Positions 1 through 64,000 of a stretch of 64,000 nucleotides of DNA are shown one piece after another. Under the pieces are notes generated by a model. The model was not told where the DNA came from. It saw only the letters and a program-made list of their open reading frames with translations, and made no database searches. How positions within the stretch are numbered: position 1 is the first letter of the stretch; the number at the start of each line of letters is the position of its first letter. The position numbers and the translations under genes were made by a program. This DNA comes from Nitrospirae bacterium GWF2_44_13 (GTDB lineage Bacteria; Nitrospirota; Thermodesulfovibrionia; Thermodesulfovibrionales; UBA1546). The stretch is taken from positions 24,131 through 88,130 of the forward strand of contig MHEE01000017.1 of NCBI GenBank assembly GCA_001805105.1, read 5' to 3'.

Positions 1-21
1 ATACATGCTTGAGAGAAGAAG

Positions 22-1911
22 TTGAAACTCATTAAAAAAATAAAATCCCCTGATGACCTGAAAGCCCTGCCGGTTGAGGAACTGAACAAACTCTCCGAAG
101 AGTTGAGGGAGATAATAGTAGAACGCGTATCAATTAACGGCGGACATCTCGCGTCCAATCTCGGCACTATAGAGCTTACTCTGGCGCTTCATTATGTATT
201 CAATTCCCCTGTTGATAAGATTGTATGGGACGTAGGCCACCAGTCATACACGCATAAACTTATCACAGGGAGATATGAAAAATTTGAGACTATCAGAAAG
301 TATAAAGGCATTTCAGGGTTTCCCAAGATAGACGAGAGCGTTCATGACGCCTTCGGCACAGGGCACAGCTCAACATCAATATCAGCGGCATTAGGAATCA
401 TAGAGGCGCGTGATAAAAAAAACGAGACGTTTAAAGTTCTGGCTGTTATAGGCGACGGCGCAATGACTTCCGGGCTTGCGTTTGAGGGGCTGAACCACGC
501 CGGACATCTAAAAAAAGACCTCATCGTGGTGCTGAACGACAATGAAATGTCAATCTCAAAAAATGTAGGGGCCTTGTCTGCGTATCTAAACAGAATACTC
601 ACAGGAGACCTCTACCAGCGATTTAAAAAGCAGACGAAATCATTTCTTGAGGGCATTCCAAAGGTTGGAGGCCAGGTTACAAAAATTGCGCAGAAGGCAG
701 AAGAAACCTTGAAAGGGCTCTTTCTGCCGGGGATATTATTTGAAGAACTCGGGATTAACTATGTAGGCCCCATAGACGGACATGACATTAAACTGCTGAT
801 AGAGACCTTCAGGAATATCAAAAACTCGACAGAGCCGACATTAGTCCATGTCATCACCAAAAAAGGCAAAGGATATGAGTTCTCTGAAAAAGACCCCTGC
901 ATATTTCACGGGGTAGGGCCGTTTGAAATAGAAACAGGCTCTTCTGTAAGCGACACCAATGCCATTTCATACAGTGAAATATTCGGCAGTGCGCTTACAG
1001 GGCTTGCCGCAGAGGACAAAAGGGTCATTGCCATCTCAGCGGCAATGAGAGAAGGCACAGGGCTTGAATGTTTTGAAAAAAAATATCCCGACAGATTTTA
1101 CGACGTCGGCATAGCAGAGCCTCATGCAGTAACATTCGCCGCAGGGCTTGCGGTGCAGGGATTGAGGCCTGTAGTCGCAATATATTCCACTTTCCTTCAG
1201 CGCGGTTACGATGAGATAATCCACGATGTCTGCCTCCAGAACCTGCCTGTTGTATTTGCGATTGACAGGGCAGGGATAGTTGGAGAAGACGGCCCGACAC
1301 ATCAGGGAGTTTTTGACATTTCTTATTTAAGGCATATTCCTAATCTTACTGTCATGGCGCCAAAGAATGATTTGGAACTCAAAGCCATGCTTGAACTCGC
1401 TTTAAAACACAACGGGCCCTCGGCAATCAGGTATCCGAGAGGGAAAGTAAGTCGGAAGTCAGAAGTCGGAAGTCAGAAGTCGGAAGTTGAAATCGGGATG
1501 GCGGAAGTTTTAAAAGAAGGCTCTGATGCGGCTTTGATAGCAATAGGCAATGTTGTCCATCCTGCGCTTGCAGCTGCAGAGAGGCTTGAAAAAGATGGTA
1601 TAAAGGCATCAGTCATAAATGCAAGATTCATAAAACCGCTTGATAAGAAACTCTTCCTGAAAATTGCATCAAAGACAAAAAGGATAATTACAGTAGAGGA
1701 GAACATGATTGCAGGCGGTTTCGGAAGCGCAGTCCTTGAATATCTGAACAGCATGGATATTCCTGATATAAAGATTAAACTCCTCGGCATACCCGATGAA
1801 TTTGTAGAACAGGGCTCACAGGCTATATTAAGGAAGAAATACGGGATTGATGAAGAAGGGATTTATCAGGCCTGCAAGGCATTTCTCTCAACGCTTACGG
1901 CAGTTCGCTGA
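22..1911 (+). CDS. dxs: 1-deoxy-D-xylulose-5-phosphate synthase
   Basis: 629-aa ORF with a TTG start. N-terminus is typical of Dxs (GGHLASNLG). It has the ThDP motif GDGAMTSG...NDN and transketolase-like middle and C-terminal domains. Confidence 0.95.
   Translation: MKLIKKIKSPDDLKALPVEELNKLSEELREIIVERVSINGGHLASNLGTIELTLALHYVFNSPVDKIVWDVGHQSYTHKLITGRYEKFETIRKYKGISGFPKIDESVHDAFGTGHSSTSISAALGIIEARDKKNETFKVLAVIGDGAMTSGLAFEGLNHAGHLKKDLIVVLNDNEMSISKNVGALSAYLNRILTGDLYQRFKKQTKSFLEGIPKVGGQVTKIAQKAEETLKGLFLPGILFEELGINYVGPIDGHDIKLLIETFRNIKNSTEPTLVHVITKKGKGYEFSEKDPCIFHGVGPFEIETGSSVSDTNAISYSEIFGSALTGLAAEDKRVIAISAAMREGTGLECFEKKYPDRFYDVGIAEPHAVTFAAGLAVQGLRPVVAIYSTFLQRGYDEIIHDVCLQNLPVVFAIDRAGIVGEDGPTHQGVFDISYLRHIPNLTVMAPKNDLELKAMLELALKHNGPSAIRYPRGKVSRKSEVGSQKSEVEIGMAEVLKEGSDAALIAIGNVVHPALAAAERLEKDGIKASVINARFIKPLDKKLFLKIASKTKRIITVEENMIAGGFGSAVLEYLNSMDIPDIKIKLLGIPDEFVEQGSQAILRKKYGIDEEGIYQACKAFLSTLTAVR
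1451..1487. repeat. Tandem heptamer array (GTCGGAA/GTCAGAA alternating, 5 units) inside dxs
   Basis: Read directly: gtcggaa gtcagaa gtcggaa gtcagaa gtcggaa gt. It is translated in frame as SRKSEVGSQKSEV, in the variable loop after the conserved RYPRG. Confidence 0.9.
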
Positions 1912-2138
1912 GCATTAGTTGAGGTGCTGTATTTTGACAGAACTTCTTTAAGTGAGACTGCCTTGATTTTCCCTGACTGGTAGGCATTAACTCTATCTTC
2001 AGCCTCTTTACGCCAGAGAGCATCTATGTGTTCATCAGGCTGATCAAGGCTGGACAGAAGCTGATCTGCAAGATTTGCCCTTTCCATGACCGGCAATTCC
2101 AATGCCTCTTTTAATATCTGCTTTGTGTCTGTAGGCAT
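1866..2138 (-). CDS. Addiction-module antitoxin-like protein with no adjacent toxin
   Basis: 90-aa ORF. The pattern LELPVMERANLADQLLSSL...DALWRKEAEDRVNAYQSGK matches the 'putative addiction module component' antitoxin family. Its last ~15 codons run antisense into the 3' end of dxs. Confidence 0.6.
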   Translation of the reverse strand: MPTDTKQILKEALELPVMERANLADQLLSSLDQPDEHIDALWRKEAEDRVNAYQSGKIKAVSLKEVLSKYSTSTNAQRTAVSVERNALQA

Positions 2139-2195
2139 TTTACAACCTCCTTAATAGTCTATGACTTATTATTGCAATTATTGATTATTTTGTAA

Positions 2196-2251
2196 ACCTA
2201 ACATCTGAACTGTGCGAGGCAGCAAAAAAGAGTCCGCACGAAATGTTAGGC
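2196..2251 (+). mobile_element. Integron attC-like recombination site
   Basis: ACCTAAC-ATCTG-AACTGTGCGAG-(loop)-GTCCGCAC-GAAAT-GTTAGGC. The R'' box fits RYYYAAC and the R' box fits GTTRRRY. CCTAACAT pairs with ATGTTAGG (8 bp), GTGCG pairs with CGCAC, and there are unpaired spacers. Confidence 0.6.
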
Positions 2252-2417
2252 GCTGATATATTCATAAATTGTCTTTAACGGTCGCGTCTCCCTTTATTCT
2301 TTCCCGTCCCCGTTATTTCTTCTTGCTTATGTTATATTGCAAGACCTGACCCCATTTACCACCATTTACCATTTAGCAAGGACTATCCGTCTGCACGAGT
2401 GATTTGTTAGATGTTGC

Positions 2418-2837
2418 CTATTTCCTTGAGCTATTCTTATGCAACTCAGCAAGTATTTTCCAAATGCATTTGTCAAAACGATTCTTAACGTTATATTCCC
2501 ATAATCTAATAACGCCCCATCTACCTTTTTTTAAAATACGATTAACGTCTTTATCGCGCTTTCGGTTACGCGCAATTTTAGCGCACCAATATGCAATATT
2601 TGTTTGCGGCATAATACATCGCTTAGGGTGGCCGTGCCAAAAGTCAGAATCTATAAACACTGCAATTTTCTTTCTCCTGAAGACAATATCTGGGTTTCCA
2701 GTTATAGATTCGGCATGACTTGCGAAATAGATTTTTCTTCTTTTTAATTCACGCATTATCAAACGCTCCGGCTTAGTTCCAGCCGAACGGATATTTTGCA
2801 TGTTTTTGCGGCGTTGCTCTTTGGTAAGATTATCCAT
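2418..2837 (-). CDS. vsr: Very short patch repair endonuclease (T:G mismatch, m5C-associated)
   Basis: From the internal Met: MDNLTKEQRRKNMQNIRSAGTKPE...GNPDIVF...FWHGH, a typical Vsr signature. Its ATG overlaps the stop of the upstream nuclease gene (ATGGATAA). Confidence 0.85.
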   Translation of the reverse strand: MDNLTKEQRRKNMQNIRSAGTKPERLIMRELKRRKIYFASHAESITGNPDIVFRRKKIAVFIDSDFWHGHPKRCIMPQTNIAYWCAKIARNRKRDKDVNRILKKGRWGVIRLWEYNVKNRFDKCIWKILAELHKNSSRK

Positions 2838-3840
2838 TGCTGGCAGGAACAGAAAAATCCATGAAATAAGTTTCATCGTCGATTTTGTAAAAATCAACAT
2901 TGGTGCGGCCATACCTTAAAAGGTCATCTTTTGTTACAAAAGCACCATTTGGAAGTCCAAGCCGATGTCTAAAGTACTCACCGATGAGACTGTTGTTATG
3001 AGGAGTCTCAATGGCATGTCCACGTTCATCTTTTTGTGCACGCGTGCAAATCAGAGTTTTATTATCATCTGTTAAGACAGTAAAATGCGCCGAACGGAGA
3101 GGAAAGAAATTGCTTTTATATACTTCTGGGCGGAGTTGTATATATGCTTCGTTTTTATTTCTGCTTGAAACCCCATCTTGACGGAACCCCCAGTTAATGC
3201 CTGCCGTTTTTTGAACATTGCCTTCTCTGTCAAGTAGTGATACGCTGACAGCCGGTAATCCTTGAAGGTCTGGTTTTTCAGATGATATAAGTTGCAACCC
3301 TTCTTTTTCGAGCTGTTCTTTTTTCCTGCGGGCATAATATGTATCACGGTAAATTTCAATATAATTTTCTATTTCAACATGAGTGCAGTAAATCGAGTCG
3401 GATATTAAACTCTGGAAATAATCAAAACCAAGTTTAGGGTCACATGAAATTAGTAACTCTCGCTGAGATTTACTAAAAGCATTCTGCGTGTAATTTGCTG
3501 AGCCTATAAAACCGATGACCGGCTTTTCGCCTTGAAACCATGCATATGCTTTTGAATGCACCTGCGGGGAATTAACAATGTAGCTGCATTCAAAATAATC
3601 AGGGAAATCAACGCTGGCAAGTTGCTGAAACGCCTTATGATTGCTTAAAGACAATCCGTCATATGGACACATCCCCACAATAAGATTAATTTTGATTTGC
3701 TTTTCGTGATTTTTCTTTAAAGACTCAAAATGGTGAAAGGTCATAGCCGCAGTTGCATACCCAGAAACAACATAGAGAGTATCAGCTCCGTTTTTAACAG
3801 GGTCAATAAGAACTTTGTCGAAAAGATTTTTTGTAATCAT
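2830..3840 (-). CDS. PLD-superfamily type II restriction endonuclease (NgoFVII/BfiI-like)
   Basis: 336-aa ORF with a single HKD-type motif (VHSKAYAW...GSANYT). It lies between a C5-methyltransferase and vsr in one operon. Confidence 0.75.
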   Translation of the reverse strand: MITKNLFDKVLIDPVKNGADTLYVVSGYATAAMTFHHFESLKKNHEKQIKINLIVGMCPYDGLSLSNHKAFQQLASVDFPDYFECSYIVNSPQVHSKAYAWFQGEKPVIGFIGSANYTQNAFSKSQRELLISCDPKLGFDYFQSLISDSIYCTHVEIENYIEIYRDTYYARRKKEQLEKEGLQLISSEKPDLQGLPAVSVSLLDREGNVQKTAGINWGFRQDGVSSRNKNEAYIQLRPEVYKSNFFPLRSAHFTVLTDDNKTLICTRAQKDERGHAIETPHNNSLIGEYFRHRLGLPNGAFVTKDDLLRYGRTNVDFYKIDDETYFMDFSVPASNG

Positions 3841-3852
3841 TCGTATAGTGTT

Positions 3853-4986
3853 TTAACAAACAACATATTCTTCTTGTTCCTCAAGCAATACCGTCTGATA
3901 TGAATCAATCCTGCTGTCATATGCGCTGTTTTTGATATTGTTTTCTGTTTTAGAATAATCAATACCGGCAAAACTTTTCAGAACTGCTTCAAAAACAAAC
4001 GTAACGCCTAATGGCGGCACCGCCATGCCTATTTGTTTTCTAACGCTTTCTTTAGAACCTGAAAAAATATAATTATCAGGGAATGTCTGTAATCTGGAGC
4101 GCTCTCGGTTAGTTAATGCCCTATTTTCTTTCCAATGGTAAACGTGTGTTCCGCCGCCGCCGCTTCCGGTTACTGTATAAGCGGGCTTGTCAGGGTCAAG
4201 CCTTTTATAAATTTGGCTTATTTTTGCTCCTTTAACATTCAGCCTCAACTTTTCAGGCAAAACGGCGGTAAAAGCATTTTCTCCCGGCTTTATAAATTGC
4301 AGGCGGTCAATAACCTGTTGGGATTGTTTGGTTAATTCATTGTTCGAAGCATCTTTAGGTATCGGCGGTTTTTCGATAGCCGCTCTGCAAGTAACAGGCG
4401 TGATATGCGTTGGTGCAGGTACATAAAAATTTATATTTATGTCGTTGCGGATTCCGATGATTATTATTCTATGTCTTGCTTGCGGTACGCCGTATTGTTC
4501 AAATTTATAGAGATGCGGCGTAATGATATAGCCTGCCTGTTGCAATTCATGCAGTATTTTGTCTAATGCTTTTCCATCATTGGCATTTCTTAATCCCCCG
4601 ACATTTTCGGCAAGAAAAAATTTAGGCTGGAAAACACTTAGTGCTTTAACGCTGTATGAGTACAACGGGCCATAAATTCCATCCATGCCTTTCTGCTCGC
4701 CGACCATACTATAGTCGTTGCATGGAAAACCAAAGGCCAAAGCATCTATATCGGATATGTTTTTTAATTTTCTGAAATTAAGTTTTCTAATGTCACAGCA
4801 AACAACAGACTTTGGATTGTCGGGGCAGATATTATTTCGGTAAGTAGCACATGTGTCCTTATCATAATCTGTAGCCCAAGCATGAGAAATAGAGAACGTT
4901 TGCCCACCTGCAACAACCTTTGCTGACTTAGCGCCAAGAGCTAACCCGCCCGGACCGCTGAATAATTCACCAAATCTAAAATTCAT
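3853..4986 (-). CDS. dcm: DNA (cytosine-5)-methyltransferase
   Basis: Motif I FSGPGG, motif IV GFPCNDYS, motif VI ENVGGL, motif VIII QARHRIIIIG, motif IX RERSRLQTFPD and motif X GMAVPP. Confidence 0.95.
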   Translation of the reverse strand: MNFRFGELFSGPGGLALGAKSAKVVAGGQTFSISHAWATDYDKDTCATYRNNICPDNPKSVVCCDIRKLNFRKLKNISDIDALAFGFPCNDYSMVGEQKGMDGIYGPLYSYSVKALSVFQPKFFLAENVGGLRNANDGKALDKILHELQQAGYIITPHLYKFEQYGVPQARHRIIIIGIRNDININFYVPAPTHITPVTCRAAIEKPPIPKDASNNELTKQSQQVIDRLQFIKPGENAFTAVLPEKLRLNVKGAKISQIYKRLDPDKPAYTVTGSGGGGTHVYHWKENRALTNRERSRLQTFPDNYIFSGSKESVRKQIGMAVPPLGVTFVFEAVLKSFAGIDYSKTENNIKNSAYDSRIDSYQTVLLEEQEEYVVC

Positions 4987-5189
4987 ATTTACTCAATTAT
5001 ACAATTTCTACAGACATTATTTAAATGCTTTAAGCTTAAAAAAAATTTGCGCCTGTCTTTTTTTATGTTGCCTACATGGTTAGCATGATTATATAAAGCG
5101 GCACATGGACTGTCAAGGATTGTTTTTACCGCAATTTTTATCTCGTCTATACAGTATAATTAATGAATTACCATGCGGCAGAAACAGCA

Positions 5190-5284
5190 GGGAATCTGAA
5201 GGTTGAATCGTTGTTTTATTGTCATTCCCGCTCGTCGGGAATCCTTCAGAAAGATTCTGGACAAGCCAGAATGACAGACAATAA
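5190..5284. repeat. Nested palindromic element (two hairpins inside an outer stem)
   Basis: ATTCCCG-ctcgt-CGGGAAT and ATTCTGG-acaag-CCAGAAT are enclosed by TTATTGTCATTC...GAATGACAgaCAATAA. In addition, CTGAAGG pairs with CCTTCAG. It lies between the R-M operon and tlyA. Confidence 0.7.
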
Positions 5285-5304
5285 AGTAACCTTGTGACAA
5301 AACT

Positions 5305-6036
5305 ATGAAAGACAGGCTTGACAAGATACTGGTTGACAGCGGGCTGGTAAAAAGCAGGGAGCGTGCAAGGGCTTTGATAATGGAAGGCAATGTTCTGGTT
5401 GACGGCTCTCCTGTTACAAAAGCTGGCGCTATGATAAACAGCGCCTCCTCAATAACTCTGAAGTCAGCGGACATCCCCTATGTAAGCAGGGGAGGGTTAA
5501 AACTCAAAGCTGCCATAGATTTTTTCAGCATAGACTTAAAAGATAAAATTGCAATGGACGTCGGCTCATCAACAGGCGGTTTTACAGACTGCATGCTCCA
5601 GATGGGAGCTGAAAAAATATATTGCATTGATGTGGGCTACGGACAAATCGCATGGTCTTTAAGAAATGATCCGAGGGTTATTCTTCTTGAAAGAACCAAT
5701 ATCAGGCATCTTGAACGGAAAAGGATTCCGGATATTATTGACATCGCTACGATTGACGTTTCATTCATATCTCTTACAAAGGTTATACCCAAAGTGTTAG
5801 AATTCCTGAAAGAGGACGGCGAAATACTTGCGCTTGTAAAACCTCAGTTTGAAGTCGGCAAAGGAGAGGTAGGCAAGGGCGGCATTGTGAGAGAAGAAGA
5901 AAAAAGGCTTGCGGCAGTTGCCTCTGTGAGAGCAGAGATTGAAACTGCCGGACTGCACACTATAGGCGTGTTTGAATCGCCTGTCAGAGGACAGAAAGGC
6001 AATATAGAATATTTCCTGTATTTGAAGAAGGAATAA
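5305..6036 (+). CDS. tlyA: TlyA-family rRNA (cytidine-2'-O)-methyltransferase
   Basis: N-terminal S4 domain (RLDKILVDSGLVKSRERA) followed by an FtsJ-like SAM methyltransferase (DVGSSTGGFTD). Confidence 0.9.
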   Translation: MKDRLDKILVDSGLVKSRERARALIMEGNVLVDGSPVTKAGAMINSASSITLKSADIPYVSRGGLKLKAAIDFFSIDLKDKIAMDVGSSTGGFTDCMLQMGAEKIYCIDVGYGQIAWSLRNDPRVILLERTNIRHLERKRIPDIIDIATIDVSFISLTKVIPKVLEFLKEDGEILALVKPQFEVGKGEVGKGGIVREEEKRLAAVASVRAEIETAGLHTIGVFESPVRGQKGNIEYFLYLKKE

Positions 6037-6041
6037 GCGGA

Positions 6042-6716
6042 ATGGAAGAACAGAAAGGCATAGGCGTTGACCTCGCCATAGCGTCAAAGGAAATGATAGA
6101 GGCGCTGATTTCAGAGTCCGGAGAGCCGTCTCTGTTTGAGGAGGTTTTAAAGGCAAATACCCAGAGGCACGACATCTTGAAGGTGTTGGCTGAAAGCCCT
6201 TACACGCCTGAAAACATCAGGGAGGATGCTGCAAAAATCTTACAGATTCCCATAGAAGTATCCGCACTCCTTGAAGAAACAGAAGAGGCCGCTGAACAGC
6301 GCACTCAAACCCTTCTCCAGAAAGTGCAGGGACTGACTGTGGCTGAGAAGAGACTGCTTGCAATGAGAGGCGGGCGCGAGGCAAGGTCCATTCTCATAAA
6401 AGATACAAACAAGCAGATAGTCATGGCGGTTCTTGATAACCCGAAGATAAAAGAACCGGAGATAGAGATGTTTGCGCGTTCCCGCTCTATCCCTGATGAA
6501 GCGCTGCGGGCGATTACGAGAACTAAAGAATGGATGAAAAATTACGGAGTGCTTCTTGCAGTCGTAACCAATCCAAAAACACCTGCAGGAGTGGCTGTGC
6601 CGCTTTTGTTCAATTTAAAACTAAGAGACCTCATGTCTCTTGAAAAGAACAGGAATGTCGCGGAGGTAATCCGCACAACTGCCAAAAAACTTGTTCAGGC
6701 AAGAAAAGGGCATTGA
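6042..6716 (+). CDS. Conserved hypothetical protein (helical repeat)
   Basis: 224-aa ORF tightly packed after tlyA. I recognise no motif in it. Confidence 0.55.
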   Translation: MEEQKGIGVDLAIASKEMIEALISESGEPSLFEEVLKANTQRHDILKVLAESPYTPENIREDAAKILQIPIEVSALLEETEEAAEQRTQTLLQKVQGLTVAEKRLLAMRGGREARSILIKDTNKQIVMAVLDNPKIKEPEIEMFARSRSIPDEALRAITRTKEWMKNYGVLLAVVTNPKTPAGVAVPLLFNLKLRDLMSLEKNRNVAEVIRTTAKKLVQARKGH

Positions 6717-6815
6717 ATCAGTGGAAGAAAGAAGGGTTTTAATTTATAATAATGACACTTATTAATTTTAAATTTTTATTTTTAATCTTTTAACTTTAAA
6801 ATAGGAGAGGCGCTT

Positions 6816-7442
6816 ATGCAACACTCTGCAATACAATTAATTCTTCAGGCAGGCTATGTGGTTAAAGTGGTATTGCTTATCCTGCTGTTTTTTTCTGTCG
6901 TATCATGGGCCATCATTTTTTATAAATACCGCTACCTTTCAAGGGCTAACAAAGAGACAGACGTATTCCTGCGCTCCTACAGGGCAGGCCGCGACCTGAA
7001 AGGGCTTTTGGCTGCCGCCCGAGCGTTTAATCTCAGCCCTCTGGCAAATATATTTAAATTTACATCTTCAGAAAATATAGTCGATAAGGCTGAGATTAAA
7101 CGCTCTCTCAGAAGATTCTCAGCGCTTGAGTCAGCAAAGCTCGAGAAATACCTCAGTTTCCTCGCAACCACAGGTTCTACCACGCCGTTCATCGGACTGT
7201 TCGGAACTGTATGGGGAATAATGAATGCCTTCAGAGGGATAGGCGCAGCAGGCTCGGCGTCTTTGGCAGTCGTTGCTCCGGGCATTGCAGAGGCATTGAT
7301 TACAACAGCCGCCGGACTTGCAGCGGCAATCCCTGCTGTAATCGCCTATAACTATTATCTGAGCAGGGCGCGGGGGTTGATTATAGAGATGGAGGACTTC
7401 TCAGAAGAACTCCTGGACTTTTTTTCTAAGGGAACGGAATGA
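6816..7442 (+). CDS. tolQ: TolQ (MotA/TolQ/ExbB proton channel)
   Basis: Three TM segments and a conserved C-terminal TolQ/ExbB core (PFIGLFGTVWGIM...AEALITTAAGL). It is the first gene of the tol-pal cluster. Confidence 0.9.
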   Translation: MQHSAIQLILQAGYVVKVVLLILLFFSVVSWAIIFYKYRYLSRANKETDVFLRSYRAGRDLKGLLAAARAFNLSPLANIFKFTSSENIVDKAEIKRSLRRFSALESAKLEKYLSFLATTGSTTPFIGLFGTVWGIMNAFRGIGAAGSASLAVVAPGIAEALITTAAGLAAAIPAVIAYNYYLSRARGLIIEMEDFSEELLDFFSKGTE

Positions 7443-7846
7443 AGGCTGACAGAAACAGAGGCGTGCTTTCAGAGATAAATGTAACGCCCTTCGTGGACGT
7501 AATGCTCGTGCTGCTCATAATCTTTATGGTGACAGCGCCATTGCTCCAGCAGGGCATTGACGTAAATCTTCCACAGGCAAAAGGCAAAGACCTGCCCCCC
7601 GAAGAAAGAATAACGCTCATTGTAAAAAGAGGCGGCGTTATTTTTATGAATGACAAACCTATGCCTATGTCTGAGATAAAGCAGAAGCTTACGGCAATCA
7701 GCAAATTAAATCCGAATGTCTTTCTTAAGGCGGACAAGGATGTGCCCTACGGCTTTGTTGTTCAAGTGATGAGCGACATAAAGGAGGCAGGGATAGAGAA
7801 ACTCGGGATGATAACCGAACCCAAGATAAACATAGAAGGGAAATGA
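7439..7846 (+). CDS. tolR: TolR (ExbD/TolR)
   Basis: EINVTPFVDVMLVLLIIFMV TM anchor. ATGA overlap with tolQ. Confidence 0.9.
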   Translation: MKADRNRGVLSEINVTPFVDVMLVLLIIFMVTAPLLQQGIDVNLPQAKGKDLPPEERITLIVKRGGVIFMNDKPMPMSEIKQKLTAISKLNPNVFLKADKDVPYGFVVQVMSDIKEAGIEKLGMITEPKINIEGK

Positions 7847-8514
7847 AGGAACCAAGCCTTCCAGTTACGGCATTCTTCTCTTTTTTGCTTCACGTGACTT
7901 TTATCTTTACAGCACTGATAACAATTAAAAATGCAACCCGCTTCACTCTGCCCTCTGCGTATATTGTAAGCCTTGTCAGCACTGAAGTCAGCGGACAGCC
8001 CCGAGCCGCTCGGGGGACAGCCGTTCAGCCGGACGAGCCTGAACAAAAAATGCAACTGCCTTCAGAGCCTTCAAAAGACAAAGCCTCAGAGGACGCAAAA
8101 CAATATAGCTCGGACAGAATAGCAGCGTTAGAGGCAACAAGAAAGGCAAAGCACATTGTTAAGCTGAGAAACATGGTTTCTATCAAGGGCGCTGACAAGC
8201 AAGGGAAAGATGCAAAAGAAATCGCTCCTCCTTTAAAAAATGGCGGCAATGAAACTTCAATATTAGAAGGTTATTCTAAGAGGATAGGAAAAGAGATAAG
8301 GCAGCGCTGGGCCTTCCCCGAGGCATGGGGGGAAAACCTTGAGGCAGTAATATCGGTAACTATAATGTCGAACGGGACTGTTAAGATAAACAGTGTCGAA
8401 AAAAGCTCGGGCAATGTCCTCTTTGACCGCTCTGTCCTTCGAGCCATTAATAAAGCAAGCCCTGTTTCTCCTCCTCCGCATGAGATGGAGATAGGATTGA
8501 GGTTTACGCCATGA
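7843..8514 (+). CDS. tolA: TolA/TonB-like energy transducer
   Basis: N-terminal TM segment, a charged linker and a TonB_C-like C-terminal domain. Its position between tolR and tolB supports the call. Confidence 0.7.
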   Translation: MKEPSLPVTAFFSFLLHVTFIFTALITIKNATRFTLPSAYIVSLVSTEVSGQPRAARGTAVQPDEPEQKMQLPSEPSKDKASEDAKQYSSDRIAALEATRKAKHIVKLRNMVSIKGADKQGKDAKEIAPPLKNGGNETSILEGYSKRIGKEIRQRWAFPEAWGENLEAVISVTIMSNGTVKINSVEKSSGNVLFDRSVLRAINKASPVSPPPHEMEIGLRFTP

Positions 8515-9800
8515 AGAAAGGTGTCAGGTGTCAGGTGTCAGGTGTCAGCAAAAAACTGTTCACTGTTTTTCTGCTATTCACTATTCACTTTTCATTTTTA
8601 ACTTGCGAAGCGAAAATCTACATTGACATAACCTCTCCTGCGATAAAAAAACTTCCGATTGCTATTCAGGAATTCAGCGGCACGGAAGGAAAACAGATTG
8701 CAGACATCATAAGGGAGGACCTTGAGTTTACGGGTTTTTTCCTTTCAATTGACAGGGCTGCCTATTTAGAGAAATCCAGCGAGACTTTCAATCCTAAAAA
8801 CTGGACTGTAATCGGCGCAGAGGCTGTTATAAAGGGAACTGTGCGCGGAGAACAAAACCTAACAGCAATCGTATCGCTTTATGATACAAGCGAAGGCAGG
8901 GAGGTCTTAAGGAAGGAATACAAAGGAACAAAGGCTTCCATCAGGTATCTTGGCCACACTATTGCAGGTGATATATACCAGCATATAACAGGCGAAAAGG
9001 GGATATTCAGGACAAAGGTGGCATTTGTTGCAGAAGACGAGGGCAAAAAAGGCCTCTATCTGATGGACTGGGATGGCACGGCTATTAAACGGCTCGGAAT
9101 TAAAGGGGATTTCGTCCTCAGGCCGCACTGGTCGCAGGACGGCAGCAGGATGGTCTACTCCTCTGAAAGGGGTGGACAATGGGGGATATATTTGTTAGAC
9201 TTTACGAAAATGACGGAAAAAAAAGTTTTTGCCTCCAGAGGGCTTAATATCACAGGCAATTTTTCCCCTGACGGAGATGAGATTATGTTTTCATCATCGC
9301 AGGATGAGACGTATGGTTTATATAATTTAAGGATTTCAGATTCAAAACTTACAAGAATAACCTCTGCAAGATGGATAGAGATTTCGCCCGCTGTCTCGCC
9401 TGACGGAAAACTCGTTGCATTTGTATCAGACCGCGGCGGAACTCCCCAGATATATATAATGAACAGAAGCGGATATGACACAAGAAGGGTAACATTTGAA
9501 GGCTCGTATAATACCTCGCCAAGCTGGTCGCCCGACAACAAAAAGATTGTGTTCGTCGGCAGAGTCTCAGGCAAGCACCAGATTTTTATTATCTCGCCTG
9601 ACGGCTCAGCTCTTAACCAGATCACAGACAAGGGAAATAACGAAGACCCTTCATTTTCTCCTGATGGAAGATTTATAATATTCTCGTCTGACAGAAACGG
9701 AGGCAGCGGCATTTACATGATGAGGGCAAACGGAGAATCACAAAAGAAAATAACCCCGCCGTGGTTACGGGCCTTTGGCCCAAGGTGGTCGCCGAATTAA
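8511..9800 (+). CDS. tolB: TolB periplasmic beta-propeller protein
   Basis: 429 aa with a TolB N-domain and repeated PxWSPDG beta-propeller blades. ATGA overlap with tolA. Confidence 0.95.
   Translation: MKKGVRCQVSGVSKKLFTVFLLFTIHFSFLTCEAKIYIDITSPAIKKLPIAIQEFSGTEGKQIADIIREDLEFTGFFLSIDRAAYLEKSSETFNPKNWTVIGAEAVIKGTVRGEQNLTAIVSLYDTSEGREVLRKEYKGTKASIRYLGHTIAGDIYQHITGEKGIFRTKVAFVAEDEGKKGLYLMDWDGTAIKRLGIKGDFVLRPHWSQDGSRMVYSSERGGQWGIYLLDFTKMTEKKVFASRGLNITGNFSPDGDEIMFSSSQDETYGLYNLRISDSKLTRITSARWIEISPAVSPDGKLVAFVSDRGGTPQIYIMNRSGYDTRRVTFEGSYNTSPSWSPDNKKIVFVGRVSGKHQIFIISPDGSALNQITDKGNNEDPSFSPDGRFIIFSSDRNGGSGIYMMRANGESQKKITPPWLRAFGPRWSPN
8520..8594. repeat. Heptamer arrays at the 5' end of tolB (GGTGTCA x4, then CTATTCA x2-3)
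   Basis: aggtgtc aggtgtc aggtgtc aggtgtc at 8520-8548 is read as GVRCQVSGVS. ctattca ctattca cttttca at 8574-8594 is read as part of the signal peptide (FTIHFSF). Confidence 0.9.
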
Positions 9801-9817
9801 ATAAAGGAGGAGGTTTT

Positions 9818-10393
9818 ATGAAAAGGATTTTTGTATCGTTTCTGGCTTTTGTTTTAGTTTTCGCTTTTGCAGGATGCGCAAAAAGGACGGTAACCGCGCC
9901 TGATGGGCAGGAAGCGCCAAAGGAAACAGCTCAAAAAGCCGCACCTGTTGAGCAGAAGGCAGAGGAGCCGGTTATGGCAAAGGCAGAGCCTAAGAAGGTG
10001 GAAACCGTGCCGGTAAAGGAAGTCACAGAGGCAAAATCTTCCCAGTTCGGAACTATACTTTTTGATTTTGACAAATACACTGTAAGGGAAGATGCAAAGC
10101 CAACCCTGAAGGCTGTAGCAGACTGGATGATGAAAAATAAAGATGCAAAGATAATCCTGGGAGGGCACTGTGACGAGAGAGGGACTAATGAATACAACCT
10201 TGCGCTCGGAGAAAAAAGGGCAAAATCTGCAAGGGATTACATCGTATCAGCAGGCGTAACAAAGAAAAGGCTCGATACGATAAGTTATGGCGAGGAGAAA
10301 CCGCTCTGCAAAGAGCAGACTGAAGACTGCTGGCAGAAAAACAGAAGAGTTCAGTTTGTACATCAAACATCGTCAGGAAAAGCAGGCAAATAA
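9818..10393 (+). CDS. pal: Peptidoglycan-associated lipoprotein Pal (OmpA family)
   Basis: Start chosen at the ATG preceded by AAGGAGGAGG. It has a lipobox (FAGC) and an OmpA_C domain (GHCDERGTNEYNLALGEKRA). Confidence 0.9.
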   Translation: MKRIFVSFLAFVLVFAFAGCAKRTVTAPDGQEAPKETAQKAAPVEQKAEEPVMAKAEPKKVETVPVKEVTEAKSSQFGTILFDFDKYTVREDAKPTLKAVADWMMKNKDAKIILGGHCDERGTNEYNLALGEKRAKSARDYIVSAGVTKKRLDTISYGEEKPLCKEQTEDCWQKNRRVQFVHQTSSGKAGK

Positions 10394-11284
10394 GTGAAAC
10401 GGACTGCCATAATTCTCCTGTTGTTTCTTGCAGGATGCGTAATAGACGAATTTGAGGTGATGAAGGCTGACGTTAATCAGCTTAAAAAAGATTCCTATGA
10501 TATAAAGAAAGAGACCTCAGAGACAAAATCCGCATTTAAGACAGAGCTTGCCGAGATCAAAGAAAAATCAGCAAAAGAGGACTCGCTTAATGCAATGAGA
10601 GAAAGTATGGTGTCACTGCGCTCTGAGGTCTCAGGGATCTCAAAAGACCTCCAATCTTTGACAGGAAGGTTTGATGAGAACAAGTATTTTATTGACAAGT
10701 CTCTGAAAGATAAATCTTCAGAGATGGATTTGTTACGCGCACAGATAACCTCACTTGAAACACAGGTGAAGGAGATACAGGCCAAGCTCTCTCCAAAAAC
10801 AGATACTGATGCCGCGCCAAAAGACAAGCCTGATGTAAAAGATGTAAAAAAAGAAAAGAAATCCGAAACTGAAGTGGCAAAAAACACTGAAATAAAAGAC
10901 CCTGCAAAAGCGTATGAAGCCGCCTACGCCTCTTTTAAAGATAAAAAATACAAAGAGGCGAGAGAAAAATTTGAGGCGTTCCGGAAAGAATTCCCGAAAG
11001 ATAAGCTTGCCGGCAATGCCCAGTTCTGGATAGCTGAAACCTATTACGCTGAAGAAGACTACGCAGGCGCAATTGTTGAATATGATGCGCTCCTGAAAAA
11101 CTATCCCAAAAATGAGAAGGCTCCGGCTGCTCTTTTAAAACAGGGGTATTCATTTATTGAGATGGGCGATAAGAAAGCCGCAAGAGGAATTCTTGAACAG
11201 CTTAAAGATAAATATCCGAAATCCAAAGAAGCCGCCCTCGCAAATAAAAAATTAGAGGATATGAACAAAAAGGGCAAGAAGTAA
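10394..11284 (+). CDS. cpoB: Tol-Pal system protein CpoB/YbgF
   Basis: GTG start, a coiled-coil N-terminal part and C-terminal TPR repeats. It directly follows pal. Confidence 0.85.
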   Translation: MKRTAIILLLFLAGCVIDEFEVMKADVNQLKKDSYDIKKETSETKSAFKTELAEIKEKSAKEDSLNAMRESMVSLRSEVSGISKDLQSLTGRFDENKYFIDKSLKDKSSEMDLLRAQITSLETQVKEIQAKLSPKTDTDAAPKDKPDVKDVKKEKKSETEVAKNTEIKDPAKAYEAAYASFKDKKYKEAREKFEAFRKEFPKDKLAGNAQFWIAETYYAEEDYAGAIVEYDALLKNYPKNEKAPAALLKQGYSFIEMGDKKAARGILEQLKDKYPKSKEAALANKKLEDMNKKGKK

Positions 11285-11317
11285 CTGAGAGACAAGTTTA
11301 ACAGAACAATAGATTAC

Positions 11318-12262
11318 ATGCGCATCTCCATAACTGACAGGTGCAACCTGCGCTGCGTTTATTGCATGCCTTCTGACGGACTGCGCCTGATAGAGCACAA
11401 AAAGATTCTGTCTTACGAAGAGATACTCAGAATAATAAGAATAGCTTCAGGGCTCGGTGTCAGAAAGATCAGGCTAACAGGCGGCGAGCCCCTGTCAAGA
11501 AAAGACGTTACAAACCTGACTTCCTCAATAAAAAAAATCCCGGGCATAGAAGACCTAAGCATTACAACAAACGGCATCCTTCTTGAAAAGTATGCTGCAA
11601 GGCTCATAGAGTCGGGCGTTGACAGAGTAAACGTAAGCCTTGATTCTTTAAGGCCCGAAAGATACAGGGAGATAACAAGGGGCGGGGACATTAACGTTGT
11701 TCTCCGCGGCATAGAGGCTGCGAGGAAAAGCGGGCTGCTGCCTATAAAGATAAACATGATCCCGATAAAAGGGCTTAACGGGGATGAGATAGTAGACTTT
11801 GCGAAGATAACCCTCAACAGCGACTACCATGTCAGGTTTATTGAGTTCATGCCTTTTGGAAGCCGCGGGTTCTGGAGTGCGGATAAATATATATCCCGCG
11901 ATGAGATAAAGTCCATTGTTTCGACACTTGGGCCGCTTACGCCTGTGCGCGTAAGAAAAAATGGGCCGTCAAAATATTTCAGGCTTAAAGATGCGCAGGG
12001 CGTCATCGGTTTTATAAGCGCAATAACCCACCACTTCTGCGAAGAGTGCAACCGCCTGAGGCTGACTTCAAGCGGTAAACTCAAACCGTGTTTATTCTCT
12101 GAAACAGAGATTGACTTAAAGCCTGCATTAAGAGGCGGCGCTCCTGATGACGAAATAGAGCGTCTCCTCAGGCTTGCAATTGAAATAAAACCCGAAAGGC
12201 ACAATATGAGCGACAGTAGCGACCTTAATGTCTTTCAGGCCATGTCACAAATCGGCGGCTGA
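11318..12262 (+). CDS. moaA: GTP 3',8-cyclase MoaA (radical SAM)
   Basis: CNLRCVYCMP radical-SAM cluster and a C-terminal CxxCxRLRLTSxGKLKPCL motif. The true start is probably upstream (see findings). Confidence 0.9.
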   Translation: MRISITDRCNLRCVYCMPSDGLRLIEHKKILSYEEILRIIRIASGLGVRKIRLTGGEPLSRKDVTNLTSSIKKIPGIEDLSITTNGILLEKYAARLIESGVDRVNVSLDSLRPERYREITRGGDINVVLRGIEAARKSGLLPIKINMIPIKGLNGDEIVDFAKITLNSDYHVRFIEFMPFGSRGFWSADKYISRDEIKSIVSTLGPLTPVRVRKNGPSKYFRLKDAQGVIGFISAITHHFCEECNRLRLTSSGKLKPCLFSETEIDLKPALRGGAPDDEIERLLRLAIEIKPERHNMSDSSDLNVFQAMSQIGG

Positions 12263-12275
12263 GATAGTTTCAAAA

Positions 12276-12350
12276 TGGTAGGCGATGAGGGTATCGAACC
12301 CACGGCCTCTTCCGTGTGAAGGAAGCGCTCTACCACTGAGCTAATCGCCC
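12276..12350 (-). tRNA. tRNA-Val (anticodon CAC)
   Basis: The reverse complement folds as a cloverleaf: GGGCGAT acceptor, GCTC/GAGC D stem, CTTCC-TTCACAC-GGAAG anticodon arm, TTCGATA T loop and an encoded CCA. There is one U-U mismatch in the T stem. Confidence 0.8.
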
Positions 12351-12351
12351 T

Positions 12352-13593
12352 CTACTCCTCTTTCCTGTCTGTCAGCGCTGCAATGCCCGGCAGTTCATTG
12401 CCCTCAAGCAGCTGGAGCGATGCCCCGCCTCCTGTTGATATGAAAGATATCGCATCTGATACGCCAGCCTTGTGCACTGCAAGGTCAGTGTCTCCTCCGC
12501 CGACTATTGTGAGAGCGTATGCATCAGCCACGGAATGGGCAATACCGAAAGTGCCCCTTGAGAATGCATCTATCTCAAAAACGCCCATAGGGCCGTTCCA
12601 TATTATCGTCTTTGCATCCTGCAACGCCTCCGAGAAAAGTTTGACAGACGCAGGGCCTATATCAAGCGCTCTCCAGCCTTTTGGAATTTCCTGCGTAGTA
12701 ACCAGTTTTGTCTCTGAACCTGCCTCCATGCTCTGCGCTATTACGCTGTCAACAGGAAGATAGAACTTAACATTGTTTTTTACCAGTTTTTTCCGTATCA
12801 TCTCTGCAAATTCAAGCATCTCTGTTTCTACAAGCGAATCTCCGACTTCGTATCCCATTGCCTTAATAAAAGTGTATGCCATTCCGCCGCCGACTATAAC
12901 CTTGTCAACCTTATCAACAAGATTTTCAAGAACGCCTATCTTGCCTGAAACCTTTGCCCCTCCGAGTATGGCGACAAACGGCCTTACAGGATTATGCACG
13001 GTCCCCTTAAGATATTCTATTTCCTTTCTCATCAGAAAGCCTGCCGCTGCCGGCAGAAACTTTGTGATACCGACCACTGATGCGTGTACCCTGTGCGCTG
13101 CTCCAAATGCATCGTTAACATAACAGTCGGCAAGACTCGCAAGAGCCCTGGCAAATTCTTCATCGTTTCTTTCTTCGCCGGGATGGAACCTGAGGTTCTC
13201 CAAAAGAAGGACATCGCCTTCTTTCATCTTTGAAACAATGCTTTCTACCTGCGGCCCTATGCAGTCAGGCGCAAAGATAACCTCTTTGCCAAGAAGCCTC
13301 TGCAGCCTCTTTGCAACCGGCGCAAGGGTAAATCTGGGATCAGCTTTCCCTTTGGGCCTTCCGAGATGGGAAGCAAGTATAATCTTTGCCCCTTCGTCTA
13401 TCGCATAATCTATTGAAGGCAGAGTCGAGCGAATCCTGCCATCATCGGTTATGGTAAGGTTGTCATCAAGCGGCACATTAAAGTCCGCCCTTATAAAGAC
13501 CCTCTTGCCTTTAATGTTCAGTTCTTCAATTGTAAGTTTGTTCAGAACATCCTTAATCGGGATATGACTATGATTGTTAATTTTCCTTGCCAT
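12352..13593 (-). CDS. pgk: Phosphoglycerate kinase
   Basis: 413 aa with RADFNVP, the hinge, and a C-terminal GGGDT...STGGGA motif. It lies directly downstream of gap. Confidence 0.95.
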
Positions 13594-13598
13594 TGAGG

Positions 13599-15901
<2,303 letters not shown>

Positions 15902-15991
15902 GTTCTTGGAAGAAAATTAAAAAAGATAAGGTATGATACCACACGGGATTATTGAATTGCCATATTTCTCCTTTGGTATTAAACTTATTCC

Positions 15992-16525
15992 ATGAAGGGC
16001 TTTGCTTTGTGGATAACAGGGCTTCCGGGAAGCGGCAAGAGCACACTCGCCGATGAAATTAAAAAACTCTATCCGAAATTTATCATATTAAGGATGGATG
16101 CATTCAGAAAGATTGTCACACCAAAGCCGGCTTATTCAGGCCTTGAGAGGGACATTGTTTACCGCTCCCTCGTATATCTCGCAAAGATAATGACAGGACA
16201 GGGACATAATGTGATTATAGATGCGACAGGAAACTTGAGAAAATGGAGAATCCTTGCAAGAAGGTTAATCCCGAAATATGCAGAGATATATCTTAAATGC
16301 CCGCTGGAAGCCGCTATGAAAAGAGAGCGGAAAAGGGCTTGTACTCATAAGGCTCCGAAGGGCATTTACAAAAAAGGCGCAAAGGGCTGGCCTGTGCCGG
16401 GTATGAATGTGCCATACGAAGAACCCCGAAAACCTGAATTGACAATAGAGACAGATGTTGTATCTGTGAATGAAAGCGTAAAGAGCATTAAAAGATTGAT
16501 AGCTCAAACAGACATCAATTCTTAA
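15992..16525 (+). CDS. Adenylyl-sulfate kinase-like P-loop kinase
   Basis: 177 aa. Walker A GLPGSGKSTLA is followed by the APS-kinase-like layout (DAFR..., IIDATGN). Confidence 0.6.
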   Translation: MKGFALWITGLPGSGKSTLADEIKKLYPKFIILRMDAFRKIVTPKPAYSGLERDIVYRSLVYLAKIMTGQGHNVIIDATGNLRKWRILARRLIPKYAEIYLKCPLEAAMKRERKRACTHKAPKGIYKKGAKGWPVPGMNVPYEEPRKPELTIETDVVSVNESVKSIKRLIAQTDINS

Positions 16526-16552
16526 ACATCCACGCTAATACTATATCTACCT

Positions 16553-16942
16553 CTATATTTTCCTAAACTGATGCGGCAGGAGTTCGGAGATTGAGAACTT
16601 TTTAATTCCTCTCTCGGACGCAAGATAAATCTCAATGTCAGGCGCAAATTCGGCAAGCATCTGCCTGCAGGCGCCGCACGGAAAACAATAATCTTTGCTG
16701 GCAGAGACAATTGCAAGCGCCTTAAATTGCTTTTCGCCTTCAACAAGTGCATTTATAAGCGCAGCCCTTTCAGCGCAAAAGCTCAGCATCAATGAGGGGT
16801 TTTCAATATTGCAGCCGTGGTAGATTTTACCGCCATTAGTTATCAGCGCAGCGCCAACGGTAAATTTAGAGTAAGGCGCAAAAGCCTTTTTTCTTGCTGC
16901 CTTTGCTTCACTTACTAATCTTTCAATTTCTGAAGGGAGCAT
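16553..16942 (-). CDS. cdd: Cytidine deaminase
   Basis: 129 aa with the zinc motifs CAERAA and PCGACRQ. Confidence 0.9.
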   Translation of the reverse strand: MLPSEIERLVSEAKAARKKAFAPYSKFTVGAALITNGGKIYHGCNIENPSLMLSFCAERAALINALVEGEKQFKALAIVSASKDYCFPCGACRQMLAEFAPDIEIYLASERGIKKFSISELLPHQFRKI

Positions 16943-16961
16943 AATAACACAAAGTTAAAAA

Positions 16962-18026
16962 TTACGATTCCTTTACATATTTAACTACCATATTGCCAAC
17001 CTCAGTTGTTGAGTGGCCCATATGCCCCGCTGCAAGGCTTTTGAGATGTTTTCCTGTTATTTTCATTACAGCATTTTCTATTGTCCTGCCTGCTTTTTCT
17101 TCTCCGAGATGCTCAAGCATCATGCCGCCCGCGCATATTGCAGCCAGCGGATTGATAACATTCTTTCCTTTATATTTTGGCGCGGAGCCCCCGATCGGTT
17201 CAAACATTGAAACACCCTTCGGATTTATGTTTCCGCCTGCGGCAATGCCCATCCCACCCTGTATCATTGCGCCAAGGTCAGTGATGATGTCTCCGAACAT
17301 ATTGTCAGTGACAATCACATCAAACCACTCAGGGTTTTTTACAAACCACATGGTTATTGCATCTACATGCGCATAGTCAGCCTTTATGTCCGGATATTCT
17401 TTTGCAACCTCATAGAAAGTCCTCTCCCACAGGTCAAATGCGAATGTCAGCACATTTGTCTTTCCGCAGAGCGTAAGCTTTTTCATCTTGTTTCTTTTTT
17501 TGCAGCATTCAAATGCATATCTTATGCACCGCTCAACGCCTTTCCGGGTGTTTATGGACTCCTGCACAGCAACTTCATCGGCTGTGCCTTTTTTTAAAAC
17601 GCCTCCTGCTCCTGCATACAATCCCTCTGTGTTTTCTCTGACAACAACAAAATCTATGTCTTCCGGTTTTTTATCTTTCAGTGGGCAGTCTACACCGGGA
17701 TAGAGCTTCACAGGCCTCAAGTTGATATACTGGTCAAGTTCAAACCTCAGCTTTAAAAGTATGCCTTTTTCAAGAATTCCGGGCTTTACATCAGGATGCC
17801 CTATTGCGCCGAGATAGATTGCATTATGTTTTTTGAGTTCTGATACAGCATTCTCAGGCAGGACTTCTCCTGTCTTTAAATACCTTTCTCCCCCAAAATC
17901 ATAATATGTAAGATTAAGCTTGAACCCGAATTTTTCTTCTGCCGCGTTCAGGACTTTAATCCCTTCCGCTATGACCTCAGGGCCTGTTCCGTCGCCGGGG
18001 ATAACTGCAATGTTGTAAGATTTCAT
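16962..18026 (-). CDS. leuB: 3-isopropylmalate dehydrogenase family (isopropylmalate/tartrate/isocitrate-type decarboxylating dehydrogenase)
   Basis: IAVIPGDGTGPEV plus the NMFGDIITDLGA motif. Start placed at the MKSYNI Met, 9 nt after an AAGGAG located in the end of leuD. Confidence 0.7.
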   Translation of the reverse strand: MKSYNIAVIPGDGTGPEVIAEGIKVLNAAEEKFGFKLNLTYYDFGGERYLKTGEVLPENAVSELKKHNAIYLGAIGHPDVKPGILEKGILLKLRFELDQYINLRPVKLYPGVDCPLKDKKPEDIDFVVVRENTEGLYAGAGGVLKKGTADEVAVQESINTRKGVERCIRYAFECCKKRNKMKKLTLCGKTNVLTFAFDLWERTFYEVAKEYPDIKADYAHVDAITMWFVKNPEWFDVIVTDNMFGDIITDLGAMIQGGMGIAAGGNINPKGVSMFEPIGGSAPKYKGKNVINPLAAICAGGMMLEHLGEEKAGRTIENAVMKITGKHLKSLAAGHMGHSTTEVGNMVVKYVKES

Positions 18027-18028
18027 CG

Positions 18029-18526
18029 TCAATTGCTCCTTAACTTCTTCTTTGTCCATTCCACAAGCCCGCCGGATGCAATCAGCTCCTGCATGAATGG
18101 AGGAATGGGGTTTGCCTTATAGGACTCGCCTTTTGAAATATTTTTTATGATTCCCTTATCTGCATCTATCTCAATCTCGTCGCCTTCTTTTATCTTCTCT
18201 GACGCCTCTTCAGACTCAAAAATGGGAAGGCCTATGTTAAATGCATTCCTGTAAAATATCCTCGCAAAGCTCTTTGCTATCACAGCCTGAATCCCTGCTG
18301 CCTTTATCGCAATCGGCGCATGTTCCCTTGATGAGCCGCATCCGAAATTCTTGCCTGCGACAATAACATCTCCTGCCTTTACCTTGTTCGGAAAATCCTT
18401 GTCGGCATCCTCCATTATATGCTTTGCAAGCTCTGCGGGGTCGGATGTGTTGAGATGCCGAGCAGGTATAATTGCGTCTGTGTCAATGTCATTGCCGAAC
18501 TTCCAGTTTCTTCCCTTGATTATCAT
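18029..18526 (-). CDS. leuD: 3-isopropylmalate dehydratase small subunit (aconitase swivel domain)
   Basis: From the internal Met: [25 protein letters not shown]...[14 protein letters not shown]. No large subunit is adjacent. Confidence 0.75.
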
Positions 18527-18530
18527 GCGT

Positions 18531-19466
18531 CTATATTTCCATATCCCACAGTCTTGGGTCAAGTGCATCTCTCAGCCCTTCACCAACAAGATTGTAACTC
18601 AGGACGGTAATCAATATGGCAAGCCCCGGAAAAACAGAAAGCCACCATGCAATTTCTATGTTGTCCTTTCCCAATGTGAGGATATTGCCCCAGCTTGGCG
18701 CCGGAGGCTGAACGCCTATGCCGAGGAAACTGAGCGCAGATTCCACAAGCACAGCGCCTGCTATTCCAAGCACGGCAGAGACAAACACAGGAGCCATGCT
18801 GTTTATCATTATATGCCTGAAGATGATATTCATATCCCCTGTTCCCAATGCTCTTGCTGCAAGGACAAATTCCCTTTCTTTTAATGAAAGGACTTCTGCC
18901 CTTACAAGCCGCGCCACGCCCATCCAGGACGTAAGTCCGATCACCATCATAATATTCATTATATTAGGGTCAATGAGTATTACCCTTAAGCTTTCCCGTA
19001 TCCAGCCCGGTATCGCAGAAGAACTCCAGATGTTAGGGTCAATAAACGCAATAACAGCAAGGATGAGAAAAAAGGTTGGGATTGTGAGCATTATGTCAAT
19101 GAATCTCATGATTATGCTTTCAACCCATCCGCCGTAATATCCTGAGATTGCACCGAGAAAAATGCCTATAAGTGTTGCTATGCCTACAGAAACAAAACCC
19201 ACAGACAATGATATTCGCGACCCTAAAATCATCCTGCTCAATACATCTCTGCCAAGGTCATCTGTGCCCAGAGGATGTTTGAGGCTTGGAGCTTCAAGTA
19301 CATGTTTTCTGTCAATGTCGTCAGGGTTATGCGGAGAAATAAAAGGCGCAAAAACAGCAACAAAAAACATCAGAACCACAACAACCCCTCCGGCTGCTGC
19401 AAGCCTGTTTTTCCTGAATCTCCTCCAGAAAACGCCATTTAAAGAATGTAAAGAATGCCCTTTCAT
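18531..19466 (-). CDS. ABC peptide/nickel-type transporter permease (OppC/DppC-like)
   Basis: 311 aa, multi-TM, with a BPD_transp_1 EAA-like loop ([15 protein letters not shown]). Confidence 0.85.
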
Positions 19467-20464
19467 TGCTTTGCCCGTATCCTCGGATCCGCAAGCATAT
19501 AACCGATATCAGCAAGGAGATTTCCCAACAGAGTCAGCATGCCTCCGATTGTGAGAATACACATCACCATCGGATAATCCCTTGTCATAACGCTCATGAA
19601 GAACAACTGCCCCATTCCGGGAATGCCGAAAACACTCTCTAAAATTACGCTTCCGCCTATAAGCCCGGGCACAGATAAACCAATTAAAGTAATAAGAGGC
19701 AGGAGGGCATTCCTGAGCGCATGTTGGTAGATAACCTTTTTATCGGGCAAGCCTTTTGCCCTTGCCACTGTGACATAATCCTGCCTTACAACTTCAAGCA
19801 TACTGCTCCTCATGAATCTTGAATCTCCTGCAAGGCCTCCGAATGCGGAAATAAAAATAGGCAGGATGAGATGGCTTATTCTGTCCCACATCTTGCCTAA
19901 TAAAGGCAGTGCATCGTAATTCAGAGATTTCAGGCCGGAAACCGGAAGCCAGCCGAGATATACCCCGAAGAACATCATTAAAAGAAGCGCAAACCAGAAT
20001 GACGGCATTGCAAACCCGATGAAAACAGTTGTTGTCATTATTTTGTCGTAGAGAGAATTCTGATGAGTGGCTGATGAGACGCCTATCGGTATTGAGATTG
20101 CAAGGATGATTGCAAACGTTATCAGATTTATCATCAACGTGATGAAGAGCCTTCTGTCAAGCAGGGACTGTTTCTTGTCCCATATCTTCTGCATAACAGG
20201 CCTTCTGTCTGTTGAGAACGATTCTCCAAAATCAAGTTTTACGATTCTTTTCAGCCACAGGCCGTATTGGATTATCACCGGCTTGTCAAGGTTATAGAGT
20301 TTTTCCAGCCTTTCCCTTGCCTCAGGCGTTATCTTCGGATTTAACTCTGTGAGAATATCCGTAGGTTTTCCCGGAGCAAGGTGGATGATAAAGAACGAAA
20401 TTAAAGTTATCCCCACGAGTGTGGGAATCATCTCAAACAGCCGTTTTATTAAATAGGCAATCAT
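19463..20464 (-). CDS. ABC peptide/nickel-type transporter permease (OppB/DppB-like)
   Basis: 333 aa. N-terminus YLIKRL...[20 protein letters not shown] is typical of OppB/DppB. 4-nt overlap with the next gene. Confidence 0.85.
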
Positions 20465-22138
20465 TTAAGGCTCCACCTTATGCTTTTGCATTTTTTGCGG
20501 CGCATACCATTTCGGAAGATTATAGGTTATGCCGATAGGGGCTGGCTTTATTCCTTTAAACCTTGCATGAACAACCGGCGTTGCATCAGGGACATATAAA
20601 AAAAGATACGGCAGTTCTTCAGCGAGTATTTCCTGAATCCTGAAATATGCCTTTTTCCGCTCTTTCATATTGAATGTCCTTCTGCCTTTTTCAAGGAGCT
20701 CATCAACTTCAGGATTGCTGTAGCTTATGAAATTAAATTCCTTTTCTTTTGTCTTGGATGAATGCCAGATGTCATACTGGTCAGGGTCAAGCCCAATGCT
20801 CCACCCAAGGATTACAGCCTCAAAACGTTTCTTGTCTATAAATTCATTAATGAATGTGGACCATTCAAGCGCCCGTATCTCAACCTTTATACCTACCTTT
20901 GCAAGCCTCCACTGTATAATCGTTGCGGCATTTTTTCTCAGCGTATTGCCCATATTGGTGAAAATCGTGAATCTGAAGGGTATTCCGTCTTTATCCAACA
21001 ACCCATCGCCGTCGGTATCTTCCCAACCTGCCTCTTTAAGAAGTTCTTTTGCCTTCCCGGGATTATATTCATATTTTTTTACATTGGGATTATAAGGCCA
21101 TGTATTCGGGACATAAGGCCCTGTTGCAGGGCTTCCAAGCCCGAACAAAACAACATCAATAAGCTCGCTCTTGTCTATTGCGTATGCTATCGCCTGCCTT
21201 ACACGCTTGTCCTGAAAAAACGGATGTTTAAGGTTAAATCCCATATAGGTATAAGCAAACTGGGGATAGCGGAATTTCTGAAAGTTGTTTTTGAAAAAAT
21301 CCGTGTTCGTCTGCTTTGTATATTGTATCGGCGTCAGCCCCATCATATCTATGCTGCCTGCCTTAAGCTCAAGAAACATTGTTGAAAGGTCGGGGATTAA
21401 CCTGTAAACATACCTGTCTATGTAAGGCCTGCCTTCAAAATACTCTCTGTAAGAATCAAGAATCAACTCCTGTCCCGGAGTCCATCTTTTGAGTTTATAC
21501 GGCCCGAGGCCGACAGGGTTTCTTGTGAACTCGCTCTTTGTTATATCCTTTCCTTCAAGCAGGTGTTTTGGAAGAACAACAATGCCGCTCCATGACGTGA
21601 GCGCAGGCGCAAATGGTTTTCCATATGTGACCCTGAATGTATATTTATTTAAGACTTCGGCTTTTTTAACTTGAAGAAAATCTTCTTTATACGCAGTTGG
21701 TGTTTTTTCATTTACGATTGTATCGTACCCGAATTTTACATCGTCTGCCGTGAACTCAACTCCGTCAGCCCATTTCACGCCTTTTCTCAGATGGAATGTT
21801 ATGACAAGCCCGTCTTTTGAAATATCCCATGATTCCGCGAGGTCACCGATAACGCTGAGGTCAGTGTGGTATTTAACAAGCCCGCTGAACATTAACCCTG
21901 CAATATCATGAGAAGCGCTGTCGCTTGCAAGCATATATATCAGATTGCTCGGCTCTCCGATGGAGCCGACTATCAGCGCATCGCCGTATGCAGGCTCGTT
22001 AGAGTTGTTTTCTGAAATGGTTTTGATTGTCGCCGCAGGTTTCTCTTTACAGCCCATGATATTGACGGCTATTAAAAGGCTTAGAAGAAAAAGAAATGCT
22101 CTTTTTGTCATGCAAGAAAACATGAAGGTATTATACAA
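20465..22138 (-). CDS. ABC transporter substrate-binding lipoprotein, family 5 (OppA/DppA-like)
   Basis: 557 aa with a signal peptide and lipobox (NIMGC) and an SBP_bac_5 architecture. Confidence 0.85.
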   Translation of the reverse strand: MYNTFMFSCMTKRAFLFLLSLLIAVNIMGCKEKPAATIKTISENNSNEPAYGDALIVGSIGEPSNLIYMLASDSASHDIAGLMFSGLVKYHTDLSVIGDLAESWDISKDGLVITFHLRKGVKWADGVEFTADDVKFGYDTIVNEKTPTAYKEDFLQVKKAEVLNKYTFRVTYGKPFAPALTSWSGIVVLPKHLLEGKDITKSEFTRNPVGLGPYKLKRWTPGQELILDSYREYFEGRPYIDRYVYRLIPDLSTMFLELKAGSIDMMGLTPIQYTKQTNTDFFKNNFQKFRYPQFAYTYMGFNLKHPFFQDKRVRQAIAYAIDKSELIDVVLFGLGSPATGPYVPNTWPYNPNVKKYEYNPGKAKELLKEAGWEDTDGDGLLDKDGIPFRFTIFTNMGNTLRKNAATIIQWRLAKVGIKVEIRALEWSTFINEFIDKKRFEAVILGWSIGLDPDQYDIWHSSKTKEKEFNFISYSNPEVDELLEKGRRTFNMKERKKAYFRIQEILAEELPYLFLYVPDATPVVHARFKGIKPAPIGITYNLPKWYAPQKMQKHKVEP

Positions 22139-22183
22139 AAATACAGGTAAGGAATAACTACTCTACGCAAAAGAAAAGTGGAA

Positions 22184-22597
22184 TTATTGCCAGCCTATAG
22201 GTTCGTAGCCTTTTTCCCTAAGACAACGAGACACAAAATTTTTATAGACCTGGCTTGGCTTCAATGATTTTGATATTCCCCTGACAAGGCCGCCGGCTGC
22301 TCCGGCTGCGCCTCCTATTCCTGCGCCTTTACCTATATTCCCTGTGACAGCTCCGACAGAGCCTCCAACAAATGCTCCTGCAGCGCCTCCTGCTGCCGCA
22401 CTGCCAGCCGCATCACCGCCGGGATTTGTCTTGATATATTCGTTGGCAAGACGTTCGCACTCCCCGATATCAATTTCTGCCTGTTCTTTACCGACAGCCT
22501 TTAAATGAGCATTCGGATACAGCACCGGCCCGCCGCTCGTTGCGCATCCTGCAAGAAAGACAAAAATTATTGGAACCAGAAGCAATATTCTAACCAT
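22184..22597 (-). CDS. Glycine-zipper lipoprotein
   Basis: Lipobox LAGC and a Gly/Ala-rich zipper (GSAAAGGAAGAFVGGSVGAVTGNIGKGAGIGGAAGAAGG). Confidence 0.7.
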   Translation of the reverse strand: MVRILLLVPIIFVFLAGCATSGGPVLYPNAHLKAVGKEQAEIDIGECERLANEYIKTNPGGDAAGSAAAGGAAGAFVGGSVGAVTGNIGKGAGIGGAAGAAGGLVRGISKSLKPSQVYKNFVSRCLREKGYEPIGWQ

Positions 22598-22667
22598 GTT
22601 TTCACCTCTTACTTTTCCGTTATCTACTGCCAGATCAGCTTTCAGCGCTCACCCAAAAAATTACGCT

Positions 22668-24458
22668 CTATCCAGTTACAGATATGACTTCTTCATAAGT
22701 TGTAATACCCTCAAGCATCTTCTTTATGGCTGTTTGCCGCAGGTTAACCATGCCGTCTGCTTTTGCAGCATCATAAATCGTGGATAGTCCTGCTTTGTCA
22801 TTTAACAGTCTTTTTAGTTTGTCGGTGAATTCCATCACCTCGAAAATGCCTGTTCTCCCTCTATAGCCCGTGCCACGACATTCAAGACAACCCTCACCAT
22901 AGTATATTTTGTAAGGTTTTTTAACGAGTTGCAGATGATCTATTTCTTCTTCTGTAAGCGCCCCTTCTTTTTTGCAGTAAGGACATATCTTTCTTACCAA
23001 TCTCTGTGCGACTATGCCGATTATAGTTGATGATAGAAGAAAAGCAGGCACCCCAATATCAAGAAGCCTGGTAACAGATGAAGGAGCATCGTTTGTGTGC
23101 AATGTGCTCAGGACAAGATGCCCTGTAAGGGCGGATTGAACTGCGTTCTCTGCAGTTTCTTTATCGCGTATCTCACCAACCATTATAATGTCCGGGTCCT
23201 GCCGGAGGATGGTTCTCAAAATATTGGCAAACGTCACATTAATGGCGGGCTGAACCCCAACCTGATTGAACTCCTCAACAATCATTTCAATCGGCTCTTC
23301 TATAGTAATAATATTCACATCAGGCGACGCCAGCGCCCTAAGCGTAGAATATAATGTGGTGGTTTTGCCGCTGCCTGTGGGACCCGTAACAAGTATGACC
23401 CCATTAGGTCTTCGGATAAAAGAATTGTAGAGCTGGAACTCACGCGGGTAGAATCCGAGATGGTCAATGTCCTGAAGAAGCACCTCAGGGTCGAATATTC
23501 TTATGACAACTTTTTCTCCGAATGCGACAGGAAGCGTTGACACCCTTATTTCTATATCTTTACCGTTATAATTTGTCTTTATTCTTCCGTCCTGGGGTCT
23601 TCTTTTTTCAGCTATATCCATTCTTGAAAGCATCTTTATTCTCGATATAATGGGGGCATGGATAACTTTTGGGATTGTATGAATATAGTGTAATATTCCA
23701 TCTATTCGCAATCTAACAAAAGCCTTTTCTTTTTTAGGTTCAATATGGATATCGCTTGCCCTCTGGTCAAATGCATAATGCAAGAGATATTCCACTGCAT
23801 TTATTATATGCTGGTCCGTTGCTTCTATTTCACCCTGCCCTTTTAGATTGACATACTGCTCAAGACTCCCAAGTTCAAAGATAGACGATGCCTCTGCCTC
23901 CGCTCCTTCAACGGACATGCGGAATCCAAAGAACTCACGCACGATTTTAACTATGTCGCTCTTTGAACTGAGCACGATTTTCACCTTGATCTTCCTTGCG
24001 TTTCCCAAGCTCTCAACAGGTTCAAGATTGAATGGATCGGCAATTGCCAATGTTACAATTCCGTCTTTTTCATCAACAGGAACAACAAGATATCTCATAG
24101 CAAATGGCCGGGACACATAAGAAGTAACTATATCAAGATTCAGTTTTAAGGGATCTATTTTTCTATACTCCACCCCTGTCTCGTCCGCAATAACCTGTGT
24201 AATGGCATCCTCTGTAAGTATTCTGCCCTCTTTTCCATGGATTTCGATATTAAAGGAAGATATTACTTCAGCAGGTAAAATAGGGCATTGCTGCCTGTGG
24301 AGGTGTCTTGGATGCGCAGTATCCTGCAATTTTTGAAGTCTGGCTTTCTGATCACTGCCTTTTAATATTATATTTTTACACTGCTCTTCCGATATAACAC
24401 CACGCTTGAGCAAAGCCTTTGCCACAAATTCTACTGTGAACAGTTTGTTCTTAACCAT
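22668..24458 (-). CDS. GspE/PilB-family type II/IV secretion ATPase
   Basis: 596 aa with Walker A GPTGSGKTTT, Asp/His boxes and a C-terminal tetracysteine (CPYC...CLEC). No other secretion or pilus genes are nearby. Confidence 0.85.
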   Translation of the reverse strand: MVKNKLFTVEFVAKALLKRGVISEEQCKNIILKGSDQKARLQKLQDTAHPRHLHRQQCPILPAEVISSFNIEIHGKEGRILTEDAITQVIADETGVEYRKIDPLKLNLDIVTSYVSRPFAMRYLVVPVDEKDGIVTLAIADPFNLEPVESLGNARKIKVKIVLSSKSDIVKIVREFFGFRMSVEGAEAEASSIFELGSLEQYVNLKGQGEIEATDQHIINAVEYLLHYAFDQRASDIHIEPKKEKAFVRLRIDGILHYIHTIPKVIHAPIISRIKMLSRMDIAEKRRPQDGRIKTNYNGKDIEIRVSTLPVAFGEKVVIRIFDPEVLLQDIDHLGFYPREFQLYNSFIRRPNGVILVTGPTGSGKTTTLYSTLRALASPDVNIITIEEPIEMIVEEFNQVGVQPAINVTFANILRTILRQDPDIIMVGEIRDKETAENAVQSALTGHLVLSTLHTNDAPSSVTRLLDIGVPAFLLSSTIIGIVAQRLVRKICPYCKKEGALTEEEIDHLQLVKKPYKIYYGEGCLECRGTGYRGRTGIFEVMEFTDKLKRLLNDKAGLSTIYDAAKADGMVNLRQTAIKKMLEGITTYEEVISVTG

Positions 24459-24525
24459 TTCGTATTATACAAAAATGTTGAAAGAAGCGGGGATTGCTGT
24501 TTGTATAATCCACTGCTTTCTAATG

Positions 24526-27315
24526 CTACGAATAATACTCCTTCAAATATTTCCCTGTATATGATGTTTTTGATTTGATTATATCCTCGGGTTTTCCTTC
24601 AAATATTATCCTGCCTCCCCTTTCTCCGCCTTCTGGCCCCAAATCAATAATCCAGTCTGATGCCCTGATGACATCAAGGTTATGCTCTATAACCAGCACG
24701 GTATTGCCTGCGTCAACGAGCCTCTGAAGCACGCGAAGCAAAGCCTTTACGTCCGTGAAATGAAGCCCGACTGTAGGCTCGTCAAGGATATAAAGGATTC
24801 CTTTCGGAACAGCTTGGAGTCTTGAGTCATGAGACTGGAGTTCAGAACAGATTTTTATTCTCTGTGACTCGCCTCCTGAAAATGTTGTTGCAGGCTGGCC
24901 AAGCCTGAGATAACCGAGTCCGATGTCTCTCATTAATGACAGCCTGCCTTTAATCTGCGATATGTCAGAAAAAAAATCCGAAGCCTCATCAACCGTCATA
25001 TTCAGGATGTCATTTACATTCCTGCCCTTATAAGTAATCCTCAAAACCTCAGGCTTATATCTTTTCCCTCCGCACTCTTCGCATGTTACATAAAGGTCTT
25101 CAAAGAAATACATCTCCATCTTCTGATACCCCTCGCCCATGCATGTCTCACACCTGCCGCCGGGCACATTGAATGAAAAAAACCCAGGACCGTATCCGTG
25201 CGCCTTTGCCTCATGCTGTTCTGAAAAAAGCCTGCGTATGGGGTCAAACATCTTAAGATAGGTAAGCACATTTGAACGCGGGCTTTTGCCTATCGCAGTC
25301 TGGTCTATAAGTTTTACGTTTCTTATATGTTCCATTCCCATAATATCTTTATATGGCAATGTCCCGACCTGGTCGGGGCCAACCTTAAAATGCCTTGCCA
25401 GCGCCCTATAAAATGTCTCGACCACAAGGCTGCTTTTGCCTGAGCCTGAAACTCCGGTTACTGCTGTAAGCACCCCTGCGGGGATTCTAAAGTCAACAGA
25501 CTTAAGGTTATTGCCGGCAGCTCCGGTCAGCGCTAAATAGTTTCTTGGTGAAATTCTTCTTTTGTCGCCAAATCCCTGTATCTCTGCTTCTTCACCTCTT
25601 AAATATTTTGCAGTTGATGTATCGGTCTTTAAAAACTTTTCCATTGCTCCTGAAAATACAACCTGTCCTCCATTACGCCCGCCGCCGGGGCCAAGCTCCA
25701 CCACCCAGTCAGCAGTTTTGATAATATCTTTGTCATGTTCGACAACGATTATCGTATTCCCAAGCCCTGAGAGTTCCGACATTATCTTTGCAATCCTCTC
25801 TGTGTCCCTTGGATGAAGCCCGACTGTAGGCTCATCAAGCACATAAAGCGTTCCTGTCAGCAGCGAACTGAGCTGGTTTGAAAGATTTACCCTCTGATAT
25901 TCTCCTCCTGAAAGCGTCTTCCCCTGCCTACTGAGACTCAGATAATCAAGGCCGACTCTGTTGAGAAATTGAAGTTTTAGGCTTATCTGCCTGAGAGGTT
26001 CCTTCGCAAGGTCTCTTTGAAATATTGATATGTCGGCATCCGTGAAAAATTTTATAAGCCCTGAAACAGGGAGTTCGCATACCCCGGCAATATCAAGGCC
26101 GGAAATCTTATACGCAAGCGATTCCTTTTTTAGTCTTTTGCCCTTGCAGGCATGACAGACAGCAGCCTTTCTGTGCCTGCTCAGAAATACCCTGACGTGC
26201 AGTTTATATCTTTTTGCCTCAAGCTCCTCAAAAAAATTATCTATGCCGTAGAAATCATCTGTGCCTTTAAAGAGCTTGTCCCTTTCTTCCTTTGAAAGCT
26301 CATTAAAAGGTTTCTTGGTATCAATTCCGGCTTTTTTAGCCCCTGCAATCATCTGTTTTTTCCACCACTTATATCCTGACCTTTCCCATACACCTATGGC
26401 GCCTTCTGAAAGGGAAAGATACTTATCAGGGATTATAAGTTCTTCATCATAGACCAGAATATTCCCGAACCCTTTGCATTCAGGACACGCTCCAATAGGA
26501 TGATTAAATGAGAACAGCAGAGGCGAAGGCTCAGGAAGAGAAACATTGCACTCATCACATACATTTTCTCCTGAAAAACGCAGGGTGATTTTTTCAGCAT
26601 CCTGCAGGATTACAACCGTCGCCTTTTCGTTTCCTTCTTTCCATGCCATCTCTACGGAATCCGAAAGCCTCGGCTCATCTTTTATCACAAGCCTGTCAAG
26701 AACAACAGCAAAGCGCTCAGCATTCAGCGTTCGGCGTTCAGCGTTTTTTTCTGACAGCTGACGGCTGACAGCTGACAACTCAAGTACTTCTCCATCAACC
26801 CATGCCCTGTGAAAACCCCTTTGTTTGAGGCTCTCAAGTGATTCAGAAGAATCGAAGATGACTATTGCCTTGCTTCCTGTATATCTTTCAGTCAATTCCT
26901 TGACCACCTGCGAGGCATCCCATTTCCGTATCTCTTTCCCACACTGCGGGCAAAACGGAGTTGAGATTTTTGAATAAAGAAGCCTCAGAAGGTCATAGAT
27001 TTCCGTGAGTGTTCCAACTGTTGAGCGCGAGCCTTTGACTGGATTTTTCTGCTCAAGCGCTATGGCAGGACGTATATTGTGGATTGCATCAACATCAGGC
27101 CTGTCAAGTTTTTCAAGGAAAAGCCGTGCATAAGTTGAAAGCGATTCAATGAATCTCCACTGCCCTTCTGCAAAGATTGTGTCAAATGCAAGAGATGACT
27201 TGCCTGAGCCTGAGACTCCTGTTACTGCGATGACCTTATCATGCGGAAGGCAGAGCGTGATATTTTTTAGGTTATTCTGCCGCGCACCCTCAATTATAAG
27301 CTCTCTGTTTGGCAT
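24526..27315 (-). CDS. uvrA: Excinuclease ABC subunit A
   Basis: 929 aa with two ABC modules (GVSGSGKSS twice), the LSGGE signature twice, and zinc-finger cysteines. Confidence 0.95.
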   Translation of the reverse strand: MPNRELIIEGARQNNLKNITLCLPHDKVIAVTGVSGSGKSSLAFDTIFAEGQWRFIESLSTYARLFLEKLDRPDVDAIHNIRPAIALEQKNPVKGSRSTVGTLTEIYDLLRLLYSKISTPFCPQCGKEIRKWDASQVVKELTERYTGSKAIVIFDSSESLESLKQRGFHRAWVDGEVLELSAVSRQLSEKNAERRTLNAERFAVVLDRLVIKDEPRLSDSVEMAWKEGNEKATVVILQDAEKITLRFSGENVCDECNVSLPEPSPLLFSFNHPIGACPECKGFGNILVYDEELIIPDKYLSLSEGAIGVWERSGYKWWKKQMIAGAKKAGIDTKKPFNELSKEERDKLFKGTDDFYGIDNFFEELEAKRYKLHVRVFLSRHRKAAVCHACKGKRLKKESLAYKISGLDIAGVCELPVSGLIKFFTDADISIFQRDLAKEPLRQISLKLQFLNRVGLDYLSLSRQGKTLSGGEYQRVNLSNQLSSLLTGTLYVLDEPTVGLHPRDTERIAKIMSELSGLGNTIIVVEHDKDIIKTADWVVELGPGGGRNGGQVVFSGAMEKFLKTDTSTAKYLRGEEAEIQGFGDKRRISPRNYLALTGAAGNNLKSVDFRIPAGVLTAVTGVSGSGKSSLVVETFYRALARHFKVGPDQVGTLPYKDIMGMEHIRNVKLIDQTAIGKSPRSNVLTYLKMFDPIRRLFSEQHEAKAHGYGPGFFSFNVPGGRCETCMGEGYQKMEMYFFEDLYVTCEECGGKRYKPEVLRITYKGRNVNDILNMTVDEASDFFSDISQIKGRLSLMRDIGLGYLRLGQPATTFSGGESQRIKICSELQSHDSRLQAVPKGILYILDEPTVGLHFTDVKALLRVLQRLVDAGNTVLVIEHNLDVIRASDWIIDLGPEGGERGGRIIFEGKPEDIIKSKTSYTGKYLKEYYS
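26715..26778. repeat. Inverted double heptamer array inside uvrA
   Basis: The left array is gctcagc attcagc gttcggc gttcagc, followed by a T7 run, then the right array ctgacag ctgacgg ctgacag ctgacaa. The arms are complementary at about 5 of 7 positions per unit. Read on the minus strand as SAVSRQLSEKNAERRTLNAER. Confidence 0.85.
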
Positions 27316-27423
27316 CCTGATATTTTAACATACAGGATTTAACACGGAAGGTGCGGTTGAATTATTTTTATGGCAGGCATCAGGCATGTGTAAGGAGACA
27401 GGCACAGCCTCCTTGAAGGATTT

Positions 27424-29064
27424 TTACATCCTTTCAGGAGCGCTGAGTCCCAATATCTCAAAACCGTCCTTCAGGACAATCCTCACTGCCTCGCATAAAG
27501 CAAGCCTTGCCTTGGTCAGATTGGCATCGTCTGTTACCACCTTATGCCTGTGATAGTAAGGGTGAAACATCCCTGCGAGTTCTTGAAGATAAAATGTTAT
27601 CCTGTGCGGCTCATGCGCAATGACAGCCCCTTCAAATGCCATCTGATATGCAAGCAGTTTCTTTATTATCCTTATCTCCTCAGGAAGAGATAAAAGGCTG
27701 AGATCCGCTTCATCCGGTTTTTCAACATTTATCCCCTGCTCCTTTGCGTGAGAGAATATGCTGTTTATGCGCGCATTTGCATACTGCACATAAAAAACAG
27801 GGTTTTCCGCTGACTGTGCTTTTGCAACCTCGAGGTCAAATTCAAGGTGGCTGTCAGGACGCCGCGTGAGGAATATGAACTTTGTCGTATCTGCGCCAAC
27901 TTCGTCAATCACCTCTTTCAGAGTCACAAATTCCCCTGCCCTCTTTGACATTTGAACAGGCCTGCCGCCTCTAAGCAGCGAAACCATCTGGACCAGCAAA
28001 ACCTTCAGCCTTTCCTTTGGATAACCGAGCGCCTGAATCACAGCCTGTATCCTTGGAATATACCCGTGATGGTCGGCGCCCCAAATGTCTATAAGCTCAT
28101 CAAATTCTTTCTCCACCTTATTCCTGTGGTATGCAATGTCAGGCGCAAAATAAGTATACTCTCCGTCTTTTTTAATCACGACCCTGTCCTTGTCATCTCC
28201 GAATACGGTTGACCTGAACCACACTGCGCCGTCTTCTTCATAGATGTAATCACGCTCTTTCAGGTCATTTATAGACTGCATCACCTCTCCTCTTTCATAA
28301 AGCTCTCGCTCGCTCTGCCATGTGTCAAAAGTAATGCCGAATTCCTTTAAGTCCTGCTTTATGCCCTCAAGCATCAGCCTGTAAGAAAAATCCGTAAAAA
28401 ATTCTCCCGCCTCTTCGATGGATGCCTCTGCATATTTATTGCCGTAATTCTTTATTGCTTTGTTTGCAATGTCCTCGATGTAAAAACCCTTATAGCCGTC
28501 TTCAGGAGAAGGATAATCTATGCCGAGCAGTTGGTTATATCGCGCAAATACTGAAAGCCCCAACAGCTTCACCTGTCTTCCCGCATCATTTACATAGAAC
28601 TCCTTTTCAACTTTATAGCCTGCAGCGCTCAGCAGATTTGACAATGCAGAGCCGACAGCAGCGCCCCTGCCGTGTCCGAGGTGAAGGGGCCCTGTGGGGT
28701 TTGCGCTTACGAATTCAATCTGGATTCTCCTGCCTTTTCCGATATCAGCTCTCAAAAACCCAGAGCTGTCTTTTATCAGGCTTTTTAACTCTGAATAAAT
28801 GTATTGCCTTGAGAATGTAAAATTGATGAACCCGGGCCCTGCAATGTCTATTTTCTCAAAAACATCTTTTTCAGCAATGGCATTTACAATATCTTCCGCT
28901 ATCTTCCTTGGCGGTTTTTTGAGGATTTTTGACAAAGACATTGCAGCAGGGGTCGCAAGGTCGCCGAATGACTCTTCCTTCGGCAATTCTATAGCTATCT
29001 CAGGAACAGCGAGGCCAAGCTGTTTAACTGCGCTCTCTATGATGTCATGCAGTTTCTTTTTCAT
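27424..29064 (-). CDS. argS: Arginine--tRNA ligase
   Basis: 546 aa with a HIGH-type motif (PTGPLHLGHGR) and a C-terminal DALR anticodon-binding domain. Confidence 0.95.
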   Translation of the reverse strand: MKKKLHDIIESAVKQLGLAVPEIAIELPKEESFGDLATPAAMSLSKILKKPPRKIAEDIVNAIAEKDVFEKIDIAGPGFINFTFSRQYIYSELKSLIKDSSGFLRADIGKGRRIQIEFVSANPTGPLHLGHGRGAAVGSALSNLLSAAGYKVEKEFYVNDAGRQVKLLGLSVFARYNQLLGIDYPSPEDGYKGFYIEDIANKAIKNYGNKYAEASIEEAGEFFTDFSYRLMLEGIKQDLKEFGITFDTWQSERELYERGEVMQSINDLKERDYIYEEDGAVWFRSTVFGDDKDRVVIKKDGEYTYFAPDIAYHRNKVEKEFDELIDIWGADHHGYIPRIQAVIQALGYPKERLKVLLVQMVSLLRGGRPVQMSKRAGEFVTLKEVIDEVGADTTKFIFLTRRPDSHLEFDLEVAKAQSAENPVFYVQYANARINSIFSHAKEQGINVEKPDEADLSLLSLPEEIRIIKKLLAYQMAFEGAVIAHEPHRITFYLQELAGMFHPYYHRHKVVTDDANLTKARLALCEAVRIVLKDGFEILGLSAPERM

Positions 29065-29122
29065 GGAGATTAAGTTTACCCCGTTGCAGCAAAAAACATC
29101 AATATTGTCCTAAGCGATAAAC

Positions 29123-29152
29123 TTGACACTAACTGATAATTTAGGTTATTTT
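29123..29152 (+). promoter_or_regulatory. Putative sigma70 promoter for the tRNA-Ile/tRNA-Ala/5S cluster
   Basis: TTGACA at 29123-29128, with TATTTT or TTATTT 17-18 nt downstream, about 60 nt before tRNA-Ile. Confidence 0.45.
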
Positions 29153-29210
29153 AATCACTCTGGTTTTTGCTCTTTTAAAGTTATTTGCGGCCGGTAAGGT
29201 GGTTTTGTTT

Positions 29211-29287
29211 GGGCCTATAGCTCAGATGGTTAGAGCGCGCGCCTGATAAGCGCGAGGTCGATGGTTCGATTCCACCTAGGCCCACCA
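29211..29287 (+). tRNA. tRNA-Ile (anticodon GAT)
   Basis: GGGCCTATAGCTCAGATGGTTAGAGC..., anticodon loop CTGATAA, T arm GGTTCGATTCC and an encoded CCA. Confidence 0.95.
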
Positions 29288-29288
29288 C

Positions 29289-29361
29289 GGGGGTGTAGCT
29301 CAGCTGGGAGAGCGCCTGGTTTGCAACCAGGAGGTCATCGGTTCGATCCCGTTCACCTCCA
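29289..29361 (+). tRNA. tRNA-Ala (anticodon TGC)
   Basis: GGGGGTGTAGCTCAGCTGGGAGAGC, anticodon loop TTTGCAA, and the G3-U70 identity pair (GGGGGTG/CACCTCC). No CCA is encoded. It starts 1 nt after tRNA-Ile. Confidence 0.95.
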
Positions 29362-29417
29362 CTTGATTTTTTCTATTTTTAACTGTTATTGTATAACCGC
29401 TTCTCAGAAATAAACTT

Positions 29418-29533
<116 letters not shown>

Positions 29534-29542
29534 TTAAAGAAA

Positions 29543-29569
29543 AGCCCCGATAATATCGGGGCTTTTTTA
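29543..29569 (+). terminator. Rho-independent terminator after 5S
   Basis: AGCCCCGAT-aat-ATCGGGGCT followed by TTTTTT. Confidence 0.85.
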
Positions 29570-29683
29570 TTTCCCGCCCCGCATAATTATTTCATTACTT
29601 ATATCGCACGCGATATAATATTCAACAGAAAATTATTTGCTTTATTTTTCAATCAGTTAAGCAGGCCTTCAGGTAGATTTTTC

Positions 29684-29752
29684 TTGACAGAATGTCCCCA
29701 ACCCCATAAAATCTAACAAAAAGACGCACACGGCATAAAAGATAATGTTAGC
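29684..29752 (+). promoter_or_regulatory. Near-consensus sigma70 promoter plus conserved leader module (copy 1)
   Basis: TTGACA-17 nt-TAAAAT, then CTAACAAAAAG...ATAAAAGATAATGTTAGC. Homologous to 48585-48652. Confidence 0.6.
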
Positions 29753-29766
29753 TTCACAATAATAAG

Positions 29767-30345
29767 ATGATAAATGATAAGAATAAAGTCGTGATTGCCG
29801 AGCACTATGGCGACTACGTACCACCTTCCCCAGTCAAGGAACTTATTGCAGAGCTTCTTGGCGGCGTTTCCAATCAATATCTTCGTGGCCTGCAAATGGT
29901 CGCTCTTAGTAGTTCAGCAAGTCTTAACCGAAAGAGCCGTCGTCAGAAAACTCTGGTACAACGACGCAAAGTCGCCGTTGCAAGATGTCAAGGTCTTTAT
30001 AATCAGAAATGGAAAGACCAACAAGCAACTATTCAGCTTTTCGTTGATAATATCATCTAGCCACGATCGCGTTGGATATTTAGAATTCCTTTCTTTAAAC
30101 GGATGATTTTTGGCGACGTATTATTTCATGAATTAGGTCACCATATACACCACACAATGTCACCAAAATTCAAAGAACGAGAAGACGTAGCAGAAGAATG
30201 GAGCAAGAAATTATTTAGAGAATATAATAGGAACCGCTATAGCTATCTAAAGACATTTAAGTTCTTGAAACCTTTATTTAGAATGGCTGCGTGTGCCCTG
30301 AAAATAGCATCTAATATTATTGAAAAACGTGAGTCCCGAAGCTAA
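29767..30345 (+). pseudogene. HExxH metallopeptidase-like gene interrupted by one in-frame TAG
   Basis: ORFs 29767-30060 and 30103-30345 are in the same frame and are separated only by the TAG at 30058-30060. The downstream part carries HELGHHIHH. Confidence 0.6.
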
Positions 30346-30390
30346 CAAATCAATCGAGCCGACAGGGGATAAGCTGTCGGTTTGTTCTTA
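30340..30390 (+). mobile_element. attC-like site or intrinsic terminator
   Basis: AGCTAAC-AAATC shares an 11-nt CTAACAAATC string with the 36426 attC, and the stop codon lies inside the R''-like box. The stem CCGACAG-gggataag-CTGTCGG is followed by TTTGTTCTTATTT. Confidence 0.4.
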
Positions 30391-30459
30391 TTTATCTTAT
30401 TTCCCCTGCGGCTCATTGTGGTCGTTATGGTATTATATAAATAAAATAGGAGGATAAAG

Positions 30460-30684
30460 ATGAAGGAAAAATTAACTGCAATCTTTCAAAAATCGCCTTA
30501 CGGCTATATAGGCTTTATCGAAGAACTTCCCGGAGCTAATACGCAGGGCAAAACTCTTGATGAAGTAAGAAAAAATTTAATTGAGGCAGTCCGCCTTGTT
30601 TTGGACGCTAATAGGCAACTCTTTGAGGAAGAACTTTCCGGTGTTGAAATTATAAAGGAAGACTTTGGAGCAGTAACGGCTTGA
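30460..30684 (+). CDS. hicB: HicB-family antitoxin
   Basis: 74 aa, UPF0150/HicB-like (YIGFIEELPGANTQGKTLDEVRKNLIEAV). Preceded by AGGAGG, with a 4-nt overlap with hicA. Confidence 0.8.
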   Translation: MKEKLTAIFQKSPYGYIGFIEELPGANTQGKTLDEVRKNLIEAVRLVLDANRQLFEEELSGVEIIKEDFGAVTA

Positions 30685-30866
30685 AAAGAAAAGATGTAAT
30701 CCGGCATCTTGAATCAAACGGATGTGACTTTCTACGAGAAGGCGCAAATCATACAGTATATGTAAACCGGAAGAAAAAGAAGGCAAGCACCATTCCCCGT
30801 CATAGAGAGATTGATGAGTATCTTGTCACAAAAATATGTAAAGACCTTGAAATACCGAAACCATAA
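30681..30866 (+). CDS. hicA: HicA-family mRNA interferase toxin
   Basis: 61 aa. KRKDVIRHLESNGCDFLREGANHTVY...IPRHREI matches the HicA/YcfA pattern. Confidence 0.8.
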   Translation: MKRKDVIRHLESNGCDFLREGANHTVYVNRKKKKASTIPRHREIDEYLVTKICKDLEIPKP

Positions 30867-30893
30867 CGCTTTCGTAATATACATCTTTATCCC

Positions 30894-31328
30894 TTAACGC
30901 GCTCTGCACTTTTCGCAATACCCTTTCATTTCAAAGGTATGGCTGACACATCTGAAATTCTCTTTTTTGCAGAGTTGCTCCTGCAGCTTCGAAAGCTTCT
31001 CTGAAAAAAGCTGTATTACCTTCCCACATTTCAGACATATAAGATGGTCGTGATGTTTGTGGCCAAAGATATGCTCGTAATGAGCATGTTTATCAACCCT
31101 TTCTACCTGTTCTACAAGCCCGCATTCAAGAAGAAGCTGAAGCGTTCTGTAAATGGAAGCCCTTGATGCCTTCATCCCCTTGGCTCTGATTTTAAAGAAA
31201 AGGTCTTCGGGGTCAAAATGGCCGTGCTTGGAAAATACCTCGCTTAGAATAGCTGCACGCTCTTTTGTGAGTTTACACCCTTTCTTCTCAAGAAATTCTC
31301 TGAAAATCTTTTCTTCCATCTGTTTCAT
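30894..31328 (-). CDS. fur: Fur-family transcriptional regulator
   Basis: 144 aa with a winged-helix N-domain, a HHDH motif and CxxC pairs (CLKCGKV, CEKC). It lies immediately downstream of feoB. Confidence 0.9.
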   Translation of the reverse strand: MKQMEEKIFREFLEKKGCKLTKERAAILSEVFSKHGHFDPEDLFFKIRAKGMKASRASIYRTLQLLLECGLVEQVERVDKHAHYEHIFGHKHHDHLICLKCGKVIQLFSEKLSKLQEQLCKKENFRCVSHTFEMKGYCEKCRAR

Positions 31329-31331
31329 TGC

Positions 31332-33275
31332 TTAGAACGTTACGTTAAATGCCCTTAATAGCCAGTTGAGCACGCCTCCGCCAAGAAAGGCGAATGGGAA
31401 AACAACCGCAACAATCCCGAGTGCCGTCCTCATCCCGCGTTCCTTAACAATCATAAAGAAATTAGCAAGGCATGGAATAAAGAGAGTGATGGTAACAAGG
31501 CTTACAACAGACTGAACAGGCGTCAGCATTCCCTTTTCCGCCATTGCAAACAGGCCTGCTGCGCCATAATCCCTTCTCAGAAAACCAAGGATAAATGATT
31601 CTGTTGTCTTTTCAGGCAGCCCCAAAAGATTTACGACTACAGGAGAAGCTATGGTCTCAAGCACACCGAGCAGATTAAGCTTGTGAAGAACAAACAGTAT
31701 TAACGTCCCGAGTATAAAAAGCGGAACTGCTTCCTTCAGATACCATTCAATTCTTCCTGCTGTCTTTACAAGGATATTTATAATATTAGGCCTTCTTATC
31801 GGAGGTATTTCAAGGAAGAATTCTGTCTTTTCTCCTTTTATAACCTTTGATGCAAGGTATCCTGAAAAGAGAAGGGTCAATAAAATAGTCCCTGCCCAGA
31901 CAAGTGTTGCCTTAAAAGATAAAGCGCCGAGCATTCCAAGTATCACTCCAAGCTGCGCAGAGCAGGGAACGGCAAGCGCAAGGAGAAATGTTATTATCAG
32001 CCGCTCTTTTTTTGTCTCGAGTATTCTTGATGTCATAACTGCCATCGTGCCACAGCCAAGCCCTAAAACCATCGGCAGCACAGCCTTGCCGTTAAGTCCC
32101 ATCAGATTGAATATCCGGTTGCTCATTATTGCAAGCCTCGGCAAATACCCGCTGTCCTCAAGGATTGCAAAGGCAATAAAAAAAGTCGCCGTAATAGGCA
32201 GGATTATGGCTATGGCATAGGTAAGGGCAACAGTAATCAGCCCGTATTCTCCTACAAGTAATTCCTGTATAAAATCTGATGGAGCTATTGTCTGAACAAC
32301 CTTTATCGCCATCGGGTTAAGGTATTTGCCGAATATTGTGTTCTCAAAAAAATCAACGAGAGTCCCCGCGCCCAAAACACCTACAAACTGGTATAGCCCG
32401 TAAAGCACAATCAGCAAAAGAGGGATGCCCCATAAGGGATGCATGCTTATTCTGCCGATGAAAGATAACAGCTTCCCGCCTTCCGCCGGGATTTTTTTTA
32501 GGACTTTGTCCGCTATCTCCCCTGCCGCATCAAGGCGCTGCTTGTTTATCAAAAGACTCAAAGGCTCTTTTACCTTTGACTGGCATTCATCTCTAAGGGC
32601 TTCTATCTCTTTTATGACTTCTGCTTTAAGATTTGCAATCAGCCATTTTTTAAGGCTCTCATCGCCTGATAGTATCATTATGGATAACGCTCTTTTTGAG
32701 ATGCTGATTTGAGGCAGCAGTGACGATATCTTTTCAATGTATTCTTCTATTACATCTTCGTATCTGACCTTAATACAAGGTTTAACGGCGTGCGGGATAG
32801 CGGATTTAATCTCCTTCAAGCCTTTTCTCTGCGGCGCTATAGCGCTTATCACCTCAGCGCCTATCAGCGTTTTAAGGTGATTAATATCTACAACTATCCC
32901 CCTGTCCCTTGCCTCATCCTCCATATTAAGGACGAGAATTGCCGACAGTTCCATTTCCGCTATCTGCAGGGTTATAAGCAGGGACCTTTTTAAATTCTTT
33001 GTGTCGGCAACCTGCACTACAGCTAACGGCTCCTCCTGCAAAAAAATATCCCGCGTAACTTTTTCATCCTCGCTCATCGGAACCATGCTGTTTACTCCAG
33101 GAGTATCGACAACAAGATACCTTTTATTGTCAATTGTCATGTCTCCGTAGGAAACTTCCACAGTTGTGCCCGGATAATTTGATACAGTCACATATTTGTT
33201 TGTCAGGAGCCCGAATATCACGCTCTTGCCGACATTCGGGTTCCCTACAAGGACAATTTTATTGCCTGCGCGCAT
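31332..33275 (-). CDS. feoB: Ferrous iron transporter FeoB
   Basis: 647 aa with an N-terminal G domain (GNPNVGKS, DTPG) and a polytopic membrane domain. No feoA ORF is visible upstream. Confidence 0.95.
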   Translation of the reverse strand: MRAGNKIVLVGNPNVGKSVIFGLLTNKYVTVSNYPGTTVEVSYGDMTIDNKRYLVVDTPGVNSMVPMSEDEKVTRDIFLQEEPLAVVQVADTKNLKRSLLITLQIAEMELSAILVLNMEDEARDRGIVVDINHLKTLIGAEVISAIAPQRKGLKEIKSAIPHAVKPCIKVRYEDVIEEYIEKISSLLPQISISKRALSIMILSGDESLKKWLIANLKAEVIKEIEALRDECQSKVKEPLSLLINKQRLDAAGEIADKVLKKIPAEGGKLLSFIGRISMHPLWGIPLLLIVLYGLYQFVGVLGAGTLVDFFENTIFGKYLNPMAIKVVQTIAPSDFIQELLVGEYGLITVALTYAIAIILPITATFFIAFAILEDSGYLPRLAIMSNRIFNLMGLNGKAVLPMVLGLGCGTMAVMTSRILETKKERLIITFLLALAVPCSAQLGVILGMLGALSFKATLVWAGTILLTLLFSGYLASKVIKGEKTEFFLEIPPIRRPNIINILVKTAGRIEWYLKEAVPLFILGTLILFVLHKLNLLGVLETIASPVVVNLLGLPEKTTESFILGFLRRDYGAAGLFAMAEKGMLTPVQSVVSLVTITLFIPCLANFFMIVKERGMRTALGIVAVVFPFAFLGGGVLNWLLRAFNVTF

Positions 33276-33293
33276 AATCCCTCAGCTTTCTTT

Positions 33294-33322
33294 TTTATAT
33301 TGAGATTGATTCTCAATTACAA
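33294..33322 (-). promoter_or_regulatory. feoB promoter with an embedded palindromic (Fur-box-like) operator
   Basis: On the minus strand: TTGTAA-17 nt-TATAAA. The spacer contains the inverted repeat ATTGAGA-n5-TCTCAAT (33299-33317). Confidence 0.45.
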
Positions 33323-33578
33323 TTGTACTTCAGCCGGACGTGTTTTGTCAAAAAACTTTCATTGTAGATGCGCTGGAAGGATAGGTTCTGACTGAAACAG
33401 ACATGATTGGCTTGAGTGGTATCAGAGATTTTTCGTTGACGTTCTTGGTGAATGGAGCGCTAACAGCCGCAACTGTCTGAACCCCGAAAGCTTTCGGGGT
33501 GAGTTTTGCGGATGTAGCGGAAAGAGCCTTAGAACGACAGAAAAATATCTGCAAAAAGCGACGGCCAATCCTGTCTGT

Positions 33579-33606
33579 TTGTATATCACTTTTCTTGTGC
33601 TATAAT
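33579..33606 (+). promoter_or_regulatory. Putative extended -10 promoter for the response-regulator gene
   Basis: TTGTAT-16 nt-TATAAT, with TGC immediately upstream of the -10 hexamer, about 45 nt before the TTG start. Confidence 0.45.
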
Positions 33607-33653
33607 AACAACATCTTTTATTCCCAATATTTGCTTACAGCAAGGAGGGATAT

Positions 33654-34331
33654 TTGAAGAAAATACTCATAGCTGACTCCCTAAAGCATCTTGTGTCAGG
33701 GGAAAATATCTTAAGCAGAGCCAACACCCTGATACTTACAGCATCCTCCTCTCAGGAAATTCTCTCTATACACAAAAGCGAAAAGGCAGATTTAATAGTA
33801 ATTGACCTTGATATGCCCGGCATGTCCGGCGACGAACTATGCTCCCTGCTGCGCAAAGAGCCTGACCATGTAAAGGTTCTTATAGCAACAGAGCCTAAAG
33901 AAACGGATATTAAGCGAGCCGAGCAATGCGGCGCCGATACCTACATCACAAAGCCGATTAATTCTGCTTTATTATTCAGTAAAATTGCCTCCCTTCTTGA
34001 TGTCCAGACCAGAAAGGCTTACAGGATGCCGGTGAAAGCAACAGTTGCGGGAGAAATGGGGAACATTAAGCTTACTGCCAGCGCTATTAATGTAAGCTCT
34101 ACCGGCATACTTATTGAGTCTGAGCAGCCTCTTAATGTGAGTGATGTCATCAACTGCTCATTTCTTCTGCCGGGAACCCTTGCCATCTCTGTTAAGGGGG
34201 AGGTCGTCCGCATACTTAAAAAACCTGCCGGGAATATTCATCAATACGGAATAAGGTTTACATCAATAAGCGCTTCTGCGCAGCGGATTATAGAGGACTT
34301 TGTAAAGAGCAGAACCGAGTCTGCAGAATAG
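33654..34331 (+). CDS. Response regulator receiver domain fused to a PilZ domain
   Basis: TTG start after AAGGAGGG. REC domain (DLIVIDLDMPGMSG...TKP), and a C-terminal part with PilZ-like RxxxR and D/NxSxxG (NVSSTGILIES) motifs. Confidence 0.75.
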   Translation: MKKILIADSLKHLVSGENILSRANTLILTASSSQEILSIHKSEKADLIVIDLDMPGMSGDELCSLLRKEPDHVKVLIATEPKETDIKRAEQCGADTYITKPINSALLFSKIASLLDVQTRKAYRMPVKATVAGEMGNIKLTASAINVSSTGILIESEQPLNVSDVINCSFLLPGTLAISVKGEVVRILKKPAGNIHQYGIRFTSISASAQRIIEDFVKSRTESAE

Positions 34332-34353
34332 AATTGTTCCACGTGAAACAATT
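34331..34353. repeat. Palindrome ATTGTTCCACGTGAAACAATT (left copy)
   Basis: Near-identical to 37143-37165 (one mismatch). Together they bracket the GmrSD-like and toxin-antitoxin genes. Confidence 0.85.
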
Positions 34354-34445
34354 TTGTGCTATATTGTTTCAGATTATCGGAAAAAGCGAAGGCTCGGGGA
34401 TTATATGTTAAACCTTGAAATGAATAAAATTGAGGGATCATAAAA

Positions 34446-36416
34446 ATGCAGGCAAAAGAAACTAAACTGCAAGACATAATTGAAGGGACAAAACAGTATG
34501 TCATCCCTCTTTTTCAGCGTACTTATAGCTGGACAAACAAAGAATGGGACGTTTTATGGAAAGACCTAATGGAACTATCCGAAACAGAAAACCCACGTTC
34601 TCATTTCATTGGTTCAATCGTTAATATGCCGACCGTTTCAGTGCCCGAGGGGGTCGCAAAATTTCTTCTGATTGATGGCCAGCAACGTTTGACAACAATC
34701 TTTATTCTGTTGACTCTTTTGCGCAATAAGGCAAGAGAGTCGCAAAATCACGAATTCGCCGAGGAAATCAACAATACCCTTCTTGTCAATCCATACAAGA
34801 AGGACAACGACTTTTTCAAATTAATGCCCACACAGGTTGACAGAGACATATATAAGAACTTTATCAACGGAAAATCAAATGCGACAGACAATCAACTGAC
34901 AAGGGCATACAATTTCTTTGAAAAGAAGCTCAGACAGGTTCCATTAGAACATGAGAAGCTGAAAAAAATCATTACGAGTTATTTCTCGGTTGTCAGTATT
35001 GTGCTCGATACTGACGATAACCCGTATTTAGTTTTTGAAAGTCTGAATGCTAAAGGTCGGCCCTTAACGCAGGCAGACCTCATTAGAAATTATTTCTTTA
35101 TGCGCATTCACATAGACAATCAAGACGAAGTTTACAGCAACTATTGGCAGCCAATGCAAACTGCATTGAATGACAGCCTAACCGAATATATCAGACACTT
35201 CCTCATGAGAGACGGCAGCATCATAAAGCAGAATGACGTTTATTATGCCCTCAAAGAAAAAGTAGCGTCGAACAACGCAATTGATTATCTGAAGGAACTG
35301 CAAAAATATTCAGTTTACTATCAGCGTCTGATCTATCCGGAACTTGAGCCTGAGGAAGATTTGCAAAAGTATTTTCGCAGATTAAACAGAATAGAGGTCA
35401 CCACAGCTTATCCTTTGCTTTTAAACTTTTACGGTAATTATACGGGAAACAAGATAAGCAAGACCGATTTTGTTGCCATCCTAAAAATACTTGAGAATTA
35501 CCTTATTCGCCGGTTCGTTTGCAATGTGCCTACAAATCAGCTGAACAAAATCTTTCCGGCAGTTTATCCGCTATTAATCACAAAGTATCAGGATAGCCAT
35601 ACAGAAGGTATAAAGGAAATCTTACAAGGCAGAGGTTATCCAAAAGACACCGAGTTTTATACAAGGTTCAAGGAAGCAAAGTTTTATGGCGCCGGAGACA
35701 GGCAGATAAAAACTAAACTCATTTTAGAGACTCTCGAAGAAAACTTTGCTCACAAAGAGGCTGTGCCGTTTGACAATTTATCAATAGAACATGTAATGCC
35801 TCAAACATTATCTGAGTGGTGGCAGCATCATATTGGTGAAGATTGGGAAGAGACTCACGAACTCTTCCTGCACACAATTGGAAATCTGACTTTAACTGCC
35901 TACAATACAGAGATGTCAAATGATGATTTTATAGCCAAAAAGAAGGCCTATAACGAAAGTCATTTGGAACTAAACAAATATTTCGCTCCTCTTTCATCTT
36001 GGAGACGAGCCGAAATTGAGAGTAGGGCAGATGCATTAGCAAAACAAGCTCTTGCGATTTGGCGTTATTTCGGTCAAGAAACTTCATCATCATCTGGCCT
36101 AAAGGAAGTTACAGGCACATCTCCGACTGCTCTAAAGATGTTGGGACAGCAGTTTGAAGTTAAAACATGGCGGGATGTTTTAGAGTTAACGCTCAATACA
36201 GTTGCTGATCTCGAACCCGACAAGTTTGAAATTATTGCCCAGAACTTCCCGCGCTATCTCGGTAAAGACAAAAATAAATTTAGAGCTGTGCGACAGCTAC
36301 AAAATGGTTTTTACATTGAGGTCAACTTGTCAGCTCAAAGCATACAAAAGTTTTGCTCTCAAGCGATGGAGACCATTGAACTTACATCTGATGACTGGAG
36401 CGTAATAGTAAACTGA
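34446..36416 (+). CDS. GmrSD-like DUF262/DUF1524 nuclease (type IV restriction family) with an extra C-terminal domain
   Basis: 656 aa with the N-terminal DUF262 motifs QRTYSW and DGQQRLTT, and a DUF1524 His-Me finger region (IEHVMPQ...HTIGNLTL...N). About 130 aa lie beyond the nuclease domain. Confidence 0.8.
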   Translation: MQAKETKLQDIIEGTKQYVIPLFQRTYSWTNKEWDVLWKDLMELSETENPRSHFIGSIVNMPTVSVPEGVAKFLLIDGQQRLTTIFILLTLLRNKARESQNHEFAEEINNTLLVNPYKKDNDFFKLMPTQVDRDIYKNFINGKSNATDNQLTRAYNFFEKKLRQVPLEHEKLKKIITSYFSVVSIVLDTDDNPYLVFESLNAKGRPLTQADLIRNYFFMRIHIDNQDEVYSNYWQPMQTALNDSLTEYIRHFLMRDGSIIKQNDVYYALKEKVASNNAIDYLKELQKYSVYYQRLIYPELEPEEDLQKYFRRLNRIEVTTAYPLLLNFYGNYTGNKISKTDFVAILKILENYLIRRFVCNVPTNQLNKIFPAVYPLLITKYQDSHTEGIKEILQGRGYPKDTEFYTRFKEAKFYGAGDRQIKTKLILETLEENFAHKEAVPFDNLSIEHVMPQTLSEWWQHHIGEDWEETHELFLHTIGNLTLTAYNTEMSNDDFIAKKKAYNESHLELNKYFAPLSSWRRAEIESRADALAKQALAIWRYFGQETSSSSGLKEVTGTSPTALKMLGQQFEVKTWRDVLELTLNTVADLEPDKFEIIAQNFPRYLGKDKNKFRAVRQLQNGFYIEVNLSAQSIQKFCSQAMETIELTSDDWSVIVN

Positions 36417-36425
36417 TAATACAAG

Positions 36426-36491
36426 GTCTAACAAATCGCGCAAGAGGGACGCAGCAAAAGCCCGCGGCGCCCCTTAACTCAAGCGTTAACC
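36426..36491 (+). mobile_element. Integron attC-like recombination site
   Basis: GTCTAAC-AAATC-GCGCAAGAGGGACGC-(loop)-CCGCGGCGCCCCTTAAC-TCAAG-C-GTTAACC, beginning 10 nt after the stop codon. Confidence 0.7.
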
Positions 36492-36666
36492 ATCTATGAT
36501 AAAAAGAATTGTGAAAATTTTAGCGGTAGCGCTTGTTGCTCAACTCTTTGTTAAAATTCATACTATCACCTGCCTAAAATACCGTCTCTTTGTGGTATCA
36601 TAAGCCATAGCTTCTGAAAGAAAAGTTTGTTAAGCTATATTCAAGAAAAAACAGGGAGTTGTAAGG

Positions 36667-36867
36667 ATGAGTAAGATAGAGCAAATTGAAAAAGAAGTTC
36701 AAGGATTACAGCCCGCTGAACTTCAGGCCTTTCGTAAATGGTTCTGGGATTTTGACACAGAGGTATGGGACCACCAGTTTGAGAAAGACGCCCTGACAGG
36801 AAAACTTGACAGACTTGCCGAAGTGGCACTCAGGTCATACAAGTCCGGGCACTGCTCCGAAATTTGA
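36667..36867 (+). CDS. Type II antitoxin (partner of the RelE/ParE-like toxin)
   Basis: 66-aa ORF. Its TGA overlaps the TTG start of the toxin gene (TTGA). Confidence 0.65.
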   Translation: MSKIEQIEKEVQGLQPAELQAFRKWFWDFDTEVWDHQFEKDALTGKLDRLAEVALRSYKSGHCSEI

Positions 36868-37118
36868 AGCATTTTGCCTCGCCAGAGTTTTGGGGACTCT
36901 ATAAGACACTGCCGCAGTCTGTTCAAGACCTTGCTGATAGAAATTTTGCATTATTAAAAAATGACACTCGTCATCCCTCGTTACATCTGAAGAAAGTTGG
37001 CCGTTATTGGTCAGTCCGTATCGGAATTCGTTATCGGGCTGTTGCTGTTGAGGTGGCCGACGGGCTGCTTTGGTTTTGGATCGGCAGCCATGAAGACTAC
37101 AATAACCTGATGGGTTAA
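36864..37118 (+). CDS. RelE/ParE-superfamily toxin
   Basis: 84 aa. The pattern HPSLHLKKVGRYWSVRIGIRYRAV...WFWIGSHEDY is typical of this toxin fold family. Confidence 0.7.
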   Translation: MKHFASPEFWGLYKTLPQSVQDLADRNFALLKNDTRHPSLHLKKVGRYWSVRIGIRYRAVAVEVADGLLWFWIGSHEDYNNLMG

Positions 37119-37142
37119 ACACCCAAACCTGAATTGCGGCCG

Positions 37143-37165
37143 GATTGTTCCACGTGGAACAATTG
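37143..37165. repeat. Palindrome ATTGTTCCACGTGGAACAATT (right copy)
   Basis: The core TTGTTCCACGTGGAACAA is a perfect palindrome. It is a direct repeat of 34331-34353. Confidence 0.85.
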
Positions 37166-37167
37166 CA

Positions 37168-37935
37168 TTAAACATAACCCGTTACAGGGCCGACCTCGTA
37201 TATTTCTTCCGGCAGAGCGCCTTCTTCTTTAGCAACTTTAAGGGGCGGTGTTGAAACCTGATTGGACCTCGCTGCCGAAACAAAAAATCCCTCCTTTGAA
37301 ACAGCGCCTATTTCAACAATAAACGCCTTATCAGGCCCTACGCCTACATAGGTATCTCCCAGCCTTCCATAAACAGGAACGTCAAAAACCAGATTGGCAT
37401 TTTTGCCGTCAAAATAGATTCCTGTAACATCATAGACCCTTAAAACAAGCGTTCCCTTAATCTTTGACAGTGTATTTTCCTTTACTTCCCAGTAGGCAAA
37501 AAGTTTCCATGGATCAACTGTCATTAAGGTAATCCTGTCCTCGCCATATTCGGCAGGCAATCCTTTTTTTGTGGTAACAGCAGGCAGTGAAGGGCTTTTT
37601 TCTACCTTTTGAAGGGTTCTTTGCGGGATTTTCGGTATCTTCTTTGTCGGCAGGGCAATTTTTTTAGGTTCTTTTTTTATTGCCTTTTCTGTTGCTTTCT
37701 TCCTGACCGCTGTTTTTTTCTCTTTCTCTGCTTTTCTGACCGCTGGTTTTTTTGTGACCGTTTTTTTCTGTTCTTTAATCTCTTTCTTTGATTTTATTGG
37801 CTTTTTTGCCTTTGTCTTCCTTTTTGCAACAGCCTTCTTCTCTGTTTTTTTAGCAGGTTTTTTATCCTTTATTTTTTCCATCTTTTTTGCCGGTTTTGCG
37901 GTCTTTTTGCTCATACTCTTAACCCTTATTTTCAT
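37168..37935 (-). CDS. DUF4912-like protein with a lysine-rich, histone H1-like N-terminal half
   Basis: 255 aa. About 110 residues are KKPAKK/KKTA-type repeats. The C-terminal part (RITLMTVDPWKLFAYWEV...LVLRVYDVTG) matches the DUF4912 pattern. Confidence 0.65.
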   Translation of the reverse strand: MKIRVKSMSKKTAKPAKKMEKIKDKKPAKKTEKKAVAKRKTKAKKPIKSKKEIKEQKKTVTKKPAVRKAEKEKKTAVRKKATEKAIKKEPKKIALPTKKIPKIPQRTLQKVEKSPSLPAVTTKKGLPAEYGEDRITLMTVDPWKLFAYWEVKENTLSKIKGTLVLRVYDVTGIYFDGKNANLVFDVPVYGRLGDTYVGVGPDKAFIVEIGAVSKEGFFVSAARSNQVSTPPLKVAKEEGALPEEIYEVGPVTGYV

Positions 37936-37982
37936 ATCCCCCTCCTCTCATAGAATACATTGTAGCAGGTTTGTCAAAAATA

Positions 37983-40625
37983 TCAATGCGCTTCTGCCCA
38001 ATTTCTTCCATGCCCGATATCAACCTTCAAGGGGACCAGTAGTTTTACAGCGCCTTCCATCTCTCTTTTAATCATATCACTTACACGATTAAGCTCAGAT
38101 TCGGGAGCTTCAAATAAAAGCTCGTCGTGCACCTGCAGAATCATCCTTGCAGTAAGATGTTCTTCCTTGAGTTTTTTCCTGATATTTATCATCGCTATTT
38201 TTATTATGTCTGCTGCGCTGCCCTGTATCGGTGAGTTTACAGCCAGCCGTTCAGCCTGTCCCCTTGCATTTGAATTATGGCTGCGTATCTCAGGTATCGG
38301 CCTTCGTCTGCCCGCCAATGTCACTGTATATCCTTTCTGCCTTACCTCGGCCATCGCCGCATCTATATATTGCCTCACTCCCGGATGCCTCTCAAAATAT
38401 TTTTCTATGTATTTTTTAGCTTCTTCATGCGGTATGGACAGCGCCTCTGAAAGGCCGAAGGGCGACATGCCGTAAATGACGCCAAAGTTCACTGTCTTTG
38501 CGGTGCGCCTCATTTCATCTGTAACGTTATCAACCGTCACCCCGAATATCTCTGATGCTGTTTTTGCATGAACATCAATCCCCTTGCTGAATGCGTCAAC
38601 CAATACCTCGTCTTTGCTTAGATGTGCAAGTATCCTGAGTTCTACCTGCGAATAATCAGCAGACAAAAGAATATTGCCCTTGTCTGCTATAAAAGTCTCC
38701 CTGATTCTCTTGCCCCATTCTCCTTTGATGGGTATGTTCTGCATATTGGGGTCGCTGCTGCTCAGCCTGCCTGTTGCTGTAACAGTCTGGTTAAATGAGG
38801 TATGCACACGGCCTGTCTTTGGATTTATAAGTACAGGCAAGGCATCCACATAAGTCGCTTTGAGCTTGCTAAGGCTTCTCCAGTTCAGTATCTCACGCGG
38901 AAGCTCATGCGACATCGCAAGCTCTTCAAGCACGCTGACATCTGTTGAAAAGCCTGTCTTTGTTTTTTTGCCGGGCTTAAGCCCGAGACCGTGGAATAGA
39001 ACCTTTGCAAGCTGTTTTGGCGAGTTTATATTGAACTCCTCGCCTGAAAGGAAAAAAATCCGTCTCTGTGTGGAGTCCAGTTCCCTTGCCAGCTCTTTTG
39101 ATATGTCGTTAAGTTTATTCACATCTATTTTCACCCCTGCCTCTTCCATGTCTGAAAGCACAGGAATCAGGGGCGCCTCTATATCAAAATATACGCCTTC
39201 AAGCTCATTTTCTTTTAGCTTTTCAAACAAAATATCTTTAAGCTCAAACGCAAGCAGGGCGTCTTCTGCCGAATACTTTGTCGCTTCCTCAACAAACACA
39301 TCTGCAAATGACTTCTTTTTATTCAGAACCTCCGCAAATGTCTTTTTCCTTCGGGAAAGATACTCAAAGCCGACATCTTCAAGGCTGTGATTGGGTTTAT
39401 TCGGATTTATAAGATATGACGCAAGCATTGTGTCGTAAAGCCTGCCTTTTGTAACAATGCCTTCCTGTCTGAGCATCATGGTGTCATATTTAAGATTATG
39501 CCCTATCTTCGCTATATCGGGATTTTCAAAAATTGGGGCAACCATATCAAGCACTTCTTTCATGCCGATCTGTTCAGGCGCTCCCAGATACGAATGCCGG
39601 AGAGGAACATAATAACCTGTTTCTTTCCCAATGCTAATTGAGATCCCGACAATGCTGTCAGCCATCGGATCTTTGCCTGTAGCTTCAATATCAAACGCAA
39701 ACTCACCTTTAATGGCTGACACAATCTCCTTAAGTTTATCCATAGAAAGCACAGCTTCGTAATTTTTCTCGGCTGCAGCTACCGAAGGCACCATTTTCTT
39801 CAGGCTGGTGAATTCAAATTCACTGAACAAAGACAAAAGTTTCAGCCAGTCAGGCTCTTTAAGCTTGAAATCCTTCAGGTCAAAATCCATAGGGACGGCT
39901 ATATCTATTGTTGCAAGCCTTTTGCTCAGCCTTGCAATATCGGCATTTTCGGAAACAAGGCTCCGCAGCCTTTCCTTTTTTATCATCTCAGGGTGAGAAA
40001 GCAGTTCATCAAGCCCCTTAAAGGTCGTCAGCAGTTCTTTTGCCGTCTTTTCTCCAATGCCCTTAATGCCGGGGATGTTGTCAGCAGCGTCTCCTGTTAA
40101 TGCCATAAATTCAGGGACTCTCTCAGGGTCAAGCCCGAATTTTTCTTTTACATATTTATCGTCAAGTATGCGGTCTTTCACAGGGTCGTATATCCTTATA
40201 TTCTCATCAACAAGCTGGAGCATGTCTTTGTCGGCAGTAACTATAAAAACAGATGCGGCCTTTTTAGCTATTCCTTTTGCAACTGTGCCGATTAGGTCGT
40301 CTGCCTCATATCCCGGCATCTCAAAGATACTGATATTAAAAGCCTTTATCATTTCCCTTATGCGCGGCAGTTGCTGAACAAGTTCACCCGGAGTCTCCGG
40401 CCGATGTGCCTTATATTCCTTAAAAATCCTGTGCCGTTCAGTCAGCTCGGGCGTATCAAAAAAAACAGCAACACCGTCAGGCTTTTTCTCTCTTATGATT
40501 TTAAGTAGCGTGGTGGTAAACCCGTAGATTGCGTTTGTTGGAAAGCCCTTGGAATTTGTCAGCCCTTTAATCGCGTAAAACGCGCGGTATACGTAGGAAT
40601 TGCCGTCAACGAGATAAAGATTCAT
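37983..40625 (-). CDS. polA: DNA polymerase I
   Basis: 880 aa with a 5'-3' exonuclease domain, a 3'-5' exonuclease domain and the family A polymerase motifs (DYSQVELR, QVHDEL). Confidence 0.95.
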   Translation of the reverse strand: MNLYLVDGNSYVYRAFYAIKGLTNSKGFPTNAIYGFTTTLLKIIREKKPDGVAVFFDTPELTERHRIFKEYKAHRPETPGELVQQLPRIREMIKAFNISIFEMPGYEADDLIGTVAKGIAKKAASVFIVTADKDMLQLVDENIRIYDPVKDRILDDKYVKEKFGLDPERVPEFMALTGDAADNIPGIKGIGEKTAKELLTTFKGLDELLSHPEMIKKERLRSLVSENADIARLSKRLATIDIAVPMDFDLKDFKLKEPDWLKLLSLFSEFEFTSLKKMVPSVAAAEKNYEAVLSMDKLKEIVSAIKGEFAFDIEATGKDPMADSIVGISISIGKETGYYVPLRHSYLGAPEQIGMKEVLDMVAPIFENPDIAKIGHNLKYDTMMLRQEGIVTKGRLYDTMLASYLINPNKPNHSLEDVGFEYLSRRKKTFAEVLNKKKSFADVFVEEATKYSAEDALLAFELKDILFEKLKENELEGVYFDIEAPLIPVLSDMEEAGVKIDVNKLNDISKELARELDSTQRRIFFLSGEEFNINSPKQLAKVLFHGLGLKPGKKTKTGFSTDVSVLEELAMSHELPREILNWRSLSKLKATYVDALPVLINPKTGRVHTSFNQTVTATGRLSSSDPNMQNIPIKGEWGKRIRETFIADKGNILLSADYSQVELRILAHLSKDEVLVDAFSKGIDVHAKTASEIFGVTVDNVTDEMRRTAKTVNFGVIYGMSPFGLSEALSIPHEEAKKYIEKYFERHPGVRQYIDAAMAEVRQKGYTVTLAGRRRPIPEIRSHNSNARGQAERLAVNSPIQGSAADIIKIAMINIRKKLKEEHLTARMILQVHDELLFEAPESELNRVSDMIKREMEGAVKLLVPLKVDIGHGRNWAEAH

Positions 40626-40917
40626 GCAAGAATTATAGCCCTTTTAAATTGTTTTTTCACAAGGGGAAGGTGTTTCTTATTGACCATATCATATAAAATT
40701 AGGCCCTGCGGTTATGAGGTCTGCTGTCAATAGTGGACAGGACGTCTGCGAATCCATCGCAGTTTAAAGCCGGATCTTAAACGCAAATTTGTGCTCGAAA
40801 TCCTTCAAAACAGACCCGCTAATTTGTAATTATGCCGAAATTATAGCTTTCGTCAAGAAAAATTCCTCCTCTGTGACTTTGTCACATGCACAAAGGCAGC
40901 TTAATAGGCTTTATGAT

Positions 40918-40943
40918 TTAGGCGGGGCGCAGCCCCGCCTAAT
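40918..40943. terminator. GC-rich hairpin at the 3' end of tal
   Basis: TAGGCGGGG-cgca-GCCCCGCCTA, 5 nt beyond the tal stop. The flanks are only weakly U-rich in either orientation. Confidence 0.5.
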
Positions 40944-40947
40944 AGTT

Positions 40948-41595
40948 TCATTTCTTTGGAACCTTTTCCCAGTCTTTCAAGAACTTTTCAATCCCAATAT
41001 CCGTTAATGGATGTTTTGTGAGCTGTGCTATCACTGAATACGGAATGGTTGCAACATGCGCTCCCATCTTTGCCGCCTCAACAACATGGAGCGGATTTCT
41101 TATGCTTGCGACTATAACCTGCGTATCAAACGCATAGTTTTCATAGATTGCCATTATCTCCTGAATCAGTCCCATTCCATAATGGCTTATATCATCAAGC
41201 CTTCCGACAAAAGGGCTTGCATAGGTTGCCCCTGCCTTTGCGGCAAGAAGCGCCTGGCTCGGAGAAAATACAAGCGTGACATTCGTCTTTATCCCCATGC
41301 CCGAAAGCTTTTTTGTTGCTCTCAAGCCGTCTTCTGTCATCGGTATTTTTACGACTATGTTTTTATGTATCTTTGCAAGGGATTCTGCCTCTTTTACCAT
41401 TTCCTCTGCCTTCAAGCCAACCACCTCGGCACTCACAGGACCGTCAACAATGCTGCATATCTCTTTAAGAAGTTCTATCGGATCTCTGCCTTCTTTTGAG
41501 ATTAAGGACGGATTTGTTGTAACGCCGTCAACAACGCCAACCTCCCATGCCTTTTTAATCTCGTTTACATTTGCCGTGTCAATAAAGAATTTCAT
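40948..41595 (-). CDS. tal: Fructose-6-phosphate aldolase / short transaldolase (class 3B)
   Basis: 215 aa. MKFFIDTAN...GVTTNPSL and the KIP active-site lysine region. Confidence 0.9.
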
Positions 41596-41620
41596 CGTTC
41601 CTCCCTGTTATACATAATTC

Positions 41621-41694
41621 ACGATACATGATACAGGATGCACGATAATAGTTTGATTTTCTATCAGGCATCTTGAATCTTGCATCATGCATCG
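41621..41694 (+). repeat. Hairpin double-heptamer element, intergenic copy
   Basis: acgatac atgatac aggatgc acgataa, a loop, then aggcatc ttgaatc ttgcatc atgcatc. Same family as 45885-45965 and 54279-54350. Confidence 0.8.
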
Positions 41695-41713
41695 TTCAAA
41701 TTTTCGTCGTATA

Positions 41714-42898
41714 TTATACCCCATCACTGTCACAGTATGCCTCCTCAATAAGCTCTATGATATGAAACACAGGCATCCCGGTAATTGCCCTGCCAAGCTG
41801 CATCATGCATGCAGGACACGCTGTAACAACAGCGGCAGCGCCTGTTTCTAAACAGCTTTCAGCCTGCTTTTTGAGAAGACTGCCTGGAATATCTTTATTT
41901 GTGAGGCTGAAAAGCCCTCCTGAACCGCAGCAGCCATTTTCTTTTTTCTCAATGATATTTGCGCCGATTTTTTTCAGCATCTTCCTCGGCTCATCTTTTA
42001 TGCCGAGCCCGTATGCAAGATGGCACGGGTCATGGTATGTGACTGTCGCATACTTCTGTGAAAAGAGCGACGGCTGGGCAAAGTCTAATCTTTCAAGCAG
42101 AAAGCTTGACACATCCATTGCATTGCTTATTCCGCTGTTAATAATCTTCGGGTATTGGTTTTTTATCACTGAAACGCAAGTTGGGCAGAGGCTCAGGACT
42201 GCTTCTGCTTTTAACTTTCCGAATATCCGCATATTTCTTTTTGCAAGTTCGCGCGCTTCTTCTTCAAGCCCGAGAGCCCTCAGCGGCATTCCGCAGCATA
42301 CCTCGCCCCCGGGCACAATCACCTCATAGCCTGATTTAAGCAGTATGTTTAACAATGACAGCCCAAGGTGAGGATATAAAAAATTGGTAACACACCCTGT
42401 GAATACAGCCACCCTTCCGCGTTTTTTCTGAACCTTATAAACCTGCATTCTTTCTTTAAAAGAACTTTCAGGAAGCTTAAAGTTAGGGGGGAGAATCCCT
42501 TTTTTCATAAGATACGGGAACAATATATACTGAGACATCTGAAGCATTTTATAGGTCAGGTCAGGATTACCGGTAAAAAATTTTGCGAGAAGCCTCAGAT
42601 ACTTCCTCCTTTTATCCCCCTGCCTGAGCATATTCCTTCCTCTGTAAATGTTCTCCGTTATATCAACTCCGTTCGGACAGAGGCCGGAACATGCCTCACA
42701 GAGAATGCAGCTGAAAATTTTTTCATTGAGCAATGGCGTGGGTTTTAACTCCTGAAGCAGAAGCCCTCTCAGAAGAGCGAGCCTGCCCCTTGCTCCCATC
42801 GCCTCTGTATTGTCTTCATCATAGGTCGGACAATATGCCTTGCAGCTTCCGCATCTGACGCATTTTTCAAGGTCTTTAATATCAGGCAGGTTTTTCAT
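41714..42898 (-). CDS. (Fe-S)-binding oxidoreductase subunit with two CCG domains (GlcF/GlpC-like)
   Basis: 394 aa with two 4Fe-4S motifs (CVRCGSCKAYCP, CILCEACSGLCP) and two cysteine-rich CCG repeats. Confidence 0.8.
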   Translation of the reverse strand: MKNLPDIKDLEKCVRCGSCKAYCPTYDEDNTEAMGARGRLALLRGLLLQELKPTPLLNEKIFSCILCEACSGLCPNGVDITENIYRGRNMLRQGDKRRKYLRLLAKFFTGNPDLTYKMLQMSQYILFPYLMKKGILPPNFKLPESSFKERMQVYKVQKKRGRVAVFTGCVTNFLYPHLGLSLLNILLKSGYEVIVPGGEVCCGMPLRALGLEEEARELAKRNMRIFGKLKAEAVLSLCPTCVSVIKNQYPKIINSGISNAMDVSSFLLERLDFAQPSLFSQKYATVTYHDPCHLAYGLGIKDEPRKMLKKIGANIIEKKENGCCGSGGLFSLTNKDIPGSLLKKQAESCLETGAAAVVTACPACMMQLGRAITGMPVFHIIELIEEAYCDSDGV

Positions 42899-43736
42899 TT
42901 TGCTTATTTTCTATCCCTTCGTTCATCCTTCCGCTTCTGAAACCTTCTATGTCAAGGACAACAAATCTGTATCCTATGGATTTAAGTTTTTCTGCGAGGG
43001 CTTTTCTCGTCTCAGGTTTAAGCGCCATAGCCATATCTTCTTCTTTAAGCTCAATCCGCGCAATATCCCTGTGATGCCTCACCCTGAATTCCTTAAGGCC
43101 CAATAACCTCAGAAAACCTTCCGCCTCTGCAACCTGTTTTAATGACCCTGCGGTTATCTGTTCTCCGTAAGGAAACCTTGATGCAAGGCATGGAGAAGAC
43201 GGCCTGTCCCATGATGGAAGATTAAGCCTCCGGGATATTTCTCTTATCTCTTTTTTGTCCAGCCCTGCCTCTATCAAAGGGCTTCTTATACTGTGGTTTA
43301 AAGCAGCCTTTCTGCCGGGCCGCCAGTCTGCCGTATCATCAAGATTGCTGCCATCAAGCACAAACCTTAATTCCTCATCACCTGCTATCCCCCGTATCTT
43401 AGTAAATAATTCGTCTTTGCAATAGAAGCACCTGTCATGAGGATTCTTTGCAAAATTCTCTATGTTTAGCTCCTCTGTTTTTATAATCATTTGTTTTATT
43501 TCTGTTTCTTCACACATTTTTTTTGAAAATAACAGATCATTTTCAGGCATGGTTTCAGAAACTGCCGTTACCGCAAGCGCCCTGATACCTGAAAGCTGAA
43601 TCGCTTTTAACAGGAGCGTGCTGTCAACACCTCCGGAATAGGCAAGCACAGCGCTTTCCATCTCTTTGAGGAGACCGATGAGTTTTTCGAGCTTAGAATT
43701 TAACATGCCGCTCAAAGGGTTTACCGACAGACACAA
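42882..43736 (-). CDS. larE: PP-loop ATP-utilising enzyme, LarE-like sulfur transferase family
   Basis: 284 aa with the SGGVDS PP-loop (AYSGGVDSTLL) and a TIGR00268-like layout. Confidence 0.7.
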   Translation of the reverse strand: MCLSVNPLSGMLNSKLEKLIGLLKEMESAVLAYSGGVDSTLLLKAIQLSGIRALAVTAVSETMPENDLLFSKKMCEETEIKQMIIKTEELNIENFAKNPHDRCFYCKDELFTKIRGIAGDEELRFVLDGSNLDDTADWRPGRKAALNHSIRSPLIEAGLDKKEIREISRRLNLPSWDRPSSPCLASRFPYGEQITAGSLKQVAEAEGFLRLLGLKEFRVRHHRDIARIELKEEDMAMALKPETRKALAEKLKSIGYRFVVLDIEGFRSGRMNEGIENKQNEKPA

Positions 43737-43756
43737 AACCTCAATTCTTCCTTTAC

Positions 43757-45262
43757 TTACAGCGAATTTATCTCGTACTTCTCCTGATGAAGGACATTGC
43801 TCTCTTTAATAATCACCTTAATGCCGTATCTGTTTTCAATCTCCTCAATGCCGAGCCTCTCTTCGTCAGACAGGAGTTCCGCGACAGAAGGGTGGGCAGT
43901 AACAATTATCTTTTCGCTGCCGTGCATCGCAAGCTTGCTTACATCCCTGAATATCTCATAACAGAGCGTGCGAGGAGACTTCACAAACCCCTTTCCCTCG
44001 CAGTAAGGACAAGGCTCGCAGAGAGTCCTGCCGAGGCTTTCCCTCACGCGCTTCCTTGTCATCTGTATAAGCCCGAGTTCTGATATGTGCAGGATGGTGT
44101 TTTTAGCCCTGTCTTTTTTCATCGCCTCAACAAACGCGTTAAACACTTTCCCCCTGTTTTCCAGTTTTTCCATATCAATGAAGTCAACTATTATTATTCC
44201 GCCGAGGTTCCTCAGCCTTATCTGGTATGCTATCTCCTTTACCGCTTCAAGATTTGTCTTTAATATCGTGTCCTCCAACCCGTCCTTGCCGACAAACTTC
44301 CCTGTATTGACATCTATTACAGTCATCGCCTCTGTCTGGTCAGTCACGATATAGCCTCCTGACTTGAGCCAGACCCTTCTGCCGAGCGCCCTTGAGATAT
44401 CCAGCTCTACACCGAATGCATCAAATATCGGCTCCTGCCCTTCATAGAAAACTATCTTGTCAAGGAGCTTTGGGAAATATGTCCTGACAAATTCCTTTAT
44501 CCTTTCATACTCCTCGGCAGAATCAATAACCAGCCTCTCAACGTCCTGCGTAAGCAGGTCTCTGACGCTTCTGAACACCAGATCAAGGTCGCTGTAAAGC
44601 AGAGAAGGCGCTGTTACCTTTTCTTTTTTCCTCTGTATGTTTTCCCAAAGCAGAATAAGAAAATCCAAATCCTTTTTCAGTTCTTCTTCGCTGCATCTTT
44701 CGCTGGCAGTTCTGATTATAAGCCCGTAACCTTTCGGCTTTATTGTTTCTGCGATTGTTTTTAACCGCGTCCTCTCCTGCTCATCGGCGATTCTCCTTGA
44801 AATGCCTACATGCTCAACATTCGGCATAAGCACCAGATAGCGGCCCGGCAGCGTGATGTATGATGTCACGCGCGCGCCCTTGCTGCCTATAGGGTCTTTT
44901 GAGACATGGACGAGGATTTCCTGCCCGGACTGGATAAGCTCTTCTATGGCAATATCAGACCTGCCTTTGCGCGAGATAAATTCAACGGAATCGCCTTTTT
45001 CTTCCTCTTCAATAAACGGAGCATATTCTTCGATGTCAGCTCTTATGTCCGCGACATAAAGAAACGCCGCTCTTTCAATCCCCATATCAATAAAGGCAGA
45101 CTGCATTCCCGGAAGTATCTTGACAACCTTTCCCTTGTAGATATTGCCGACAAGGCTTGCATCGCGCTTTCTCTCAATATAGAATTCAACTACCTGCCCG
45201 CCTTCAAGGAGAGCTACTCTTATTTCTTCATGTGTTGCATTAATCAGGATTTCGCTAACCAT
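43757..45262 (-). CDS. rng: Ribonuclease G/E family (Rne/Rng)
   Basis: Start placed at the MVSEILIN Met. S1 domain (GNIYKGKVVKILPGMQSAFIDMG) and an RNase E/G catalytic core. Confidence 0.9.
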   Translation of the reverse strand: MVSEILINATHEEIRVALLEGGQVVEFYIERKRDASLVGNIYKGKVVKILPGMQSAFIDMGIERAAFLYVADIRADIEEYAPFIEEEEKGDSVEFISRKGRSDIAIEELIQSGQEILVHVSKDPIGSKGARVTSYITLPGRYLVLMPNVEHVGISRRIADEQERTRLKTIAETIKPKGYGLIIRTASERCSEEELKKDLDFLILLWENIQRKKEKVTAPSLLYSDLDLVFRSVRDLLTQDVERLVIDSAEEYERIKEFVRTYFPKLLDKIVFYEGQEPIFDAFGVELDISRALGRRVWLKSGGYIVTDQTEAMTVIDVNTGKFVGKDGLEDTILKTNLEAVKEIAYQIRLRNLGGIIIVDFIDMEKLENRGKVFNAFVEAMKKDRAKNTILHISELGLIQMTRKRVRESLGRTLCEPCPYCEGKGFVKSPRTLCYEIFRDVSKLAMHGSEKIIVTAHPSVAELLSDEERLGIEEIENRYGIKVIIKESNVLHQEKYEINSL

Positions 45263-47754
45263 GTTATATTCCTTTCCAGTCGTTGCGGCTCGATTCCGAG
45301 AGGCCGCGACCATTCGCCCTTCCAGCCGTACATCGCAACTCTTGTTATATCAAGCTCTTTATATGATACACCGAATATCTCAGGGAGTATCTCGCTGAGC
45401 TTTGGTTTTTTATCCTTGCCGTCAACAAGCGTAAGCCTCACGGTTTTATTATCCGTAATTGAAGCCTCTTCTAATCCTGCAATTCCTAATTTTTGTTCCA
45501 AATACCTTTTAGCAACTGCCGAGTCATCACACTTTATCTCGTATTCGTAACGCGATATGAAACTGCTCAGGGACTCCTCTTTGTCAGATATTAAAACAGC
45601 ATCCTTTATTTTTAAGCCTTCCGGCAGAACAGAATTCATCCTCGGTATAAAATATTCTATATCAAACGGAGGTGTTATCTCCATATCAAAGTATTCTCTG
45701 ATGCCTGCTATGCCCACGCTGAGAGCAGGCCCGAAAGCAACTTTTGGCGATGGATGAAATCCCTGCGAATACTTAAGCGGTATTTCCGCCCTCCTCATCG
45801 CACGGAATAGCACTGTAACAAGTTCAAGATGGGAGAGATATTTCAAAACACCTGCTTTTGAGAATTCAACACGAATGCGGACCGGTGATGCATGATGCAT
45901 GATGCATGATGCACGATTTGAAAGTTCTGTCTTATCCTGTATCTTGTATCCTGTATCTTGCATCGTTTCTTCACACTTCAACCCGCACGCATGACAAACC
46001 TTTCTGCAGTCAGATGTTTTTTCTCCTGTTATTGCCCTCTGATATTCCTTGCAGAGGAAGTCTTTATTTACCCCTGTGTCAATAATGTCCCACGGCAGCC
46101 TTTCATCTGTCCCGTAAGTCTTTTCCGCATAGGCCGCTGCATTTATGCCTGTCTCTTCCATCGCCTGAGTCCATTTCTGAAAATCAAATGTCTCTCCCCA
46201 TGCATCAAGCCTGCATCCCAGAGACCATGCCTTCTCTATTAAAGGAGCAAGCCTCTCATCTCCCCTCGCAAATACCGCCTCAAGAAAACTCATATCTTCC
46301 CTGTGCCCCTTAAACTCAAATCTCTTTTTCCTGAATATCTCTTTCAGATATTTCATCTTCCTTTTTATGCTCTCAATGTTTTCCTGGCCATGCCACTGAA
46401 ATGGCGTATGGGATTTTGGGACAAATGGAGAGACGCCCACATTTATTTTTACATGCCTTCCCGTGTGCGATTTTGCGATTCTTAAAGCCTTCATTATCAT
46501 CTCAGGTATTGTCTGTATATCTTCGTCGGTCTCGGTCGGAAGCCCTACCATATAATACAGTTTGAGATTCTGCCAGCCTTCTTCAAAAAGCGCATTAAGG
46601 CTTCTCTCGTAATCTTCCTCTGTGAAATCTTTGTTTATGACATTACGCAGCCTTTCAGTCCCGGCCTCAGGAGCTATTGTAAAGCCTGTTTTTCTCACGC
46701 TCTTTATCTCTTTAAGGATGTCTCTATCAACAGCGGCAACCCTTAACGAAGGCAGTGAGAGTGAAATTTTTTTATCAGAAAACCGGTTGTTGAATTCTTT
46801 AAGCAAAGGCAAAAGGCATGAGTAATCTCCTGCGCTTAAGGATGTGAAGGAGACATCTTCGTATCCTGTATTCCTGAGAGAATTCCCTGCAATTTTCAGG
46901 ATATTTTCAGGGCTTCTTTCACGAAGCGGCCTGTAAATTATCCCTGCCTGACAGAACCTGCATCCCATTGTGCAGCCGCGCGATACCTCTACATTCACCC
47001 TGTCATGGACAATGGCTGTGTAAGGCACAATCGGAGACTCCGGATATGGAGATGAATCCAATGAATCTATATAACGGCGTTTGATAACAAATCCCCCCTC
47101 ACCCCCCTTTAGTAAAGGGGGGATGGGGGGATTACTGTTAAAAGTTTTTAGTGAAGAGTGAATGAGAGGAACAAATACTCCTTCAATCTGTGAAAGGGCT
47201 TTTAAGGCAGATTCCCTTTTCCCGTCCCCTTCTTTTTTCCATCTTCTGTATGTCTCTAAAATTTCTATAACCGCTTCTTCCCCGTCTCCTATTAAAAATG
47301 CATCTATGAAAGGAGACATTGGAAGAGGGTTGACTGTGCAGGGGCCTCCTGCGATTATCAGCGGCCAGTTTCCTTTTGCCCTTTCTTCGCTCTTTATCGG
47401 GATTCCTCCAAGATAAAGCATATTAAGGACAGTTGTGTATGAAAGCTCATACTGAAGGCTGAATCCGACAACATCAAAATCCTTCAGCGCCCTTCCTGTC
47501 TCAAGTGAAGAAAGCAGGATGCCTTTGTGCCTCATCTCCTCTTCCAGATCAAGCCATGGGTGAAATACCCTTTCAGCAGAGGCGTATGGAAGGTCATTGA
47601 TTAGCTTATAGAGGATTCTCAGCCCGAGGTGCGACATCCCGATGTCATATATATCAGGGAAGGCAAGGGCGGTCTTAATCTCCGCCTCTTTCCTGAGCGA
47701 GTTTACCTCGTTATCTATGTATCTGCTTGGTCTTTGAAAGAGTGATAAGTTCAC
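45244..47754 (-). CDS. B12-binding-domain radical SAM protein fused to a DUF2344 domain (TIGR03960/TIGR03936 type)
   Basis: 836 aa with a GTG start and a radical-SAM cluster (SRGCTMGCRFCQAG). It has the usual linkage upstream of rng and carries two repeat-derived inserts. Confidence 0.8.
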   Translation of the reverse strand: MNLSLFQRPSRYIDNEVNSLRKEAEIKTALAFPDIYDIGMSHLGLRILYKLINDLPYASAERVFHPWLDLEEEMRHKGILLSSLETGRALKDFDVVGFSLQYELSYTTVLNMLYLGGIPIKSEERAKGNWPLIIAGGPCTVNPLPMSPFIDAFLIGDGEEAVIEILETYRRWKKEGDGKRESALKALSQIEGVFVPLIHSSLKTFNSNPPIPPLLKGGEGGFVIKRRYIDSLDSSPYPESPIVPYTAIVHDRVNVEVSRGCTMGCRFCQAGIIYRPLRERSPENILKIAGNSLRNTGYEDVSFTSLSAGDYSCLLPLLKEFNNRFSDKKISLSLPSLRVAAVDRDILKEIKSVRKTGFTIAPEAGTERLRNVINKDFTEEDYERSLNALFEEGWQNLKLYYMVGLPTETDEDIQTIPEMIMKALRIAKSHTGRHVKINVGVSPFVPKSHTPFQWHGQENIESIKRKMKYLKEIFRKKRFEFKGHREDMSFLEAVFARGDERLAPLIEKAWSLGCRLDAWGETFDFQKWTQAMEETGINAAAYAEKTYGTDERLPWDIIDTGVNKDFLCKEYQRAITGEKTSDCRKVCHACGLKCEETMQDTGYKIQDKTELSNRASCIMHHASPVRIRVEFSKAGVLKYLSHLELVTVLFRAMRRAEIPLKYSQGFHPSPKVAFGPALSVGIAGIREYFDMEITPPFDIEYFIPRMNSVLPEGLKIKDAVLISDKEESLSSFISRYEYEIKCDDSAVAKRYLEQKLGIAGLEEASITDNKTVRLTLVDGKDKKPKLSEILPEIFGVSYKELDITRVAMYGWKGEWSRPLGIEPQRLERNITWLAKS
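45885..45965 (-). repeat. Hairpin double-heptamer element inside the radical SAM gene
   Basis: The coding strand reads aagatac aggatac aagatac aggataa, a loop, then gcatcat x4. Translated in frame as QDTGYKIQDKTELSNRASCIMHHAS. Confidence 0.9.
47090..47133. repeat. C/G-tract palindrome inside the radical SAM gene
   Basis: AATCCCCCCTCACCCCCCTTT-agt-AAAGGGGGGATGGGGGGATT, translated as NPPIPPLLKGGEGGF. Confidence 0.85.
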
Positions 47755-47827
47755 ATGTTAGGATAACATAATAGGCATCGAACCAGCATGGAAGCTGTAG
47801 AATACCGATTGCCGTCACAGAAATCCT

Positions 47828-47855
47828 TTGACAAAGGTAGCTACCACGGTATAAA
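47828..47855 (+). promoter_or_regulatory. Near-consensus promoter giving an essentially leaderless vapB transcript
   Basis: TTGACA-16 nt-TATAAA ends 8 nt before the vapB ATG. There is no Shine-Dalgarno sequence. Confidence 0.55.
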
Positions 47856-47863
47856 ATGTAGCC

Positions 47864-48133
47864 ATGATAGCAGCAGGCGTAAAGGAACTTAAAAACAGGC
47901 TGAGCCACTATCTCCGCGAGGTTAAAAAAGGCGAAAAGGTCCTGATTACCGAGAGAGAGACTGTAATAGCAACAATCACTCCGGTTGAAAGGGCAAAGGA
48001 AGACTCGCATCTCTTGTCTCTTGTTAATGAGGGCTTTGCTTCGTGGAAGGGCGGAAAGCCCTCCGGCAGCAGAAGCCCTGTAAGGATTAAGGGGAAGACC
48101 GTTTCAGAGATAGTCCTTGAAGACAGAAGATGA
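47864..48133 (+). CDS. vapB: VapB/Phd-type antitoxin
   Basis: 89 aa. N-terminus VKELKNRLSHYLREVKKGEKVLITERETVIATI is typical of Phd/YefM-like antitoxins. 4-nt overlap with vapC. Confidence 0.8.
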   Translation: MIAAGVKELKNRLSHYLREVKKGEKVLITERETVIATITPVERAKEDSHLLSLVNEGFASWKGGKPSGSRSPVRIKGKTVSEIVLEDRR

Positions 48134-48552
48134 TCGTCTATCTGGACACGAGTTCTCTGGTAAAGCTGTATGTTGAAGAAGCAGGCTCGGCAATTGTCAG
48201 GGATGTAACCCAAAAAGCATCTGTTATTGCCACTTCAAAGATTGCATATGCCGAGGCAAGGGCTGCCTTTGCAAGAAAACAAAGAGATGACGGCTTCTCA
48301 ATAACTGCCCTGAGAAAAATTGTAGAGGATCTGAACAGAGATTGGGAAAGTTATTTTATCATTGAAGTAACAGACGGGATAATAAGGGCAGCCGGAGATA
48401 TTGCGGAGAAATATCTTCTGAGAGGCTTTGACTCCATTCATCTCGCATCCGCAGTCAACCTGAAAGGCAAGATTATGGGAGAAGTGTTTTTTTCAAGCAC
48501 TGACTCCAAGCTCAACCGCGCAGCGGGAAAAGAGGGGATAAAGGTTTTGTAA
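48130..48552 (+). CDS. vapC: PIN-domain toxin VapC
   Basis: 140 aa with the acidic PIN residues (YLDTS, E at about position 40, DSIHLA). Confidence 0.85.
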   Translation: MIVYLDTSSLVKLYVEEAGSAIVRDVTQKASVIATSKIAYAEARAAFARKQRDDGFSITALRKIVEDLNRDWESYFIIEVTDGIIRAAGDIAEKYLLRGFDSIHLASAVNLKGKIMGEVFFSSTDSKLNRAAGKEGIKVL

Positions 48553-48584
48553 CAGCTTATAGAGGATTTTCGGTAAAAATTCGC

Positions 48585-48652
48585 TTGACAGTACCCTCTC
48601 CCCTTCTTATAATTCATCAAAAAGCAGATGCAGTATAAAATGTAATGTTAGC
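48585..48652 (+). promoter_or_regulatory. Consensus sigma70 promoter plus conserved leader module (copy 2)
   Basis: TTGACA-17 nt-TATAAT, then TCATCAAAAAG...ATAAAATGTAATGTTAGC. Homologous to 29684-29752. Confidence 0.65.
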
Positions 48653-48677
48653 CATAAAATAATTTAAGGAGAGAATC

Positions 48678-49229
48678 ATGAAAAATTCGATTGGCAAAAA
48701 CAGGTTTCAGGCTGTGCCGAGTTCACGTGAATATGAAAGGTCAAAAAGTAAAACCTATGAGTGGGTTCCAAAGTATCAAATAATAGCTGCCTTTATCATT
48801 ATTTTTCAGTGCATGTATTTCGCAAGTATTACAGAAGGTTGGAAAGGATATTTACTTAACGTTGTAGCAATAGTGGTTTTATATTTTATAGTCTCAGGAA
48901 TATTCAAGCGGATTACAATGTACATTGAAGCAATGGATAAAGAAATTTCTAATCTTAGACATCAATTAACAGGGTTTGTTTGTGATACTTCGCTTGGTAG
49001 AGTCTCCGGAGCCGACTTAAAAAGAATTGCTGTAGCAGCAAATGATCTGCCATGGAGGACTAACCAAAATGATTTATCAAGAGATGATTTCAATTTAATT
49101 AGTCGTGCCTGGTTTTTTTGGAAGGACCAAAATGGCTTTAACTGGCAGGACGAGGCTGAATGTATTAACTGTGGTCAAGCACGTAAAGTGCATTCAAAAG
49201 AAGGAACTTGTCCAACTTCAACTGAATAA
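48678..49229 (+). CDS. Hypothetical membrane protein (2 predicted TM helices, Cys-containing C-terminal domain)
   Basis: 183-aa ORF with a good RBS (AAGGAGAG). Hydrophobic segments are IIAAFIIIFQCMYFASI and LLNVVAIVVLYFIVSGIF. I recognise no family. Confidence 0.6.
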   Translation: MKNSIGKNRFQAVPSSREYERSKSKTYEWVPKYQIIAAFIIIFQCMYFASITEGWKGYLLNVVAIVVLYFIVSGIFKRITMYIEAMDKEISNLRHQLTGFVCDTSLGRVSGADLKRIAVAANDLPWRTNQNDLSRDDFNLISRAWFFWKDQNGFNWQDEAECINCGQARKVHSKEGTCPTSTE

Positions 49230-49230
49230 T

Positions 49231-49288
49231 GGCTAACCAGGCGCTCCAGCCGACCGCTAATAGCGTCGGCTGACCTTCATCGTTCCTC
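49231..49288 (+). mobile_element. Integron attC-like recombination site
   Basis: GGCTAAC-CAGGC-GCTCCAGCCGACCGC-taata-GCGTCGGCTGACC-TTCAT-C-GTTCCTC. The stem has two bulged bases and starts 2 nt after the stop codon. Confidence 0.55.
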
Positions 49289-49378
49289 ATAATGAAAAAT
49301 CCAAAATGAAACCGGTCTGTCCGCATTTCACTTTTCATAACCCTTAACTCTCGCTCTAACAGATACACTCCCCTTGTA

Positions 49379-50425
49379 ATGTATAATAATCTTATGTTCA
49401 TCGCAGGGCTGACAGGCAATTACGGCATGGGAAAGAGCGCTGTGCTTTCTATGTTCAGAGAGCTTGGCGCTGTTACGATTGACGCTGATTGGATTGTTCA
49501 GCAGCTTCTAAAAGAAAAAGCTATCCTCAAAAAGATAAAAACACTTTTTGGCGCAGGAGTATTTGGTAAAAAAGGCACTCTTGACAAGAGCAAAATCGCT
49601 CAAAGGATTTTCAGGAATAAATCACTGCGGATTAAGCTTGAAAACCTTCTTCATCCATTAGTCTTTGAAAGGATTGACGATTTCTTTAGAAAAACTAAAA
49701 ACGGAAAGAAGGTTTTTATCGTAGAAGCTCCTTTGATATTTGAGAGGGGATACGAAAGCAGGTTTGATAAGATGATTGCTGTATTCACCAAAGAAATCAC
49801 CGCAATTAACAGGCTGTCCATGCACGGCATATCGCCAAAGGAGGTAGTTGAAAGGCTCAAATGCCAGCTTCCGATAAAGGAAAAGATAAAGAGGTCGGAT
49901 TATAAGATGGATAACAGCGGGCTTCCTGAAAAGACAAGAAAACATGTTACGGCTGTTTACAAAGAGCTCTTAAAAGAGGCAAAAACTAAAAATCTTATTC
50001 TTGAAGGCAGGGTGGACAGGGCTGCAAAAATCCTCGGAAAGCCTTTTTCAGTAGAAGGGACAGTCATTAAAGGCGCCGGAAGGGGAGAAAAGTTCCTTCA
50101 TACTCCGACTGCAAATATTTCATTTAAAGGCTATTCTCCCAAAGAAGGAGTTTATGCCGTCAAAGTCTCCTATTCACCCATTCACCTATTCACCCATTCA
50201 CCATTATATAAAGGCGTTGCAAATATTGGAAAAAATCCTACCTTCGGCGAAATGCCCCTTAGCCTTGAGGTTCATATCTTCAATTTCTCAGGGAATCTTC
50301 TCGGCAAAAAACTTAAGGTGCGCTTCATAAAGCATATCCGTGATGAGAAAAAGTTTCCAAATATAAAGGCGCTGGAAGCGCAAATAAAGAAAGACATTAA
50401 AAAGGCAAAAGCAATACTGAAATGA
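49379..50425 (+). CDS. coaE: Dephospho-CoA kinase fused to a riboflavin kinase domain
   Basis: The N-terminal ~195 aa are CoaE-like (GLTGNYGMGKS...HPLV...EAPLIFE). The C-terminal ~150 aa are the RibF C-terminal kinase domain (GTVIKGAGRGEKFLHTPTAN...EVHIFNFSGNLLGKKLKVRFIKHIRDEKKF). Confidence 0.8.
   Translation: MYNNLMFIAGLTGNYGMGKSAVLSMFRELGAVTIDADWIVQQLLKEKAILKKIKTLFGAGVFGKKGTLDKSKIAQRIFRNKSLRIKLENLLHPLVFERIDDFFRKTKNGKKVFIVEAPLIFERGYESRFDKMIAVFTKEITAINRLSMHGISPKEVVERLKCQLPIKEKIKRSDYKMDNSGLPEKTRKHVTAVYKELLKEAKTKNLILEGRVDRAAKILGKPFSVEGTVIKGAGRGEKFLHTPTANISFKGYSPKEGVYAVKVSYSPIHLFTHSPLYKGVANIGKNPTFGEMPLSLEVHIFNFSGNLLGKKLKVRFIKHIRDEKKFPNIKALEAQIKKDIKKAKAILK
50172..50203. repeat. Octamer array ATTCACCN x4 inside the riboflavin kinase domain
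   Basis: attcaccc attcacct attcaccc attcacca, read as SPIHLFTHSP. Confidence 0.9.
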
Positions 50426-51660
50426 AAAAGCCTGAACTTTTAGCGCCTGCCGGAGATTTTGAGAAACTCAGAACAGCCATTCACTATGGAGCCGATGCAG
50501 TCTATCTTGGCGATTCAAGGTTCAGTCTCAGAGGCAAGGCAGGTAATTTTGAACCCGAAGAATTGAAAGAAGCAATAAGCTATGCTCACACCAGAAATAA
50601 AAAAGCTTATGTCACAGTAAACATCTTCCCTCACAATGCGGACTTAAAAGAGATGGAAGAATACATAGCGTTTCTTAAAGATGCAAAGCCTGATGCAGTG
50701 ATACTGTCTGACCCCGGATTTTTCATGATGTTCAAAAAAAGCGCTCCTGAGATTGCAATCCATGTAAGCACACAGGCAAATATTACAAACAGCGAATCAG
50801 CAAGATTCTGGGAAACCCTCGGCGCAAAGAGGCTTGTGCTTTCAAGAGAACTCATGATAGATGAGCTTAAGGATATCCGCTCTAAGGTAAAAATCGAACT
50901 GGAGGTCTTTGTTCACGGCTCTATCTGTATTTCGTATTCTGGGAGATGTTATATAAGCAGTTTTCTTACTTCAAGGAGTGCTAATAGGGGCGAATGCACG
51001 AATTCGTGCAGGTGGAACTATACCCTCATGGAAGAAAAAAGGCAGGGAGAGCATTTCCCTGTATTTGAGGATGACAGGGGAACTTATGTCATGAGTTCAA
51101 AAGACCTCTGCATGATTGAGCATCTGCATCTTCTGAAAGATGCCGGTATAGACAGCTTCAAGATTGAAGGAAGGATGAAGGGGATAAACTATGTTGCAGG
51201 TGTCGTGAAGACTTACAGGGAGGCGATAGATTCCCTTGGAAACGGGAAATACGCTGTTAATCCGAGGTGGTTAAAAGAGCTTTCAATGTTCTCAAGCAGG
51301 GGCTATACAACAGGGATGTTCTTCGGCAAGCAGCCGGACAGCGATTATAATTTTGACGGAGAATCATACCGGATGAGCCATGAGCTTGTCGGGATTATTC
51401 TTGCGATTAAGGACGGGATTGCAAAGGTTGAGCTGAGAAACAGGCTTGATAAGGGAGATTCAATTGAATATCTTTCGCCGGGGCTTGAAGAGAAACTGTT
51501 TGCCCTTGAATCAATAAAAGATGCTGATGGAATGGATATTACAACTGCGAGAAATGAGAATATTGTTTTTATGCCCGTGCCCGATAGAGTAAGGGCAGGG
51601 GATTTAATAAGAAGAGAGAAGAATTTCAGGCTAAAACCGGATATAAAAAGGATTGTTTGA
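50422..51660 (+). CDS. Peptidase U32 family protein
   Basis: 412 aa. N-terminus KPELLAPAGDFEKLRTAIHYGADAVYLG and the E-x-F-x-H-G-S-x-C motif (EVFVHGSICISYSGRC). Confidence 0.85.
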   Translation: MKKPELLAPAGDFEKLRTAIHYGADAVYLGDSRFSLRGKAGNFEPEELKEAISYAHTRNKKAYVTVNIFPHNADLKEMEEYIAFLKDAKPDAVILSDPGFFMMFKKSAPEIAIHVSTQANITNSESARFWETLGAKRLVLSRELMIDELKDIRSKVKIELEVFVHGSICISYSGRCYISSFLTSRSANRGECTNSCRWNYTLMEEKRQGEHFPVFEDDRGTYVMSSKDLCMIEHLHLLKDAGIDSFKIEGRMKGINYVAGVVKTYREAIDSLGNGKYAVNPRWLKELSMFSSRGYTTGMFFGKQPDSDYNFDGESYRMSHELVGIILAIKDGIAKVELRNRLDKGDSIEYLSPGLEEKLFALESIKDADGMDITTARNENIVFMPVPDRVRAGDLIRREKNFRLKPDIKRIV

Positions 51661-51778
51661 GCGGCATCAGAGTTTTTTCGGTAACAGTTCTTAGCGAAAT
51701 GAAGCGGCGTAAGCCCCGACTGTTTGAGTTCCTAAATTTTTTGGAACGAGTTTCGGGGATGTAGCGCATAAGCATAGA

Positions 51779-53722
51779 CTAAGGGTCAATCGCAATTTTT
51801 ACATTCAAACATTTGTAGCTGCCGAGAAGCTCCAGAAAGCTCTTTACGGAAAAATGCAAATTCTTCTTTGACACAGCCTTAAAAAGCAGGGAATATTCCT
51901 TTCCCCCCTTTTTGGTTGGCGTGACTGAAGGCCCAAGAACCTCTAAAGCCTTATTGCCTGAAAGTATCTCCCTGATTGCCTTTTCTGTCCTGACTGCATC
52001 GCAATCTCTGCCATTAAAAGTTATTAATGCCAGCTTTGAAAATGGAGGATATAACATTTCTTTTCTCTTTTCTAATTCTTCATCGCAGAAGGAAGCATAG
52101 TCATAGTTTTTAAGATGCCTGAAGATATAGCTCTGCGGCATCCTTGTCTGAATGAAAAGCAAACCGCCGGGTTTTATCTTGTCGGTAATGCCGTACATCT
52201 CATGGAAGGTCCTTTCAGCAGAGCGGAAGTCAGGCTGATTCAGATAGCTGTCAGCATTCAGCACTGCCGCCATCCCTAACTTTTCTGAACTGTGCAGCCT
52301 TTTTGTAAGAAGCTTGGTCCCGAGTATTATGGGTTTGCCTTCTGTTATATCAGAGAGGTCTTCAGGAATGCGTTTTCTTTTAAGCATGTTGCTGTCAATT
52401 CTCAGCGGCTCAATATCGAACACTTTTTTAATATTTTCTTCCACCCGTTCTATGCCGGAGCCCGCTGGTTCAAGAGAAAAGCTTCCGCATCTTCTGCACT
52501 TCTCAGGAGAACCGGCTATCGCCCCGCAATAGTGGCACCGCAGAGACTTGTCATCCTTATAGAACATAAGCGGAATGCTGCACTTGCTGCATGTCTCGGT
52601 GCTGCCGCATTCCTTGCATGTGAGCATGGAATAGCCTTTCCTGTTTATCACAAACATTATTTTCTCGTTCTTCCTGATAGACGACAGCGCTTCATTTATA
52701 ACTGTCTTTGAAAGATTAGGGGCTGGCTGGCGTTCATTCCTCATGTTAAGTATTCTTATCTTCGGGCGCTGGGAATATGCGTCAGGCCTGATAAGCGTGT
52801 ATTTACTCCGTTTTGAATTATAAACGGATTCTATTGAAGGGCAGACGGATGACAATACAACCGCTGCTTTTTCAAGATAGCCCCGCATGACAGCAATATC
52901 CCTTGCGTTGAATCTCAGCCCTTCTTCTGTCCTGTATGAACTGCTGTGCTCATGCATAACCGAAATCAGAGATACATTTTTCAGAGGCGCAAAGACTGCC
53001 ATCCTTGTGCCAAGCACTACATTGCACTGCCCTGAAATAATTTTTTCCATAGCCTCTGAGCGCTGCCCCTTGCTTAACCCGCTGTGCAGCACGCACAACC
53101 TCTCCCCTGCTGTTTCTTTGATAAAAGGAAGGACATGGCTTATATGTACGATTTCGGGCACGAGAATTATCGCGTTTTTGCCCTGCGGCAGGATTTTTGC
53201 AACCATTGCGCTTTCGTATAAAGGATTTGGGGCATGAACAAGAAAGGTTTTATATTCTCTTTTAGAAAGCGCTTCTTTTATTTTGGCTAAGATGTTTTCG
53301 TCTATCTCAATTATCTCTTTACTCTCCTTGTCTTCGGTTTTCCCTTTGCTCCGCGCCTTTACTTTTTTGAATGTTTCCTGCGGCAGCATGTTCTTAAGAA
53401 CAATTCCTTTATTTGCGATGATATAATAATCAGCCATCCAGTTAAGGAGTTTCAACAATGGCGGTTCAAGCAAAGGCGATTCGCCGTGGATGTCGCTGAT
53501 GTTTTTTATGTTGTCCGATATTGGGGTTGAAGATTTGCTCTCCTCGGCGAGTCGCCCGGGGCGACCGAGGATTATTCCCTTTGTTATCTGTTTTTTCAGA
53601 GGCGCTGAAACAAGCATTCCGGGATGCGCTTTATCAATCAGATGCTCAGGGCATTTGTATGTCAGCGGGCCAAGATTAATAGGGAAAAGAACATCAACAA
53701 ATTCCATGTTGGATTTTAGCAT
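51779..53722 (-). CDS. priA: Primosomal protein N' (replication restart helicase PriA)
   Basis: 647 aa with an N-terminal 3'-DNA-binding domain, a helicase core and a Cys-rich zinc region (CKECGSTETCSKCSIPL...CHYCG). Confidence 0.9.
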   Translation of the reverse strand: MLKSNMEFVDVLFPINLGPLTYKCPEHLIDKAHPGMLVSAPLKKQITKGIILGRPGRLAEESKSSTPISDNIKNISDIHGESPLLEPPLLKLLNWMADYYIIANKGIVLKNMLPQETFKKVKARSKGKTEDKESKEIIEIDENILAKIKEALSKREYKTFLVHAPNPLYESAMVAKILPQGKNAIILVPEIVHISHVLPFIKETAGERLCVLHSGLSKGQRSEAMEKIISGQCNVVLGTRMAVFAPLKNVSLISVMHEHSSSYRTEEGLRFNARDIAVMRGYLEKAAVVLSSVCPSIESVYNSKRSKYTLIRPDAYSQRPKIRILNMRNERQPAPNLSKTVINEALSSIRKNEKIMFVINRKGYSMLTCKECGSTETCSKCSIPLMFYKDDKSLRCHYCGAIAGSPEKCRRCGSFSLEPAGSGIERVEENIKKVFDIEPLRIDSNMLKRKRIPEDLSDITEGKPIILGTKLLTKRLHSSEKLGMAAVLNADSYLNQPDFRSAERTFHEMYGITDKIKPGGLLFIQTRMPQSYIFRHLKNYDYASFCDEELEKRKEMLYPPFSKLALITFNGRDCDAVRTEKAIREILSGNKALEVLGPSVTPTKKGGKEYSLLFKAVSKKNLHFSVKSFLELLGSYKCLNVKIAIDP

Positions 53723-53783
53723 AGAAGAGACTCTGCTTTTTCATTTAAATTTTTTCCCAAATCATTTATAATTATCCAAGCGC

Positions 53784-54596
53784 ATGACAGCGATTGTTAT
53801 TATCCCTGCCCGTTACGATTCAACCCGTTTTCCGGGAAAGCCCCTTGCACCCCTAAATGGCAAACCTTTGATACGGCATGTTTATGAGAACTCAAAGAAA
53901 TCAAAACTTGCAGAAGATGTCATTGTTGCAACAGACAGCGATGCTATATTTAAAACCGTTATTGAATTCGGCGGCAAGGCTGTAATGACCTCAAAGGAAC
54001 ATGCATCAGGCACAGATCGCATAGCAGAGGTCGCCGCTTCTTTTGATTATGATATAATTGTCAATGTTCAGGGAGATGAACCTCTCATCAGAGCCGAGAT
54101 GATAGACGATGTCATCAGGCTGCTTGACGACAAAAGGGCGGCAATGGGAACCCTGATAAAAAAAATAGAAGACCCTGAAGAAATCTTTGACCCCAATGTT
54201 GTTAAGGCTGTTTTTGATAAAGAAGGCTTTGCAATGTATTTTTCAAGAGCGCCGATTCCGTTTGACAGAGACGAATTCAGGATACAGGATGCAGGATACA
54301 AGATACAGGATAAAGACAATCGTGCATCATGTATCATGTATCATGCATCAGATATTCAGACTTCCGGACTATTGATGTATAAGCATCTTGGCATTTACAG
54401 TTACAGGCGTGATGCGCTTTTAAATCTTGCAAAAATGGAACCCGTGGAATTAGAGAAGACAGAGAAACTTGAACAGCTTCGGGCGCTCGTAAATGGATTC
54501 CGCATAAAAGTAAAAGAAACGACTTACGAGACTGTGGGTGTTGATACACCGCAGGACTTAGAGAGGGTAAAGAAATGGCTAAGTTTATCTTCGTAA
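53784..54596 (+). CDS. kdsB: 3-deoxy-manno-octulosonate cytidylyltransferase
   Basis: [23 protein letters not shown] and YFSRAPIP motifs. At 270 aa it is about 24 aa longer than usual because of the repeat insert. Confidence 0.95.
54279..54350 (+). repeat. Hairpin double-heptamer element inside kdsB
   Basis: aggatac aggatgc aggatac aagatac aggataa, a loop (agacaatcgt), then gcatcat gtatcat gtatcat gcatca. Translated in frame as [23 protein letters not shown]. Confidence 0.9.
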
Positions 54597-56263
54597 CAGG
54601 CGGAGTTGTATCGTCATTGGGAAAAGGCATTGCTGCCGCTGCAACAGGCGCCCTTCTTGAGGCAAGGGGGCTGAAAATCACAATCCAGAAACTGGACCCT
54701 TACATCAATGTTGACCCCGGCACGCTGAGCCCGTTTCAGCACGGAGAGGTCTTCGTAACAGATGACGGCGCGGAAACAGACCTGGACCTCGGGCATTACG
54801 AGAGATTCACTCATATAAGAACCTCTCAGGCAAATAATTATACGACAGGAAAGATATATTACAATGTCATAACAAAAGAAAGGCGCGGCGATTACCTCGG
54901 AGACACGGTTCAGGTTGTGCCTCATCTCACTGATGAGATAAAGCGAGCCATAAAATCCGTAAGCGATAATAATGATGTAGTCATAGTTGAGATAGGCGGC
55001 ACAATCGGCGATATCGAGAGCCTTCCGTTCCTTGAGGCAATAAGGCAGATGCGCTATGACGTAGGAAGAGAAAACGTTCTTTATATGCATCTTACGCTGG
55101 TGCCTTATATAAAGACAGCCGGCGAGCTTAAGACAAAGCCCACACAGCACAGTGTAAGGGAGCTGCGCGCAATAGGTATTCAGCCTGACCTGCTCTTATG
55201 CAGAACAGACAAGCCTATTACTCCTGAGGCAAAGAAAAAGATAGCAATCCACTGTAACCTTGAAGGCGACGCGGTTATCACGGCAATGGATGTGGATACA
55301 ATATACGAGGTGCCCATGGCGCTCAACGTAGAAGGGCTTGACCAGCAGATTATCAATAAGCTGAAACTCCCTGCAAAAGACGCTGACCTGATACAGTGGA
55401 AAGATATTGTAAGAAAATTAAAAGAGCCGAAGCATGAAGTAACTATCGCCATAGTCGGCAAATACGTAGGGCTTAAAGATTCGTACAAAAGCCTTACAGA
55501 AGCGCTGACACACGGCGGAATCGCAAATGATGCAAGGGTAAATCTACAGTGGATTGATTCAGAAGAGATTGAAGTCCATGGAGCAGATAAATATTTATCA
55601 GCAGCAGACGGCATCCTTGTGCCCGGTGGATTTGGTTACAGGGGGATTGAAGGCAAGATTGAGGCTGCAAAATATGCCCGTGAGAAAAAGATACCGTATT
55701 TTGGGATATGCCTTGGGATGCAGTGCGCTGTGATTGAGTATGCACGGAATGTATGCGGGCTTAACGCAAACAGCACAGAGTTTGACCTGAATGCAAAAGA
55801 CCCTGTAATTTATCTCATGGAGAGATGGTTTGATTTCAGGAAGGGCAAGATAGAGGAAAGGACTGATGTCTCTGAAAAGGGAGGCACGATGAGGCTTGGA
55901 GCATATCCCTGTGTCCTGGAAAGCAATACAAATGCATTCAAGGCTTACGGCATAAAGGAAATCTCAGAAAGGCACAGGCATAGGTATGAGTTCAACAATG
56001 CATATAAAGGAATACTCTCACGGCACGGGATGAAGATAAGCGGGACAAGCCCTGACGGAGAACTCGTGGAGATTATTGAAGTCGAAGGCCATCCTTGGTT
56101 TTTAGGCTGCCAGTTCCATCCTGAGTTTAAGTCAAGGCCTACGGATCCTCACCCGCTATTCAGAGAATTTATAGCTGCTTCTTTGAGGGAAAAACGCGCT
56201 CTGTTTCAGTATGACGAGAGCGAAGTAGAAATGAAAAAAAATAAAGAGGGAAAACGCTCTTAA
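54575..56263 (+). CDS. pyrG: CTP synthase
   Basis: [19 protein letters not shown]-terminus and a C-terminal glutamine amidotransferase (GICLGMQ, HRHRYE). Confidence 0.95.
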
Positions 56264-57096
56264 TGGTTACGCTGACAAAAGAGGTGAATATAGCTGGTAT
56301 AAAGCTTGGGGGAAACAACCTTCCCCTGATAATTGCAGGGCCTTGCGTTATTGAGAATGAAGATGTAACGCTTCATACAGCCCAAAAACTGAAGGATATA
56401 TGCAGCAGCGCCGGGCTTTCCTTTGTATTTAAATGCTCCTATGACAAGGCAAACAGGACCTCAATAAAATCTTTCAGGGGCCCGGGAATTGAAAAAGGAT
56501 TAAGAATACTTTCAGACATAAAAAGCAGATTGAACATTCCTGTTATTTCCGATGTGCATTCTATTGCAGAAGTGAAAACTGCGTCAGAGGTTCTTGATGT
56601 CCTACAGATTCCAGCATTCCTGTGCAGGCAGACAGACCTGATTTCAGCGGCGGCAAAAACAGGAAAGCCTGTGAACATCAAAAAAGGCCAGTTCCTTGCT
56701 CCGTGGGATGTTAAAAACATAATAGAGAAATTCACAGCAGAGGGCAATCATAATTTATTCATTACAGAGAGGGGGGCATCTTTCGGATACAACAACCTTG
56801 TTGTTGATTTCAGGGCCTTTCCGATAATGCGTTCTTTCGGCTATCCTGTGATTTTTGATGTTACTCACAGCCTCCAGCTTCCCGGCGGACAGGGCGCTTC
56901 ATCAGGAGGCCAGAGGGAATTTGCAGAACCGTTGGCAAGGGCAGCAGTTGCCGTTGGTGTCGACGGCCTATTCTTTGAGGTTCATCCCGAGCCTGAGAAG
57001 GCATTATGCGACGGGCCGAATATGATAAAGCTGGATTCTTTTTTGAACCTGCTCAAAACCATTAAAACCCTGCATGGAATTGTTAAAGAGGCATAA
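56263..57096 (+). CDS. kdsA: 3-deoxy-8-phosphooctulonate synthase
   Basis: 277 aa. GPCVIE, KASFDKANRTS-like (KCSYDKANRTS), and FDVTHSLQLPGG. Confidence 0.95.
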   Translation: MVTLTKEVNIAGIKLGGNNLPLIIAGPCVIENEDVTLHTAQKLKDICSSAGLSFVFKCSYDKANRTSIKSFRGPGIEKGLRILSDIKSRLNIPVISDVHSIAEVKTASEVLDVLQIPAFLCRQTDLISAAAKTGKPVNIKKGQFLAPWDVKNIIEKFTAEGNHNLFITERGASFGYNNLVVDFRAFPIMRSFGYPVIFDVTHSLQLPGGQGASSGGQREFAEPLARAAVAVGVDGLFFEVHPEPEKALCDGPNMIKLDSFLNLLKTIKTLHGIVKEA

Positions 57097-57102
57097 TAAA
57101 AA

Positions 57103-58071
57103 ATGGAAAATATCATTGACATAGCAAAAAAGGTTTTAAGGATTGAGGCGGAGGCTGTCGCTGCTCTCGCGGAAAAACTTGACAGCACTTTTGAAAAAAC
57201 AATAGATATTATATTCAAAAGCAAGGGCAGGGTTGTTGTCACAGGCATGGGCAAATCAGGGCTTGTGGGCAAAAAGATTGCAGCCACTCTTGCATCAACA
57301 GGCACTCCTGCATTTTTTATGCATCCTGCGGAGGCAAGCCATGGAGACCTCGGCATGGTAACATCAGATGACGTAATCATCGCCATATCCAACAGCGGTG
57401 AGACAGAGGAACTTTCAGGGCTGATACCTTTTTTAAAGAGATTCAATGTAGGCCTGATTGCAATGACGGGCAGCCGGAATTCAACCCTTGCAAAATCAGC
57501 GGATGTGCATCTTGATGTGTCTGTCAAGGAAGAAGCGTGCCCTCTCGGAGTCGTGCCGACAGCATCAACAACAGCGGCGCTTGCAATGGGAGATGCTGTT
57601 GCCGTTGCCCTTATGGTGAAGAGGGGGCTGAAGCAGGAAGATTTTGCATTCTTTCATCCCGGCGGGAATCTCGGGAAAAAACTGTTCATAAAAGTCAAAG
57701 ACCTCATGCACACTGGAGACGCCCTTCCTTTTGTATCTCCTCAAACTGAAATGACGAAGGCAGTTGTGGAGATATCATCAAAACGGCTCGGAGTTGCGAT
57801 TGTCAGCGATAAAGACAAAAAGATTTTGGGTGTTTTAACTGACGGCGACATACGCAGGGGCATAGAAAAATGGGGCAAGGATTTCTTTGATATGAAGGCC
57901 GGAGAGGTTATGACAAAAAATCCAAAGACAATCTCCGAAGACGAGCTTGCGGTAAAAGCCCTCTCAATAATGGAGACCCATTCTATAACTTCCCTTGCAG
58001 TCCCTGATTCAGATGGAAAGGCAATCGGCATCATTCACCTGCACGACGTGCTAAAGCAAGGGCTTGCTTAA
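57103..58071 (+). CDS. kdsD: Arabinose-5-phosphate isomerase (KdsD/KpsF)
   Basis: SIS domain (VVVTGMGKSG) plus a tandem CBS pair. Confidence 0.9.
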   Translation: MENIIDIAKKVLRIEAEAVAALAEKLDSTFEKTIDIIFKSKGRVVVTGMGKSGLVGKKIAATLASTGTPAFFMHPAEASHGDLGMVTSDDVIIAISNSGETEELSGLIPFLKRFNVGLIAMTGSRNSTLAKSADVHLDVSVKEEACPLGVVPTASTTAALAMGDAVAVALMVKRGLKQEDFAFFHPGGNLGKKLFIKVKDLMHTGDALPFVSPQTEMTKAVVEISSKRLGVAIVSDKDKKILGVLTDGDIRRGIEKWGKDFFDMKAGEVMTKNPKTISEDELAVKALSIMETHSITSLAVPDSDGKAIGIIHLHDVLKQGLA

Positions 58072-58265
58072 CAATAAGCAAGCAGGTTGTGGCTGGATTA
58101 AGGCAAGATTCACGGGTCTGTCAGAATAGGGGCTGAAGTCGCAACGAAGTGAAGCGGATAGCCCCGCCTGAGAACTTATAGGAGGTTAATCTATCGCACT
58201 AACATCGGCACTTTTAAGAGGTAGTTTAAGGTTGCCGAAGGACAGTCATAGCCTGCGACCTTTAA

Positions 58266-58589
58266 TCAGAATTTTTTGATGCTTCTGAAAAAACAGGTTC
58301 TCTCTCCTGTGTGGCAGGCGCCTGCACCGCGCTGGATTACCTTTACAAGCAGGGTGTCCTCATCGCAGTCATAAAGGATTTCCTTAACTTCCTGCACATT
58401 CCCGGAAGTCTCTCCCTTCATCCAGTATTTCTGCCTTGAGCGCGACCAGAAATGCGTCCGCCCCGTTTGCAGGGTTTTTTCAAGCGATGTTTTATCCATA
58501 TATGCCATCATCAGGACTTCATTGCTTTCCGCATCCTGTATGATTGCAGGTATTAACCCTTTCTCGTCAAATTTTAATTCCGGTACCAT
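58266..58589 (-). CDS. hisI: Phosphoribosyl-AMP cyclohydrolase
   Basis: Start placed at the MVPELKF Met after [13 protein letters not shown]...[17 protein letters not shown]...DCDEDTLL...ACHTG. Confidence 0.9.
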
Positions 58590-58672
58590 AGCTCCTCCGT
58601 TAATTGTTTTGATTTTAGCATAAAATAATAATATGTTGATATTTTGCATAACTTTTCAGATAATGAATAAAA

Positions 58673-61363
58673 ATGACTGGCGACACTATCCATAGCATAT
58701 TCTTAAATACAGCAGCTAAACACGGGGATAATATTGCCTTTTATTATCTTGACCGCACATGGAAGACAATAACCTATAGCGCATTTGCTTCAGATTCAAA
58801 AGCCATCGCATCCTGCCTGATAAAAACAGGCATCAACAAGGCTGACAGGATTGCCATATACTCAGAAAACAGGCCTGAATGGTGCGCCGCATACTTAGGA
58901 ATCGTGATTGCCGGAGCAATTGCGGTTCCGGTTGACTCGCAGCTCAATCCTGAATCTTTAAGAAATCTACTCATTGATTCTGAGTCAAGGATTATCTTTT
59001 TCAGCTCAAAGACAGAAGCAAATGTAAATGAAGCAGCCGAGGGGCTGGATATAAGGAAAATAAACCTTGATTCTCCTGATTTTAGGGAGATATGCGGAGC
59101 TAAAGAAGCAATCCGTTATCCTGAGACGTCGCCTGAAGATATCGCCTCCATCATCTATACATCAGGGACAACAGGGATTCCTAAAGGCGTAATGCTGACG
59201 CACGGAAATTTCTGCTCTGATGCAGATGCTCTGATAAAGGCAGGCGTCATCACAAAATCCGATAATGTCCTTTCGCTTCTGCCTCTGCACCATACCTATC
59301 CATTCATGTCCACATTCCTTGTGCCGCTTTTTTTAGGCGCGGCAATAACATATTCCCCGAGTTTAAAGGGGCCTGACATTACTTCAGCAATGAAAGACAA
59401 CGGCGTTACCATTCTTGTCGGCGTTCCTCAACTGCTTGAGATGATAAGAAACGGGATTCTTGATAAATTTAAAAAACTTCCGGCGCCCTCGCCATTGTTA
59501 ATGAAAACGCTCTTGAAATTTTCCGGCAGCCTGAGAAAGAAAACAGGCATCAATATCAGCAAGGCAATACTCAAGCCGGTTCACAATGCGCTTGGAAGCA
59601 GGTTCAGGTTTTTTGCGAGCGGAGGCGCAAAGCTTGACCCCCAGGTGATGGAAGGACTTGAGGCATTGGGCTTTACAGTACTTGAAGGCTACGGGCTTAC
59701 AGAGACATCTCCTGTTGTTACGTTCAACCCGATAAATAAGCGGAAGCCCGGCTCTGCCGGAAAACCGCTGCCTTCCGCGGAGATAAAAATAATAAGCCCT
59801 GCGGACGGAAGTGTATTAGGTTTGATGAAGGAAGGAGAGATTGCAATCAGAGGCCCTATGGTAATGAAGGGCTATTATAAAAACCCGACGGTAACAGAGC
59901 AGGCCATCAGAGACAATTATTTTTTCAGCGGAGACCTCGGATATATTGACAGAGACGGCTACCTCTTTATCACAGGACGCATAAAGGAAGTTATCGTTCT
60001 CGGTTCAGGCAAAAATATATATCCCGAAGAGGTAGAAAAAGAATATTCAAAGATTCCTCTGATTAAAGAGATCTGCGTCCTTGGCATTGAAGAAAAAGGC
60101 GGGATAGAAGCCCTTCATGCAATCATCGTCCCTGATTTTGACTATGCAAGACAGCAGCAGACAGGCAATATCCATGAGGCGCTGGGATGGGATCTGAGCC
60201 GTATCTCAGGCAAGCTGCCGCCTTACATGCGGATTAAAGGTTTTACACTGTCTTCCGAGCCTCTGCCGAGGACTCCTCTCGGGAAATTGAGAAGGTTCAT
60301 GATTAAAGACCTGGTAAAAGTTAAAAGTGAAAAGTTCCCGCCTCGGGCGGGTTCGCCTGTGGCGAAGAGTGAAGATAAAGAACTCATGGCAGATGAAACA
60401 GGCAGAAATGTCATTGAATGCTTAACGCCTTTTCTTAAAGAACCCTTGCCGATTCAGTCTAAAGACAATCTTGAGCTTGACCTCGGACTTGATTCGCTTC
60501 AGAGAATAGAGCTTGTTGTAAGCCTTGAAAATAAATTCTCCATAAAACTCCCTGAGACCTTTGCATCGGATATCCAGACAGTCGGAGAGATAGTGGAAAA
60601 GATAAAGGGGTCAGCCATCAGCAGTCAGCTATCAGCAGTCAGCTATCAGCAAGCGGAAAAAGGGCTTTCTCATATCTTCTCACAGGAGCCGGAGGACGCG
60701 GAGAAGAAAAAAGTCGGGCTTAAACAAGGAATGATAGGATGGTTGTTTGTCTCAAGCCTGATGCTGTTATTCAAACTATTCTTCAGAATTTTCTTCAGGC
60801 TTGAGGCTAAAGGTGTAGAAAATATCCCTAATGTTCCTTTTATCATCGCCCCAAACCATTGCAGCAATCTGGATGGTTTTGCCATAGGCGCTGCCGTTCC
60901 ATTAACCACCTATAAAACGCTCTATTTTCAGGGATTCCAGAAATATTTCACAGGCAGGCTGACTGCATTTTTTGCAGGGCTCGCGCATGTTATACCCATA
61001 GACCCGGAGACATATCTGGGCAAAGCTCTCCAGCTTTCTGCCTATGTATTGAAAAATAACAAGGCGCTCTGCATATTTCCTGAAGGCGGAAGGTCTTATG
61101 ACGGAACTCTGATGGAATTTAAAAAGGGCATCGGCATTCTTGCCTTGGAACTCAACGTGCCGGTTGTCCCTGCATCAATAAAAGGAAGTTTTGAGTCGCT
61201 TCCAAAGGGCGCATACTTGCCGAGATTTAAAAAGATAACAATACGTTTTGATAAACCTTTTTATCCGTCATTGCTGGACATAACCGGAGAACAGGCCGGC
61301 AGAGGTAAATATCAGCTTTTTGCGGATAAGCTAAGGGAGCGGGTGAAAGAATTAATCCATTAA
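58673..61363 (+). CDS. Acyl-CoA/acyl-ACP ligase (AMP-binding) fused to a carrier-protein-like domain and a PlsC-type acyltransferase
   Basis: 896 aa with the AMP-binding motifs (YTSGTTGIPKG, GYGLTE), a PP-binding-like DLGLDSLQRIEL, a TM segment, then NHCSNLD (HX4D) and FPEGGRS acyltransferase motifs. Confidence 0.8.
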   Translation: MTGDTIHSIFLNTAAKHGDNIAFYYLDRTWKTITYSAFASDSKAIASCLIKTGINKADRIAIYSENRPEWCAAYLGIVIAGAIAVPVDSQLNPESLRNLLIDSESRIIFFSSKTEANVNEAAEGLDIRKINLDSPDFREICGAKEAIRYPETSPEDIASIIYTSGTTGIPKGVMLTHGNFCSDADALIKAGVITKSDNVLSLLPLHHTYPFMSTFLVPLFLGAAITYSPSLKGPDITSAMKDNGVTILVGVPQLLEMIRNGILDKFKKLPAPSPLLMKTLLKFSGSLRKKTGINISKAILKPVHNALGSRFRFFASGGAKLDPQVMEGLEALGFTVLEGYGLTETSPVVTFNPINKRKPGSAGKPLPSAEIKIISPADGSVLGLMKEGEIAIRGPMVMKGYYKNPTVTEQAIRDNYFFSGDLGYIDRDGYLFITGRIKEVIVLGSGKNIYPEEVEKEYSKIPLIKEICVLGIEEKGGIEALHAIIVPDFDYARQQQTGNIHEALGWDLSRISGKLPPYMRIKGFTLSSEPLPRTPLGKLRRFMIKDLVKVKSEKFPPRAGSPVAKSEDKELMADETGRNVIECLTPFLKEPLPIQSKDNLELDLGLDSLQRIELVVSLENKFSIKLPETFASDIQTVGEIVEKIKGSAISSQLSAVSYQQAEKGLSHIFSQEPEDAEKKKVGLKQGMIGWLFVSSLMLLFKLFFRIFFRLEAKGVENIPNVPFIIAPNHCSNLDGFAIGAAVPLTTYKTLYFQGFQKYFTGRLTAFFAGLAHVIPIDPETYLGKALQLSAYVLKNNKALCIFPEGGRSYDGTLMEFKKGIGILALELNVPVVPASIKGSFESLPKGAYLPRFKKITIRFDKPFYPSLLDITGEQAGRGKYQLFADKLRERVKELIH
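60610..60651. repeat. Heptamer array (GTCAGCY/ATCAGCA x6) in the linker of the ligase-acyltransferase fusion
   Basis: gtcagcc atcagca gtcagct atcagca gtcagct atcagca is 42 nt, read as SAISSQLSAVSYQQ. Confidence 0.9.
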
Positions 61364-61490
61364 GCAATGCTGGATAATTAATTCTCAAATTATCTCGCCC
61401 TTACCTTTGCAACCCTTGATTTAAAAGTAAATTGGAGGCAATATAGAGATAACATTGAAAAGAAGATTATGTTTAAAAAATAAATAAATT

Positions 61491-61865
61491 ATGACTAATC
61501 AAAATATCATATTGTATCTTGGACTAGCAGTTCTTGCCGTCTATTTTGTTTTATTCTTGAAGCTTTTAAACACACTGACTAAAGAGGAACAAATCGCCCT
61601 CCAGAAAATGCGCTCGAAATTTATGATGCTTACATCTGTAATTCCATTTATTATGCTTGTCTATTTCAATGGATTTTATCAGCGGCTGGGGCTGGGTGCA
61701 TACATTGTTATATCAACTACAATAGAAACCATATTACACCATGCAAAATTGCGCAGAGCCAATTTCAATCCATCTTATGAGCAAAGGCTCTTGAAGATAA
61801 CTTATCTGTCTGCTATAGGAACAATTTTCATAATCTCATGGTTTATAATTACATCGAGAACATAA
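61491..61865 (+). CDS. Hypothetical small membrane protein
   Basis: 124-aa ORF with 3-4 hydrophobic segments. It has no recognisable motif and no clear RBS. Confidence 0.45.
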   Translation: MTNQNIILYLGLAVLAVYFVLFLKLLNTLTKEEQIALQKMRSKFMMLTSVIPFIMLVYFNGFYQRLGLGAYIVISTTIETILHHAKLRRANFNPSYEQRLLKITYLSAIGTIFIISWFIITSRT

Positions 61866-62069
61866 CAACAGGCTGTACGGCGACCGGGAATAGCCTCTTA
61901 CTTTATCCGGTTAGGCCGGTTGCCCCGCGCCATTTAGCTGAGTCGCTATGTTCAAATTGCAAATACCCATCAAATATCTGCCACACCGCAGCCTAACCCA
62001 GTTAATTCATAAATTTTGATTGGAATGGAAGAATTAGAGCAAGGTGATAAACAGGACTTAAAAAATTAT

Positions 62070-63014
62070 TTAAAGAACTGACAAAGGGGCAATAACCCCC
62101 TGCCCTTTATATTTCTTCCCCTGAAATGTATCCCTCTCAATAAACCTCTGCTGTATGTCGTTTGTAATCTGATGCCTGCTCCTGTCCCATCTCGGCGCAA
62201 TAAGCATGTCGTCAGGGGTTGTTGCAAAGAGCCGCTGAAGAACAATATCAGGAGAAAGCCTCTCTATGAAATCCACAACAAAATCCAGATACTCTTCATA
62301 TTCAAATGTATGAAAGGGATTTTCTTTGTACATCTGCGCCAGCGGCGTATCCTTCACAACCTGAAGCTGGTGTATCTTCAGGAAATCAAGGTGAAGTCCG
62401 GATACCTCATCCGCCATATTGAGCGTTTCTTCTCTTGTCTCTGTTGGAAATCCCACAATCAGATGCGCGCCTACAAAGATGCCTTTGCTCTTTGTCAGAG
62501 AAACAGCATCAAGAAAAGTTTTATAATCATGCCCCCTGTTTATGAACCTGAGTGTCTTATCATAAATTGACTGGAACCCGTATTCCACAAGAATAAAATG
62601 CTTCTTTGCTAAAGACTCAAGCAGTGCGAGCTTTTCGCTGTCAATGCAGTCAGGCCTCGTTCCTATGGCAAGTCCGATGACTGACGGCTCCTGCAATGCC
62701 TCTTTATAGAGCGATTCCAGTTCCTCAACAGGCGCGTATGTGTTTGAATATGGCTGAAAATATGCAAGGAATTTGCTTGCTTTGTATCTCCTGCTCAGAT
62801 ATGCAATGCCGTTTGTTATCTGCTCTTTTACTGACATTGAAGGCTTGCATGAGCTTGGCCTGAAGCTGTCATTGTTGCAGTAAATGCAGCCTCCAAAACC
62901 GAGACTGCCATCCCTGTTCGGGCATGTAAAACCGGCGTCAATGTTAACTTTATAAACATTTGTGCCGAACTGCTTTTTCATGTACTGCCCGAATGCATTA
63001 TATCTCTGCGTCAT
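62070..63014 (-). CDS. TIGR01212-family radical SAM protein (YhcC-like)
   Basis: 314 aa. FTCPNRDG...GGCIYCN cluster region and overall TIGR01212 pattern. Confidence 0.85.
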   Translation of the reverse strand: MTQRYNAFGQYMKKQFGTNVYKVNIDAGFTCPNRDGSLGFGGCIYCNNDSFRPSSCKPSMSVKEQITNGIAYLSRRYKASKFLAYFQPYSNTYAPVEELESLYKEALQEPSVIGLAIGTRPDCIDSEKLALLESLAKKHFILVEYGFQSIYDKTLRFINRGHDYKTFLDAVSLTKSKGIFVGAHLIVGFPTETREETLNMADEVSGLHLDFLKIHQLQVVKDTPLAQMYKENPFHTFEYEEYLDFVVDFIERLSPDIVLQRLFATTPDDMLIAPRWDRSRHQITNDIQQRFIERDTFQGKKYKGQGVIAPLSVL

Positions 63015-63081
63015 GTTTAATTATTGACCTTTACAGAGCGCCGTGTCAATCAGCAGTCACAGGTGATATACTATCTCCATT

Positions 63082-63501
63082 ATGACAATATTTTCTGTAA
63101 GTGAGGCAAAAGTAAGCGCATTAAAGGCAAAGATGCTCAGCCTTAACATCCGTGCTCGGGATATAGAAGAATCTTTCATCCGTTCAGGAGGAAAGGGCGG
63201 GCAGAATGTAAACAAGACTTCCACATGCGTTTATCTCAGGCATATCCCGACAGGGATTGAGGTTAAATGCCAGAAGGAACGCTCGCAGTCTCTTAACCGC
63301 TATCATGCAAGGATAATCCTTGTGAAAAAAATAGAACAGCTGATAAAAGGAAAGGAAAGCGAAGAACGGCAGATAATAGAAAAAATCCGGCGCCAGAAGA
63401 GAAAGCGTTCAAAAAGGGCCAAGGAAAAGATTCTTGCTGAAAAAAGAATCGTATCTGAAAAGAAAAGGCTCCGCTCTAAGATTGATACTCGTGATATTTA
63501 G
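63082..63501 (+). CDS. arfB: Peptidyl-tRNA hydrolase ArfB-like (RF-1 domain, GGQ motif)
   Basis: 139 aa with SGGKGGQNVNKTST and a lysine/arginine-rich C-terminal tail. Confidence 0.8.
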   Translation: MTIFSVSEAKVSALKAKMLSLNIRARDIEESFIRSGGKGGQNVNKTSTCVYLRHIPTGIEVKCQKERSQSLNRYHARIILVKKIEQLIKGKESEERQIIEKIRRQKRKRSKRAKEKILAEKRIVSEKKRLRSKIDTRDI

Positions 63502-63520
63502 GCGCAGTTTCCACGCCCGC

Positions 63521-64000
63521 TTATCTCTTCACCCTTAATACTCCGTCCATTGACGCTATCTTCTGTATGATGGCTGTAAGCTGTTTTTTGTCCCTGACCT
63601 CAACAATGAACGTAATCTGCGCTGTCTGGTCAGGAGTTGAAAATGCCTCAAGATGACTGATGTTTACATTCTCGGATGACACAAGCGTGCTGAGGTTCGC
63701 AAGCACGCCCGGCTTATCCACTGATTCAACCAATAATCTTGCAGGGTATGTTGTGTCACCGTCCTGCCTCCACTCAACATCAACAAGCCGCGCATTGTCA
63801 ATTGCAAGCCTTTCAAGGTTATGACACTTCTTGTTGTGAATTGTCACCCCTTTGCCCCTTGTGATAAATCCTACGAGACCGTCTCCTGGCACAGGATAAC
63901 AGCACTTTGCAGTATGGTAGAGGATGTTGTCTATTCCCTTTATGCTTATCCCTTTCTGTTCTGCTAAAGGCTTAACAGGCTTTGCAGCTATCTCTTCCGC
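63521..64000 (-). CDS. RelA/SpoT-family (p)ppGpp synthetase/hydrolase, C-terminal part (truncated by the window edge)
   Basis: The frame stays open to position 64000. CCYPVPGDGLVGFITRGKGVTIH (the conserved Cys region) and a terminal ACT domain are present. Confidence 0.85.
   Translation of the reverse strand, partial: AEEIAAKPVKPLAEQKGISIKGIDNILYHTAKCCYPVPGDGLVGFITRGKGVTIHNKKCHNLERLAIDNARLVDVEWRQDGDTTYPARLLVESVDKPGVLANLSTLVSSENVNISHLEAFSTPDQTAQITFIVEVRDKKQLTAIIQKIASMDGVLRVKR

Follow-up and report, generated by a model that had tools for sequence, protein, structure and literature searches.

The window, meaning the whole 64,000-nt stretch of DNA analysed here, carries a gene for a GmrSD-family nuclease whose stop codon is followed by a 66-nt hairpin on the plus strand (GTCTAACAAATCGCGCAAGAGGGACGCAGCAAAAGCCCGCGGCGCCCCTTAACTCAAGCGTTAACC). 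By its sequence, its layout, its model score and the cassette in which it stands, this hairpin is a genuine integron attC site. Its R'' box (36426–36432) lies 9 nt past the TGA of the open reading frame, and its R' box occupies 36485–36491. The two boxes agree with the RYYYAAC/GTTRRRY core-site pattern, including its distance of 50–140 nt, and the final positions of R' are supplied by the downstream DNA, as expected. Gene and attC together form a cassette that ends at G/TT on both flanks, the slash marking the crossover point. In a PADLOC search, the reading frame matches Orf5 at 703 bits, with HEC-06 and mREase_IV matching as well, and its product presumably serves in defence. The cassette is probably transcribed from a conserved leader that lies immediately to its left.

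Three other slots are found in the same window, namely between 5S rRNA and fur (5S-Fur), between a radical-SAM gene and coaE (radical-SAM-CoaE), and between dxs and tlyA (dxs-tlyA). As the sequence-only reading had stated, the attC sites follow accessory ORFs and are dispersed among housekeeping genes. The features of the four slots are collected in Table 1.

Table 1. Features of the window and of related loci. A slash marks the crossover; bits and E values are those of the class-1-derived covariance model, and signatures pair the 5' end of a cassette with its own R'' box.
Feature	Position	Strand	Description
attC of GmrSD cassette	36426–36491	+	R'' GTCTAAC, R' GTTAACC; crossover between G36485 and T36486; rank 1, 30.0 bits, E 1.9e-5
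attC, 92 nt	30340–30431	+	AGCTAAC...GTTATGG; rank 2, 17.7 bits, E 0.031
attC, 3' end uncertain	49231–49288 (model hit 49231–49349)	+	GGCTAAC...GTTCCTC; rank 3, 17.3 bits, E 0.04
attC-like site	2196–2251	-	GCCTAAC...GTTAGGT; rank 4, 16.3 bits on minus vs 9.3 on plus strand, E 0.072
GmrSD gene cassette, 2078 bp	34408–36485	+	from TT of G/TTAAAC to G of attC R' box
GmrSD-family (DUF262/DUF1524) type IV restriction-like nuclease gene	34446–36416	+	Pfam GmrSD_N and GmrSD_C
Conserved leader	34352–34409	+	ends ...ATATG/TT; extended -10-like TGCTATATT; promoter reading from sequence alone
5' remnant of small conserved ORF (MIKRIVKILAV...)	36496–36530	+	after crossover in all relatives; right-junction alignment
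66-aa ORF and ParE-like toxin	36667–37118	+	Pfam ParE_like; supplants most of small ORF
parS site 1	34334–34351		fits parS consensus TGTTNCACGTGAAACA (16-bp palindrome)
parS site 2	37145–37162		same consensus
Two-ORF cassette (29767–30060, 30103–30345), no assigned function	29748–30424	+	5' G/TTAGCT; signature GTTAGCT, R'' AGCTAAC
HicB/HicA cassette	30425–30867	+	5' G/TTATGG; signature GTTATGG, R'' remnant CCATAAC at 30861–30867; other attC parts lost
Cassette with ORF 48678–49229 (183 aa, no family match)	48648–49282	+	5' G/TTAGCC; signature GTTAGCC, R'' GGCTAAC
Promoter/attI-like module, copy 1	29684–29749	+	TTGACA, 17 nt, TAAAAT ... ATAAAAGATAATG/TT
Promoter/attI-like module, copy 2	48585–48649	+	module alignment and regex search
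Further module copies	L013 8718–8782; L016 2971–3035; L018 8632–8695; L020 9283–9348; L021 231–296		also in L241
Left junction, window			...GATTATATG/TTAAACC
Left junction, L013			...ATTAATTG/TTAGCTT
Left junction, L012			...ATTGATTG/TTGGGTA
Left junction, L016			...GTTATATG/TTATCTG
Signature, L013 HNH			GTTAGCT, R'' AGCTAAC
Signature, L012 EcoRV-type R-M			GTTGGGT, R'' ACCCAAC
Signature, L018			GTTAGCG, R'' CGCTAAC
Signature, L020			GTTCGAA, R'' TTCGAAC
Signature, L016			ATTAGCC, R'' GGCTAAC

The likeness of the hairpin to known attC sites was traced with blastn, in which window positions 36420–36500 served as the query and 72,556 plasmids (7.3 Gb) as the target. Positions 36423–36493 aligned to aadA attC sites in 1904 plasmid records, at about 75% identity and an E value of 0.01. 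The aadA1 site, read in plasmid locus L011 at 4004–4063 (TGTCTAACAATTCGTTCAAGCCGACGCCGCTTCGCGGCGCGGCTTAACTCAAGCGTTAACC), contains CTTAACTCAAGCGTTA, the very string through which the sequence-only reading had linked the right half of the hairpin to aadA-type sites; that link was therefore correct. Like the aadA1 and aadA2 attC sites of class 1 integrons, the site belongs to the same length class (66 nt here, 60 nt there), has the identical layout R''-spacer-L''...L'-spacer-R', and carries GTCTAACAA at the left and CTTAACTCAAGCGTTA at the right. Additionally, a bulged C and a bulged A occupy equal positions in the top-strand L'' arm. It differs from them in the sequence of its central stem, in one additional bulged base and in two mismatched pairs at the base of the L box; moreover, its cassette encodes a nuclease, not resistance, and belongs to an uncultured Nitrospirota bacterium from groundwater. 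The assignment of the window to Nitrospirota (Thermodesulfovibrionales) comes from the neighbouring genes and from relatives of PolA. The same plasmids yielded nothing useful by blastn for 2196–2251 and 49231–49288, and Rfam held no family matching the region at the gathering threshold or at E ≤ 1.

A covariance model, a proxy and not IntegronFinder's own, was used to score all positions of the window on both strands. Its training set comprised 16 attC sites taken from six plasmids with class 1 integrons, at the points where annotated cassettes end, and its paired elements were R''/R' and L''/L'. The four sites listed by the sequence-only reading turned out to be exactly the four top hits, and all remaining hits in the window had E > 3. 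Over 1.37 Mb of unrelated loci scored alongside, every hit stayed below 16 bits, one of them at 15.9. A reciprocal model, trained on eight Nitrospirota sites only and run on class 1 loci, recovered class 1 attC sites where annotated cassettes end, each on the strand of its cassette, with scores of 49 bits for aadA1, 47 for both aac(6')-IIa and aadA2, 39 for aadB, 37 for cmlA5 and 30 for aac(6')-Ib4; the attC sites of CARB-2 and SIM-1 were also recovered, at lower scores. In the alignment of the eight sites, 73% of cells pair against 63% in column shuffles (0 of 500 attain the real figure), and pairing falls to 23–35% once the partners are slid. Compensatory changes are present in four of the five L-box pairs.

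Folding by minimum free energy (MFE) does not set the hairpin apart, the z-scores being -0.3 and -0.9, and unconstrained folding of this site was discarded as an uninformative test. Placed in the aadA1 register, its bottom strand shows a bulged G, T and T with spacers of 5 and 6 nt, and the MFE structure picks another pairing. Single-base bulges on the 3' arm are seen in the bottom-strand MFE structures of 30340–30431 and of the sites in L013, L014, L018 and L020. At 30340–30431 they are a T and a G, 6 bp apart as in aadA1. This site had been described as degenerate and as ending at 30390; it is actually a complete 92-nt attC.

For the site at 49231, the model puts R' at 49343–49349, whereas canonical geometry and two bulged bases favour 49282–49288. 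The site at 2196–2251 scores as attC on the minus strand, and its orthologue in L241 reaches 18.6 bits, also on the minus strand. Both the model scores and the way in which the module is oriented in L241 favour the minus strand as the top strand of this site, whereas the position of the single bulged base argues the opposite.

A further signature is found at the left end of the cassettes. In eight of nine distinct cassettes, the 5' G/TTNNNN and the R'' box of the same cassette are perfect reverse complements. The ninth is the GmrSD cassette, which begins with GTTAAAC in the window, one mismatch from the complement of its R'' box GTCTAAC, and with GTTAGAC, the exact complement, in the copies of Desulfamplus (L235) and of a second Nitrospirota genome (L239). 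Homology of the window to these two copies begins at G/TTAGACC and ends inside attC.

The GmrSD cassette has moved between genomes. Homologues with 78–98% identity occur in Nitrospirota, Desulfamplus, Candidatus Brocadia and Patescibacteria. In Desulfamplus, the gene stands in a same-strand array between two attC hits, one upstream (7883–7968, 27 bits) and one downstream (9981–10065, 20 bits), with further hits along the array, and in L239 the cassette occupies a locus unrelated to the slot of the window. One unit is thus present in several genomic contexts, that is, the Desulfamplus array, the other Nitrospirota locus and the window slot. In Candidatus Brocadia (L236–L238, 8001–9974), the GmrSD ORF lies alone inside a Rieske/cytochrome b operon, with no recognisable attC or cassette leader beside it, and one Nitrospirota copy likewise has no recognisable attC. 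Dozens of homologues (P0005–P0120) are found on contigs of 2.1–2.5 kb, approximately the cassette length, as is expected if variable flanks interrupt assembly at the ends of the cassette.

The slot itself was followed through sister species, whose loci were anchored on PolA. These loci have common flanks: a gene for a PilZ response regulator borders the slot at one end, and genes for DUF4912 and PolA border it at the other. The content between them is an HNH nuclease in L013, an EcoRV-type restriction-modification system in L012, and a DUF4136-like protein, DUF2971 and AbiU2 in L016. The leader is common to the window slot and to L012, L013, L014 and L016, and similarity halts at GTT in L012, L013 and L016. 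At the right junction, a species-specific attC is followed by the return of similarity at G/TTAACCAT..ATGATAAAAAG, which is the start of a small conserved ORF. In the window, most of this ORF has given way to the pair at 36667–37118, for which the covariance model finds no attC. Cassettes have been replaced between species at this slot, and the synteny comparison called for by the sequence-only reading came out in its favour, since the sister species hold other cassettes bounded exactly at G/TT. Together with the aadA alignment and the covariance-model rank, these junctions uphold the attC reading of 36426–36491.

The attC sites of the sister slots were also recognised by the class-1-derived model, at 28.8 bits in L014, 22.6 in L013, 16.4 in L016 and 14.7 in L012, and the L013 slot contains two attC sites. 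In decayed sites of L012 (5995–6054) and L016 (7573–7655), the crossover G of GTT has changed to A (CATTAACC and CATTGTG, respectively), a change that would block further recombination.

The other slots of the window show a comparable pattern of occupancy. The 5S-Fur slot holds a 1.3-kb insert of three cassette units in the window and is empty in L013 and L016. Its neighbourhood (29211–29534) clusters tRNA-Ile(GAT), tRNA-Ala(TGC) and 5S rRNA without adjoining 16S or 23S genes, and the same is true of L013 and L016. In L245, 50 nt separate the radical-SAM gene from coaE and the slot is empty; an MmeI-like system fills it instead in L243, L244 and L246. The gene at 49379–50425 combines dephospho-CoA kinase (CoaE) with a riboflavin kinase domain, a fusion that is lineage-wide. 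With regard to attC content, no attC belongs to either the ParE or the VapBC toxin-antitoxin pair, and HicBA retains only an R'' remnant.

The dxs-tlyA slot is variable, with HicAB and FlK in L241 and a type I S subunit in L240. In the window, a single operon there (2418–4986, minus strand) encodes a C5-cytosine methylase together with Vsr and an NgoFVII-type PLD restriction enzyme. An antitoxin-family ORF (TIGR02574) at 1866–2138 (minus strand) has no toxin partner and shares 45 nt with the 3' end of dxs; this ORF, of which only the 3' part persists in L240, looks like a truncated cassette. An attC-like 3' end, GGGA(C/G)A(C)GCGACCGTTAAA, recurs in the window at 2275–2293 (minus strand), in L241 at about 8575–8600 (minus strand) and in L246 at 4343–4362. 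All slots are invariant within the species, with 17–24 contigs each, all in the same context; no presence/absence variation was found among these contigs, and nothing points to present-day activity. The GmrSD context, for instance, is identical in seventeen contigs from several samples.

At the 5S-Fur and radical-SAM-CoaE slots, the first cassette directly follows a recurring 66-nt module. It is built of TTGACAG, 17 nt, TATAAT, about 35 nt and then ATAAAAGATAATG/TT, so that it ends in ...ATAATG/TT. The copy at 29684–29749 is the best promoter-like site in 29000–37500, with 11 of 12 matches. Sequences diverge right past GTT in every module copy, and among 2.24 Mb of fetched DNA the module is restricted to this lineage. 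In L241, it lies upstream of FlK in the orthologue of the 2196–2251 slot, and the window copy has diverged, GTC replacing GTT. Upstream of polA, the module and the distal flank are common to four species at an orthologous locus, and the interior differs between them. The slot that holds 36426–36491 has a different leader, ending in ...ATATG/TT. Judged by these sequence patterns, the module is a candidate attI-like site. Its interpretation as a short ORF-less cassette was rejected, as it has only a 9-bit covariance-model hit (29711–29753) and no stem. The earlier proposal that cassettes were inserted at secondary GTT sites is borne out as far as insertion at G/TT is concerned; with their conserved module or leader, however, three of the four slots do not look like arbitrary targets.

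The GmrSD slot is additionally bracketed by the only two copies of the palindrome TTGTTCCACGTGRAACAA in the window. A parS pair brackets the slot in L012, L013 and L016 as well, and the window therefore probably lies near the replication origin. The palindrome was also considered as an att site or target duplication and ruled out in this role, being the universal parS, which occurs at every GC content; it is present in metagenome contigs of GC 0.29–0.72.

A phmmer search for IntI1-like proteins among stop-to-stop ORFs of at least 80 aa found none at E ≤ 1 in the window, the sister-species loci or the Desulfamplus locus, and no Phage_integrase family is listed among the neighbouring genes. The window is thus devoid of an integrase at this threshold, as the sequence-only reading had claimed. 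The loci searched have attC sites without a nearby integrase, which is the arrangement of SALIN and CALIN elements, and they have no adjacent intI of the kind that marks a complete integron.

There are strong grounds for confidence in the combined reading that 36426–36491 is a real attC closing the GmrSD cassette, that an integrase acted on it in trans, and that the four slots of the window are alike. The GmrSD cassette would formerly have been a circle. An integron integrase (IntI) would have folded the bottom strand of the cassette attC and recombined it at G/TT with a double-stranded chromosomal GTT site, the product being ...G/TTAAAC-GmrSD-GTCTAAC...G/TTAACC.... The target GTT would have been the end of the conserved, putatively promoter-bearing leader, between the two parS sites and upstream of the small resident ORF. 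The 5S-Fur, radical-SAM-CoaE and dxs-tlyA slots would have formed likewise. The integrase, which is not encoded nearby, would have had to work in trans, and the arrangement therefore fits the SALIN/CALIN class and the attG-type route of cassette spread.

It is unlikely, though a course to be taken seriously, that the cassettes were made by an integrase elsewhere and reached or swapped the slots by homologous recombination through the flanks, e.g., by natural transformation, with the attC sites as passive fossils. Such exchange would suit the conserved flanks on both sides of each slot, the invariance of the slots within species and the mutated crossover G in some relatives, and transformation-driven cassette shuffling has been reported (PMC12614218). 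Nevertheless, the first insertion at each GTT would still require site-specific recombination, and several distinct cassettes lie at the identical nucleotide. More improbable is the reading of the slots as chromosomal integron remnants that lost intI, the classic origin of CALIN elements, instead of insertions outside an integron. Conserved promoter-plus-GTT modules do head the arrays as Pc and attI would, and both the two attC sites of the L013 slot and the three cassette units of the 5S-Fur slot are of the kind that such remnants would leave; however, at least four independent integrons in 64 kb would be required, each losing intI tracelessly, whereas the housekeeping flanks are conserved and hold no intI pseudogene, and the empty sites in relatives indicate clean insertions. 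Finally, it is very improbable indeed that the hairpin is a regulatory stem-loop or plain transcription terminator with a chance likeness to attC, for although it comes directly after a stop codon, has an unremarkable folding energy and has a counterpart at 30340–30431 whose inner hairpin is terminator-like, its own plus strand has no T-run and no terminator call (the tail is ATCTATGATAAAAAG), and the end-to-end alignment with aadA attC sites, the covariance-model rank over a clean background, the cassette signatures and the exact G/TT junctions all stand against this origin.

Insertion by an integrase acting in trans, the preferred reading, can be compared with known systems. SALIN and CALIN elements were reportedly the subject of Cury et al. 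2016. Insertion at attG sites, treated together with SALIN/CALIN elements, takes place at 5'-GWT-3' and is biased towards the origin (Loot et al., bioRxiv 10.1101/2022.09.11.507474). The slots described here are similar in that their attC sites and cassettes have no integrase close by, that insertion is at G/TT (GWT), and that the cassette lies downstream of what is predicted to be a host promoter. They are also probably origin-proximal, as marked by parS, which fits the reported origin bias of attG insertions. Unlike in those systems, several slots are headed by one conserved 66-nt module, and sister species re-use the identical GTT; the shared module and the re-used GTT point to a favoured platform more than to scattered attG sites.

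Defence cargo in integron cassettes has been described (bioRxiv 10.1101/2024.07.02.601719; PMC12614218). The cargo found here, with nucleases, restriction-modification systems, Abi proteins and toxin-antitoxin pairs, resembles the defence and toxin-antitoxin cassettes of sedentary chromosomal integrons, and the GmrSD cassette itself sits in the Desulfamplus array. In contrast to such integrons, there is no long array or intI here, and one to three cassettes per slot stand among housekeeping genes. Integron cassettes of the SALIN/CALIN type are known; it is the arrangement, with four integrase-less slots in the window, that is unusual.

The multi-copy platform is the possible new variant. Tentatively, the lineage (Thermodesulfovibrionales) might bear a dedicated, integrase-less platform in several copies, each consisting of a 66-nt strong promoter and an attI-like site (...ATAATG/TT), at 5S-Fur, radical-SAM-CoaE, dxs-tlyA and upstream of polA. 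Defence and toxin-antitoxin cassettes would then be loaded and swapped at these positions by a single integrase working in trans, and the whole would amount to a distributed integron, not a single array. Because no integrase is linked to any module copy, this platform is offered as a possibility and not as a result.

The GmrSD gene, a putative defence gene, travels as a cassette between Desulfobacterota and Nitrospirota, and close homologues are also present in Planctomycetota and Patescibacteria. The window represents a natural, sequence-level case of cassette spread beyond integrons, in a phylum whose integrons have received little study. Its junctions are resolved to the nucleotide, and both empty sites and alternative cassettes are at hand in sister species. 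If the module is indeed a recombination platform, a single integrase could serve many small loci, among which integron function would be distributed.
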